Under the pieces are notes generated by a model. That model ran no database searches and was not told the DNA's origin. It saw only the letters and a program-made list of their open reading frames with translations. The translations under genes were made by a program, and so were the position numbers. Positions 1 to 64,000 of a stretch of DNA of 64,000 nucleotides are shown one piece after another (position 1 is the stretch's first letter; the number at the start of each line of letters is the position of its first letter). Source of the DNA: Antechinus flavipes (taxonomy: Eukaryota); the NCBI RefSeq assembly GCF_016432865.1, contig NC_067398.1:698306001-698370000 (forward strand), read 5' to 3'.

Positions 1-83
1 GGTGGGCACGGGCTGCTTGGATCCCTCCCAGGTGCCACCCCCCCATCCCCCACTGGCTGCCCCTCACAGGCCGGCTCCCTCAC

Positions 84-193
84 CTCGGCCGCGGCCCCGG
101 CCCCGATTCCAGCCTCGCCTCCTGGCCGCTCCCTCTTCCTCCTCGTCCGAGTCCCGGTCCCCAATCTTGTGCTTCTGCTTCCACTTCTGATAG
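84..193 (-). CDS. DDX54: DDX54 coding exon 19 (YQKWKQKHKIGDRDSDEEEEG...)
   Basis: cctcag acceptor, G|gtgagg donor, 110 nt, phase-compatible. Confidence 0.93.
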
Positions 194-453
194 CTGAGGT
201 CAGCAGTTAAGGAGGCGCCCGGATGAAAAGAGCTGGAGCTGGGGGGGCCCTTGGGGACGAGCCGGTCAGACCCCCCTCATTTTCCAGATGGGGAAACTGA
301 GGCGGGGGAGAAGAGTGCAGGGAGGGTCTCAGGGCCACCAGAGGGAGGGGGCGCAGTGGCTCCAGATCTAATTTTCTCCTGCTCCTCCTGCAGAAGGGAA
401 GACCCCCCCCACCCCGGGGGCCAGCCCCGTCCCACCGCAGGAGGAAAGGATAC
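194..453 (-). other. DDX54: U12-type (minor spliceosome) GT-AG intron of DDX54
   Basis: 5' splice site GTATCCTTT; branch site TCCTTAAC at 206-213, about 11 nt from the AG. Confidence 0.93.
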
Positions 454-558
454 AGGTCCCTCTTATAGGAGCTGCTGATGTACCGGCCGCTCTCCGTCTT
501 TATCTTCTTCTTGTCCTCCTGGCCCGTGGCCCCCACAAACCGCTTCTTCTTACGGTCC
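454..558 (-). CDS. DDX54: DDX54 coding exon 18 ([35 protein letters not shown])
   Basis: 105 nt; followed by U12-type donor GTATCCTTT. Confidence 0.95.
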
Positions 559-677
559 CTGGAGGCCAAGGAGGGGGAGGGGAGGCAGAGCTGGGCTTCT
601 CCTCGGGGCATGACCTCTCCCCTCCCCCCATTTCCCCCTCCCCCCTCCTCCCCCATTACTTCCCCCTCCCCCCTTAC

Positions 678-791
678 CACTTCAGCTGCTGCCGGCTCTT
701 GGTGAGGCTGTGGGCCTCGTCGCCCATGAGGTCGAGGACGGCTCCGGACGCCTGCTGCTCGAAGGCGCTGCCCTCGCCCCCGATGCTCAGG
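678..791 (-). CDS. DDX54: DDX54 coding exon 17 ([38 protein letters not shown])
   Basis: 114 nt, ctcag acceptor, TG|gtaagg donor. Confidence 0.95.
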
Positions 792-906
792 CTGAGGGAA
801 GAGGGTTTGTGGCGTGGGCAAAGGGTGGCACCTCCCCCTCCCTGGCGGGGTCCCTCGTCCCTCCCTTGCCCCCACCCCTGTGACCCCCCCTTGCTGCGCC
901 CCTCAC

Positions 907-1049
907 CCCCGCTCGCTGTCGAAATCCTTGGGCCGGTAGGGCACATAGAACTCCTCCTGCCGCTGCTGGGGCGCCCCCTTCCGCCTCTTCTCCTGGCCCG
1001 GCGCTGAGGGCCGCCGTCTCTTCGGGCCCAGGACCTGGGTGAAGGCCTC
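907..1049 (-). CDS. DDX54: DDX54 coding exon 16 ([13 protein letters not shown]...[16 protein letters not shown])
   Basis: 143 nt, ccccag acceptor, GG|gtgagg donor. Confidence 0.93.
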
Positions 1050-1484
1050 CTGGGGAGGAGGGCCACAGCCGGGCTGAGCGGTCCCCCCGCTCGGTGCTCC
1101 CTCCCCGTGACTTCGCTCTGCCCCTGAGCCTCGGCTTCCCCTCCTGTCTGACCCTCCCCCCACCCAAGCCAGACTAGGGGCCAGAGTAGACGGGGGAGGG
1201 ACGGCAGGACAGACAGACATTTATTAAGCGCCTCCTGTGCTCAGACCCCCAGGTGCGGAGGGTGAGGCCCGGCCTCGAAGTTACAAAGGACTGGGCAGGT
1301 TGGATCTCGTGAGCTGAGACCCCACCTCTCCCCCCCGGGAGGCAGCTGCTGTCCCTACACCCCTTTACGGAGGAGGGACCCGAGGCAGCCAGAGGAGGGT
1401 TAGCGACCGCGTGTCTGGGGCTCGGGCTGTCCTGAGCCCCCCGCCCCCCCAATAACTCCCCGGAGGCCCCGGGCGCATCTCCAC

Positions 1485-1691
1485 CTCCACATCCTGCTCC
1501 TCCTCCAGCTCCTCCTGCTCCTTCTCCGGCTCCCGGCTCGTGGGCAGGCGGGGGGCCGGGCCGGGCTGGGCCTGCTGCCGCTCCTGCTGCCCCTGCTGGA
1601 ACTTGGCAATGGCCTTGTGGTCCCGCTTCCGCTTGGCCCGCATCACCTGGCTGCCCGGGTCCCGGGTCGTGGTGTTGATCTCAAAGATGGT
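1485..1691 (-). CDS. DDX54: DDX54 coding exon 15 ([33 protein letters not shown]...DVE)
   Basis: ccgcag acceptor; donor weak (GAG|gtggag), so the 3' boundary is less certain. Confidence 0.85.
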
Positions 1692-3087
1692 CTGCGGCAA
1701 GAAAGAGCAGAAATCCCTGACTGTGCCCGTGTGGGCTAGGGCGGGGCTGGCCTCCTCCAGGGAGGCCCCCATGACTGACTCCATCTGCAGCTCTGGCCTC
1801 CTCCCTATTTGTATCCCCTGGGCTGGACCAGGTGCCTGGCACACAGTAGGTGCTTAATCAATGCTGATTGATCAAAGAGATGCCTGGGGGTGCTGGGAGG
1901 GCTTGATGGGGGTCACCAAGCCAAGATGTGTCTAAGATGGGACTCGAACCCCATCTTCCTGACTCAGGCCAGCTCTCCAGGCGCGACACCGGCTGCCTGC
2001 AGTGACAAGAATCAGGAAAACATCCCTCCAGACAAAAAATAAAAGCGGACACCAAGGAATTTTCAAGACCAAGTTAGGCCCCCAAGAAGAGCTGGAAAAG
2101 CACGGCCTAGGAGACAGGACCTTGGAGTCCTAAGTGTGCCTTCGGACCCTCACAAGTTCTCTGTGCCTCAGTTTCCCCATCTCTAGCCCTGACGGTCTTT
2201 CCTAGCTCAAAGTCTGAAGGGTGGGGGCCTACAGGTGTGGAACACTGCAAACCCTGCTAGTCTCCGGTAATGTGTTTGTTGATTTGACTCAAGTGCCCTT
2301 AGTTTTAACGTGTTTGTCACTCCCGGTTTGGACGACCGTGACACTGGCTCAGAACAGAGCGGTGGGTCAGTGAGACAGGTTGGGTTCCTGGGACAGCGTC
2401 AGTGACGTCAGTCACCAAGTGCTTGATTATCCTGGACTCCGGCTTCTGGGACAAGGACTCGCCCTCTGACACGAACTGCCGGGAAAACTGGAAGAGGACG
2501 GCGGGAGCTGGGCCCCGGGCCGCACCGAGCACCGGGGGAGGCCAAAAAGGCCTCGTGAGATGTGACAGTGATGCTGTAAGCAAATCAGGACAAGGGACCT
2601 CTCCCTCTCAGATCTGGGGGGAGGGAGAACTTTGTGGCCGGAGAAGGACTGGAGGACACCAGGAAATGCAAAACGGGTAACTGAGCATATTCAACTAAAA
2701 AGGGTTTGTACAAACACCTCTCTTTGTGGCTTGCTGGGCAGGAGGGACACGCTCCTGAACGTCGGGCAAAGATCCCGAGCTGTGTGACCTTGGGCAGGTC
2801 ATGGACCTCTCTGAACAACAAATAAGGGCTGGACCCCGGGGCCTCTGGGAGTCCATCCAGATGCAACCCAAGAGCTGCTGAGGCCGAAATGAAAAGGGAT
2901 GAGAACAAGAGGGCTGAGAACTAGGGGGAGGGGCCGCGGGGCCGCAGAGCCGCTTCTGGGGTCCGCCTGCCACGTATGTCTGGCCCCGAGTTCTGCCTCT
3001 GAAGCCTCGGTATCCCTAGGCCCTCCCACTGGGCCCTCCCCCCAGACACCCCCAGACCCTCCCTCCAGGCCGGGCCGTCTCACTCAC

Positions 3088-3161
3088 AGCCCGGGAGCGG
3101 TAGTTCTTGATGCTGTCCACGAGCTTCATCCTCTCCAACTCCTCGTCCTCAAACTGGGAGC
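3088..3161 (-). CDS. DDX54: DDX54 coding exon 14 ([24 protein letters not shown])
   Basis: 74 nt, ctccag acceptor, GCT|gtgagt donor. Confidence 0.94.
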
Positions 3162-3243
3162 CTGGAGGAAGAGCCCGTCAGAGGAGGCCACCCTGCCCAG
3201 CCCGGGGCTCCCCTCTCCCCCAGGGAACGGGACGGGCACTCAC

Positions 3244-3471
3244 TGAAAAGGGGGTGCAGGCCCAGGAGGGTGGGGTCCAGGTCCTTGGCCCTCTTGATGG
3301 ACTCTGGGGAAGGCCCCGGCCGAGAACGGCTGTACTGCTTGTGGGCGTTCTCGGCCACGCGCCGCAGGCTCTGGAGCTCCGAGGAGCCGTCGTGGTCCGT
3401 GAGCAGGCGGCATTCCTCGTCGTCCACCACGTTCCGAGGCACGCGGCCCAGCACGCCGTCCGGAGAGGCAT
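3244..3471 (-). CDS. DDX54: DDX54 coding exon 13 ([15 protein letters not shown]...LGLHPLF)
   Basis: 228 nt, phase 1-1, A|gtgagt donor. Confidence 0.94.
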
Positions 3472-3850
3472 CTGGGGGAATTCTGGGACTCAGGAGGCCC
3501 GTCCCCGCTCCGCCCCCGGGCTCCCCACCCCCAACTGCCAGAGCTGAAAGGGAGCCAGGAGGCCCCTGGATCCAAGCACTTCTTTACTAATAAGGAAACT
3601 GAGGCAGATGGGGGGAGTGATTTGCCCAAGGTCATTTACTAAGGGAGGACTGGAACCCAGGTCTTTGTGACTTCAATGCCAGCGGCCGATCCAGCTCTGC
3701 ACTGATGGCACCAAAGACCCGAGTTCAAATCTTGCTCTAGATTTGCTGCTCTATGATACCTAAGTCACTCCCTTCTTTCTTTCCCAGTCCCATCCCGAGC
3801 TCCTTCTCCACTTTGGGGTCCCACCAGCCCCCAGACCCAGGCCCGGCTAC

Positions 3851-3985
3851 CTGAGGGCTTCTCGTGGGGCCTGGCGAGGACGAGGGGGCGGCCCAAGAAG
3901 AGGTGAAGGTCAAAGACGTAGGGGACCTCATCCGGGGCCACCAGGGAATACGCGGTGCCGCTTCGGCCCGCGCGGGCCACACGCC
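3851..3985 (-). CDS. DDX54: DDX54 coding exon 12 ([34 protein letters not shown])
   Basis: 135 nt, helicase motif VI. Confidence 0.96.
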
Positions 3986-4364
3986 CTGTGGAAGGAAAAG
4001 AGAGGGGCAGTCGTGACAGGGGCGCCTGAGCGAGCACTCGGGCCTGGCTGCTCCCGGGCTGCCCGGCCCTGGGCAAGTCGCCTCAGGCTCCCCATCGGTA
4101 AAAACGGTTTCTGCTCTGTCGGGCTCAGAGACCCGGCGGGGGATAACGGAGTCAGAGACGCGGCTTCTGGCAAAGTTAAGAGGGACGCGTGAATGAGAGC
4201 CTCAGCTGCTCTCAACGAGCCCCTTGGCTGTCCCAGCGATACCCCTAGCTCTCCCAACAGGCCTTGAGAATATAAAAGATCAGGACTGGGGGCCCTAGAA
4301 CAGGGGGTGTCAGGGGGGCGTAGAGCACCCCCCTCCAGGGCAGGGCTGCCAGGCTGGCACTCAC

Positions 4365-4575
4365 CCACTCGATGCAGGAAGAGCTTGCTCTTAGCAGGGA
4401 AGTTATAGTTGATCACGTTGTCCAGCAGCGGGATGTCCAGGCCCCGGGCGGCCACGTCGGTGACGATGAGGGCGGAGCACTTGCCGTGCACAAACTTGGC
4501 CAGGTTGATCTTGCGTGCCGTCTGGTCGAGGGCGCTGTAGATGTGGGTGCAGCACACACCCTGGGTGGTCAGCAG
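4365..4575 (-). CDS. DDX54: DDX54 coding exon 11 ([28 protein letters not shown]...[32 protein letters not shown])
   Basis: 211 nt, motif V. Confidence 0.96.
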
Positions 4576-4601
4576 CTGAGGGAGGGCGAGAGAAAGAAGG
4601 C

Positions 4602-4625
4602 GGGGGGGGGGGGGGGGGGGGGGGG
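4602..4625 (+). repeat. G24 homopolymer (poly-C in the pyrimidine tract before DDX54 exon 11)
   Basis: Direct reading. Confidence 0.95.
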
Positions 4626-4880
4626 CTGGCTACGGAACAGGGACACAGCGACCCCCATTTCCCGCCCAAACCCCCTGGGAATCAACAATCCCTGTCACTA
4701 AATAGCCGCTGTGGACCAGGACTATGCTGGGAACACAAACACAACTGAGGCAGTCTCTGTCCTCAAGGGGCTCCGGATCCCCTGGGGTGGGAGGGGATGG
4801 GGAGGCGGAGGGCCCGGGGGTGGGGAGCACACGGTACAGGCAACAATCAGAAAGTGCATCATGCGACGGCTGTGTATGGG

Positions 4881-4910
4881 TGCGTGTGTGTGTGTGTGTG
4901 TGTGTGTGTA
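4881..4910. repeat. (TG)n microsatellite
   Basis: Direct reading. Confidence 0.9.
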
Positions 4911-5286
4911 TAAATGCATGTATGTTAAGAATACACACTAAATATGGGCGGTGCACATTAAACATTACACGTGGACATATGAAACCTACATGTGTATGGC
5001 AGTGGTGCTGTATGTGTGCATGTCCATGTGGGAAACACCCATAGAACTGACACATACCCTTGCACACAAGGAGACACATGTGACATGTGTGCACTCATGG
5101 GTTAACCACACGCACACTTCTGCCCCCATCTATCCAGGAGGTCAGCCCGACGTGCCCTGGGCCTGGGTGGGGTTTGGGGGGCTGTGCTGAGGAGGGGGCG
5201 CCTGCCCCCTGCTGGTGCTGCTGGGGAATGCCTCCCGTTGCCCAGGACTGAGCGGGAGGGGTCCCTCCGGGGCTCCGGCCCCTCAC

Positions 5287-5418
5287 CTCTGTGAGATACT
5301 CCGCGTGGTGTTTTGTGGCCACGAAGACCACGGTCTGGTCCTGGGGCCGGACGACGTTGCGCAGGAGGTGGAGGAGCACGGCCGGCTTGTCGTCCTCACG
5401 GATGTGGAAGAAGGCCAT
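5287..5418 (-). CDS. DDX54: DDX54 coding exon 10 ([44 protein letters not shown])
   Basis: 132 nt, motif IV. Confidence 0.96.
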
Positions 5419-5851
5419 CTAAGGGTGGGAAGGGAGCATGAGCGCCAAGGGGGACCCTCCCGGCCAAGTCACCCCCACTCCCCCGGGCTCTAGTGAAGGA
5501 GATAGGGGCCTGTGAGGGCCATCGGGGCCAGCCTCTCCTCAGCCTCTGGGAGCTGCCCAGGGCGCCGGCCAACACGTGGCACAGGCAGGACCTGAACTGG
5601 GTATTCCAGGCTCAAGTTCCTCATCCACCGGGGCAGGAGGATTCAAGCTCAAATGAGATAAGAGACATGCAAATAACATGTAAATTATCAAAGGCTTGAT
5701 GTGCAAGGAGCCGTTCTTTCCTGCCTTGGCCCATACTGGGCCTCCACGGAGGCCCTTCTCTGTTCTTCCCTGCAGGTGCGTGGAGGGGGCCCAGGAGGGG
5801 CCTCCAAGAGAGGCATGAGAAGCGCTGGGCAGAGCCGAGGACCTCACTCAC

Positions 5852-5913
5852 CTTCAACTGCTCGTTGAGTTTGGTGTCCACATCGAGACGGATCAGCACC
5901 GGCTCCGTGAGCC
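5852..5913 (-). CDS. DDX54: DDX54 coding exon 9 (LTEPVLIRLDVDTKLNEQLK)
   Basis: 62 nt, AAG|gtgagt donor. Confidence 0.95.
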
Positions 5914-6132
5914 CTGGGGGAAAGCAGGGAGTGAAGATGGAGGTGGGGGGCTGGGGAGTGGGCAAGGAGGCCGTGAAGGACGGGGGTGGAGCGGGGGCTC
6001 AGTGCGTCACAGCACGCCACATCCTCGGGGAAATCCCCAGCTAGCCAGGAGCCCCCTTTCCCCACGTGATCCCATTTCCCCCCAAAGGAGGCTCACAACC
6101 AAGGGAGCCCAGGGAACGGATGGGGCGCTCAC

Positions 6133-6254
6133 CGGCACGGGCAAACTCCACGAGGAGCTTCGGCAGCGTGGCCGAAAAGAGCACGGTTTGGTGGTCCTCG
6201 GGAAGGCGGCTGATGATTTCCTGCAGCTGCTCGGCAAAGCCCATTTCAAAGAGT
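6133..6254 (-). CDS. DDX54: DDX54 coding exon 8 ([40 protein letters not shown])
   Basis: 122 nt, motif III SAT. Confidence 0.96.
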
Positions 6255-6709
6255 CTGGAACAAGAGGGGCAGAGCAAATGAGGCGGCCGGCCTCTGGCCC
6301 TCAGCCAGATCCCAGGAGGGCTAGGCAACAGCAAGCATTTATTAAGCCCTCTCTCAGTGCGGGGAGGACACAGCCCCCTCCCCTCGGGGGCCAGCACACA
6401 GATCTAGGATTACGCAGGACGGTCACACACAGGGGAGCTTGCGAGGGGCACTTGGGGGTCAGTAAGGCTGCACCTGAGCTGTGCCTCGAAGGATGCTGGG
6501 GGTTCTAGGAGTAACTAGGTCCCTGACCAGCTCTCTTCAATCTCCTCCTCAGGAAAATGGAAAAGATCATCCCTGCCCTCTCTACCACAGGTGCAAAAGC
6601 TCCCTGCAAACCTGACAGGTACAGATAGGGGCCTGTCATGATGAGAGAGGGATAAGGCCGGGGTGAAGCGAGGGTGCCCTAATTCTCCCAACGCCCAGGC
6701 CCGCCTCAC

Positions 6710-6805
6710 CTGTCCGCCTCATCAAAGACGGCGTATTGCACACTGTGCAGTTTCAGGTTCATCTCCACGGCCACGTGCATCAGGCGCCCAGGGGTGGCGA
6801 TGATT
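6710..6805 (-). CDS. DDX54: DDX54 coding exon 7 ([32 protein letters not shown])
   Basis: 96 nt, motifs Ib and II (DEAD). Confidence 0.97.
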
Positions 6806-6933
6806 CTGCAATGGGACAGCACCTCAGTCACCCCAGGCAGCACCTGCCCCTCCCTCTCCCTCTCCCTCTCCCAACCCCAAGGCTGTCTGGCAGGGAGGGG
6901 TCTGGAGACTTCCTTCTTGCTCTGCACACTCAC

Positions 6934-6975
6934 ATATCTGGGTTCTCATGCAGGGCTGCAAACTGGTCTTCCATC
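6934..6975 (-). CDS. DDX54: DDX54 coding exon 6 ([14 protein letters not shown])
   Basis: 42 nt, ctacag acceptor, AT|gtgagt donor. Confidence 0.94.
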
Positions 6976-7612
6976 CTGTAGAGAAGAGAAATGAAAGCCT
7001 CCGTGTCACCCCAGGAAGAGTACACAGCAACAACCTTGACATGGGATCCTCTGGAGCCAAATATTCTGGGTGAAGAACTGGCTTTAGGGCTAGAGGATCT
7101 GGGTTCAAGGCCTGATTCTGATGCTTATTCCTCAAGTGTAAAATAACCCACACAGAGGCCTCTGGGGTAACTTCTGGTCCCATGATGCCCTTGAAACCTA
7201 AGCCTCGCCACCCCGAGGAGAGAAGCAGTCTAAAATAAGGACCCTGGATATGGAGAAAATGTAGCCCCAAAGGAATCCAGGCTACATCCATAAAGTTCAA
7301 GAAGGGATGAGATAAACCCCAAATGGGGAAACCCAAAGTCAGCAATCACACCAGCACTGAACATTCCACACTTAAACACACCTAAACCCACGACTGCCCC
7401 CAGCCTCCACATCCAGAGCTCAGCCTTTTCTCTGCACCCTACCCGGCTCCAGGCAGCAACCAAGCTGTCCTAGGCCGAGTGTGCCACCTGGTGGTCAGTC
7501 CCAAGAACTGTACGGCTTGCTATCTCTTCCCTGCCACCTTTCTTCCCTTTCCCAAGGACAGTTACATATTCTGTTTTTCTCTGACCCACAGCTCAGGAAA
7601 TCCCTAAGCCCT

Positions 7613-7614
<2 letters not shown>

Positions 7615-7668
<54 letters not shown>
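7615..7668. repeat. (CA)n microsatellite, about 27 units
   Basis: Direct reading. Confidence 0.95.
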
Positions 7669-7671
<3 letters not shown>

Positions 7672-10298
7672 GCTCTCTCTCACATCACTTTCTCTGTTCT
7701 ACGCTTTCTTCCAACACCTTCTGTCCGTTCTCTCTGTGCCGCCCAGTCCTGCCCTCATCTCATCTGCACACTAAAGCAGGGCTCTCAGGGGGGTGGGTAA
7801 GCTGCAGCAGCAGCAAGGATGCTGCGTGATAAGGAACGGAAACCCCCAAGTTTAACAGAAAGCCAACCATCCCCAAGAATGAGGGACGCCGACCACGAGA
7901 AGCCGGCAGGACAGGAGATCACGAAGAGCTCACTCCTGCTGTGCTTCTACAATGAGAGGCAGGGCCCGAGTCCTGCCTCTGCCACACACTGGCCGGGGCA
8001 CCCTCGGGAGACGTCTTAACCGCTCCGTGCTTCAGCCAATTCTCTAAAACCAGAGGCAAGAGTATGAAACGGTGGAAAGAGCGCCGGGTTTGGTGCTCTA
8101 GGACCTGGGCTCTGCCATCTATGTGGCTCTCAGTTTCCTCGTCTGTGAAACAAAGGGGGCAGAGGACAGAATCTCGAAAACCTCGCAAGTTTAAATCTAG
8201 GATCTAACTTAGGAGGGAGTTTCTGCCCTGGGAACTCTCCACAACAAGAAAATCTCAGGGCCAGACAAGACCCCACAGAATGAGAATCAGAGGAACAGCA
8301 GAAACCTGTAGCAGAGAGAGGGAGCGAAGAAACAGGAGAACGCACACACAATGATGACAACAGTCTCTATGCTTTTTTAAAAACAGGCCGGAGGTGACTG
8401 TACTCGGTTAATTACAACGCCCAATCTTGGAGGAAACGCGGTTCCCCTCTCAGGAGAGTGGGGGAGAGGACGTGGCATCCGGGACGTGGCCCTGGGAGAC
8501 GCGGCCCCTTCTCGGGGCTGGCTCTGCCGACCTTTATTCTGAGAGTCCAATGGTGGGAGGGTAGGCAGGGGAGGCGAGTCAGGAATGACTGACACACCAA
8601 GCCAAAGACATCGCTAGGCCATTAAACCCCAACACAGCAACCCCTGGGGATGGCAGAACGGGCCACGGTCCGTGAGGACTCATTATCATGACAACAAATT
8701 GGGAGGGAACAAGAAACTACAGAGAAAAATGGGAAAGACTTGGATGCAGTGCTGGAAAGGGAGCCCAGAGCCAGAACCACAGCATCCACACTGAGTCCCA
8801 CTGGGGAGCGCGGCAGCGCGGCCTTCTGGGTGCAATGTCACACTACGTCAGGAGTCAGAACCAGGTTTAAATCCCCGCGCAGACCCATCAGCGGTATGAC
8901 TGGGACCAAGAACTCTGCCAGAGCGCAGCGTCTCCTAAAAACCGGAGGTAACAATCCCCGGCTTGCTAAATCTCGCTGTAGTCTTGTGGGACCCAACCCA
9001 GTATCTGCAAAAGGCTTTGTCACCTTTCAAGAGCTACAGAATCACTTATCATTATTATTTCAAAATGACAACAGAAGTTATAGAAGAGAGTCTAGAAAAA
9101 CACAAAAGAAAACCAAATGGGACAGGAGTCTAACCTGATTCTCCCCAGAGTCAGGAAGCTGGGGTTCAAATCCCACCAGAGCGGGGCTGCACACTCGGGG
9201 CCCCCTCTTCCTTACAACAGGGGGGCAGGCTCAGATGAGGTCTACACTTTCGAGGATTGCCCCGCTCTGTGCACCCGTCAGCACTACAGCAGCAGGCACA
9301 GTGAGCTCTGGTCCCCTCTGCAGCCCCAGGGGCCGGGGGCGAGGGATCACTGCCCTTGCCCCCAAGGTTACTGGTTGGCGGTTACCGGTGGCGGCCCTGG
9401 CCCAGGTGGGACATACGCTGTGTGGGTGGAGGTGGAAGGCAGGGAGTGAGGAGAGCCTGTGTTAACCTTCAGAAGATACCATCTCCGAGGCAATCCACCA
9501 GAACCAGAATTCAGGGCTGATAGAGCCCCGAGGAGCAGGCCAACTGATGCTCTTGGAGCCAGAAAAGGAACGGGGACAGAGAAGGCAGGAGTGACAGCCT
9601 TGGAACTAAAAGCTCCCCAAATGCGCAAAGCACCATTACTGAGATATTCTGAGTGGGGGCTTTGGGCTCAGGGGGGACGGCCTGAGGGGACCAGAAGGAC
9701 GCGAGGCTCCAAAGCGTGGGAAGGCACAGGAGGAAGAAAGAAGCCTGGGGACAGGACAGCAGACTTGGGCTCTGCCACTTATTGCAGAACAATGGGATCT
9801 CTAGGTCCTGGCTAACCATGAGAACGTGGCTCCCGGATCTGTCAGAATAGGGATCCTGCCCCTGGCTGCCTCACAAATGTACTCTGAGGATCGGGGGGAG
9901 ATCATGGATGTGAAAATCCACACCACACCCTGTCTGTTAACATGTGGCCCGAGGCCCAGAGTGGGGGGCGCTCCCCCTTGGGTCACACAGCCAGTTCCAA
10001 GGCAGAGACGGTGTTTGAACCCTGACTCTCCAGACTAAATCCTGACCGCCAAGGCACAAGGCTGCTACAGAACAGAAGGCCCCACAGGAGGGGGGGAGGG
10101 GGAGGTCTATGGGGGATGGATGCTGCCCGGGTCAGTCTCTCTGAGGGGCCGCTGGACTCTGCCGAGTTGGGACTCCTGACAAAGGCGGGGACAGTGTCGC
10201 AAGGTAGGTTTGTATTGGAAAATGGAAGGAGGTGAGCCAACAAAGGATGGCAAAGACATACTGGCAAAGGAAAACGCCATGAGGGAAGAAGCTCTTAC

Positions 10299-10348
10299 TT
10301 GTCTCCCCCGAGGATCAGGGCTGTCTTCAGGCCAGTGAACTTGCCCAG
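10299..10348 (-). CDS. DDX54: DDX54 coding exon 5 (LGKFTGLKTALILGGD)
   Basis: 50 nt, AA|gtaaga donor, GG doublet. Confidence 0.94.
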
Positions 10349-11234
10349 CTGTGGAGCAAAGGAGACAAAATGAGGTCAGAGAGCTGAGAAGGAAAGTGCA
10401 GCCTGCCCTCAGGGGTCGATCCCAGGGGAGACTCATTGCCCTGGGCCACAAGGCCTTAACCAAGGTCCTGAATTTCTTTTTTTTCATGGAGATAACTGTG
10501 CCTCACCATATGGATGGTGCTCGCTTTAGGTAAACTCACATTACACAAATTCAGCTTTATGTAAAGAATTCTGAAAGAAACCTGCCCTCTACAAAAACCC
10601 TGTTAACTGCTGTACGAGACTGTGCTCCTGCCCCTCAACCTGGGGCTCCACAGCCTCTCCCAATCGCCCCTCAAAACCCCTCCAAGTGAAAGCAGCAGAA
10701 CAGCCCATGGGGAGACCCCGCCTCTGCTGCTGGCAGGCCAGGGCTTGGCCCGAGCCCCAGAGCCAAGAGAGGAGACCTTCGCCTCGCCCTGTCCCCCTGT
10801 CCAGTACCCCTCCTCTCTGCCTCGCTGCTCCCTTGTGCCTCCCCACTCATGTTCTTCCTCTCTGTTCAGGCAAGTCCCCACATGGTTGGCCCTGGCTCGG
10901 CCTTTCTCTTCCTGCTCTCCCTCTTCTGCTGTTTTCCAGGGTCCTTCTCTGCCTTTCTCTTTCCCTCAGAGTTTATACTCCTCCTTGCCTCTCTCCCTCC
11001 CCCCACATTTACAGGCAAATTTCATTACCCAGAAACCTCCTTTCCCCTGAGGTCTGCAGAACAGTACACTTCCTTAAAGCAAGAATGGCCTCTAACTGGC
11101 TTCCTTTCTAGTCTCACAGATCTTTTATGCATTTAAAACCATGATTCGGAGCAGGATCCACAGGCCCAAAGGTCCAGGCCACACAAAAGGTGGAGTGCCC
11201 ACCCCCCACCCCACCCGTCCAGCCCCCCGCTCAC

Positions 11235-11423
11235 CTCCTTGGTGAACTTCATGGTCTGCAGAGCCAGCTCTCGGGTGGGCGAGAGGATGAGGGCCCGGGC
11301 ACCTGTCTGGGCACTGTGGGCCTTGAGTTTCTCAAACATGGGGATGAGGAAACAGGCTGTCTTTCCACTACCCGTTCGGGCCATGGCCACTACATCTTTG
11401 CCGTCCAGAATCACCGGGATGGT
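11235..11423 (-). CDS. DDX54: DDX54 coding exon 4 ([34 protein letters not shown]...[16 protein letters not shown])
   Basis: 189 nt, Walker A and motif Ia. Confidence 0.97.
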
Positions 11424-12782
11424 CTGTGGAAGGGAATGCTCGGGATCAGAAGCAAAGAGATGCCACTTTGGTTCTCATTACTTTCTTCCCCCTCGGGTCA
11501 ACCCTGGAGTGAGGCTGAAGGAGGGGTGAGACAGATGCAATGGGAAAAATTGGGGGGCTACAGCTGCTGAGGTCCCCTCCTCCTCTCCAGTCCATGAGCT
11601 CTGCGGTGGACCTGTCACCCCAGCTTTTATTTCTGGATCTCTAGGGACACACACATTCTCTGGCTGGATCCTCAACAACCCTGAGGGAGAGGGATGCTGG
11701 GCTTACGCCCATTTTATAGATGAGATAATAGACCTTTTCCCCCAGATCTCTCACAGGCCACTTGGGAAGAAAGCACTGGGTAAACCTATGCTCCACACTC
11801 CCTAGGCACTGTGATGTAACACAGGGGGCAGAGGAGGCCCTCAGGAATCCTGGGTTCACATGCCGCCTCTGCTACAAGCGGCACAGAAAAATGGGCAGTA
11901 TCTGGGGCATCTCTGCACATGACAAATTTCAGTGCAGGTACTGGGAGGCCTTGACAGAAGGGAGCCCCCGATATTAAAAGCCACAGGCTCAAATGAGGGG
12001 AAAACTGCAAATGGGAACTGTCTGTTTTTACACTGCTTGGTTCCAAGGAGGGGGCTGCCAGATGGGGCTTCGGGTGGCACTGGGCAGTCCCGATGGGGGA
12101 ACAGGAGCCGACAGAGGCCTTGTGGGGCAGGCCCAGGGTGGCCAACTCTCCCCAACAGAGGCTGCTTGTGGCCGGGAATCCTGGTACAGTGGACAGAGAG
12201 CCGGCCTCAGAGTCGGGAAGGGCTGGATTCAAGTCACACCTGACACCTGCCGTCTGCATGACCCTGGACTGGCTGGAGTGCCAGGCAATGCTTTAATGGG
12301 AAGGCTCAGACCCGGTGCTGATCTGTAGAGGGCAGGGAAGGCTTCAGGGGAAATCTCTCCCTTAGCAATAAGAACACAAATCTGGAGAGCCCAGAGCGCC
12401 AGGCTCTAGTCCCGACTGTGCTACTGACCTGGACACTGGGCAAGGCTGGCCTTGGTTTCCCCACTGGTAAAAATGGCAGCCTCTTCCAAAGGGCCGTTCT
12501 CAGGACAAGATGGGAAAAGGGCAGACGCGAAAGGCTTAACGCCAACAAAAAGGGGATGCCAACGGGATCGGCTGCTTAAAAGGGAGGCACCGAGTGCCAG
12601 AAGATAGGGCTGGCTGGCCACGAAATCGGGCGGCCCGGGGCTCCGGTCCTCCCCGTGCTGGCCCCTCCCTACCCCTGCCCATTTAGAGGGAACCGAACCC
12701 AAAGAATCCCTCGTTTCCTTCAAAAACCGGAGACAATGAGCTGGCCTGGTGGGGCAGGACACAGCGAGCAGGGGTTGCTTAC

Positions 12783-12853
12783 CTTCCTCTGGATGGGTGT
12801 GGGCACCTTGTAGCCCTTCTTCATGATGCCCTTGAAGACAGGGTAGCTCAAGC
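12783..12853 (-). CDS. DDX54: DDX54 coding exon 3 ([23 protein letters not shown])
   Basis: 71 nt, AAG|gtaagc donor, Q motif. Confidence 0.96.
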
Positions 12854-13152
12854 CTGGGGGAGACATCAACGCTCATCAGACCCCAGGAATCCCACCTCTC
12901 GGAGCCCCCCCAGCGGAGCACGGTCCGAGCCAGCTACTGGTGTGTGCCGGGCCATGTACCAGCCTGCGGCCCGGGAGCTAGAGCGCAGAGAGCAGACTGA
13001 GGCCGTGCCGACGAGGCACACTGACCGGGCTGCTTCCCACAGCGCTCAATCGCTCAGGGCCCGTGCCGGGGGCACTGAGGAAACCGCAGCACCGGCGCCT
13101 GTATGATGTGCGCACACATACACACACGTATGATACGCTCCCACCCACCCAA

Positions 13153-13436
13153 GCTCCCACACTCACGGCCGCGGTCGGTGTCGTACGGACACACGCCCTC
13201 ACGCTCCCACACTCACGGCCGCGGTCGGTGTCGTGCGGACACACGCCCTCACGCTCCCACACACGCTCCCACACACGCCCTCACGCTCCCACACTCACGG
13301 CCGCGGTCGGTGTCGTACGGACACACGCCCTCACGCTCCCACACACGCTCCCACACACGCCCTCACGCTCCCACACTCACGGCCGCGGTCGGTGTCGTAC
13401 GGACACACGCCCTCACGCTCCCACACACGCTCACGC
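13153..13436. repeat. CpG-rich minisatellite in DDX54 intron 2 (50-bp unit, later copies with an extra 32 bp)
   Basis: Core ctcacggccgcggtcggtgtcg at 13162, 13212, 13294, 13376. Confidence 0.9.
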
Positions 13437-13789
13437 CACCTTTTCCAGTCTCCACCTGCGTGCTGCTCTTCTCCTGTTCAGCCCTCCCAGTTCAGGGCCC
13501 AGATGAGCTCCTGCGTCCCCCGAAGTCCTCCCTCATCCCTGACCCCCAGGGGCCTCTCCCTTTCCACTCTGCTGGTCCCGATGGTGGCCCATGTAGGTCC
13601 TGCCGACTCAACTAGAGGGCGAGCTCCTGGACAGCAGCTCACTGTCTTCCTGGGTGCGGCACAGGCACCCCCCCGCCCGCCGGTTTCCCTGCTGAACGCC
13701 CGGGTCCCCAGGCCCGCTGCTCACAAGCCTCCAGGGGCCCGCAGATTTGAGCTCCGGCTTTGGGCTCTGGGGCTCCACCACAAACTCAC

Positions 13790-13918
13790 CCATGGACTGG
13801 AAGCCTCCAGATTTTTTCTTCTTCTTGTTTTGGGCACGAATCATTTCCTGGGTGTCAGGCTCAACATCTGAGGCTGCCTCCAAAGCAGGGAAGGCAGGCA
13901 GGACTTACTGGGACCCAT
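13790..13918 (-). CDS. DDX54: DDX54 coding exon 2 ([43 protein letters not shown]); 129 nt, one base short of frame
   Basis: gtgacag acceptor, G|gtgagt donor; frame changes at AGTAAGTCC (see findings). Confidence 0.9.
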
Positions 13919-15456
13919 CTGTCACAGAGAGGAAGAGGGAGGCTCACCACGGGATCACTCAGATGCCCCATGGACATCACAGAGGGGGCAGAGCTCTGGC
14001 CAGCAGGAGGGGGGGAGGGGAAGGCTGGGGGAGAACCACGCGTGGACAGTAAGTGGTTGCTAGCTTTTCAAGCTGACTTTAGGTTCTTGGAAGGCACCAA
14101 CTGGACCCATCCCTGCAGAGGAGCAGTAGCCACAAGGCATGGGAAAGGACTCCTGCTTTGGAGTCAAAAGACCCGAGTTCAGGTCCCAGCTCTGCTACTA
14201 TTCAGCCCCTTGTATAGTCATGGGCAAGCCCCTTAATTATTCCTGACATCTTTCAGAGAGGCTGGAAGAATAGAAAGGCAAGCAACTGGTATTTGTGGTT
14301 CACAAAACCACGATGGTTATTAATTCATTTCATTCTCACTACAACCCTGAAAAGTAGATCCTATTGTTATCCCCATTTTACAGATAAGGAAACTGAGGCA
14401 TATGGGAGGTAAAAGTGACTCGCCCAGTCACAAGGCTAGTAAGCACGAGGTCCCATGAGAAGTCCAGTCTTCCTGGCTTCTGGTCCAAGACTCTCTCCAT
14501 GTGAGACAAAATGAGTAAACCTTAAAATGCCAGGCAAAGCCTCGCCCGGAAGGCAGGAGTGGAAATACTCTGTAAAGCCCTGAGTGGTATGTGCACGCCA
14601 CCCTGGGAGCAAGTGCTGCCTCGGACGGTTAGTAAGCACCTATTAAGCACCTGCTATTTGCCAGGCACTCAGGTAAGGGCTGAGGACACAAGAGGCAAAA
14701 GGCGGTCCCGCTCTCTAGGGGACAGCATGCAAGCCAGGGTCCCCTGATCGAAGATGATCCCGGAGGGGCCAGAGCCATCAAAGGGAGGAGATTTTAAGTG
14801 GGATCTGAAGGAAGCCAGGGAGACTCGGGAAGAGGCCCGACCTCTCCGAGCTCTAGACGCTGTCTCCCGTTGCAAGTTGCAGAGAAGGAGGCGGCCCGCA
14901 CTGGCACAAGTTGTTTTCTCCCCGGGGAAGTCGCCATCCTATCAATGAGACCACAAATCCAGGCCCTTCCCCCACAAACGAGCGGGTGTAACGATCCGGC
15001 TCTCAGCCGCGGACCGGGTACTAGCCCACGGAGAGGGTTCCGGCCCGTGAAACAGGTCCCGGCCCGCGGAACGGATCCTGCCTAGCAGCAGCCCTGACCC
15101 TGCTTCCGTCTGGCAGCAGATGACGCTGGTCACTCCCCGTCCCCCACACGCCCCCGCGCAAGTCCCCGCGTATCCGAGCGGCTACTCCTGATTGGGTGGG
15201 GAGACAATGACCCCGCCTCGTCACTGGGAAGCAGCCAATGAGGCTCCAGATAGGAAACGCCAAGGTCCGGGGTTGCCTCACCGCCGGTCCGGCGCACTGG
15301 GGTCCCGGCGCGCCACGCGGCCCGTTCACTCCCGGGCCGGGGCAGGTCCCCAGGTCCCCCCCCTTCCCGTTACGCTCCCGCCGCCCTCCCCCCCCTCCAG
15401 CTTCCCACTTCCCGCCGCCCTCCTCCCCGAGCTTCCCTCCTCCCCGGGCTTCCCAC

Positions 15457-15588
15457 CTCCCGGGCTTCCACGTTTCCACCGCTTTCGGGCTGGATCTCGA
15501 AGTCGCCGTCTCCCATGTCACCAGCAAAGGCTCGGCGGAGATCGTGCTCACGTGGGCGCCGCGAACCCTTGGGTTTGACCGTGCTCAT
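15457..15588 (-). CDS. DDX54: DDX54 coding exon 1 (MSTVKPKGSRRPREHDLRRAFAGDMGDGDFEIQPESGGNVEARE)
   Basis: First in-frame ATG after an upstream TGA; DGDFEIQ resembles the mammalian EDGEFEIQ motif; GAG|gtggga donor in phase 0. Confidence 0.72.
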
Positions 15589-15659
15589 GACTGATGTGGG
15601 CCGGGAGCGAGCGCGCAGATGCCGCCCCAAGAAGACTCGGTCGCCGTGCTCGGCCAGGC

Positions 15660-15701
15660 GTTCGCCGCGCCCGACCAGTCGTTCGCCGCGCCCGACCAGT
15701 C
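15660..15701. repeat. Two perfect 21-bp direct repeats followed by a short (GCC)n run
   Basis: gttcgccgcgcccgaccagtc x2. Confidence 0.9.
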
Positions 15702-15899
15702 ATTCGCCGCCGCCGCCGCAGCCGTGCACGCCGAAGCCTTCCACCACGGCCTGTACCAAGAGGCGGAGGAAGCGGGTGAAGCGGTGTCGGCGGAGGCGGC
15801 GCAGCCGACGGCACCGCACCCCTCCCGTTGGCTCCACCCGCCGAAGGGGCGGGGCTTCGAGCATGGTCCCCTGGGGGGAGGCGTCTGGGGCGGTCCTGC

Positions 15900-16103
15900 T
15901 CGCCTTCTGTCCCCGGCTCCGATCTGGGCGGGCCGAGGGGAGGGTGGGCTGGGCCCTGGTCTCCCCCGACCTCCTCGAGAGAATGGTCGAGTCCTCGGCG
16001 CAATTCGCTACTAGGGTGGCGGAGGCTGTTTGGAGCGCTCTCCGTGGCCAGTGTCATTGGGCGTCCGGGGACCGCCAGGCCACCCGGTTCCTGCTCCCCT
16101 CAG
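15900..16103 (+). other. RITA1: Probable non-coding first exon of RITA1 (start coordinate approximate)
   Basis: Consensus donor CAG|gtaagc at 16103/16104 in the CpG island, upstream of the acceptor at 16688. Confidence 0.55.
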
Positions 16104-16698
16104 GTAAGCTCCCCAGCGGGGGTCGGAGCCGGAGAGCGGATCCCGAGCCCCGGACTGCGGTGGCTGCTCGCGGTCACTGCCTGGGGCTCCGCTGTGCATG
16201 GCCCTTGCTAAGAGAACACGCTAAGGGGGAAGGGCCAGGGGAAGACGGGGTGCTGGGGTGTGGGCGAACCCTGCGGCAGAAACTTGCAGACGTCCCCCGA
16301 GAAGATTTAGACTGAAGGGTTGTTTGTGGGGAGGGGGTCTTGAGCTATATTTTATACATTCATCACAATCCCCTCCTCCACGCCCACCGCCCTGCTCCAT
16401 GCATTACCAAAGTGGGATCTCCGAGCAGCGCTCGGTCCCCATCAAGTGGTCGGTGCCGGGCCCCGCTTCTCCCGCTCTTCCAGGAGTGTTTCTTTGTTTC
16501 CTTGTTTGTTAGTATGTAGCAACAGGCCTTGCCTGTGTGCCTCTGGCTGGGGAGCTGGCACAAAGGCTTGAAGCCCCAGCAGCGCCAGGGAGGCTTAGAG
16601 GGTATTTATTAGATCCCATTTGGCACGGGTTACAGGGAAGGGCATGGACCCAAGTGTCAGATCCCCGCTGGGGTTCTTGTGATTTCAGAAGGCACATC

Positions 16699-17003
16699 AT
16701 GAAGACCTCCGTCGAGCTTGCCATCAATGGGATTCAGGCCCTCCAGCTGCAACATAAAGGCCGAAGTGGCTACCGAGTCAAATCCAGCACATCGTTCGTG
16801 GATGAGACTTTGTTTGGCAAGCCTTCGGGGGCTCGGCCAACCCCAACGAAGTTTGACCCTCCTTGGGCATTGCGGGCCAAATCTGGGAAGCTTGTGCCAT
16901 TAACCCCTAATTCTGAGGGGGCCAAATGGAACCTGAAATCGGACCCCTCCAAAAGCAGCAGCAGTACCCCTCCCCATACTCCCAGGAAGAAAAATAAATA
17001 CAG
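16699..17003 (+). CDS. RITA1: RITA1 first coding exon (MKTSVELAINGIQALQLQHKGRSGYRVKSSTSFVDETLFG...TPRKKNKYR)
   Basis: tttcag acceptor at 16688, ATG 16699, AG|gtaata donor; N-terminal NES-like segment and basic NLS PRKKNKYR. Confidence 0.96.
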
Positions 17004-19418
17004 GTAATAGCAAGATTGGGAACAGGCAGAGTCTCAAAAAATGTCCAACAGGAAAGGGGGGGAGCTTAGAGGCCATGGAGTCCATCCCTTTCATTTTGTT
17101 GAGAGAGAAAGCAGAGGGTCAGAAAGGGTCACAGAACTACTTTGATAGTTGAATCAAATCAACAAACATTTAAAATGTGCCAACTATGTGGTACAGTGGG
17201 TGGAGTGCCAGACTTGGGGCTAGGAAAACCTGAGTTCAAATCCAGCTTCAGACACTTACTTGTAGGACCTTGTGCAAGTCATCTTACTCCGTTTGCCTCG
17301 GTTTCCTCCTCTCTAAAATGACCTGGAGAAGGAAATGATACACCACTCCAGTGTCTCTGCCAAGATCCCAAATTGGGGGAGATATAATTAAGCAACACAA
17401 ATATGCCCGGTTATTGTGCTAAGTTCTGGGGATACTAAGAAAGGCAAAGGCAGTGCATGTCCTCCAAGAACTCAATCTCATGGGGAACACAGCATGCAAA
17501 CAGCTAAACACAGCACATGCTTCCTACATGCCCCTTGGCTTAGATTGTGTGAGGTATAGTTCCAGGAGACCTAATTAGGACTTGTCCAAAATCTAGAACT
17601 GTCCCAAAATAGGTGGGAATTATCTCTCTCAAACAAGAGAGAGCCAGGAGAAATTGGACCTAAGCCCACAAGAAAGGCAGGATCAGGAAAGGCTTCTGGT
17701 AATGAGTGAGGCAGAGAGAAAAAAGGAGAGCATTCCTGGCAAGGGGGACAGTTAGTGCCAAGGCCCAGAGTCGAATCTTGGGCAGGGAATAGCCCGGAGG
17801 CCACTAGCACTGGGTCAGGGAGGATGGGAAAGGTAGGAAGGGGCCACGATCTAAACGCCAAAAATAGGATTTTCTGTTTGCTCCTTGAGTCCAGAGGGAG
17901 TCCCTTAAGTTAATTGCATACAGGAGGTGGATTATCCTGTTAGAACTGTGGAACGTCTAGACTTGGATCTTTGCTTCTTGTGCATCAAATGGGAGAAATA
18001 TGGGAAACATTTGCCTTCAGAGCTTGCTGATTCACAGACCGGGGCTAACTGAGGGTTCTCTGATGATGAGCTTCCAGGCTCCATTCTTGCCACAGTTGAT
18101 ATTTTTATCATTGATATAGATTAAAAGATCTGAGGCAGCTAGGTAGTGCACCAGAACCCAGGGCCTAGAGTCAGGAAGCTGAGTTCAAATCTAGCCTCAG
18201 GCACATGTGACCTTGGGCAAGTCCTTGAATCTGTCTGCCTCAGTTTCCTCATCTGTAAGACAGGAATAATGCTGATCTCTCCAGGTTGTTAAGGCCCAAG
18301 TGAAATCATTTTTGTAAATTGCTTAACACAGGGCCTGGCACTTAGGTAGGTGCTTTATAAGGACTGGCCATAATCATTATTATCATCGTTATCTTAATGT
18401 GAAACTCTTATCAAGGCTGATTTTTGAGAGACACATGGAGGGCACATCTGGAGGAATGATGGTGACTTTAAATTCTGGAGGGTTGTCATGTGGAGGAAGG
18501 AATTCTCCCATTTTCTCTTATCTAGAGCTTGTTTACATAAAGTTCTGTATGTGGTCTCTCTCTCCATTAGACTAGGAGCTTCTTGAAGGCAGAGCTTAGC
18601 CTGGTGCCTGGTATACAGCAGATGCTTAATACATGCCCCTCTGCTTAGATTGGGTGGTGTATGGTTCCAGGAGACATAATTAAGTCTTATTCAGTGTAAG
18701 GAAGAATTGTCCAAAATATCTAGAACTCTGTAGTAGCAGGTGGGGTTCTCACCCAGCTGCCCCCGTCCTAGCAGAATGCCAGCTGAGCCTGGATCCCCAT
18801 CTAACAGATACAGAAGGGGAAATAAAAATCCCTAAGGCTTTAGATTCGGGAAGGGGGACCTGAGACACTGTGTGATGCTGGACAAGTCACTTAACCCCGA
18901 CTGCTTCAAAAAGACTTGAAGCTCTTGGCACCCATTGTCTTATTTGGTCCTTAGCACAGTGCCGGGCACATAGTCTGTGCTCAGTATGTGGTAGGGCTTA
19001 TATTCATCTCCATTTTACAGATGAGGTCACTGAGGCTTATGTTGAGTAATGTGCCCATGAATTTCAGAGGTGAGATGGGAGCTCCTGATTCCAGGGGTAG
19101 CCACACTGCCTCCCTCTCCCCACAGAATGGGACCTTTCTGGTGATTCAGGGGCCATTTACAACATACCACAGGGCCATGGAAAAGTTTCTGGCTCTGGAG
19201 TCTGAGGAGCTATATTTGCATCTTGTGTCTGATGTGTCCCTTGTGAACCTCAGTTTCCCCATCTGTAAAATGAGGTGACCTCTGGGGTCCTTTCCAGCCG
19301 CAGAGCCGTGGTTCTTGGACTCAGGAGAAGCCGGGTTGCCCAGCTGGATACAGACCTCATTCCTAGGAGCCGCTCCCCCCACTGACTCACTGTTCATTTT
19401 CCATCCTTTTTGTTCCAG

Positions 19419-19917
19419 GCTTATCCGTCACACACCATCCTATTGTGATGAGACTCTCTTTAGCTCCCGACAGGAGGAACCCACCTGGGAGGCACCGTGG
19501 ATGAAGAAGGAGGATGCTGCAAAGCTCCAGCCCCTTCTCTGGAGCCCCCCATCAGCACCCTGGGCCAATCGCTCTCCCCAACCCAAGGAGACCCCCCTGC
19601 GGGTCATTCACCCAGAGCCAAAGACCAGGAACAAGCCAGACATTTGGCAGAGGCTCTCGGATGGCCTGGATTCCCCAGGCTCCCTCAAGAGGGGGCACTC
19701 CCAGTCACTCACCCATCTGAATGCCTCCCCTGGCGGGCACTCCCCTGGCACCAGTCCCCCCCATCGGAGGGGGCAGCAGCAGGCTTGGACTCAGGCAGCT
19801 ACGGGGACCTTCCAGAGACCATTGGTGACCCCCAGGGCTCGCGCCACCAGCCTCTCAGAACCAGCCACTCCCCGGAAGCGTGTGGCCACTCCCAAGCCAA
19901 AGCCACCCTGGAAGTGA
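19419..19917 (+). CDS. RITA1: RITA1 last coding exon (LIRHTPSYCDETLF...LLWSPP...KPKPPWK*); total 267 aa
   Basis: ttccag acceptor, phase 2 matches; RBPJ-binding-type LWSP motif; C-terminal KPKPPWK. Confidence 0.96.
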
Positions 19918-20146
19918 CTTGTGAACTTGCCTCCTTGTCATCCCTGAGAGCACAGATGGGGACAGAGGCATGGATTCGTGCAGAAAGGAAACCCCGGTGA
20001 GAGGGGAAGGAGCCTGACCCATTCCCATGCATCTGTTCCGTCTGCCCTGGGAGGGTCGGTGCAGAGATCCCGCCTTTGGGACAGATGGGCCTGTTCCTTC
20101 GGCCTTGTTCCTCCGTCCCTAGCCGGCCGGGGTCATCATGCAACCC

Positions 20147-20152
20147 AATAAA
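20147..20152 (+). terminator. RITA1: AATAAA poly(A) signal, probable RITA1 3' end
   Basis: First canonical hexamer 230 nt after the stop. Confidence 0.55.
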
Positions 20153-21429
20153 CTCTACTGTTGCCAACCCATAGAGATGTCTTCTCTCTCGAGGTGTCCC
20201 AGGTCAGCCTCTTCAGGGGCACTGAGGCATTCGTGTCCACGTGGGGCCGTTAAGTCCTTGGAGAGAAGGTTTCTCCTACACCCTGGGTGTCCCTGCCACA
20301 CACTTGTAGGCTTCGATAAGGTATGGAGGACGACCCTTCATGTGGGAAGGGTCCCAGGTTCTCCTGGTGACAGTGAGCAGTGGGAAGGGAGCTCATTAGC
20401 CATTTGGGCCAACCTGTCCTGGGAAGAGAATGTTGTCTGTGCTGTGCTCTGGAGGCTGTCCTGGATTGAGGGGGCCAGAGGCACCGTGGCCTGTGATTGG
20501 GCCCTTCCAACTCAGAAAAACAAGGAGATTGCAGTATGTGTGTGCCGGGGGTATTTCCTCTCAGGCCCTTAAAAAGTGTTAAAACGTGTATGTGCGGATG
20601 TCTTTTGAAGCTCTCTATTTTGTCAGGAGGGGCACTCTTTCCCCAGCTGCAAAGCAGAACTCTTCTAAGCCCCATGGAGGGGTGTCTCCTGGATCCCTTT
20701 GGCCGTCTGGATCTTTTCTCAGCATAATGCGGTTAATTGCGTTAAATAACATACATAGGATTGTAGAGGAAACCAATTCTATTGAAATACAGTTGACATA
20801 AAAAAAAAGTTCAGAGACCCTGGGTCGACCCCTGCTTTAATGGAGTTTGTAGAACACTGGACTTCCCAGAAGGCACCTCAGGGTCAGCTGTGAGAGGATG
20901 TGGCCCCGGGAGAGGCACTCTGTGAAGTTGGCTGAGCTGGTCTTGGGAGAATGGACACAGCCCAGCTTGGAGGACAGCTTGTGTCCCCGCTCCCCACACA
21001 GACACATGGTCTTTTCCATGCTGGGATGAGGTCTCTCCCCCAGGGCCTTGGGTGGAGAGAGTGTCCATGTGTGTGTGGGTGGATGCACAGCTCTGTCAGC
21101 CTGGGATTCTGCCCCTTTGTCCATGAGAGTTTAAAACTCGTGGAGAAAGAAGGAAACCTTTCCACCAGCAGGCCAGGCCTGATCCCTCTTGGGGGGCTCT
21201 TCCCAAGCTTTCTGAGGTTCGGGATCACGGCTGCCGTGGCGGGACAAGGTGGCAGAGTAGAAAGCTTGTACTGATTCTTCAAAGTTGAGTTGGGGCTGGA
21301 GAGGAGAGTCTGGGCCTCTCTAGGAGGAGGAGCCCATCGCTATCTGCTCTCTCGGCCCAAAGACCTGCTCTGCTCTGAATGGCAGCAAATGGGGAAAAGA
21401 CGCCCAGGGTGGGATGCAGGAGAAGGGAC

Positions 21430-21435
21430 TTTATT
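21430..21435 (-). terminator. IQCD: AATAAA poly(A) signal, probable IQCD 3' end
   Basis: tttatt on the plus strand about 290 nt beyond the IQCD stop. Confidence 0.55.
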
Positions 21436-21723
21436 GGTGTGAGTACAGAGAGGGAAGCCCTGAACGTGGCCGTCTGGTTCTGTGTCCGCAGGCTCAGGGT
21501 GCTCACTGATCAGCAGAATGCCCGGGGATCCGAAGGGCCCACAGTAGCCTGCACTCTCACCATCTGGGGACCCGTGTGTAACTGCCCCAGGCAGGGAGGA
21601 GCATTCTGGGATGTGCCCTCCTCTCTAACTAGCTTGTCAGAAGAATGGGCTGGGAAGGGGCGGGGGAGGAAAAGAGATGAGAGGAGAGCAGCCCCCATCT
21701 TGCAGGGACCCCTTGGGCAGCGG

Positions 21724-22020
21724 CTACTTCTTCTTGCCCTTGCCCTTGCCCTTGCCCTTGCCCTTGCCCTTGCCCTTCTTCCTCCGCTTTGACTTCAGCA
21801 GCGACCTGACCAAATAGCCCTTCCAGAAAGCCTGGATGAGGGTGGCCGACCGAACCATGAGGGACATCTCCTTCTCAGCCTCCAGCTTCTTCTTGGAGTT
21901 GATAAGTCTCTCCTCCTTGATCTGGGCAAACTCCTCGAGCAGGACAGCGTGTTTTTCCTTCAGCTCAGCCAGCTGAGCCTTCTCTTCAGTATAGATCTCG
22001 TTCAGCTCCTCATATTCGGC
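21724..22020 (-). CDS. IQCD: IQCD (DRC10) last coding exon with IQ motif ([14 protein letters not shown]) and KG-repeat tail
   Basis: cctttag acceptor, 99 codons including TAG; missed by the ORF track. Confidence 0.95.
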
Positions 22021-24089
22021 CTAAAGGGAACCAGGAAGTTTGGTATCATTGGGTAAATCCTCATGTGGATAACAGGAGGGGTCAGGCTGCCTTCCTCCTG
22101 GAATGGAGCACAGCGAGCCCCTCAACTTGGGCAAGTCCAAGTGTCCAAGAGCGTAAAGCAATAATGAGCTAAGTTTTACTGCCCTGTGGGAACTTGGGGG
22201 CAAGGGTTAAATAATGTCCCATCTTCTGGCATGAATGCATTTCACACATCTCAGGAAGTGCTCCCCCCAAAGCTAATGGGATTTTAATGAGAACAGAGCC
22301 TAAAGGAACAGTCCTGCCCTTCTCTCCCTGAAAAGACTACACGACTGTCCTGTCCCGCATCAGAAGGTTCACAAACTAGAATGCCCCAGGGTGAACAGAC
22401 AGAGGGAGGTGTGAAGGCTGTGGGATAGGGAAGGTGGAGGGAGATGTCTCACAAGCTATAGTTCTGCTCCAAGTCCAACCTTGCTCTCTCCTTCTACGAT
22501 TTAAACTTTTTCTTTTCACTATTGACAATGCAGGACTGACTCTGCTGCCTTCTGTCCTGGCCAACCAATGGCAACTTCTGAGTATTTGTAGGCCTCATGT
22601 TCCGCAAGAGTACCAGAGAGCTCCCAGGAGCTCCTGGGGGCTTTCCAAGCCCAGGCTCCTCATTCATGGAATGGAGCCGGGAGGCCCACATCTACATCAG
22701 AAGCAGGACAAGTGAGAACACAGGTGTTGGCCACCTTTCTGGCTGGGCTTGAGCACAGGGATTAAGGAGGGATGGATAAAACTTTACCCTCGAGTTTATA
22801 ACAAAAACAAACAACTACACGAACAAGTGGTTTAGATGAACAAGATCTGGGACAATAACACTCAACAGGGCCACATGGAAACCTCACACGAGCTAATTCA
22901 ATCTTGGGCTGTATTCAGAGAGCCCAGAAAGTGAATGTCCCACTCTGCCCATCTGGAGACCTTGTGCTCAGGTCTGAGCTTCTCCTTCCAGGAAATACAC
23001 TGACTGTCTGGAGAGCCCCAGGCAACAAGCAAGAAAACCTAAAGATCTGGTCCTCCTGACTCCAGGGCTGGCCTTCTATCCATGACAACATCTAGCCACC
23101 CAAAGATCTGTGAATGTTATAAAGACCTCAGAGTCTTCTGAACACTTTGAGAAGAGGAAAGGCCAGACCTGAGTGAAGGTTTAAAAAACATTACAAAAAG
23201 CCTATACTGATTATATTCTAAGAGACAGAAAATGACTAGTCAGAGATGTAGGAATCATTTGCTAATCAGTGCCATGTGTCATACCATTAGCTTATTAGAA
23301 CGAAGATCAGAATCAACATCAATGTAGGAAAAAAACAAGAATAAAAATGGAAATACACGATGTGTATGAAGAGAACTCTAATCTGACCCTTTTCTGGAAG
23401 CTGATGACACTGAAAAATAGAAAAAAACTAAAAGAAAGAACCTAACAATTTCCCAAAGATGTTTATAACTGACATAAATCAATCACAATGAAGAGACTAA
23501 ATGAACCTAAAAACTGCCTGGGCAGTCAGGAGCTTGATCCTTCTTGCCAAATGGAGAAATCTGGCAGCCAAGGGTGATACTGATTTAAGATGTAAACTCA
23601 CTAATGTTATGAAGACAGAAGAAATGAAAAAGACTGAGAAATTTCCCTTTATAAAACAAAGAGTGGTGACAGGAATAATATTGCAGAAAATCTGATGAGA
23701 CCTGAAGGCAATTGAAGATAAAACTAAAAGGACAACAAACAGATACCCAAAATACTTTTGCTCATCAATGACAATAGAACCACGACATTGAAAGCAGTAT
23801 TCTAGTCCCTGATGTGCGTGCTGTGTGAAGAAGATGAAACTAAACCCAACAAAAACAGGAAAAGCAGCTATAATAGACACCAAGAGAATACAGAATTCAG
23901 GGCTGGAGGTAATATAATTTGTATAGTCTTGAGGAATCACTGTTTAAGATATTTGAACAAGGAGAGGATATCAGAAACTTGGAAAAAAAAAACAGATCCT
24001 ATTATTACCCCCCAAAAAGTGAATGAAAATTATCAAAAACTACTAACCTATATGCCAATTCTTTTATATCTATAAAGTATTTATGATAA

Positions 24090-24608
24090 TATTAAAGTAT
24101 GCTAGTATTAAAGATTCAATCAAAAGAGAAATCTACATTACTTGTCAGCTACATTCATAGTTTTAGATGCATATCTATATATGTGTCTATATGTATATGT
24201 GTGTGTATATGTGTGTATTTGGATATATGTATGTGTGTGGGCATGTGTGAAGATATGTTTATTTACATATACATAAATATATCCATTCTTAACTATAGCC
24301 TGCTTCGGGAAGGTGGGAGGAATGAATGGGGGGAAAAAAAGAATAAAGTAAAAAGCACTCAGTAGAGAAAAAAGAAAACCTACAAGGAAACAAAGAAAAG
24401 ATGGACAGTCATGATTAAAATGCCTTCTACATATGCTTTCTTGAAATGGAAATTTATAGTTACATATTTTGATTCCTCCCTGATAAACTGCTGGGTGAAT
24501 AACAATTTTTTTTCCTTTTTCTGACTTCTTCTGTTTGTTTTTTCTCATTTTGTACTTGTTTTGATAAATACATTTTTAAAAATTAAAAATAAAAAATAAA
24601 ACAAAAAA
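24090..24608 (+). mobile_element. Old marsupial L1 3' UTR-like fragment with A-rich tail
   Basis: AT-rich, purine-rich L1-3'UTR-like tract ending in an A-run. Confidence 0.4.
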
Positions 24609-24614
24609 TCTACA

Positions 24615-24925
24615 CTAGTAGTTCTCAAAGTATAGTCTCAAAGTGGGAGATTACCAGCACCGTGCCAGTCTGGAGATGCTCCCCACTCCCCTGAGATTGG
24701 AGTCAAAGAGCTCCCCAGACTCTTTCAGAGGAACCACTAGGTCAAAACTATTTTCCTAATAATATTAGAAATTAAAGTATTTTCTGATTTCTAATTTGGT
24801 CCTTTCTAATATGGTAAGTATTTGGAGATATAACCCACATACATGCAAGTTCTTTGGGATCCTCAATAATTTTTAAAAGAACAAAGAAGTCTAGAGACCA
24901 AAAAGCTTGAAAACTATTGGTCTCT
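24615..24925. mobile_element. hAT/Charlie-like non-autonomous DNA transposon relic
   Basis: Terminal tagtagttctcaaa ... ttgaaaactattg resemble CAGTGGTTCTCAAA-type TIRs; internal ggtcaaaactatttt motif. Confidence 0.45.
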
Positions 24926-26128
24926 ATACATTGTGAGGGATCTTTGATGAAAGTATGAAAGGATAACAGGAAATATTCTGCAAATGGTATCCTATAACAG
25001 ACCACATTTTGATCATCACATGACAATGAAAGGTACAAATACAAGACCACACTGTACTATTTACTGATTATTTTTTAAAAGACACTGGATTCTATGGAAT
25101 CTCGCCTTTAAGCCTCTTCTCCAAAAACCTGCCTTCTATGCATGTGTCAAAGCTCATAGGAGATACTCCAAAAGACAGATGCTACTTTGTTCACTGACAC
25201 TCCAAATATTAAGTAAGGTCTATGGAGTTAGCCATATCAAGGAGGCTGTCCAGTGTAAAGTTAGCTAATCAGTCAATTAATTGATTAAATGATAAAATAA
25301 GTGCCTACTATATGAGAAGATACAGGCCTTGCCCTCAGAGAGCTTAGTCTGATGGAAGAGACAATTTCCAAACAATTGGCGAACGATTTTCTATTTGATC
25401 CTACAGATGACAGGGAGTGACTGAAGTATACGATTTAAGGGGGTGACATGGTCATACCTGAACTTTAGGAAAATCACTTTGACAGCTGAGTGGAGGATGG
25501 ACTGAACGGGGAGAGGCCCGGGGCAGAGTGACCCACCAGCAGCTAGTGCAGTAATGCAGGTGTGCAGTGATAAGCCTCAGGGGAAAGAAGAAGGCAAAGG
25601 AGGACACTGTGGAAGGTTCAATGACCAGACAGAGACGGGGCCAAGTGGCCTCTGAAGTCCTTTCCAGCTCTGACCTTCTGGAGAGTGGTGCCGACAACCA
25701 GCCTTTGCCCATCCCACCCTGCTCTGTTCCTTCCTTCCCAGGGCAGGAGAGATGATGGAGGACAACGAGATGGAACCCAGGAGAACAGTCAACCTAGCCT
25801 TCGTAAGCAGCGATGAGGACCCAAAGGGATTATTCCCATGCCCCTCACCTCCACATCATCTCCCAGGCCATGACAGTGACAAAGGAAGTGAGAACCTAAA
25901 CGGCTTCACTATCGACAGACTATCAGCCAGGCCGAGGTCCCACGTCCCCTCAGGTCAGCCAGGGCTGGCCAGCTCTGTTGCTTTTCCCATTCTCTCCTGC
26001 TCCCTCCCAGGTGGGGAGTCTCTTCCATTACCAAGGCCTCACCTCAAGAAGAAGGAAAAACCATCTTGGGACCCTTGAAATCACTCTATGGAAAAGGCAG
26101 GAGAGAGCTGAGTGGCAGAGACCCCTAC

Positions 26129-26200
26129 CTGTTTTTCTCCCATCTCAGTATCATATTTCTGGATCCAGTTCTCTATTTCTGTCTCCAGTTTATATTTCTT
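26129..26200 (-). CDS. IQCD: IQCD coding exon ([24 protein letters not shown])
   Basis: 72 nt, tttcag acceptor, CAG|gtaggg donor. Confidence 0.95.
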
Positions 26201-26896
26201 CTGAAAAATAGAAAGAGGAAAAAAAAAGTCAGAAAAAATGATTTAATCTTGGCAATAGAGATATTGATAGAATTGGAGATCGGGCTCTTTGTTCCCTGGA
26301 GCAGGAGCTCGGGTGCATTTGCTGGGCACTTGTAGTGAGACCAAGTCTGGCTGCCACTCTGCATTTGCCATCTTAGATGGGCTTCTGTCTCCCACAGCCT
26401 CACTTTTCCTTATCTAGGAAATCATCGCCCCCATTCTTCGCAGGTGTGCTGCAAACATAAACCGTCATCTTTCGTGAGTCTTCCAGGTCCTAGCCAATCT
26501 CTGTGTAAGAAGAGGGCATCACAAAAGGGGCCTGGACAGAAATTTCCTCGCTTCTGAATTCTAAAAAGTCTGCTCTGATGCCTCAGGTGATGGCATGTGG
26601 CTGCAGGGGGGGTGTCAGCCTGGGCATCCACAGGAGGGAGGGAAGGCCCTCAGGTATAATAGAGCCTAGGGGCAGAACAGGCCTGCGGGCTGCTTCAGTG
26701 GCCCCAGGGCAGGGAGAGGTCCGAGATCTGAGCTGCTGGCACTGTTGTGGTCCTCCCTCCCTAAGCCTTCCAAGGATCAGAGGCCTGCATTTATTCTCAC
26801 CAGAGCTAAGTTCTTCCAGGACAAGATGAGCTAGCCCCAGCCTGTGGAAACTTGTAAGTAAGAAACTTGAAGTTCTTCCCCCTAGATTGCCAATCT

Positions 26897-28010
26897 AGAG
26901 GTGCTCCCCACTCCCCTGAGATTGCCAGCACCGTGCCAGTCTGGATGTACTCCCCACTCCCTTGAGATTGCCAGTACCGTGCCAGTCTGGAGGTGCCCTC
27001 CTCTTCCCTGAGATTGCCAGCACCGTGCCAGTCTGGAGGTGCTTCTCACTCCCCTGAGGTTGCCAGCCCCGTCAATCTTTATGTGCTCCCCACTCCCTTG
27101 AGATTGCCAGCACCGTGCCAGTCTGGAGGTGCTTCTCACTCCCCTGAGGTTGCCAGCACTGTGCCAGTCTTGATGTGCTCCCCACTTCCCTGAGATTGCC
27201 AGCACCATGCCAGTCTGGAGGTGCTCCCCACTCCCCTGAGATTGCCAGCACCATGCCAGTCTAGAGGTGCTCCCCACTCCCTTGAGATTGCCAGCACCAT
27301 GCCAGTCTGGAAGTGCCCTCCACTTCCCTGAGATTGCCAGCACCGTGCCAGTCTGGAGGTGCTCCCCACTCCCCTGAGGTTGCCAGCACCGTGCCAGTCT
27401 GGAGGTGCTCCCCACTCCCCTGAGATTGCCAGCACCGTGCCAGTCTGGAGGTGCTCCCCACTCCCCTGAGGTTGCCAGCACCGTGCCAGTCTGGAGGTGC
27501 TCCCCACTCCCCTGAGGTTGCCAGCACCATGCCAGTCTTGATGTGCTCTCCACTTCCCTGAGATTGCCAGCACCATGCCAGTCTGGAGGTGCTCCCCACT
27601 CCCTTGAGATTGCCAGCGCCGTGCCAGTCTGGAGGTGCCCCCCGCTCCCCTGAGACTGCCAGTGCCGTGCCAGTCTGGAGGTGCTCCCCACTCCCCTGAG
27701 ATTGCCAGCACTGTGCCAGTCTGGAGATGCTCCCCACTCCCCTGAGGTTGCCAGCACCGTGCCAGTCTTGATGTGCTCCCCACTTCCCTGAGATTGCCAG
27801 CACCATGCCAGTCTGGAGGTGCTCCCCACTCCCCTGAGATTGCCAGCACCATGCCAGTCTGGAGGTGCCCCCCGCTCCCCTGAGACTGCCAGCACCATGC
27901 CAGTCTGGAGGTGCTCCCCACTCCCCTGAGATTGCCAGCACCATGCCAGTCTGATGTGCTCCCCACTCCCCTGAGACTGCCAGCCCCATGCCAGTCTGGA
28001 GGTGTCCCCC
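26897..28010. repeat. 46-bp minisatellite, about 24 copies, in an IQCD intron
   Basis: Unit gtgctccccactcccctgagattgccagcaccgtgccagtctggag; no spacers between units. Confidence 0.97.
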
Positions 28011-28022
28011 TCCTGCCCCTAC

Positions 28023-28256
28023 CTTTCTGAGTGCCTGTTCGCTGTCCCGGTTCTCCTCAACAATGTTATGGTACTGGGTCTTGAGCATGAGGATGTCCTG
28101 CTGGATCTTGGCGACACGGACCTTGGAGGCCCGCAGCTCAAGCTTCTGCTGCTTCTCAGCCTCCTGCTTGGTGCGCAGCAAGTGGTTCTCTGAGAACTTG
28201 AGCACCTGGTGCAGGTGACTTTTCAGTTCTTTGATCACAAAGCTCTCTTTCTCCAT
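28023..28256 (-). CDS. IQCD: IQCD coding exon ([24 protein letters not shown]...SEQALRK)
   Basis: 234 nt, ggtccag acceptor, AAG|gtaggg donor; coiled-coil. Confidence 0.95.
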
Positions 28257-28744
28257 CTGGACCAGGGAAAAGGAGGGAAGGCGACATCAGCCGAGGCGGG
28301 TGGCCCTGGGAGGAAGCCTGGGCCCGTGGATGCTCTGGAATCAGCCCCTCCATGAGGGAGGCTGGAAAGACTCCCCATTGAAAGGCACCACATGCTGTTT
28401 GGGTGGCAGAAGCACTTGGTTAAGGGAAGTGAAGCATAAAGGAATTAAATGAATCAAGAACTACCCTCTCGTCTTTTTAGTGCTCTGCCTTCTTGCCCTC
28501 GCCATTGATCCACAGTAAACCAGAAACTACAGTTAAATACATATGCTGGGGGCAGGCTGGGAGAAGCGGGGAGGCAGCCTGGGAAGCAGGAAGGGTCAAG
28601 TCAGGGAGCAGGCCGGGGGGAAAGGTCAGGGAACTGGGTCAGACCAAGGAGCAGGTTGGGGGACAGGCCAGGGAACAGTTCAGGGAGCAGCCCGGGGAGC
28701 AGGCCAGGGAGGGGAGGCCAGGCCCTCAGGCTACCGGCTCCTAC

Positions 28745-29470
28745 CTCGGCATTCCTGGTTTTGATGGTGGCGGACAGCTCTGACTGGAGGTTCTCGATGG
28801 TCTCTTTGTTCTTCTTCGCTCGGAGAGTCATTTCGTCCATAAACTCGGTCTTTTCCTTCTCCTCCATGGGGCTGGTGAGGAGCTTCTCGAACACAAAGCT
28901 CCGGAACTCGATCAGGCCCTGGAGGAAGATGTTGGACTCTTCGCAGCGCCCTTGGACCTGGGTGCGCAGGATCTCCCCGGCCTGGAGGTTGAGCAGGAAG
29001 ATCCTCAGCGTGTTGCGGGCCGAGGCCTTCACGTCCTCCTTGAGGAGCTCCAGGCTCTGCTTGTGCTCCTCCAGGAGAAACTTCAGGTCCTCGTCCCTTG
29101 TCTCGGCCCACTCCTCCTCCTCCTCCTTCACCAGGTTGTCCAGCTCCAGGAGGGTGTTGCAGAAATCCTGGTGGTCGCGTATGGCCTGCACGGTGTCTTC
29201 GTCCAGCAGCCCTTCCAAGCACTGCGGGTTGTAGGCGGCGGCCGAGAACAGAGTCACCAGCTCCACCTTGCGGATGGTGTCGTCCAGGACCGAGATGATC
29301 CTCTTGGTCTCGATGGTGGTGAGCTTGGTGCGGGAAGGGTCCGTCTGGCTGGTGGCCGTGCAGGCCAAGGCGGCCTTCCTGGGAGCCGGGGCCATGGCCA
29401 GCCTCAGCCTGTTACTGTTGCTTACCTCGGTGCCCTGGAAGAGGGGCGCCACAATCACTTCCGTACTCAT
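28745..29470 (-). CDS. IQCD: IQCD first coding exon (MSTEVIVAPLFQ...SRTKLTTIETKRIISVLDD...KTRNAE); total protein 442 aa
   Basis: 242 codons from the first ATG, GAG|gtagga donor; SRTKLTTIE and FEKLLTSPME match IQCD as recalled. Confidence 0.93.
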
Positions 29471-29661
29471 GCTGGATATAGGAATGTCTTCCTTCCACAG
29501 ATCCTTCAGAGGCACTTAGGTCTCATCCTTCTCCTGAACCCGTTGCAGAATCTCCACTCAAACTCTGTGAACTCTGGAAACGGGGAGAGGCAACGGTAAA
29601 CAGAGATGGCCAGTATGGCTACAACTGTAAGCTCCCACCCGAGGCTCAGGCTCTTCAACCC

Positions 29662-29959
29662 ATGCAAACCTGACTCGAGAGCCCTCCGGGAAGAGCGTCC
29701 GGAGCCTCCCAAGGGCCGGGGTGCAAACCTGACTCGAGAGCCCCCCGGGGAGAGCGTCCGGAGCCTCCCGAGGGCCGGGGTGCAAACCTGACTCGAGAGC
29801 CCCCCGGGGAGAGCGTCCGGAGCCTCCCGAGGGCCGGGGTGCAAACCTGACTTGAGAGCCCCCCGGGGAGAGCGTCCGGAGCCTCCCGAGGGCCGGGGTG
29901 CAAACCTGACTCGAGAGCCCCCCGGGGAGAGCGTCCGGAGCCTCCCGAGGGCCGGGGTG
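29662..29959. repeat. 59-bp CpG-rich minisatellite, 5 copies
   Basis: gcaaacctgactcgagag... at 29664, 29723, 29782, 29841, 29900. Confidence 0.95.
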
Positions 29960-30159
29960 CTGCTGCTGCTGCTCAGTGTGGCACTATGATTTAAGAGCTT
30001 GTCCACTGATTTAATCAAAGAAACCAAAATTTGATGAATTTTTGAAGTCATTTTTAATAGTTTTTAAAAGATTATAGTGGCCATCAGAAATCAACCGCTT
30101 ATTCATTAAAATTAATTAAAAGGCATCTGAATTTTTACCTATACATAGATATATGAGCA

Positions 30160-30385
30160 GCTCTATCATGAAGTAGATAAGAGTGCCAGGCTTAGAATCA
30201 AGGAGACTCATCTTTTTGAATTCAAATCTAGCCTCGGATACTTAATGGTTGTGTGACCCTGAGCAAGTCACTTAATCCTGTTTGTCTCAGTTTCCTCATC
30301 TGTGAAAGAGCTGGAGAAGGAAATGACAAGCTGCTCCAGTACCTTTGCCAAGAAAACCCGGTGAAGAGTTGGGCATGATTAAAAA
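30160..30385 (+). mobile_element. Mar1-type CORE SINE; similar MIR/Mar1 copies near 2.1, 3.6, 14.2-14.5, 17.2, 18.2, 35.1 and 36.3 kb
   Basis: CORE gtgtgaccctgagcaagtcacttaa...ctcagtttcctcatctg plus gctggagaaggaaatgacaagctgctccagtacc. Confidence 0.7.
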
Positions 30386-30771
30386 CATCTGAATATCAAA
30401 TAGGGATATGTGTGTGTGAGTGTGTGCACATATATATATCCATGCACACGCATGTACAAGACTCATATTTTTAGGCATTCAAATTTTTACCTGGACATAC
30501 CTTGATATACATCTATTTGTGTGTTTCACTTTAAAGATACTTGCATGTACAAATCATGAATTAGAAAAAAGTGAGGTTGCACTGCCTTATGTTTCAAAAG
30601 GCTTCCTTGCTATTAGAAAAGGAATCAAGGCAGAATATCTACAAATAGTTTTCTTGAAATGATAGGATATACCAAAATTGTAATTTATATACAATTTTTG
30701 GAGAACTCAAAGGATACTGTGAAGTTAACTCTTTTTCTAATGCTTCTCCCAGCTCTGACATATCCTGTTCT

Positions 30772-31085
30772 AAGGCCTTAGAATGTCACAACATGGAGGA
30801 ACGTTAGAACAGGGAATGTCAAGGCTGAGAGGGGCCTTAGAATAAGGGATGTCAAGGCTGAGAGGGGCCATAGAACAGGGGATGTCAGGGCTGAGAGGGG
30901 CCTTAGAACAGAGGATGTCAGGGCTGAGAGGGGCCTTAGAACAGAGGATGTCAGGGCTGGGAGAGGCCTTAGAACAGGGGATGTCAGGGCTGAGAGAGGC
31001 CTTAGAACAGGGGATGTCACGGCTGGGAGAGGCCTTAGAACAGAGGATGTCAGAGCTGGGAGGAAACTCGAAACAGAGAATGTCT
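30772..31085. repeat. 33-bp tandem repeat, about 9 copies (ggccttagaacaggggatgtcagggctgagag-like)
   Basis: 11-aa periodicity in the spurious ORFs over it; resembles amplified MIR/L2-type tail sequence. Confidence 0.85.
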
Positions 31086-31919
31086 GAGCTGAAAGAATAT
31101 TTAAAAAACTGTCTGGTTCAACTCTGTTTAATAGATGAGGAAAATGAGGTCCACATATAGCAAGATTTCATGGCCAGTTGGTGGCTTCTGGCATTCAATG
31201 TCATACAAGGTCGTTCCCTGAGTTTCCTACTAACTCCAGCCCTCTCACCCCAATGACACCCAAGTCAGCATCCTAGGTTATATTTCTATTTCAGGTCATA
31301 AATGCACAAGCAAATGTGTAGACTTGCTTTTTTTGAGGGGTCTGTTTCAGCCTGATGTGTAATTTGTTTTTTGAACTAGGAGTAGAATATACACAGGGTG
31401 TCTGGAGAGCAATGTGGAAGGCCCTATGGCTAAAGGAAAGGATTAGCCTAGGGACAAATTCGGTCCTATATAATGGAATCCTTGTCATCTTGGTCCAACC
31501 AGAATTGTGATTTCTTCTTTGCCGGGCTGCACAGCCAGATTCCCCAGGACATTTTCTACCATACCATAGAATCTCTTCACCCAGGATGCTCACTCCCACC
31601 CAGGGCTACTTCTCCCCACTGTCCTCCCCCCATAGGCTCCACCTTCTGATTGGCTGGTCGGTCCCAGAACCTCCCATTTAAGGAGGAGGCCCAGGCCCAA
31701 GATGTGCTGACTGGACTCCATCCTGACCTTTTGTACCAGGTCCCCAGGCTGGGTACCCTCTATAACCCACTTTCCTTTTCTGGGTTGTCTTCCCCATTAG
31801 AATATAAGCTCCTTGAAGGCAGGGCATGTTTGTCCTTCTCCTTCCATTTGTATTTCCAGATTTAGCACAGAGCCTAACTTATAATAAGGCTTAATAAATA
31901 CCTGCTAATGGACTGATAT

Positions 31920-32071
31920 TCTTTCTTTCTTTCTTTTGCTGAGGCAATTGGGCTTAGGTGACTTAACAGGGTCACCCAGCCAGTAAATCTTAAGTGTCTG
32001 AGGTCACATTTGAACTTAGGTCCTCCTGACTTCAGGGCTGGTGCTCTATCCACTGCACCATCTAGCTGCCC
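31920..32071 (-). mobile_element. tRNA-derived marsupial SINE (WSINE1-like)
   Basis: Reverse strand reads gggcagctagatggtgcagtggatagagcaccagccctgaagtcaggaggacctaagttcaaat...cctcagc plus an A-rich tail. Confidence 0.8.
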
Positions 32072-32356
32072 GCACAATTGAGATTTTCTTTATAGACTAG
32101 CAAAAGCCTAAATTAACTGGCAATTATAATTCCACTTCTGACCAAGAAGGGAAGTTTTTAGTGGAAACAAGAGTGGAAAGAATACAGACTCTAGAGTTGG
32201 AGGGTTTGAGTTCAAATTATGCTTCTGATAGTCACTACCTGAGTGACCTTAGACAAGCCACTCCATCTGGCTAGGTCTCAGTTTCCTCAAGATAAGAGAG
32301 TTGGACTGGAGAACCTCTAAGATGTCTTTCAGCTCTAGGTCAAGAATATTGTTCTC

Positions 32357-33151
32357 CAAATCCAACTATTCTGGAGAGCACTCTGGAATTATGCCCAAAA
32401 AATTATCAAACTGTGCATACCCTTTGATCCAGCAGTGTTACTTCTGGGCTTATATCCCAAAGAAATACTAAAGAAGGGAAAGGGACCTGTATGTGCCAAA
32501 ATGTTTGTGGCAGGTCTCTTTGTAGTGGCTAGAAACTGGAAATTGAATGGATGCCCATCAATTGGAGAATGGCTGGGTAAATTGTGGTATATGAATGCTA
32601 TGGAATATTATTGTTCTGTAAGAAATGACCAGTGGGATGAATACAGAGAGGCCTGGAGAGACTTACATGAACTGATGCTAAGTGAAATGAGCAGAACTAG
32701 GAGATCATTATATACTTTAACAACGATACTGTATGAGGATGTATTCTGATGGAAGTGGATTTCTTTGACAAAGAGACCTAACTCAGTTTCAATTGATAAA
32801 TGATGGACAGAAGCAGCTACACCCAGAGAAAGAATACTGGGAAATGAATGTGAACCATTTGCATTTTTTTCTTCCCGGGTTATTTCTACCTTCTGAATTC
32901 AATTCTCCCTGTGCAACAAGAGAATTGTTCGGTTCTGCAAACATATATTGTATCTAGGATATACTGCAACATATTTAACATATATAGGACTGCTTGCCAT
33001 CTAGGGGCGGGGGTGGAGGGAGGGAGGGGAAAAATCGGAACAGAAGCGAGTGCAAGGGATAATGTTGTAAAAAAATTACCCTGGCGTGGGTTCTGTCAAT
33101 AAAAAGTTATTATTAAATAAAATAAAATAAAAAAACAAAACAAAACAAAAA
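32357..33151 (+). mobile_element. 5'-truncated L1 (ORF2 C-terminus, 3' UTR, A-rich tail) with 15-bp TSD
   Basis: YPKEILKKGKGPVCAKMFVAGLFVVARNWK...WYMNAMEYY; TSD aagaatattgttctc at 32342-32356 and 33152-33166. Confidence 0.93.
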
Positions 33152-34594
33152 AAGAATATTGTTCTCAAAATATCCTGGGTGGTGAAAATAAGGGACTTCT
33201 GTGTTAAAGTCACCACATACACATTTGAAATTAGGGCTAATAATCAAGAAAGAAGTTTTACAATACATGTTCCATCCTTCAGAATCATTTATATTTTGGT
33301 TTCATTTTGAATTCTCATTTTTCCCATTCTTTTTTTCTAGATGCAGCTGTTAAAAGCTAGTCAAAGAAAATTAAATGCACATTTAATAAATATACTTCAG
33401 GAAAAAAAAAAAGATGACCTTTTATGGAAAGGAAAAAAATCAACTTAAAAATTATGTGTCAGCATCCAACACATAGGGTGCCAGACATAGAAACCATATT
33501 TTCAGATTGTCTTGTCAATATCTTAGTCTCAGACACTTTCAATTAGTCATAAAAATACTATGCTTAGAAGAGAATCTTAGAACACGGCATTCTATGTTCT
33601 TGGAGTTCTATATTCTACTCAAAAAAAATTTAATGACGGTTAAAATTTATCTTTGCATAAAATCAGAAAAAATAAAGTATTATTAAAGGAGAATTCTATG
33701 TTCTAGAACTTTAAATTAAGAATCACAAAGAATAATAAGGATGATCCTTAGAGTTAGAAGGACCTTAGAATATAGAATTCCAAGACAGAAGAATTCTGAG
33801 AACAAAGATGCCAGAGCTCAAAAACCTTAGAACGTGGATTGTCGGGACATTTTAGATTATCAAATGTCCAAGACAGGACGGTAGATCATCTGGTCTCATC
33901 TTTCCATTGTACAGGCCACAAAATCTGAAGTTGCAGAAAGGAAGGGATCAGCCCAAGATCACCCAAAGAATTAGTATCAGACAGGACTAGGACCCAGGTT
34001 CACTGATCTCCAGTCCAAGGCCCATTCTATCCTCTCCTTTCTCACTGACAATCATCTGGACAAGAATCTAAAACCAGAACAGTCGTCTGTACCTTCATAT
34101 GTGAAGAAGACATACTCATGTAAAAACAACCAGGAGTCTGAGGGGGTAAATAGAGTGGAGGAAGGCAATGGTAAAGATCAGAAGAAGCAGAATCAGTCTC
34201 ATTAAAAGGTGCTTGGATAGTACTTGGCCCAAAAGAAGAAATGGAAGGAGGAGTCTGGAAAACATCTCCCATGCTTGGTACACAGGCATGACAGAGAAGT
34301 GATGGGAGAATTGATTACCCTTAAGCCTTTTGGAGTCTTCAAGCACTGAAGGCTGAATACCTGGATGTTGTACTTGCATTTGTGATAATGTCTTCAGAAA
34401 TTCTATTCCAGCTCTGGTTCTCACCAACAAGGAAGTATATCCTATAGTAATAGGATGGAAGGGAGGGAGCCTTGGGTGGAAGGGGCTGCTCCACCTGAAG
34501 AGTTTATAATAGAGGAGAAAAGGAAAGACAAATCTAACAGATTTAGAGAGAAGTCGGGTTTCAAAGGGTTCAGAAGACAGATCTAAAATTCTAG

Positions 34595-36320
34595 CTGACA
34601 AATAAGAGAAAGCTGACTTGCTTGAATCTTATGTTGCTTCCGCCTTTTCTGCCAAGGGAGATAATATGTGATCTGGAAAGCATGGAACAAAAAATGGCAA
34701 CAAGGCGTTGAAACCCAAGATGAATGGAGGGGTAGTGAGAGTATACCTAGTTGTTCTCTACGTCACCATGTCCTCTGCCCATAGGAATTAAATCCTTGGA
34801 TAATTGAAGCATGAATTATACCTGAAGCACAGATTACATCCTTGGATACCTGAAGCACTAGTGTATATGACTGTTGAGTGACCATTAGTAATCTTGGAGA
34901 GTTCTTGGAGAACAGGGGAGGTATTGAAAAATTAGAGTTGAGGAAGATTCCACCCAAAAATTTCAGAAAGGGGAGAGAATAGAGTTTGCAAAGTGTAGAT
35001 CAGTAGTTCCACTTTGATTTCCCACAAAACTCTAGGACTTATTAGTAAGGTGATGATCAATAAATATTTGACGGCAGATAGGTCACACAGTGAATAAATA
35101 GAGTTGGACCTGGAATCAGGAAGACTCAAATTCCTAAGTTCAAATCTGGCCTCAGACAATTCTGTGACCCTGGGCAAGTGACTTAAACCCAATTTGCCTC
35201 AGTCTCATCTGTAAATAAGCTGGAGAAGGAAATGGCAAACCACTTCAGGATCTTTGCCAAAGAAACCCCAAGGGGGTCATGAAAAGTAAAACACGAGTGA
35301 TCAACAAGTAATGAATACCTAGAAAAACAAGTGACATGAAGAGCCATTATAAATTCATTTATAAATTTATCAAGACCAGTTAATTTTGGATTAATTTTTT
35401 TTTTAATGTATAACATTATTAGACTGGTAGTTCAGTTGACAGAGATTTTAACAAAATCCTTAATTAAAATCATGTTGTTCTTGTGGGAAAAGATGGAGAG
35501 ATGCAGTTAGATGATGCGACAAGTAGATTCAAAATAGGTTAAATAGATTTAATGGCTCAATGACAATCTTAAAGAATTAAAATCTATTCTCTAGCAGAGT
35601 ACTATAGGGATGAATATTAGATCAGTGTTGTTTAGCAAGTTTATCAGAAATTTGGATAAAAGCATATAGATGATACACTTACCTAATTTATAGATGATAT
35701 GAAATTGGGAGAGCTAACTGATGTACTGAATGAAGTCAACATTTTAAAAGATCTTAAAAGGCCACATTATTTGGCTAAATCAAAAGGATGAAATTCGGTG
35801 TGGATAAAGATAAAGATTACATTTGGTTTAAAAAAAATGATCTTTAGAAGTACAATATGATGACAATATATCTGACCGGCAGTTTGTTTTTAAAAGCTCT
35901 GGAGTTACCATCGACAATGTATAACAAGCTATATGAAAGGGTATGTTAGTTCCAGCTGGGATGGGGGTGGTGAGAGGGAAAATATGCACAAATACTTTTA
36001 AGCTTAATATACATGATTAACATTTTAAGTCTAGAAAAGCAGCAAAACAACAAATCAAGTCCTTGTTTATATCAACTGTCTAATTTCTGGGGTATCCATG
36101 TAAAATTTAACTGGCTAAAACTGGCTAGATCTGGCTCCGGCATATTCCTGGATGTGGCAGCCAAAAATGCTAACTTAATTTCAGGCTGTATTAAAAGCTT
36201 TGACTTCACAGAATAAGGAGGTGATACCCGCTCTTTAATTTGCTCTGCTCAGGCTAAATCTATTTCTTAGCACCACTTTTTAAGAGAAAAACTGATAAAT
36301 TGTAGTATTCAGGGGCTGCC
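34595..36320 (+). mobile_element. Ancient CR1/L3 LINE RT-region fragments, interrupted by a SINE
   Basis: Degenerate matches to CR1 ORF2 segments (ELLNS.FASVF, IF..SWRTGEV, FI.DLD..I...L.KF.DD.KL, AAK.AN.ILGCI). Confidence 0.6.
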
Positions 36321-36744
36321 GGGTGGCTACACAGTAGACAGAGCAGCGGGTTTAGAATCAGGCAGACTCGTCTTCCCCGAGTTCAAATCCAGCTTCCGGC
36401 CCAAGCTGTGTGACCCTGGGCAAGTCATTTCACCCTGTTTGCCTCAGTTTCCTCCTCTGTAAAATGAGCTGAAGAATGACCAACTACTCCAGGATCCCTG
36501 CCAAGAAAACCGCAAATGGGGTCACCCCGACTTCCGGATAGGGGTGAACAAGGAGGTGAAGTGATAAGACATTAATTAGGACCCTCCGGGTCCTCCGAAA
36601 GGCTCCGAGCAGATGCTGCCGCCCGGAGGCAGGGGGATGGACTACGTGACCTTTAAGTCGAACGAAAGTCTCGCCCCTAAGAATAGAATTTCTTCTCTGT
36701 TACCTTGTCCTCTCCGTCACGACCCCGAATCGTCCCCCACTTAC

Positions 36745-36840
36745 CGGTCTTCACAGCTTTGGGACTTCCCTCTACTTTTACTTCTCCTTTCTAAGTCTCC
36801 AACCAGGAGGCGTTGCTAGGCTACGTATAAACAACTAAAC
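36745..36840 (-). other. IQCD: Probable non-coding first exon of IQCD (5' end approximate)
   Basis: Consensus donor CCG|gtaagtg at 36745/36744 in a CpG-rich promoter. Confidence 0.6.
36812..36824. promoter_or_regulatory. RFX X-box-like motif GTTGCTAGGCTAC
   Basis: One mismatch to GTTGCYAGGCAAC, at the 5' end of a motile-cilia gene. Confidence 0.55.
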
Positions 36841-36849
36841 CAGACCAAC

Positions 36850-37860
36850 CACATCCGGGGCGGGCATTCCATAGGCTCAGATTGACTTTATCAGTCGCCA
36901 CTCCAAGTCCGGCATTTTCCAATTAGTCACGCCCCTTTACCCTACAGACTCGAGCCAATCGGGAACTCCGTGAGTTCGACGGTTTCCGAGGCCCCGACTC
37001 CAGTCGGCCAATAGAAAGGGCCGAAACAGATACACTTTAGGCTGGGAGGAGAAGCGACACGGAGAGGGCGGGAGGTGGAAAAGGGGAGGAGAATTGTGGG
37101 GAGGAGTATGCAAGAGGCGGGAAAAAGGGCAAGGAATTTCCACTAAGAACCCCGCAAAGCCTCCGGAAGAACTAATGAAAGGCATGGGGAAGTCACCCAA
37201 GAGGCTGCAAGGGACAGGGGAAAATGGAAGGGCGTTTCTTAAAGCCAATGAAAGGATAGGTTACCCCCAAAGAGTAGTCGAACCAACCAATGAAATTTGG
37301 ACTTCTAGGTTTCATTTCCTCTCCCACCTCTTCGATGCAGAGGGTAGGGAAAAGAGATAAGCCCAATCAAAGTACTGCAGAGTGGGAAAGGGGCGGAGGC
37401 TCATTTCATTCCCCTGAGAACGGAAGGAAAGGGAAGAGGAGGTGGGTGAAGTGGGCGGGGAAAATGGAAGGGCGTCTCATCCGACCAATAAGAGAGCAGC
37501 AGTGTCCGCTCATAACGTCTATAGGCTTCCGAGAAAGGGGGCGGGGCTACGACTGGGACTGGGACCGGGACGGGGTTGGGTGGGGGGAGGTGGAGAAGGG
37601 GACGGATGAAATTTGGCTCGGTGGCGGCTGCGGTGTCCTCTTCCTCTGCGACTGCGAATCCGGGTCGTGCCGCTGGCCCGCGACTCTCAAGGCGGCGCCT
37701 AGCAAGAGGTTCGGTTCGGAGGCCGGTTCGCGGTCGCTGCTCGCGGGAGCGTCTCCTGTAAGGATCCAGGGAGAGGTCGGGGGTCGGAGTTCAAAGGGCA
37801 CGGGAGTGGGGGGCGGTGGGGATGCACCATGCAAAGGGGAGGCCAAACGGACGCCCGGTC
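36850..37860. promoter_or_regulatory. Bidirectional IQCD/TPCN1 promoter, CpG-rich, with 7 CCAAT boxes and GC boxes
   Basis: CCAAT at 36919, 36955, 37008, 37245, 37287, 37363, 37485; GGGGCGGG near 36857 and 37538. Confidence 0.8.
37620..37757 (+). other. TPCN1: Probable non-coding exon 1 of TPCN1 (start approximate)
   Basis: GC-rich GGCGGC leader ending at donor CCT|gtaagg 37757/37758. Confidence 0.6.
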
Positions 37861-39982
37861 CAGGGGGGCTCCGTCTCTTCATCTCTTCCCAGGATCCTAG
37901 ATCTAGAGCTGGAAGGGACCTTAGAGATTTTCTAGTCCGTTTTACAGATGAGGAAACTGAGGCAGAAGGAAAGAAGTGTTTTCTGTAGCATCCCCCAGCT
38001 CTGAGCAAACAGGAAGAATTGTAACCCAGGCCCTTTGTTCCAAACACAGAACACTCTCTCTCCTGTTTTTAACTGCTCTCTTTTTCCTCTCCCTTCATCC
38101 CACCCCATTCCTCCTCCTCTTTTCTTTCCCATGCTCTTCTCCTTCATGCTCCTTAGCATTTTGGGGGGAAGGGGCTCCCACATCCACCCCTGTCCCTGGG
38201 TCCACTTGGGACTTTAACAGGAGGAGGAGGTCTCCAGGCTCCATCCCCATGCAGTCCCCACTTCATCTCCAGACAGCCCCCAGCCCCTCAGAGAGGGGAA
38301 TGCGCAGAGACTCGCTCATTCCCCAGCACACACTTTGAGACAACGTAGATTTTCAGCTGTAAAATACTTTAAGGGTCCATCTTGTCCATTTCACAGGTGG
38401 GGAAACTGAGGTATAGATATTTCCCCAGCGTTCCAGGGGCAGTGAGTATCCAAGCTAGGTCTCAAGCCCTAAGGCCCTATGAGTCAAATCCAGGGCTTTG
38501 GTGTCCAGGCCTAGAGATCATCAGAGGGCCTCCCCCCACCCCCAGTCCATGAAGGAGAGTGCCCACTGTGCCTGCCTTCTGCCAGGACTGTGCCCGCTGC
38601 CTCAGTTCTGGGCACCTCAATGTGCCTTCCTATTGGTGAGCCCAAGGTCTCAGTGCCCTGGCAGAATGGAAACCTGATTTTAGGGAGCTCCTCTTGAAGT
38701 GCCCACCTTGGGTCCAGGAGAGCAAGAAGTCAGTCATCGGAAGGGTAAATGGCTCTGCCCTCTGGGAAATCTTCCTTTTTTAGCTTTGCTAGGTAGGCTG
38801 GGTCAGTCTTCCTACATTTAAAAGAAACAATAACACTGTAATAAAGTCAGTGCTACATTAGTATCTCCTGAGGAGATACATTAGTATCTCCTTCACTTCC
38901 TATCCAATCTGAAAGGCAATCCAGTCTGACTTTGCTCACCTTCCCTTCCCCAAACTCCATCCCCAAGATGGTCGCTGCGTGGGGCACTCTGAGAAATTAA
39001 AGAGCCTCTTTCCTGCTGCTTGGTGCTCCCTGGGCCTTGATTTGGGGGTGGGTGGGTTTTCATAAAATGAATTGCTTGGTCACAGATAGATTTATTGGGA
39101 AAATTGCTTGAGATCCAAAGGGATTCCCCCAGTTTTGAGAGGGAACTTAAACTAGGTTAAAATCAAAGAATTAGCTGTTTTCAAGGAATTGAGGAAAGGG
39201 GGAATCAGAGAAGAAGGTTTAGGCTCTTTTTACTTGACCCCAGAGGGCAGAATTTAGGGGCAACATGTGCAGCTTGTAGAGAGGGACTCAATTTTGACAA
39301 AAAAAGAGACATCTTCCTAATAGTGAGAGCTATCCAAAAGAGGAATGGGTTGCCTGGGGAGTTGCCTCTGAGCAGAGAGGCCGCAGGACCCCTTGTTCTC
39401 ATTGGACCAGATGGCCGCTCTAAGCGTCTGATATTTCACACTTTAGAATAAGTTGTCAAGCACAGAAATCTGCACTCAGGTCTCCTTGAGGGCCACATCT
39501 TTTTCAAGATTTCATAAGGGGAGGCAGTGACCCCTCCTAAGTGCCTGAGTGATCCTCACAACAACCCCAGGAGGTAGGTACTCTTATTACGTCCCCTTGA
39601 CACAAGCAGAAATTGAGGCAGAGAGAGAGAGTAAATGACTTGGCCAGAATCACCTCACTAGTCTGCCCCCGAGACTGTCATTGGGGGTGGGATTGCTTAA
39701 CTGCTACAGAAGGAAGTGTGGACAGAGTGGTAAAGTCTTCAAATGTGGTGGGAGCTCTCAGACCGATTTCTCGTGTGGGTATATTCCTGTTAAACTTGCT
39801 CTGTGGCCTTGGATTCTATTCCTCACCCGGCCCCCTCCCCTGTAAATGCTCAGACCTGAGCGGGGAGGGAGAATGAAGTAAGGATCCATAAATGTGGAGG
39901 GCTCTTTGGTGTAGGTAGCTCAAAATAGAGCCATTTTCATGTGCATTCTCTGTCTTTTCTCTTTCTTATAAAACTTCAGAAG

Positions 39983-40084
39983 ATGCCCCTGATGGCAGAG
40001 TCTTTGAGACGCATCTGCAGGGCAGCGGTTTTGAAGAGGAGACTGAGCAAGAGGCTCTTTCAAGCCCTCAGCGCCACATCCTGA
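39983..40084 (+). other. Upstream ORF (33 aa, MPLMAESLRRICRAAVLKRRLSKRLFQALSATS*) in TPCN1 exon 2 5' UTR
   Basis: ATG at 39983 with A at -3, TGA at 40082-40084, 20 nt before the main ATG; exon acceptor ttcag at 39979. Confidence 0.7.
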
Positions 40085-40104
40085 AATCGGCCGGAGGGGC
40101 AGCC

Positions 40105-40216
40105 ATGGCTGGGAGCGCAGATGATGACGTCCCTCTCATCTTGACCTTGGAGGACAGTGGGAGCACCCCACTGGCACCTTCGGACCGCCTGGGTCCAGAG
40201 AATTTGCCCAATGAAA
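40105..40216 (+). CDS. TPCN1: TPCN1 first coding exon (MAGSADDDVPLILTLEDSGSTPLAPSDRLGPENLPNE)
   Basis: GCCATGG Kozak; DDVPLI dileucine sorting motif; 112 nt, A|gtaagg donor in phase 1. Confidence 0.95.
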
Positions 40217-43200
40217 GTAAGGTGACAGAAGCTGGGGATTATTGTTTGTTCTAGGGCTGAGGATTACTGTGGTCGGGGGGAATCTCATGTATCCTCTCTC
40301 TGGGGGAGACATTGTAGGTGCAAAAGCAGGTCTGACTCAGACACTGCAGATCAGGTGGCAATGAAGTTGAGCCTTCACTACCTGGGAAAGGTCCCAGAAT
40401 TAGGAAGGAGAGGATTTGGGCTCTCCGAATCCTGAGCAAGTCTTTGTTCAAGCTTCTCATCTTTAAATGGAGATGATCTTATTTATACCACCTACCTCTG
40501 AGAGTTGTATGAGAAAAGTGCTTTGTAAGCCGATTTTTAACTTGCCTTTCCTGAATCTTTGCTTTTCTCTTCTGGAACTTGCATTTACTGGAAGGATCAG
40601 CTGATTCATGGTATCACCTGATGGTTTTCTGGGAACTCGGTCTCCCCTTTTTGTTTGCTCTTTTATGCTAAGGAAATGATCCTAGTCAGTCTTCCTCAGC
40701 CTAGAATTCTTTGCAGATAAGTGGGGGGCATGACTGGTCTTTGCCTAACCCCTGAATTACTGCAGAAGGAATGGGAATGTGGGGGAAATCTGTTCAAATT
40801 TTGTTTGTCCTGAAAGTGGGCTATTGATTTGAGGTTCCGGTTTTTAGAGGATTTCTTGATGTTGTTTTGGTTTTGATATGACTCAAAGGCTAGCCCAAAG
40901 TGGATATAAATAGATGGTATACTTTAATTTTTAAAATTTAAAGTGGTTTCTGGCAGAATGGGACTGTTTAAAAGCCTTTCTGGTCCTTCCCCTCAGGTCA
41001 TTTCTCCACCGGGACTGACCTCTGACTGAAGAGAGGTTTAAAATAGCTGATATTTCCTGTCTGGCCTCCCTTCTACCAGACAGTCTGGAATTACCTTATC
41101 AACTGAATTTTCTAGTCCTTCTTTTGCTGTTCAGGGGTTTACTTGAGTGTCTTTAATAGGGTTTCTTCATTTAATCAGTTTTTTATTACTAAGAAACTAA
41201 GGCTATAAGAAGGGAAGGAAGAGCCCCAGATTGGCATCACGTTTTCTCGTCCAGACAATATACAATAGGACATGAAAGGAGCACCTCCCTCCTAGGGAAG
41301 TCTCTAATCAAGATTGTGAAGGAGAATAGTGTCTCTTAGAAAGGAGAATATTGCCTGGGGCTTGGTATCCTAGTCCCTGTATGTTCATCCTCTTTTCCAT
41401 TCTTAGAAATGGCCCAGCTACATAATCCAATTACTCTTGTTCATCCAAGAAGATTAAATAGTGATCTGTCTGTCATCTCCCTACCTCACCAAGACTGATT
41501 TTTCTGCTCATATTACTTAAAGCGTGGGAGTGTGGCAGAAATGGCTACTGGCTATGATCATTTGAGTCAGGGGTCAGTGACATCAGTAATGAGGTGGCAG
41601 AGATTAAGTTACCTTCAGAACTAACTTTAGAAGGTGCTTCTTTCTTTTGAGGCTCTTCTCTTTTACCCTTTGATGCTTAAATGAATTATGGGCTATTAAC
41701 CTGTGACTAGGAAACAAAAGCTAATTTATAGAAGAGTTACATCATAATATATTTATGATAAAACACTTTTGTCCGTAGAATCTCATGTGAACATCATAAA
41801 ATGCCCTAAAGAGGGAAGATATAGCAGTATTTTCATTTTACAGTGAAGAAAATGAAATTCAAACATACATCCCCAGCAGAGATGATATGCAAAGTGGAAA
41901 AGATGTATTTTCCATTCAGCAATCACCAGAAGTTTGTCATATTTAACGTTTCTAAATTTTATTCTTGTGCTTTTTTTCTGGTTTGGGGATTTCGATTAGA
42001 TTTATGTAGGTCTGAAACGGGCATGTTGAAGTCTCTCCTCTTTGCTCCCCCCACCCCACTTAGTGTTTTGCTGTGTGTCCCTTCAGTTCTATTAGCTCTC
42101 CATTAAGTGTTTAAATACTGTGCCACTCAGTCCGTACCTATTTGATGTGGATTTTTTATTTTCTGTGATGCATTTAAGCTTAACATAATTTTTCCCCTTA
42201 TCCGATTAAGTGACTTGACCAAAGTCACAAATCTAGTTGTTTTTTATACATACACACACACACACACATACACACACACACACATATCTATGTTAGAATC
42301 TAGACTTGAAGTCTCATATTGCTGTATTACTACCTCCCTCCCTCTTCTCTCTTGTTTTTCTCCCCTAAACCTGGAACATTCGGTGCTTTCTACCTTGATC
42401 TAGTCGATTGCATCTGTCAACTTTCAGAGTATTTTGGAATTGTATGGAAAGATCAGTAGTGATTCTCAATAGAACATAAGGGGAGCCAGCCTAGATCAAA
42501 TTTGAACACTTGTAGGCAGGCAGTAGCAACCTTACTCCTGCTATGTGTCTGAGCTGCTGTGTATCTGGAGGTATGACTGTCTTACCCATGACCTGTCAAC
42601 AAGGGAGGTTGCCAACTGGCTATATCTCAGAGACTCTGTTCTCTGTACCCAGAGGAAGATGCAGGCTCCACTGTCTGGCGCGGTCTGATATGGAGGTCAG
42701 ACGCTTTTTGTACGTCAACATGTCATGATCCCCTTTGGAAGATTTAGGACCTCCTATCAGATTAACTTTTTAAGAAATTAAAGAAATTAAAAGAAAAAAG
42801 AAAAAAGTCAATTAGAGACTAATGAAAATACAGATGTACTTTTTTTTTCCCTATCCCATTTCACTGATTCCCTGAAATCTATCCTTGGATTCATGAGTAG
42901 ATTGTCTGTGGCCCCCCAAGTTAGGAACCTTTGATCTAATTGGAAAAAGAACAGGGAAGGAGTTCTTCCCAGACCCTAATGTCCCTGGCTAAAAGACTGA
43001 TTGTGGAAAATGCTAATGATTTATGCAGAGCCAGAAAGTGGCACATTGGTAGACAATGCAGGACTAAGCTGAGGTTTAATAAAGCTCAGGAAACTGGGCT
43101 GCCCTTGAGGACAGGTAATGGAGTGCCCATTAGATAGGTAGGCTAGCAAAGGCTCCAGGGAGCGCTCAGCATCCTGCATGGCCCTTGTCACACCGTGAAT

Positions 43201-46200
43201 GGCACTTTGGAGCCAACGACAAACAGGAGGCCTTTGGGGTCAGCCAATGGCATACAGTCTGTCCTTGCAAAGGACACCGCTATCTTTTTTTATTTCATCC
43301 TCAGGAAAACAGAAGGGATCATGAGAACTCATATTTCCCTAATACTGTAAGGTAGGCAAAGCCCCTTGTTCACGGCAGTCCTTAAAGACACAGCCCAAGA
43401 AGGAGTGTCCCCATTTTACTGGTAAGGGAACTGAGGCTTAGGGGTGAAACCCCCTGCCCACAGTCACATGGCTGATCTTGCCCTGATATTTTATCTTGTC
43501 AGCATTGCGGTTTTCAAAGACCATTTATTAAGTGACTAATTACATGTGGCACTGCTCTCAAGAAAACTAAAATGTTTACCAAGACGCCCACCTACAGGGA
43601 CTTAGGGAAAAGCCTGAAGCCAATATCAGAATGGATGGGAAGGTGTTTCTGTGACACATCCATGTAAGATGTATTCAGGATCAGAGGTAATCACTGAGAG
43701 CCTCAGTTGGAGAAAAAAAAATTAAGTCACAGGCCACATTGTTGTTTTGTTTTCAAATTGTTGGGTTGGGGTTTTGTCCCTTTTTTCCAACTGGGAACAC
43801 CCGCCATAAATAGTGACTGCCGGAGGAGGTGGCCTCCTGGCCAACTCCTGGCGAGGCAAAGAAGTCCCCATGGGTTCTTTCCAGGGTCCTGAGTGCATGG
43901 CTTCCATTGCAGAATTTGGCATTATCCATAAGGTCGGAGAAGTCTCTGGGAATCTCGCCCAATCTTGAGCAGAGATCATGGGCCACTTGGGTCTTCAGGC
44001 TCCCTCTCACTGTGACCCTTCCGAGCCTGTCTGATCTCATGCTGCTGCACTTGGGAGGGGGCTAGGAAATGGTTTTTCCCTCCACCCCACAAGAGCCCGT
44101 GAAGTTGTGGAGGCGCCTTCCAGGATCAGAAGAGGAATGGGGACACAAGGACCCTTGAGGCTCCTTCTCCATCTGCCCGCAAATAGAACCTGAGACGGAG
44201 GGCAAGATGGACCACTCACCTTTCCTCAGTTAATCCCTTCTGTATTGCTTGAAGGCTTTCGGAAATACTTTCCTCTCCACACTCTTTTGGATAAGTTAGT
44301 GCCAGTGGTATCCCCTTTTTAGATAAGAAAACTGAAGTCTGTCCATTTTCAGACTCATGTAACTAGTGTCAGTGGAGCAGCCACATGAGGCATTTCCAGG
44401 AGCAGGAAGCCCCCCACCTCCCACCGCACCCTCAGCCGGGCAGGGCTCAGAACAGCCAGGACAGAGAGCTGAGATGTTGCCCTGCCAGTGTGTACCGGAG
44501 GGGCCGGTCCCCTTGGTGCATTGGCTGGGCCGGAGATAGCGGCCCAGAGCCTGTGTGGGACCCTGGCATGAGCAGGGCCCTGGACGTGGGGGCGTGTCAT
44601 CTTTGGCCCCGGCAGGTGGCTGCGGCCACGGCAGGAGCGAGAAGCTGCACCAGCAGCTGGAGACCAGCCACAATCAGATTTCCGCTGCCTCCCGACGAGC
44701 GTGGCCAGTGGGCTCCATCGTTGTCGCCGCTCCCGTGGCTTTTTAGGGCCCTGCCAGGGTGGAGTACACGGGGTCGTCAGGCTTGCTGCGGCGCCAATTA
44801 AAATGAGCGAGCTCCAGGCCCGCTGGGCCCGAGCCTCATAACTGAGCCTCGGAGCCTCTCTAGTTCCCTGGCCTTCAGTGTCTCATGGTGGGAGCCTGTC
44901 TGTTGCCATGGGCCCCCCTGCCTCGAAATGCTATTTCCCCTTCTGAAGGCGGGCAGCAGCCCCATCTCAATTGTGGCGGCGGCAGCTGTGCCGTGGTTGG
45001 AGCGCCGCCGATTCCCCATTGCCTTCGGGGGGTCTGAGTTCACATTTGCTCAGAGAGGGATTCATGAGCCAGAACAGTCAGCGTGTACGCCTTAAAGTCA
45101 GTAAAGGGAGCTGGAGAGGTTTTGATGGGTCTCAGCAGGGCATCTCTGGCAGCTTCTGCTTGGAGGACGTGCTCCCCAGGGTCAGCCTCAAGGCCGAGCA
45201 TGGCTGCCTGCTCCGCTTCTACGGGGGCTCTTCTGTTTCAAGGGGAAATGACCTGTGAAGGTGGGGACCCCCTCCTTGCCAAAGGGGAGCTGGTGTGTGC
45301 TCTGCCACGTGGCGCTAGGAAGCAGGGAATACGCAGGAAGAGCCGGGATCTCCTGGCCCTGCTGCCGTGTGCCGCTGGGACCTTGTGGAGGCAAGCCTGT
45401 GCAGGAAAGCTTCTTCCTCTCTCTTTTCAGTGGAATCCCTGAGTCTCAGGAAGGGCTCGGCGGGGCCCCCTTACCCTAATAACACTGACCCTACAGTGAC
45501 CCGGCCAGGCTCTGCTGGCAGACCTCCAGGGCCGGGGAGCCTCACCTCCCGGGGGCCGCCCATTCTGTTATGGGACTCTCCTCCTCCCAGTGAGCCGCGT
45601 CAGTGAATGTAGAGGACCTCGGTCTAGCTCAGTGTTCTGGAAGAGAGATTTCAAAATGAGGAATAATGTAGAAACCCAACTTCCCCTTTATGGGTTGCGT
45701 GAGCTCTCTTGGCCTGGAAGCGCAGTACCCCAGGGACATCCGGCCAGGACAGGCGCTGGCCTCCAAGCTTCCTCTCATTGTCCTGCCCTTCCCAAAGTCA
45801 GACGAGCTGCTAGGGAGAGAAGAACGTGAGAAGTGCTCTGCAGAGCTGGTCACACCAAGGACCCACACAGGACAGTGAGCACCGGGTAGCCCGAGTCTCA
45901 GGGAGAGGTTTGGGCGGCTGTTCCCCGCAAAGCCTTGTGAGGTGGACGACTGGGACGCTTTCCTCATTTTCCAGTAAGAGCCTCCATGAAGGACTCTCTT
46001 CTGCTCAGAGGGACAATGAGGTCTTTTTTGTTGGGCAGAAGTGGGGGACCTTAAAGAGGAAGGAGAGGGAAGGACACAGAGAGCTGGCAGAAGTTCAGGA
46101 CGGGCCACCCTGGAGCAGGGGTGAGATTCAGTCACCTTGAAAGGCCACCTGCCAGAAGTTCAGCCTCATAAACATCCTCTTTTTTTTTTTTTTTTTTGTC

Positions 46201-47069
46201 CTGTAGATTGAACTATTTGTGCTTGTGCATGTTTAAGCTGATAATAAAAAAGGAACCAAAGTTTTTATGTTGCAGTGATGGGTTAGCAGTCACAGAGCAG
46301 ATGCTGCGGCCCCTGGGGGCCTTTGCTCCCTCTTCACATCTCTCTTGCCGAGCTTTTTCTTGAGACAGCTCTGCAGCTGACTGCAGTGGCCCGGGAGCCT
46401 TCCTGGGACAGGGAACCTGGAGGTTGGGATTGATTTACTGGGTGATGGCAAAGGGGACCTGGGGTGAGCTGGTCACGTTCCAGGATTCTGACCGTTACTG
46501 GAAAAGCCTTCCTCTCCCATCGAGCAAGCCTTCCTTAAGCAAGGGATTGGGGCTACAAAGACGAAATGGAGGGGCCGATGTGAGGCGTGGAGAGTTGGGT
46601 ATCTGCAGTCATTTGAGGAAAGAGAGAATAGTGATAACTAAAGGAGAGCAGGAAGATTTCCCAGAGAAGATGGCACTTGAGCTTTGAAGCAGGTGGGGGT
46701 GAGGAGGGGACAGCCTGTGCCAAAGTATGGAGATGGGAAGTATAGAGCATTCTTGGGGGATAGTGGCTGCAGGGAGAAGGAGTTGACAGTCAGCCTGGAA
46801 AATTCAGGTGGAGCCAGAGTATAATGGGTTCTAAATGTGCTGCTTTTGCTTCATCTTTTGGGGGCTCTCTATCACCTTTGGTCTCCTCCCAGAAACAAGA
46901 GTCCTACTTTCAAGTGGCACAGTGAAAGTCTGGTCACGCGGATCTCTTTGCCCGCCCTCAGCTCTTCTCTAGAGCTAGCTAAGGTTCCCTCTGCCTTGGT
47001 CATCATATTCCTTTCCTTTTTCCTAAAAATTTCTAAAAAAATGAACCTGTGCTTTAATCACTGTAGGGT

Positions 47070-47310
47070 TGCTGTTGTTCGGTCACTTCAATCATGCTGA
47101 CCCCATTTGAAGTTTTCTGGGCAAGAGATACTGGAGCGGTTGGCCATTTCTTTCTCCAGCTCTTTTGACAGATGAGGAAACTGAGGCAAATAGTTAAATA
47201 ACTTGCTCAAGGTCACACAGCTACTAAGTGTCCGAGGTCAGATTTGAACTGAGGAAAATGAGTATTCTTGATTTCAGCTCCAGCGCCCTGTGCCATGTAG
47301 CACCTAGTAT
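47070..47310 (-). mobile_element. Mar1-type CORE SINE
   Basis: CORE cctcagtttcctcatctg plus RTE-like tail gctggagaaagaaatggccaaccgctccagtatc. Confidence 0.7.
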
Positions 47311-48962
47311 AGGGAGCTCGCTAGAATTTGTATGGGAAGGAAGAGAGGGTCTCACACAACGAACTGGCTGTGCCGGAGTTATGTAGCTGGTAGGTGTCAG
47401 AGATCCATCTGACCGGGATCCCGGGTCGCGATTCCATATGGCTTCTCACGCCTTTGAGGGCCACAAGGCCCCTATCGCCACGACTCAGGAGGAGCTTCAC
47501 TGCATAATGACAGTTGTTCCTTCCACTTTCTCCTCATTCTCTGAACAAACAGTTCATACGTCACATTACCCAAAAGCCATCTGTGTGGTATTGCTGGCAA
47601 AAAGTCTCCATTACAGACCCAGCCGGTGCAGAAGCCCCCTGCTCTGTGTCCCCATCGAGGGTTTGAATGCCTTTTTAGGAATAGAATTGTTAAAAATGTG
47701 TTAAGGTGGTTATCTATTGAAGGAATCCTTCAATCAAACTTTTGGTAAAATAGAAAATTCTCTTGTAATTCAAAGAGGATTTGGACTGCTGCCTATTGGA
47801 CTTTCCTCCAGCAGGCGAGTCCCGTGGGCATACCTCTCTTGGAGTGGATGCTCCTAAATTAGGGCAGGAAGATCCGGTGATGTTGGTTGCGGGGGCTCAA
47901 TAAGAATGTTTTGGCACTTGAGTCCGGACACATTTGTGCTTCTCTCTAATGGATGCGGAACGTACCTTTTCTGCAGTCATGCTGGGACTTTTATAGATGC
48001 CAAACGATGTGCCACGTGCTGAGTCATCCATGGCACCCGATGCCCTGGGAGGGGCCCTCTCACATGTTTGTTCTTAGAGTCATTGCCATGTAATTTGGAG
48101 CCAGAGGACATTAGGCTGGGCCAGGACTTTGCTCTGCCAATGGCAGCCTCGGGGACGCTGGCCTTGGTGTCCTGTTGTTTTGGGGATGGCCCAGAGAGTT
48201 TCCCATCGTTGCTTTATTTTTCCCCTGATTTCCACATCCCTCACACCAGTCTGGGCCCTGTGTCCCACAACCCATTTCCTGAGCTCCTGCTCCTCCCTTG
48301 TTTTCTCTTCTTTTTTCTTTTTCTTTTCTTTTTTTTTTTCTGTCATCATTGAAAACAAACTCCCACCCAGTCATTGTTCATCGCCAAGACGATGGGCTCG
48401 AGTCCCTCCCTGCGTCCAGAGGTTGCTCCCACTCACTGTCTTCTTCCTGGGCCAATTTGGTCGGGTCGGGCTTTCTGTTTTTTTGAAACGACAGGTCTTA
48501 CTGCCCAGCTGGTTCTTCCGGGAGATGAGCAGATCAGGTTTATCACCAGCAGAGCTCACGGAGCCCCAGGGAGGGCTTTTCCTGTCCCTGCCCTGCCTTT
48601 ATCGCCATCCTGCTGGAGAACAGATAACACTGAAGAACTCGGTCTATTCACATTACTTTGACAGACACGTGCTGAGCGCCTACTGCATGCAACTGGGGTC
48701 GAAGGGGGAGGGCAGACACATTTTCTGCTTACGTGGGTGGCCATCTATTCTCTTGACCACGTGTAGACAAGCTTGTCCTTCCATTCCCCAGCAGCACCCA
48801 CTGCACATTGGAGAAAGCCTTCTCTTCTCAGCTGCTGTTTTTGCTCCTCTTTCTTGCCTTCATCCCAGTGTGCTGTGTAATTAATTAGCATTCCTAATGT
48901 TTCCAAGTGTGTACAGGACAGATGTTCGCCCAGGTGCTATGCTCTTCACTGGGTAAACAGAA

Positions 48963-49096
48963 NNNNNNNNNNNNNNNNNNNNNNNNNNNNNNNNNNNNNN
49001 NNNNNNNNNNNNNNNNNNNNNNNNNNNNNNNNNNNNNNNNNNNNNNNNNNNNNNNNNNNNNNNNNNNNNNNNNNNNNNNNNNNNNNNNNNNNNNNN
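48963..49096. other. Assembly gap (134 N) abutting a (GT)n run
   Basis: Direct reading. Confidence 0.99.
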
Positions 49097-52000
49097 GTGT
49101 GTGTGTGGGGGGGATGGGGAGGTGTGCTCTCAGGATTTTGTTCTTTATGAGTCCCCTTTCCTCCAACAAGTTCATTTAGGCAGAAGCAGAGAATGATGTG
49201 ATGAGCAGCTTAGGAGCTCCCTGAGCGTTCCCACCCCACATAAGCCAAAGTCCACCAAGTGCCCTCTGTCTGCCAAGTGGACACATTGCAAAATGAAGGG
49301 GACGCTGTTCCCTCTCAGTGGGGCTGGCGATGGGGACTCTGCAGTCACAATTATGGGGATGGTTTCAGGAGCATGGAGAGCACTCTACGGGTGGGAAGTC
49401 AGTCCGAAAAGAGAAACACCTTGGGTTTTTGTGGTGTTTAACTGACATTTCTAATATGCTCTTGGGTTTGCTAAAAGCATGTTATTTCCTTTAAACTTAC
49501 CGCGGCCTGGAAGGGGCTTGCGTGTTGATATCTCAGTTTTACAAGTGAGGAAGCCGAGGCTCAGAGAGACTGAGGCCAGATGTCCCCATCCCCCAGGCTA
49601 GTACCCCAAGCTGTCGTGTTGGGAAGAGTTTTCTCTAAAGGCAATCGAGGTCTTCCCACCTTGTTGAGCACTTGGTTTCTTAGCTCTCCGCTGCCTTTCT
49701 CTGATTCTCCAGTGGTGGTCCCTTCCAAGGGGGCTCAGCCTCTGAGACACTGACTTGGAACTTTTCATGTTTTCTGCGGAGCTCCATGGCGGGGCAAGGT
49801 TAGAGCAGGCAGGCCTCCATCCCCAGCCCCCCTCCCACAGCTCCCCCTCCCTCTCTCCTCTATCTCCTTTCTGTTGTCATTTGCCTTCCATCCTCGGGAG
49901 CTTCTTCCTGCCCCGGTCAGTCCCCAGCTACAGCCGGCGATGCTGCTGCTGCTCTCATGCTCCCAGCACTATGGTACAAGCCAGAGGAGATGGGACAGTA
50001 AAGATGAACTTTCAGGATTAGTGATGACCTGGAAGGCCTTTCCAATTCTGACATGTCTCCTCGGCAGTCCCCCTGCCCCGCCTTCCTCTCACCCCTTCAA
50101 AGACTTCTTTCCCTAGAAAGGAACAGGTCACGTGGTTAGTGAGGCTTTGGGCTCCATGATCCCCCAAGAACCTGCATTTGTGACCCTCAGACTGAAGGTT
50201 GAACTCGCTCTTTTTCCCTTCTTGGGGTGGGAGAGGGCGCCAAGCTGCTGGCGGAGAAGCCTTCCAGGCCTTCGGGAGGTCGGCCTGCTGCTGTTGGGCA
50301 TTTCCGTGGCCCTGACGGTTGCCACAGGGTCTGCCCTCATGTTCATCTGTTCTAATGTTTGCTGTTAACGCGGGGCCTTTTGGCTCTCCGTCTTGCTTCC
50401 GTTTGCCAGAACGTGAAGGGCCGGGCAGAGAATAATGTTCGCCCTGCTTCCTTTTGGCAGAATCGCTTCCCGTTGTCTCGAAGACTTTAATCTGGGGACC
50501 TTGGGAAGCACAGCCAGTCCCAGAACCCCAGTTCTGTCGTGCTGCTATACCTAGTCAACCTTGCTGCATTATTACCTCCATCTCCTTTTTCACTATTTTC
50601 CCATGGAGTGGGGCTCCCAGTGACAACTGGCAAATGATGGGGATGATTACTTGTTAGCATTCTGGTGGGGACCCGTTTCTAGAGCGCTCAGAGTGTTTTA
50701 GAAATATCCTCATTTGTCTGCACGATGGCTCCACGAAGTTCAACAAGCAGAGTTCTAACTACGAGGGAGCCGAGGGAGTGGGGCTTGTCCAGAGCCAGAG
50801 TGCGCTAGCCCGGCACCCACGTCACGGCCTTCTGGGGAAAGAAGGGCCGTGGGGAGGGGAGGGGGTTGTGCGTCTGTGTGGAGCTGCATTTTCTGCCCAT
50901 CTTCTCTGAAGCCCGAAAGAGAGCAGAACCCGGACTTGGTCTGGCCCGTGGTCCCCGTCCGGCCAGCGAGACCGCTCCCAGCTCCTCTGCGTCCTAGACT
51001 CTGGTTCTCGTGCCCGAGCCCCCAACGATCCGGCCAGTCTTGGCTCCCCTTCTTCAAAATGGAGGGGTTTTGGTGCAAGGAGTTGTTTCCTTCTGCCTGC
51101 CTCCCCGCTCCTCGCCTCCCCATCTTTGCTTTATGGCCGGCATATGGAAGCTGTTTCTATTTACTCGGCACCGCTAGGACGTAGCCTGCTGCGCTCCAGC
51201 GAACGGAAACCTTGGATTCCCTGCAGGCTCGTTTCTGAGGCTGCATGCAAAGCGGCCAGCTGTTTTGCTGGGAGCGTCTGGGCCGTGTTACATCAGCGTG
51301 GAGGAAGCGTTACCATCTGTGCAGACAGGTCATCCCAGTTTGCTTCTGCCTGCCCTTTGTACCGTGAACCTTTCTAATACTTTGTTTTGGGTTGGGATTT
51401 AAAATAAAATGTTAAGCTTTGCCAGTTCAGCATGGTATGATATCCTTCCCCCTGTACCCAGCCTTCCACCCGACTGGCTTTTTATGTTCACTTATTTAGG
51501 CCGATTGCCATGACTATGGGGAAGCTGAGTTTCGGCTCTGAGTCCACAGGAACTTTCTAAAGCTTTTGCTTAGTTCAGAAATGGGCTGGGCTGCCTCTTT
51601 GTGAGGTGGTGAGCTCCCTGTTACTGTCTGTGTGCAAACCCGGGAAGGATACCTGTCCACTCGTCAGGGTGTTTGTTGTAGCTGACATCCCTCGGGAAGG
51701 TGGCTCTCCACTATGTGACTGATTCGGGAAGGAAGGAGGAATAGATGTTGGGATCAGCTCCCTCCAGAAACTCCTCGAACTGCTCAGGCCTGAGAAGCCA
51801 GAAGCTGCCAGTCCCACAGAAGAGCACCAGCAGAGCAGGAACAAAATGTTTCCCTCTGTCCGACTTTCCCTGAAGGCCTGAGAAAGGATCACCCTTCTTG
51901 CCAAGAATCCTCCCCAGCGGCTGCCCTTGGCCTTTTGAAGAACTCGAGCGAGCAGGGGAACAGAGACCCGGCTGCAGGCCAGGAGAGGCAGCTTTTCCTG

Positions 52001-52102
52001 CTCCCCAGTCCTCCTCCCTCCACTCCCTCCTCCTTCCTCCCTCCCTCCTTCCCCCACCTCTTCTCCAGCTTCCAGCTTGGGGCCCTCCCAGCAAAGGCAG
52101 AC

Positions 52103-52211
52103 ATGCGGAGGAGCGAGCAATCCACCACCTGCCTGGCGGAGACAACACAGAGCGAGCTGTCCGAGAGGCCCATGGTCAGGTCCTCCTATCTCATGGAGCC
52201 GGGCACCCACG
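52103..52211 (+). CDS. TPCN1: Candidate alternative TPCN1 first coding exon (MRRSEQSTTCLAETTQSELSERPMVRSSYLMEPGTH)
   Basis: Long pyrimidine tract with AGs at 52068 and 52075; ATG with G at -3; 109 nt ending at CACG|gtatgc in phase 1, in frame with exon 3. Predicted from sequence only. Confidence 0.5.
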
Positions 52212-55200
52212 GTATGCCCCGTGCGGGAGACAGGATGGAGCGAGGGCGAGGTTGTGGCCTTGGTGATTGGGTAGTGGTTGAAGGAAAGCAAACCCACCCT
52301 CTGAGGGATTATGAAACCAGAGCTGGAGGTTGGAGCCTTGGTTTTGAATGTGAGCATTAATCATTGATAGTGTGGTCTAGTGGAAAGGGCGGTCAGAAGG
52401 CCTGTGCCTGAGGCGCAGCTCTGCCCTTCACCACCTGATTGAGTCTCCTGTGAAGCGAGGGGCTTGGACAAATGTCCTCTGAGGACCCAGCTCCAGATCT
52501 GGTGTAATCTGAGGCCTTTGTCCTAGTGGGACTCCCTTCCAGATCTAGAACCATGACCGATGTTGGGAACCCTTGATCTGTTGCCGGGGTTTGGGCAAGG
52601 GGGAGCAATGAGCCCCACTGCTTGGGCGTCCTCCTGGGAAGGACTTTGGCCGGTGCCTGTCCTTGGAGCATGACAGGGATTGAACAAAAGACTCTGGTGG
52701 GGCAGGAAGGGAGATTTTGGGGAGGGGTCTGGGGGGTGCTGTCCCCAGGGGGAGTGCTGAATGCTGATCACTCAGCTGCTTCTCTGTCCTCTCAGCCAAG
52801 ATCCATGAGGGCAGCTGCCTTACCTGCCAAGGAAATCACCTTAAGATGCTTCCCTTTCACACAAGTACAGGAACTGGTAGAGCCAGAGGGTTGGGTGGGT
52901 GTGAGCTATTATTCTTGGCGGGGATATGGTAATGACAGTGGGGGAGACTGGCTTTGCCCTTTTCCATATGCTGCCCCCCTAAAAATACACATATGCACAT
53001 ACACACACACATGCACACACATGTACATACAGGTGCGCACACATACACATATTCTTTCTTCCCCTTTTCTCCTCCCTCTCTTCTCCCCCCCTCCTGTGGG
53101 CACTCCCTCTCAGACCCCATCCTATGCCATTGTTTGAGCTAGTGGCAGGTCCTTGGGAGCCACCCTGCTGGCTTAGGCTGAGGGGGCAGTTTCCTGGACC
53201 CAGTTGGGGGTTCTTGCTGCCCCCACAAGTGGCTTAGCAGGGTCCGGGGGAACCTTTCATTTTCTCTCTCTTCTCATTCCCAGTAGCCACAGAAAAAGTG
53301 CTCTTTGTGGCCTCTGTGTGACCAACTTGCCCAGAAATTGTGCCCACTGGCCCCATTCTTGAGCCGAATCTTTCTGTGAGACTGCCTCACGCACTGATTC
53401 AGCTTATTTATACACAAGAATCATTCATCTCACCATCTAGGAGGCTTCCCCTCTAGCCTTCCTTTTCTGGGCTGGGCCTGCTCTTGAGCTTCTGGCTACA
53501 TCTCATAATGGGACAGTGAAAGAGGTTGGGGGGGGGAGGCTTTCCCGTTGCCCATTTGGGCCTCCTTTCAAACTGGGCAAAGGCAGGGCAGTGGTAGACA
53601 GGGATAAGCATTCCCTCTGATTAAGGGCTCCCAACTTGGTGTGACCATATGCTATTAAAACGTGCCTCTGGCTGCTGGCATAGGTGAGTTACAAGTAAAA
53701 GAAATCTTGGGGTGGAGGGGTGGAGGACCCTTCGGCGTCCTGCAGTGCTCCAGAAGTCCAGATGTGGAGCCTGGCCTTTTTATCTGGCAGTTCTGGATGG
53801 AGAGCTAAAATACAGTCCCCTCTCTGAACTAGGGATTGAGCCAATTCGTGGTTTTCAAGAATGAAATGGGCCCAGTAGTCAGGAGGATACTGGAAAAAAA
53901 TCCCCGAGCAGTTTGGGAGCTCTCTACCCCACTTGGACCGGGCCTGTGATGAAAGTTATTTTTTTGGAGACGTCTCCAAGTCATTCACTTGTCATTTTCC
54001 TAATGCAAAACAGCCTTAGTGACCCCAAAGCAAGAGAAGTGAGGCTTCAGTACAGGTCAGGACTTCCTCAAGCTGCTCTCCCTCCGTGCTGGAATCCGGG
54101 AGGTGGAGTTTGTGGGCTCTCTGGGCTAGGAGGAGACAACATCTGGCTGGGGTGGGCGTCTTCATTCTCCTGGATACAGTGCCAGGCAGAGAGAGGACAG
54201 CGGACTGCCCAGCACGCATGACCCACCTCCTGGGGTCAGCGCAGATTTATGCCTTCACCATCCAGCGAGCCTTTATTTCAGGTGCCGGCTGGGCCCTCAT
54301 TCGACGTGGAAGTCGCTGTTCAGTTTTGGGGGCCCTGGTAGTCCAGTGAGTTTGAGCCAAGATGATGAAGGAAGAGTCACAGGCAACGTCCCCCCGTGGG
54401 CCCGTTAGTCATTCTGCCGGGCAGCCACAGTCTGTCCCCTCGTTCCAGCCGGCTGCCTCCCCAACGTGTGTTATTCCACAGGAGGGGGACCAGATGAGAC
54501 GGTGGGGAGGGCAGCAACATCCATCACCACGACTGGGGAAACGCTGGTCCTGGGGCACCATCTCGGCAGATTTCTCTGGTGAGGGACCACAGAATTTCCA
54601 TCTTTCTATTCTAATTATGGTTCACGTTGGGGGAAATACAGCCATGTTGTGATTGAATGCTGACGGTAACTGCTTCCCAGGCCCAGATTTCCCACGCACT
54701 CGTGTTCTCCTGAGAGCCATTTTTGGGATCCAGCTGGATGACCCGAGACCCCTTCTGCTGCCAAGGATTTTTGAAGTTCTGATCTGTCGTTAGGAGTCAC
54801 CTGGGTCCTCCCACCTGATGCCTCTTGTAATCCACAGCTCACGTCAGCAAAAAGGCCAGCTGCCGGGCGGGGAAGGACGAGCTCCTGTTTTCCCTTGACG
54901 ATCTTTGGCCCGTGGGGACGCACCCAGAAAACAGCTTCATAAACACTGCCTTCTCACCAACAGTCAGCTGACCCCAAGTACAAAGAGGAAATGGAAAATC
55001 TGTCCAGCAGGAAGAGTTTCTCGCTTGATGCTCCCCCTCAGCTCAGAAAGCAGCCCCCACCCAAGAGCTGGAAGCCCAGCTTGCCCACTCACTTGGCAGG
55101 GCTGCACTTTGGTATCGCACAAGTGGCGAGAGGCAGATTGTGTACCAGGAAGAAGGGGAAATGAAAATCAAGAACGTCTTTTTTAACTCATAGACTTCTC

Positions 55201-57132
55201 TAATTCCAGGCAAAAGCAACCACTAAAGGTGGGATCTGAACTTTTTGCATTGAGTTGCTCTGAAGATGGGGACCCCTGGGTTTTCCCTCACTGAGAATGC
55301 TGCCAGGAAGAGATTCTGGGCCATAAGCTTCTGCTGATTTAGCTCACTGGCATTCCCGTAGACGGAAGGGGAAGCCAACGGATGGCATCTCCACCAGAAC
55401 CGGGGAGCTCTGGAGGCAGAGCACAAACCGGCTATTGATTGGCTTAGGAATGTTTTAGAAAACCTTTGCCATTGTGACTCGTGCCCTTGCCCTCCTTCTT
55501 TGCCCTCACCCTCTCAGATTATTTATTTACTCCATAATTTTGTTCCTTTGCCCTGACTGTTTCTGCAGTGATGCATGAAGGTTGCCGGGGACAGGCCTTG
55601 AGCGTGCTAGGATGCAAAGTGCTTTCCAGATAAATATGGGCTCAATGGGAGGCTTTGGGCCTAAGGCCTCTTGGGACGGGCTTCCTTGAGAAGGGAATTC
55701 TAGGGAATCCCAGAAACCTGCTGGCTGAGATGAGGAGAGAGAGAGAGAACACTCCAGGGGTTGGCAGCCTGGAGGTGAGAGATGGGGACTGGAAGAGGAA
55801 TGAGGGAGGGAGGGCAGTTTATGAAAAGCTGCAAGATTAAATGACTTGCCTAAAGGAAGGAAAAAGGCAAGTGCCATAGGCAGGTTTTGAACTCATTATC
55901 CCAAACCAATACTTTTCCCACTCCACTGATTTTCCACTTTTTATTCTTTTGTCTAGATTTTTATTCATTACGGTCTTTCCTCTGATTATTCAATAACCTG
56001 ATTGTTCCCAGAACTCAGAAATGGCTTCTCCCTCAGTAAAGCAATTGTTTCTGGCAGAGTGATAATGGCAGGCGGGGTGGAAGTGACCCCGGATATTTGA
56101 GGCTCATTCGGCTTCCCTTTGCTGTTACTTTTCTCAAAGAAAAGTTTTCATGACAGTTGTTGGTGAGTTTGGCTTTTTGGTTTTTTGTATGGGACCTGTG
56201 ATTTCTTAGGTCTTAGAATTCCTGATGAGGAAAAACCCCTCTAACAATGCTGATTGGTAACAGTTCTGTCACTTACGAGTGTCTGTGAAGTGACTGGCCC
56301 AGAGTCACACAGCCACCACCTGTTGGAGGTGGGTCTGACTCTGACTGTTCACTCCGGTGCTTCTTGTACATGATCACACGATAGCCTCCATTTATGTAGC
56401 CCTTTGAAGGTTATATGCACATCCTATTTCACACAGAGCCATACGTGCAACTAAGAGGGTGAGATAATGTATGTACATTATCTCACCCTTTTAGTCTTAC
56501 CTTCAGTTTAGAAATATTCCAGCATCAGACTCTTGGACTCCTAAAGCTGCTGTTTTGTTTTCCAAATTAGGATCCCGCTCTCTCCAAATGCCACCTGGAG
56601 GTGGATGGTATCCAGATCACAAGTAGGTTCTGATACAGACCCAGCTGATGTACTTTCCGTTGCAAAATCAGATAGAAGCTGAAAGAGACCTTAGAAATGG
56701 TCTAATCCATACGCGTCAGATCTGCTACCTGAATGCTGCAGGAGGCCCACCAAACCCGAGTGCAGCCTGCCCCAGATTGTCATTGGGATTGTGGTGTTGA
56801 ATTTATCAGTGATACTAAGTCTTTCCCAATTCATTGTTTTTATACAATACCGTATAAATCGTTCTCTTGGTTCTACTCACTTCACTTTGCATCTTGATGT
56901 TCATATAAATCTTCCCAGATTTTTCTGAAATTACCCCCTTCATTTAAGCCTTTCCCCATTTATTATTTTTATAATATTGATGTTACTATATAAATTGTTC
57001 TTTTGGTTCTTCTCACTTGGTTCTCACTTGACTTTGCATCTTGATATTCATATAAATCTTCCCAGATTTTTCTGAAATTATTCCCTATTATTTCTTCTAC
57101 CCCATAAATTGTCCCCCTCCCTCCTCCCCCTC

Positions 57133-57268
57133 CTTGAGGCAGTGGGGTTAAGTGATTTGCCCAGGATCACACAGCCAGGAAGTGCTAAGTGTCTGAGTCC
57201 AGATTTGAACTCAGTCCTCCTAACTTCAGGGTTGGTGTTCTAACTACTGTACCAACTAACTGCCCCTC
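57133..57268 (-). mobile_element. WSINE1-like SINE, diverged
   Basis: Same A/B-box head and gtgtgatcctgggcaaatcacttaacccc body. Confidence 0.75.
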
Positions 57269-58109
57269 CCTTTGTTATTTCCATCGCTGTCATTTATTAC
57301 ATATAATTTGTGCAGCCATTTCTCGGTTGATGAGCATCTAGGGAAGGGGAAAAGAGAATTTAATTGAAAACAAAATTTTCTTAAAAACAACAAAAAAAGA
57401 AAAACATAATTAGGAACAGCTTAACAGAATAAATATACAATGCAACATAGGCAAGTTAATTTTGGTTTTCTAAGTTGATATTCACACTGCAGAGAGCTAT
57501 TTCTATTTGATTTTAAAACCATTGGTCTAATGCAGCCTATTAGTTTACAGATGAGGAAATTGAAGCCTGGAAAAATGAGGTGACTTGGCCATAGTCAGTC
57601 AGACAGGAAATGGAATAGACAAGATCTGTCCTTTCTTTCCATTATACCAGCTCATGTGGTTGACAGTGAAATGGAGAGGGAATTGGCAGAAACACTGGTC
57701 CTTGTGGTATTTGGGAAAGTGTGTTGATGATGAGAACCTGGTGTATTCTGGGACCTCATGAAGCCTGGGCTCGCCCCACTCTTCACCAACTCCCCTAAGA
57801 GCTGTCAGAGCTTTGTCTTAACTTGGGAGTCTAAATTAGACATAATTAGGAAGGTAAATCTGCAGAAAGAAAGTCATCAGCTGGTTAAGTAGCATTTATT
57901 AAGCACCTAAGGCCCAGCTGGAAATGGAAAGAATTGAACTAGGCCCTGCTCTGGAGGAGGCTTATAATTTTGGAAAAGACTAGTAAAGAAAGAATATATA
58001 AAAAGTGAATGGGGTAGTTTAGGGTGGTGTGTGGAAGGGTCAGGAAAGCCTTCTTGAAGAAGGTGAGGCTCCAGGTGGGCATTTTAGGCAGGGATGTTAA
58101 TGCTGGGAG

Positions 58110-58111
<2 letters not shown>

Positions 58112-58151
<40 letters not shown>
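58112..58151. repeat. (GT)n microsatellite
   Basis: Direct reading. Confidence 0.93.
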
Positions 58152-58153
<2 letters not shown>

Positions 58154-58857
58154 ACATGCACATAATAACAAATGGGTTAATTAGGCAGGATGGGGAAGGA
58201 TGAGCAAGAAGGTTGGAAAAGTAGGAAGAATATGAAGGATCAAATGGAGCATGTTCTGTTTGGTCCTAGGGACAGCAGGGAGCTACAAAAGGTTACATAT
58301 CAGACCTGCACTTTAGGATAATCCCTTTGGTAGCAGGAGTGGACTTGAGTCAGAAACACAAGTTAGGAGGCAGATGAACAGGACAGGGAATAGAGGCATC
58401 CTTCACAGCCCTATGCTGGTGCCCTTCCTGGTGGATAGGTCACCCCTGGATTCTCAAAAGTGATGCTAGTGGAGCCCGAGATTGGGAAGGGCCTGCCACG
58501 GTGGCCCGGCTACAGGCCCAGGCCGGGCTCTGGCCAACAAAGGCCAGCCAAATGAAATGCAGGGAGACTGTAGCCCAGGCTGGTCGTGAGTGATGGATGG
58601 CTTGGCCACAACCGCTGGGAGACTATCTTCCAAATCCTAGAGGGCCTGTGAACTGGCCCAGGGAAGGGAAGGCCCACGCCAACAGAAGCGAGAGCCTAGA
58701 AACACGGAGATTGGAGAAGCACACACGCTTTTTTTAAACCTTCCTTGAATCCACTTTTTTCCCCATTTCTGGCCATCAGTGCATCTCACTGTTTAGGTTT
58801 TAAGCTAACTTCTCCTCCTCCACTTCCTCTGCCAACTCTCCATTTTGTCCACCGCAG

Positions 58858-58982
58858 ATGGAGGCAACTGTGTTATCGGCGACTTGAGGGTGTCTACTCC
58901 AGACTCGGGGGATGGGATCCCCTTGAGTCCTACCAGACCCAGCTGGGAAATGAATTACCAAGAGGCAGCAATCTACCTCCAG
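58858..58982 (+). CDS. TPCN1: TPCN1 exon 3 (GGNCVIGDL...WEMNYQEAAIYLQ)
   Basis: ccgcag acceptor, 125 nt, CAG|gtaagt donor. Confidence 0.96.
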
Positions 58983-60440
58983 GTAAGTTTGTGTCTCCCC
59001 TCCCCCTCTCCCCCCTCCCCCCTCTTCTCTCCTCCCCTCCCCTCTGGGCACGGCACCTGGTTTGTCCAGAATGCCACAGTTCAGTTCAGAGCCGAACTTG
59101 TTGATCTACACGGGTCTGATCATTTTAGTCGCTCACTTAAAGTTCAGGTATTCTAAATGTTGAGTGAATTAATGAAGGTCTTAAATCCTGCCCCATCCCC
59201 CGCCATCTGATCCAGAAGTGTAGAGTTAATGGGCCAGAGGGGTCGGCTTTCTTAATATGCTCGGCACCATGGGAGGTGTTGGGAGGGTTATGGCTGGGGA
59301 GGCTCGGGCAGTTTGCTTTTGAAAATTCCTTGGCTTATTATTGAAACGAGTTTAAAAATGTGTCCTAGTCTTTAACTTTTCTGCCATGATCTGCAACTTT
59401 TAGATCTCCCAGCCTAGATTAGTGTTGCTTTCAAGAGAGACTTTCCCTGAATTAATGCTTAAGAATTGATGGTTTCCCCAGTCTCTTTATCCATAGAAGG
59501 GAGATGATGACAGCACCTGCCTCTCAGAGTTGCTGTGAGGATCAAATGAGATCATTTTGTAAAAAAACTTATGAGCACAGGGCCTGGCATGAGGTGGTGC
59601 TCAATAAATGCTCGTTTCTTCCTCCTTTCCTTCCCAGCCTGTGGGAGTCCTGACTCAAGGGCTGAAGTCAGGTCTTTCCACTGGTTCAGCATTTGTTTGG
59701 GCCCCTCAGCAGGTGGTGACCCACAGGGATCGTTCCTGGGGCTGATAATACACAGTTCTTCTCTCTGCCGGTGGCCGAGGTAAAGGGATTGAGCATAGAC
59801 CCAGGAGGTCCCGAGACTTGGTATCTCTTAAACTTAAGATCTGCCAAGTAGTGAGCTAGCCACCGGGCTTACGGATGCCCAGAAGAAAACCTTCTTGCTC
59901 TCAGCCAGCTGGAGAAGATGGCCAGCTCAGAAATAGCAAAGGAACAGGTTTTAGGGCAAGAGGCTGAGTTCCCAAAGGCGCCATCCCCCGGCCCTTTTCT
60001 GACCCTGCCTCCAGCACAAAGACATTTGATGGGAGAAACAGGGCGGCTAAAAGTGGTGTCCGCTTAACCCGAGGAGGGGTTATGGGACAGACTTGAAGGG
60101 GAAGCTCCGGGACTCAGCCCTCATGAGCTGTGGGGAGAGTGTACATGGGGGACTGAGGCTGACGCCTGTGCTTCTGTCCTGTGGTGAACCTGAGGCAGGT
60201 GGATGGAGGGGCTTCTCAGGGGACTCCTGAGAACTGGCCAGGCTTTCCTCCCTTTCCATCCCTCTCCTGTGAATTCTGGTCACATGGCCTTCTCCTAATA
60301 GTGCTCTCTGGGAGGGCCATCCTGCCAAGGCAGGTCTCGGGAACATGAGGTTGCCTCCTCTCCTCCTTTTCTGCCAAGTCTCTCATCCTTCCTCCCACCC
60401 TCTGGCACTGAATCTCTGTCCTCTGCTCTTGGTGTTTCAG

Positions 60441-60617
60441 GAAGGCGAGAATAATGACAAGTTCTTCACCCACCCCAAGAACGCCCAGGGCCTGGCTGCG
60501 TACCTCTTTGTCCACAACCACCTGTTCTACCTGATGGAGCTGACCACGGCTTTGCTCCTGCTGCTGCTCTCCCTCTGCGAGGCTCCCGCTGTCCCCGCGC
60601 TCCGGCTCGGCATTTAT
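60441..60617 (+). CDS. TPCN1: TPCN1 exon 4 ([13 protein letters not shown]...[31 protein letters not shown]), first TM segment
   Basis: tttcag acceptor, 177 nt, TAT|gtaagt donor. Confidence 0.97.
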
Positions 60618-60767
60618 GTAAGTGCCTTCGGGTGTCCTGGGAGAGACTACAGGGCTGGGATGGGGGCACCGAGGGGTGTGAAGAGAGCAAGAGAACAAAC
60701 AGCCAAGGAGAGGACGCCTCATGCATGAGGAGTGATACCCGTCACCCCTTCTGGGGGGCGTCCAGGG

Positions 60768-61177
60768 TGTGATGACGGTGTATTTAAAATCGGCTGGAGT
60801 CAGGAATTCAGTTTAAGGGAAAAATCTTCAATCTTTATTGAAGTGAAGAGTTGAATAAGGATTGCGATAGCAATATGGGCAGCTGTGACAGGAAGCCAGC
60901 TAACAGAGGGGGATTGGAGGTAGAGGGCGGTCGTGATAGCAATGCGAGCAGCTGTGTCAAGACGCCAGCCAGCAGTCTCTCTTTCCGCTTCCCTTTTCAC
61001 TCCCCTGCCTTCACCCACCAAAATTGTCATTTCCTCTACAGCACATCAGGACTTGCACAATTGTGGACAGGGCCATTCTTTCTTCAAGCATATATGTTAA
61101 TAGAGTATGGTCCAATTACTGTTTAGCCTCATGTGCTTGGGACCTCAGTGCATCAACTCGAGCCTCAGCCCATTACA
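60768..61177 (-). mobile_element. 3' LTR (410 bp) of a class II ERV
   Basis: Termini TGTAATG...CATCACA form an imperfect inverted repeat; preceded by PPT AAAAGAAAGCGGGAGA (61178-61193); AATAAA at 60834-60839. Confidence 0.85.
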
Positions 61178-61220
61178 TCTCCCGCTTTCTTTTGTTTTAG
61201 AACACAGGTGGTCATGCCAT

Positions 61221-61420
61221 CCCTGACTCCTCAGGGAGGTCAGAGCCCCCAAGGGGAGGTGATCACAGCCTCCCTGACTTCTCAGGAAAGGAGGTGAAAG
61301 CACCGAAAAGTAGGTGATCACGACCCCCCTGACATCTCAGGAAGGGAGGTGAAAAGCACTAAAAAGGAGATAATCACACCCTCCCTGACATCTCAGGAAG
61401 GGAGATGAAAAGCACCAAAG
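61221..61420. repeat. Four 51-56 bp tandem units, each with hairpin CCTGA-N4-TCAGG
   Basis: Stems start at 61222, 61273, 61328, 61384. Confidence 0.85.
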
Positions 61421-61749
61421 GGAAGTGGGGGTTGCTAGCAGGTTTCTGGGCTGAAGGGTCTTATTATGCACAAACCCATCAGCATGGGAGGTATTACACA
61501 AGCACATAGCAACAACACAGAGGCTATTAGTATGATTCTCCCCACAGTCAGTGCAGGCTTGATGTGGTATCACAAACATGAATTGTACACGCAAGTAATG
61601 ATATAACAAACAATATAAATCAACATGGTGTTGTAAAAGATTGCCAGAAGTCCTAGAAAGAGAGTATGTAAACAGCAGTCACACATATGCCTTATCCAGC
61701 AGCCAAGAGATAGTCCAAAACCAATCTATTGTCCATTGCTTCGCATAGC

Positions 61750-62220
61750 AGGGAATCCAATGATCCCCCCCAAGTTTTTGAAGTCCTGCAAAAATCTTTT
61801 TATGTCTTAGGGAATCCAATGATTCCAGCAGATTTTGAAGTCCTGTAACAGTCTTATCATTTCTCAGAAAATCCAATGATTCCTGAGGGTTTTCAAGTCT
61901 TATGTCTCAAAGAATCCAATGATTCCTGAGGAATCTAAAGTCCTACAACAATCTAATGTCTCAGAGAATCCAATGATTCCTGAGAGTTTTCAAGTCCTAC
62001 AACAATCTTATGTCTCAGAGAATCTAATGATTCCTGAGGGTTTTCAAGTCCTACAACAATCTTATTTCTCAGAGAATCCAATGATTCCTGAGGGTTTTCA
62101 AGTCCTACAACAATCTTATGTCTCAGAGAATCCAATGATTCCTGAGGGTTTTCAAGTCCTACAACAGTCTTATCATGTCTCAGGGATTCCAATGATTCCT
62201 GAGGGTTTTCAAGTCCAACA
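61750..62220. repeat. 54-bp tandem array, about 9 copies, inside the ERV
   Basis: gaatccaatgattcctgagggttttcaagtcctacaacaatcttatgtctcaga recurring with 54-nt period (61912, 61966, 62020, 62074, 62128). Confidence 0.92.
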
Positions 62221-62264
62221 ATTTTTGATGTCCATGATTCAAATGCCATAACTACCATGCTCTT

Positions 62265-64000
62265 TCAGTAGTGGGCACAGTCAGCAACGGAACCACCTGA
62301 TGTTTCTTGGGTCTTCTCTTTCGTTTCGAGGGTTTGCTTTGTCTCTCTGCGATGGACAAGGCAAATATGGCTCATTGGCACCCATCTGATTCCTTCTCCA
62401 CCTGTAGAGATACAAGCAAACCCTCTCCCCCAAGCAGTTAGCCTTTCTGGTCCCTTCCATTCACCACTTTCTGGGTCTCTCCACATCACCTGGTGATTAT
62501 CTAAAGATAGTGGAGCTGCTCGCACTGGACACTGCCCTTCCAGTGGATTATAAAACATGTCTGCTGGAGCCAGTGAATCTTTGTCAAAAATCAAGAAGTT
62601 AATTGTCTAAAGGGTTAGATTTAGACATTCCCTAGGGTTACCTGTGGCTCCCCCTTTCTTTTGTTTTTGGAGGAGCGTCTTAATGTCTCTGTTTCTCCTC
62701 TCTACTATTGCCTGTCCTTGAGAATTAAAGGGTATGCCAGTGGTGTGTAAAATTTTATACTGTGCACAAAAGTGTGCAAAACCTTTGGAGGTATATGCAG
62801 GACCATTGTCTGTTTTTATTGCTTGTGGCACACCCATAATGGCAAATGCTTGCGTGAGGAATTCAGTGACCACTCGGGTGCTGCTGGTATTGCAAAAGTG
62901 AATCCTGAAAAGGTGTCTACCACAACGTGGATAAAAGACCAAAAGATTTATAATGGGTCACATCCATTTGCCAGATTTCATTGAGTCTCAAACCATGAGG
63001 GTTCTTCCCTGGAGGGAGCGTAGGAGCGTGGAAAGGAAGGCAAGCTGTACAGGCTTTTACTATGCTCCTAGCTTCCTCTTTTGTTATCCCAAATTGTAAA
63101 CGCAAAGCTCGAGCAGCCTGATGGTATTTAGAATGGGATTCCTGGGCCTCCTGAAATAAAGGTGTACTGGCTAACATAGTTAAAAGGCTATCTGCCTTTG
63201 AATTCCCATCAAAAATAGGACTTGGAAGTTCACTATGTGAGTGGACATGCAAGATATAAATCTTTCCTGGATGCTTTCTCACTTGCTCCTGAAGTTCCTT
63301 AAAGAGCTGATATATATTAGAAGCTGCAAATTTTATTTGGGCTGTGGCAATTCTTTGTACCACACCTACTGAATAGGCTGAATCAGATATTATATTTATG
63401 TCTCCTGGATAATAAGTGAGAGCTAACATGATCGCATATAATTCGTTCTTCTGAGGGGACTGAAAAGAAGTTCTGACTACTCTTTATAGTTAAGTCATGA
63501 GAGTATACAGCGCAAATATTGTGTTTGGACGCATCTGTAAAGATAGTTGGTCTTTTAAGAGGAACTTTAGAAACTTTTTCTTCAAGAATCCATCACCAAT
63601 TATGTAAAAGTCTGGTTATCTTTAATGGTAACCATTGGAGCCATGGCTAATAAAATTTGCCACTCTGAGATGGTCTCACAGCACACATTAATTTGTGTAT
63701 TGGTGTAAAAGGTGTATATCTTGCCAGATAATTGTACTGCTCGGTTAATGGCCTTTAATAAAATTCTAGCCACAAGCACTGGATAAGGAGTAAGGCTTTG
63801 TTCTGGTTGTGCCGGGAGATTTACCCACTCTATTACACCTTGATGAAGTCTCCTTGATGAAGGACTGCTGTGGGTGCCTCTTGTGTGGCCAAAGTGATAT
63901 TTCCAAGGGTTTTTGAGTGACTCTTTCAACCACATTGGATAAAGCCAGTTCAACTTCTCTCAAAGCCTCTTGAGCTTCTTTTGTAAGTTGGCGTGGTGAA
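62265..64000 (-). pseudogene. ERV pol pseudogene: RT connection, RNase H, integrase
   Basis: SPRQLTKEA, TIFTDAS, NELYA, SDSAY, HHCC finger (HSKYH...CTAC), [40 protein letters not shown]; broken by several frameshifts and stops. Confidence 0.95.

Follow-up and report, generated by a model that had tools for sequence, protein, structure and literature searches.

Variation at the 5' end of TPCN1 has been described before. In mouse and human, an alternative promoter gives rise to the isoform Tpcn1B (TPC1B) (Ruas et al. 2014, PMC4386455; Ruas et al. 2015, PMC4516428), which starts immediately 5' of and adjacent to exon 3, carries an untranslated leader and is translated from a methionine in exon 3, resulting in a deltaN69 protein (PMC4386455). 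This natural deltaN69 TPC1B is still endolysosomal, with no more than a shift towards late endosomes and lysosomes (PMC4386455). In human TPCN1, the first-exon variants FLJ54008 and FLJ54674 are listed as brain-specific (PMC2780955, Table 3). An N-terminal acidic dileucine signal is required for the lysosomal targeting of TPC2 (Brailoiu et al. 2010, PMC2992283), and TPC1 that lacks residues 3-12, or in which the dileucine motifs are mutated, keeps its intracellular distribution (PMC2992283).

Here, a window of 64,000 nucleotides of the Antechinus flavipes genome (NC_067398.1, positions 698,306,001 to 698,370,000) was analyzed, in which a sequence-only reading had pointed to a hidden coding exon in intron 2 of TPCN1. 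Like Tpcn1B, a transcript with this candidate exon would have its 5' end between exons 2 and 3, bypass the dileucine motif of exon 2 and leave the body of the protein from exon 3 onwards intact. Unlike Tpcn1B, the candidate is not continuous with exon 3 but forms a separate exon with its own donor, located 6.6 kb 5' of exon 3 (4.0 kb in the placental contig L003). In addition, it does not present an untranslated leader, as in both species it contains an in-frame ATG that would add 36 new residues, whereas Tpcn1B truncates the protein. The variants FLJ54008 and FLJ54674 offer a parallel inasmuch as tissue-specific alternative first exons exist in eutherian TPCN1; their position and sequence are not given in PMC2780955.

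Anatomy of the candidate exon

The canonical exons around intron 2 are all on the forward strand. Exon 2 (39979-40216) aligns to positions 144-375 of the rodent RNA contig L009. Its leader contains a 33-codon uORF (39983-40084), its coding part extends from the ATG at 40105 to 40216 (112 nt) and its donor is AAA/GTAAGG. The coding part includes DDVPLI, which fits the acidic dileucine pattern [DE]xxxL[LI]. Exon 3 (58858-58982) is preceded by cag, has a phase-1 entry followed by the residues GGNCVIG, contains WEMNYQEAAIYLQ and ends with the donor CAG/GTAAGT. Exon 4 (60441-60617) encodes EGENNDKF...GIY.

The candidate exon, on the same strand, begins behind a pyrimidine tract with two acceptor-like YAGs (52010-52075). 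Pyrimidines make up 55 of the 57 nucleotides at 52010-52066, and the AGs at 52067-68 and 52074-75 would place the exon start at 52069 or 52076. The coding part (52103-52211) consists of an ATG with G at -3, 36 open codons reading MRRSEQ...EPGTH and one further nucleotide, and it exits in phase 1 through the donor ACG/GTATGC at 52211/52212. As exon 3 needs a phase-1 entry, the junction codon would be G/AT, encoding D, followed by GGNCVIG. The tract, the two AGs, the ATG, the 36 codons plus 1 nt and the donor described in the sequence-only reading were thus all recovered, and reading the sequence confirmed that the proposed join to exon 3 (H-D-GGNCVIG) would be in frame. The donor had been called only moderately strong, which agrees with its PWM score of 5.7 (4.9 in L003) against 7.9 for exon 2 and 12.7 for exon 3. 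The distance from the donor to exon 3 is 6,646 nt in the window and approximately 4.0 kb in L003. The CpG observed/expected ratio at the candidate exon is only 0.28-0.34, the region at 49.1-55.8 kb is unrepeated within the window (self-BLAST), and no RNA families were found in the window by Rfam.

The candidate resembles mutually exclusive or alternative first coding exons in that it contains an ATG, exits in the phase of exon 2 and, as had been noted, has a nearly equal coding length (109 vs 112 nt). From its two acceptors the exon measures 143 or 136 nt (128 nt in L003). None of these lengths is divisible by three, so, as had been noted, neither acceptor keeps the frame after exon 2. Placed after exon 2, it would be read through into a TGA in exon 3. 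Such incompatibility of frames is typical of the alternative-first-exon class, and by its length and the premature stop after exon 2 the sequence would also qualify as a frame-shifting (NMD) cassette. It differs from tandem duplicates, since no similarity between the candidate exon and exon 2 was detected (alignment score 15, shuffle p 0.78), and hence is not a tandem exon duplicate.

The pattern was also compared with what is expected by chance. Intron 2 contains 14 combinations of an ATG with a phase-1 donor at a distance of at least 60 nt in which the donor scores no lower than that of the candidate, and these occupy five to six distinct places. None of the three forward frames contains a stop across the candidate exon, and 34% of the local 36-codon windows are open. 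Within this genome alone, the pattern is no more than chance, and the beyond-chance support that we describe below comes only from the cross-species comparison.

Conservation in a placental mammal

L003, from one non-human eutherian, is the sole mammal compared for the candidate exon; cluster look-ups for closer relatives of L003 returned the same species only. When 14.7 kb were aligned with L003, only five colinear blocks were obtained: exons 3 and 4, the stretch at 51821-52227 and two non-coding blocks. The first non-coding block of the intron-2 cluster (50319-50695) shows 64% identity to L003 702-1072. The second (51088-51382) is a strongly conserved, enhancer-like element with 77-85% identity to L003 1524-1805. 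It carries E-box and octamer-like motifs and is 65% identical to Gekko L001 8877-9107. Directly 5' of the ATG, 51821-52102 (forward strand) aligns to L003 2048-2287 with 61% identity over ungapped columns and six gap events, and could represent promoter-like DNA or a 5' part of the exon.

From the ATG to the donor, 52103-52211 matches L003 2288-2396 at 67 of 109 positions (61%) with zero gaps, a match that none of 20,000 shuffles reached. The motif around the ATG, GGCnGACATGCnGAGG, is kept in L003, as are the G at -3 and the donor CG/GTATGCC, and the spacing from ATG to donor is exactly 109 nt in both species. In L003, too, the frame is open and leads into exon 3 without a change of phase, the junction codon once more being G/AT for D. 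Further upstream, L003 also has a pyrimidine tract and a CAG, which would give an exon start at 2269, and an acceptor at this CAG would remove the nearest upstream ATG. The donor and first intron bases (52212-52227) are identical at 12 of 16 positions; there the similarity and the conserved block end, and beyond 52227 the identity drops to 26% of alignment columns (44% ungapped), the level of unrelated sequence. The sequence-only reading had held that failure of the ATG, frame or donor to be conserved in other mammals would speak against it; in L003 all three are kept.

A chance open frame in a neutral intron, without function, would find support in the five to six comparable pseudo-exons of intron 2 and in the lack of expression evidence and protein matches described below. 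Against it stands the ungapped 61% match to a eutherian, unreached in the shuffles, in an intron of which nearly all the rest is unalignable. On this comparison the explanation is disfavoured, and we regard it as improbable.

The conservation could also be that of regulatory DNA, in which case an enhancer/promoter cluster at 50.3-52.2 kb would include the block at 51821-52227, and its ATG, open frame and GT would be incidental. The strongly conserved element, kept in gecko, is only 440 nt away, and open frames are common locally (34% and 46% of 36-codon windows). Furthermore, a second ATG in the block (51846; L003 2072) is conserved with frames that differ between the species, which shows that conservation of an ATG can be incidental. 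To estimate how often the features would be kept together by chance, rates were taken from the flanking non-exon blocks: 0.33 for a trinucleotide kept, 0.45 for a GT kept, approximately 0.44 for the frame kept and approximately 0.46 for an open frame. The chance of keeping ATG, GT, exact spacing and open frame jointly is then approximately 0.03, a rough estimate that leaves the donor end of the block uncounted. This low value argues against incidental conservation, as does the end of the block 16 nt past the donor, resembling a true exon-intron boundary. The same applies to the absence of indels in 109 nt, given that the neighbouring non-exon blocks show 16 gap events over 961 columns, approximately one per 60 nt.

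Codon-level comparison

At the protein level the conservation is low, with 11 of 36 residues of the alternative peptide identical in L003 (31%). Identities are distributed as 21/23/22 of 36 over codon positions 1/2/3, and pN/pS is 0.86, with similar values in the other frames. This lack of codon periodicity favors the regulatory reading. Two control regions were analyzed in the same way. Exon 4 gave 57/58/45 identical of 60 and a pN/pS of 0.09, and the variable part of exon 3 gave 16/14/15 of 28 (50-57%) and a pN/pS of 0.76. Since this real coding sequence is equally without codon bias, the codon-position test cannot decide the matter, and the low peptide identity appears to match the level of the variable part of exon 3.

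The barely conserved peptide is also relevant to the possibility that the exon is real and yet provides no new N-terminus, either as an untranslated leader with a start at the exon-3 methionine, similar to TPC1B, or as an NMD cassette after exon 2. The lengths of 143 and 136 nt (128 nt in L003) with the TGA in exon 3 are in agreement with the latter, and for the former there is a precedent in the 5' variant of mouse and human (PMC4386455). With exon 2 skipped, on the other hand, the AUG at 52103 is the first after the acceptor, has G at -3 and is in frame, so scanning ribosomes should use it, and an untranslated leader would not need a conserved spacing of exactly 109 nt. We therefore consider a real exon of this kind, without a new N-terminus, rather unlikely.

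Searches in RNA, proteins and other species

In the contigs of related species (three runs, 90-95% alike), no splice joints were found at 51400-52900; such contigs drop rare forms. The contigs run unspliced through both acceptors and through the donor, which would be expected of regulatory DNA. Taking both sides together, we consider it unlikely, though less so than the chance frame or the real exon without a new N-terminus, that the block is regulatory DNA only.

The 36-residue peptide had no match among 1.84 billion protein representatives or in word-index searches. Protein searches run one exon at a time, with the 141-residue frame around the candidate exon and with the exon-3 frame, and a metagenome scan with the 141-residue frame, likewise returned no match. 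No counterpart of the candidate exon was found in gecko (L001), and the fish loci L005 and L007 lack both the conserved non-coding element and the candidate exon. For the proposed isoform that replaces exon 2, the structural part of the claim is supported by the retention of ATG, 109-nt length, frame, phase and donor in L003, and no protein or transcript fragment bearing the peptide was found in these searches.

Two apparent leads were rejected. The divergent N-terminus of the gecko partial protein P0023 showed only a faint similarity (shuffle p 0.012; no BLASTP match) and turned out to be intron read-through directly 5' of gecko exon 3 (L001 10001-10088). A 12-mer of a mouse Tpcn1B primer also occurs in L003, approximately 70 nt 5' of the ATG. 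This was judged a chance match because the flanks agree at 0 of 7 positions and because, from the size of the amplicon, only 28-39 nt of cDNA separate the primer from exon 3.

Proposed isoform

The retention of start codon, length and splice site in a distant placental suggests that the candidate is probably a real, conserved alternative 5' exon of TPCN1. With a lesser degree of confidence, yet leaning towards it, we favor its use in place of exon 2, joined to exon 3, to swap the N-terminus. In the proposed route, the exon would be included instead of exon 2 either by splicing of the non-coding exon 1 to the pyrimidine-tract/CAG acceptor (start 52069 or 52076) or by transcription that starts at a promoter within the conserved DNA adjoining the exon on its 5' side. 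The donor at 52211/52212 would then be joined to exon 3 at 58858, and translation would start in frame at 52103, where the exon has its first AUG, with G at -3. With an in-frame first AUG and the join to exon 3, the product would be a TPC1 of full length whose initial 37 residues, DDVPLI among them, are exchanged for a 36-residue, probably disordered tail, and the mRNA would lack the conserved uORF of exon 2. Splicing into mRNA, use of the AUG and any effect on the channel are what we infer from these features. A peptide such as SEQSTTCLAETTQSELSER is an example of a predicted product that would mark initiation at 52103.

More tentatively, and somewhat short of an even chance, the candidate may represent a third TPC1 isoform, undescribed so far and common to therians, with a fast-evolving 36-residue tail and an escape from the uORF. 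As part of this, the exon could possibly date to the common ancestor of marsupials and eutherians, a dating drawn from one comparison and held with the same reserve. Automated annotations may already include the exon.

The alternative peptide, of which 11 of 36 residues are Ser or Thr, contains no [DE]xxxL[LI] motif and so differs from canonical exon 2 with its DDVPLI, as had been described. As motifs of this kind target TPCs to endolysosomes, the sequence-only reading had suggested from this a TPC1 with different trafficking or phospho-regulation. That suggestion now appears weak, given the limited conservation of the peptide and the published deletion and mutant data on TPC1 (PMC2992283, PMC4386455). 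The distribution of TPC1 was unchanged after removal of the motif, with or without mutation of the C-terminal dileucine as well, so loss of the motif does not predict relocation. Judging from the published N-terminal deletions, trafficking would probably be affected only modestly.

Implications

The discovery of Tpcn1B cast doubt on mouse Tpcn1 knockout lines in which only 5' exons are disrupted (PMC4386455, PMC4516428). If the proposed isoform is real, a second conserved bypass of exon 2 would add to the caution with which such knockouts are viewed, because the product of the candidate route would still be full length, with a different N-terminal tail. Should mouse have the exon, a nearly complete channel could still be produced from Tpcn1 alleles in which only exons 1-2 are lost. 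Moreover, TPCN1 would have two leaders under different translational control, as the conserved 33-codon uORF of exon 2 is absent from the candidate exon.

TPCN1 and the Candidate Exon in the Window

The 5′ part of TPCN1 (two-pore channel 1) lies on the plus strand of the window. Open-frame reading located a plus-strand frame with DDVPLI at 40123, another with WEMNYQEAAIYLQ at 58944, and a third with EGENNDKF at 60441. On the same strand, exon 2 occupies about 39979-40216 (ATG 40105, donor AAA|GTAAGG), exon 3 occupies 58858-58982 and requires phase-1 entry, and exon 4 occupies 60441-60617. In the protein search, the exon-4 frame matched 63 fragments, several of which were named by their source as two pore calcium channel protein 1. 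The end of exon 2 and the start of exon 3 thus define an intron 2 of 18.6 kb, inside which the candidate exon is located, as is a run of 134 N at 48963-49096. A retroviral pol remnant was seen on the minus strand at 62268-63429, with RNase H, integrase zinc-binding, integrase core, and integrase C-terminal DNA-binding domains in separate broken frames. It adjoins a minisatellite at 61776-62222 (units of about 54-57 nt, 5.9 copies, 92% match) that gives rise to long open frames of repetitive sequence on either strand.

All sequence features claimed in the sequence-only reading, which had proposed a hidden exon swapping the TPC1 N-terminus, were found in the window. The tract at 52010-52066 consists of 55 pyrimidines out of 57 bases and is followed by CAG at 52066-68 and 52073-75. 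The ATG at 52103 has G at −3, and 36 open codons plus one base lead from it to the donor ACG|GTATGC. Across the splice to exon 3 the peptide would read H-D-GGNCVIG. Depending on which of the two acceptors is used, the exon length would come to 143 or 136 nt, so inclusion after exon 2 would shift the frame, with a TGA reached in exon 3.

Within this genome alone, the pattern of the candidate is not beyond chance. All three forward frames are open throughout the exon, and 34% of the 36-codon windows near it are open. The donor is moderate: it reaches 5.7 bits, compared with 7.9 for the exon-2 donor and 12.7 for that of exon 3, as scored with an approximate weight matrix based on textbook frequencies. 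By the same approximate matrix, intron 2 holds 14 ATG-to-phase-1-donor combinations of at least 60 nt with donors scoring at least as high as the candidate's, in 5-6 separate places. The observed/expected CpG ratio is about 0.3 at the candidate exon, and a weak CpG-richer patch is present at 50.8-51.4 kb.

Conservation of the Candidate Exon in a Eutherian

Two genomic contigs, L003 and L004, were reached via the exon-4 search and extend 10 kb upstream of exon 4. Their exon-3 and exon-4 peptides are eutherian and presumably not human. The human protein match P0020 was left out of the comparisons, cluster look-ups for further species returned the L003 species only, and the candidate region was not found in the fish loci examined.

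Alignment of window positions 46000-60700 with L003 gave only five colinear blocks: 50319-50695, 51088-51382, 51821-52227, exon 3, and exon 4. The candidate falls in the third of these. The context of its ATG (GGCnGACATGCnGAGG; L003 ATG at 2288) and the donor CG|GTATGCC are conserved, and the ATG-to-donor spacing is exactly 109 nt, gapless, in both sequences. In L003 the frame is likewise open (MLRRGPAV...ERCLC) and enters exon 3 of L003 in the phase seen in the window, with D once more as the junction residue. The ATG, frame, and donor, on whose conservation the earlier proposal had been staked, are thus all kept, in this one eutherian. Between ATG and donor 67 of 109 positions are identical, the highest count among 20,000 shuffles being 48. 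Past the donor, 12 of the first 16 intron bases match; beyond them identity drops to what unrelated sequence would give (26% over all alignment columns, 44% over the ungapped ones), so the conserved block ends where the exon would end. A pyrimidine tract and CAG precede the ATG in both species, by 34 or 27 nt in the window and 19 nt in L003, and use of the L003 acceptor would eliminate the nearest upstream ATG.

The three flanking non-exon blocks have one gap event per 60 columns, a trinucleotide retention of 0.33, and a GT retention of 0.45, and the chance of an open frame in L003 is about 0.46. The probability that ATG, GT, frame, and open frame were all kept by chance is about 0.03 before the block boundary is taken into account; this is a rough figure from one species pair rather than a formal test. 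Because start codon, spacing, frame, donor, and block boundary are all conserved in a eutherian, a real alternative 5′ exon of TPCN1 is the best explanation, and we regard it as probable.

Two of the other blocks are non-coding. The strongly conserved element at 51088-51382 in intron 2 is 77-85% identical to L003 1524-1805 and 65% identical to positions 8877-9107 of the Gekko kuhli locus L001, where the matching sequence lies some 1 kb ahead of exon 3. The element carries CATATG, CAGCTG, and CATCTG E-boxes and the octamer-like motif ATGCAAAG, and is probably an enhancer. The block at 50319-50695 is 64% identical to L003 702-1072 and adjoins the CpG-enriched patch.

Coding Potential

The alternative peptide is identical to that of L003 at 11 of 36 residues. 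Nucleotide identity is even across the codon positions (21, 23, and 22 of 36) with a pN/pS of 0.86, and the other two frames are similar; taken alone, these values argue against selection on a protein. As a control, the first 28 codons of exon 3, a variable stretch whose coding status is certain, gave 16, 14, and 15 of 28 and a pN/pS of 0.76, against 57, 58, and 45 of 60 and 0.09 for exon 4. The codon-selection test is therefore without power at the candidate, because the N-terminal tail of TPC1 evolves so freely. Coding is favored by the exactly kept spacing, by the kept ATG, and by the position of this ATG: in transcripts that skip exon 2, no other AUG would come between the acceptor and it. 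On the other hand, open frames are cheap in the GC-rich DNA here, and the block contains a second conserved ATG (51846, L003 2072) whose frame differs between the species. In two related organisms, no indel was listed within 52103-52211 at about 5-7% divergence, which lends weak support to frame retention. On balance, we lean slightly towards the predicted alternative N-terminus being translated.

RNA and Protein Evidence

The runs covering the candidate region are Logan contigs from related organisms, and such contigs drop rare forms. Those from X1, from X5 (an RNA metatranscriptome), and from X9 are colinear over 51400-52900 and 90-95% alike, with no joints across both acceptors and the donor, a result that speaks neither for nor against use of the exon. 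Over about 49100-55700, intronic contigs of 3.3-6.6 kb with a word depth of 15-28 came from small runs (155-650 million letters), colinear and at 90-95% identity; two of them start at about the end of the N run. This depth is too high for single-copy DNA, so there may be abundant unspliced RNA across about 49.1-55.7 kb.

Protein searches were run exon by exon, and the joined model of candidate and exon 3 was left out. No match was found for the 141-aa frame around the candidate, for the exon-3 frame, or for the 36-aa peptide among 1.84 billion cluster representatives, and a metagenome scan with the 141-aa frame found nothing. The blank protein searches are weak evidence, because the tool used for the 141-aa frame is limited by length and the isoform would cluster with the canonical protein.

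Relation to Known TPC1 Variants

Tpcn1B is a transcript described by Ruas et al. (PMC4386455; PMC4516428), whose alternative promoter lies in the interval from exon 2 to exon 3; transcription begins directly ahead of exon 3, and the product, TPC1B, lacks the first 69 residues. The candidate exon does not adjoin exon 3 but lies 6.6 kb further upstream (4.0 kb in L003), and it has both a donor of its own and an ATG in frame; it is therefore a different feature from Tpcn1B. An exact 12-mer of the mouse primer specific for Tpcn1B also occurs in L003, about 70 nt ahead of the ATG. We consider this a coincidence, since the flanking bases match at 0 of 7 and, judging from the published amplicon size, the primer lies 28-39 nt away from exon 3 in the cDNA. 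A gecko partial protein with a different N-terminus was likewise rejected as a counterpart, the 29 residues at its start being intron read-through next to exon 3 (L001 10001-10088); in this deposited model, either the annotation is at fault or the 5′ end is extended in the manner of Tpcn1B. A human cDNA survey reported two brain-specific TPCN1 first-exon variants without giving their positions (PMC2780955). No description of an alternative coding N-terminus of TPC1 was found in the open-access literature.

Possible Consequences for Trafficking and Translation

While the anatomy of the candidate exon and its eutherian conservation support the structural part of the sequence-only reading, the literature gives no support to its claim that loss of the dileucine motif would change trafficking (PMC2992283, PMC4386455), and that argument is weaker than was assumed. 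Removal of residues 3-12, with or without mutation of the C-terminal dileucine, left the intracellular distribution of human TPC1 unchanged; TPC2 in the same study shifted to the plasma membrane (PMC2992283). TPC1B remains endolysosomal, shifted towards late endosomes and lysosomes (PMC4386455), and is still able to support NAADP responses (PMC4516428). The predicted isoform may differ more subtly in sorting or regulation.

The sequence-only reading missed a difference in the leader. Exon 2 carries a 33-codon uORF at 39983-40084, with the same start (ATGCCCCTGATGG), length, and ending (TCCTGA) in the window and in a rodent RNA contig (L009 149-250), which suggests conserved translational control of the canonical TPCN1 mRNA. 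Transcripts with the alternative exon would be without this uORF. The candidate would add an alternative N-terminal exon to a gene for which alternative 5′ ends have already been described.
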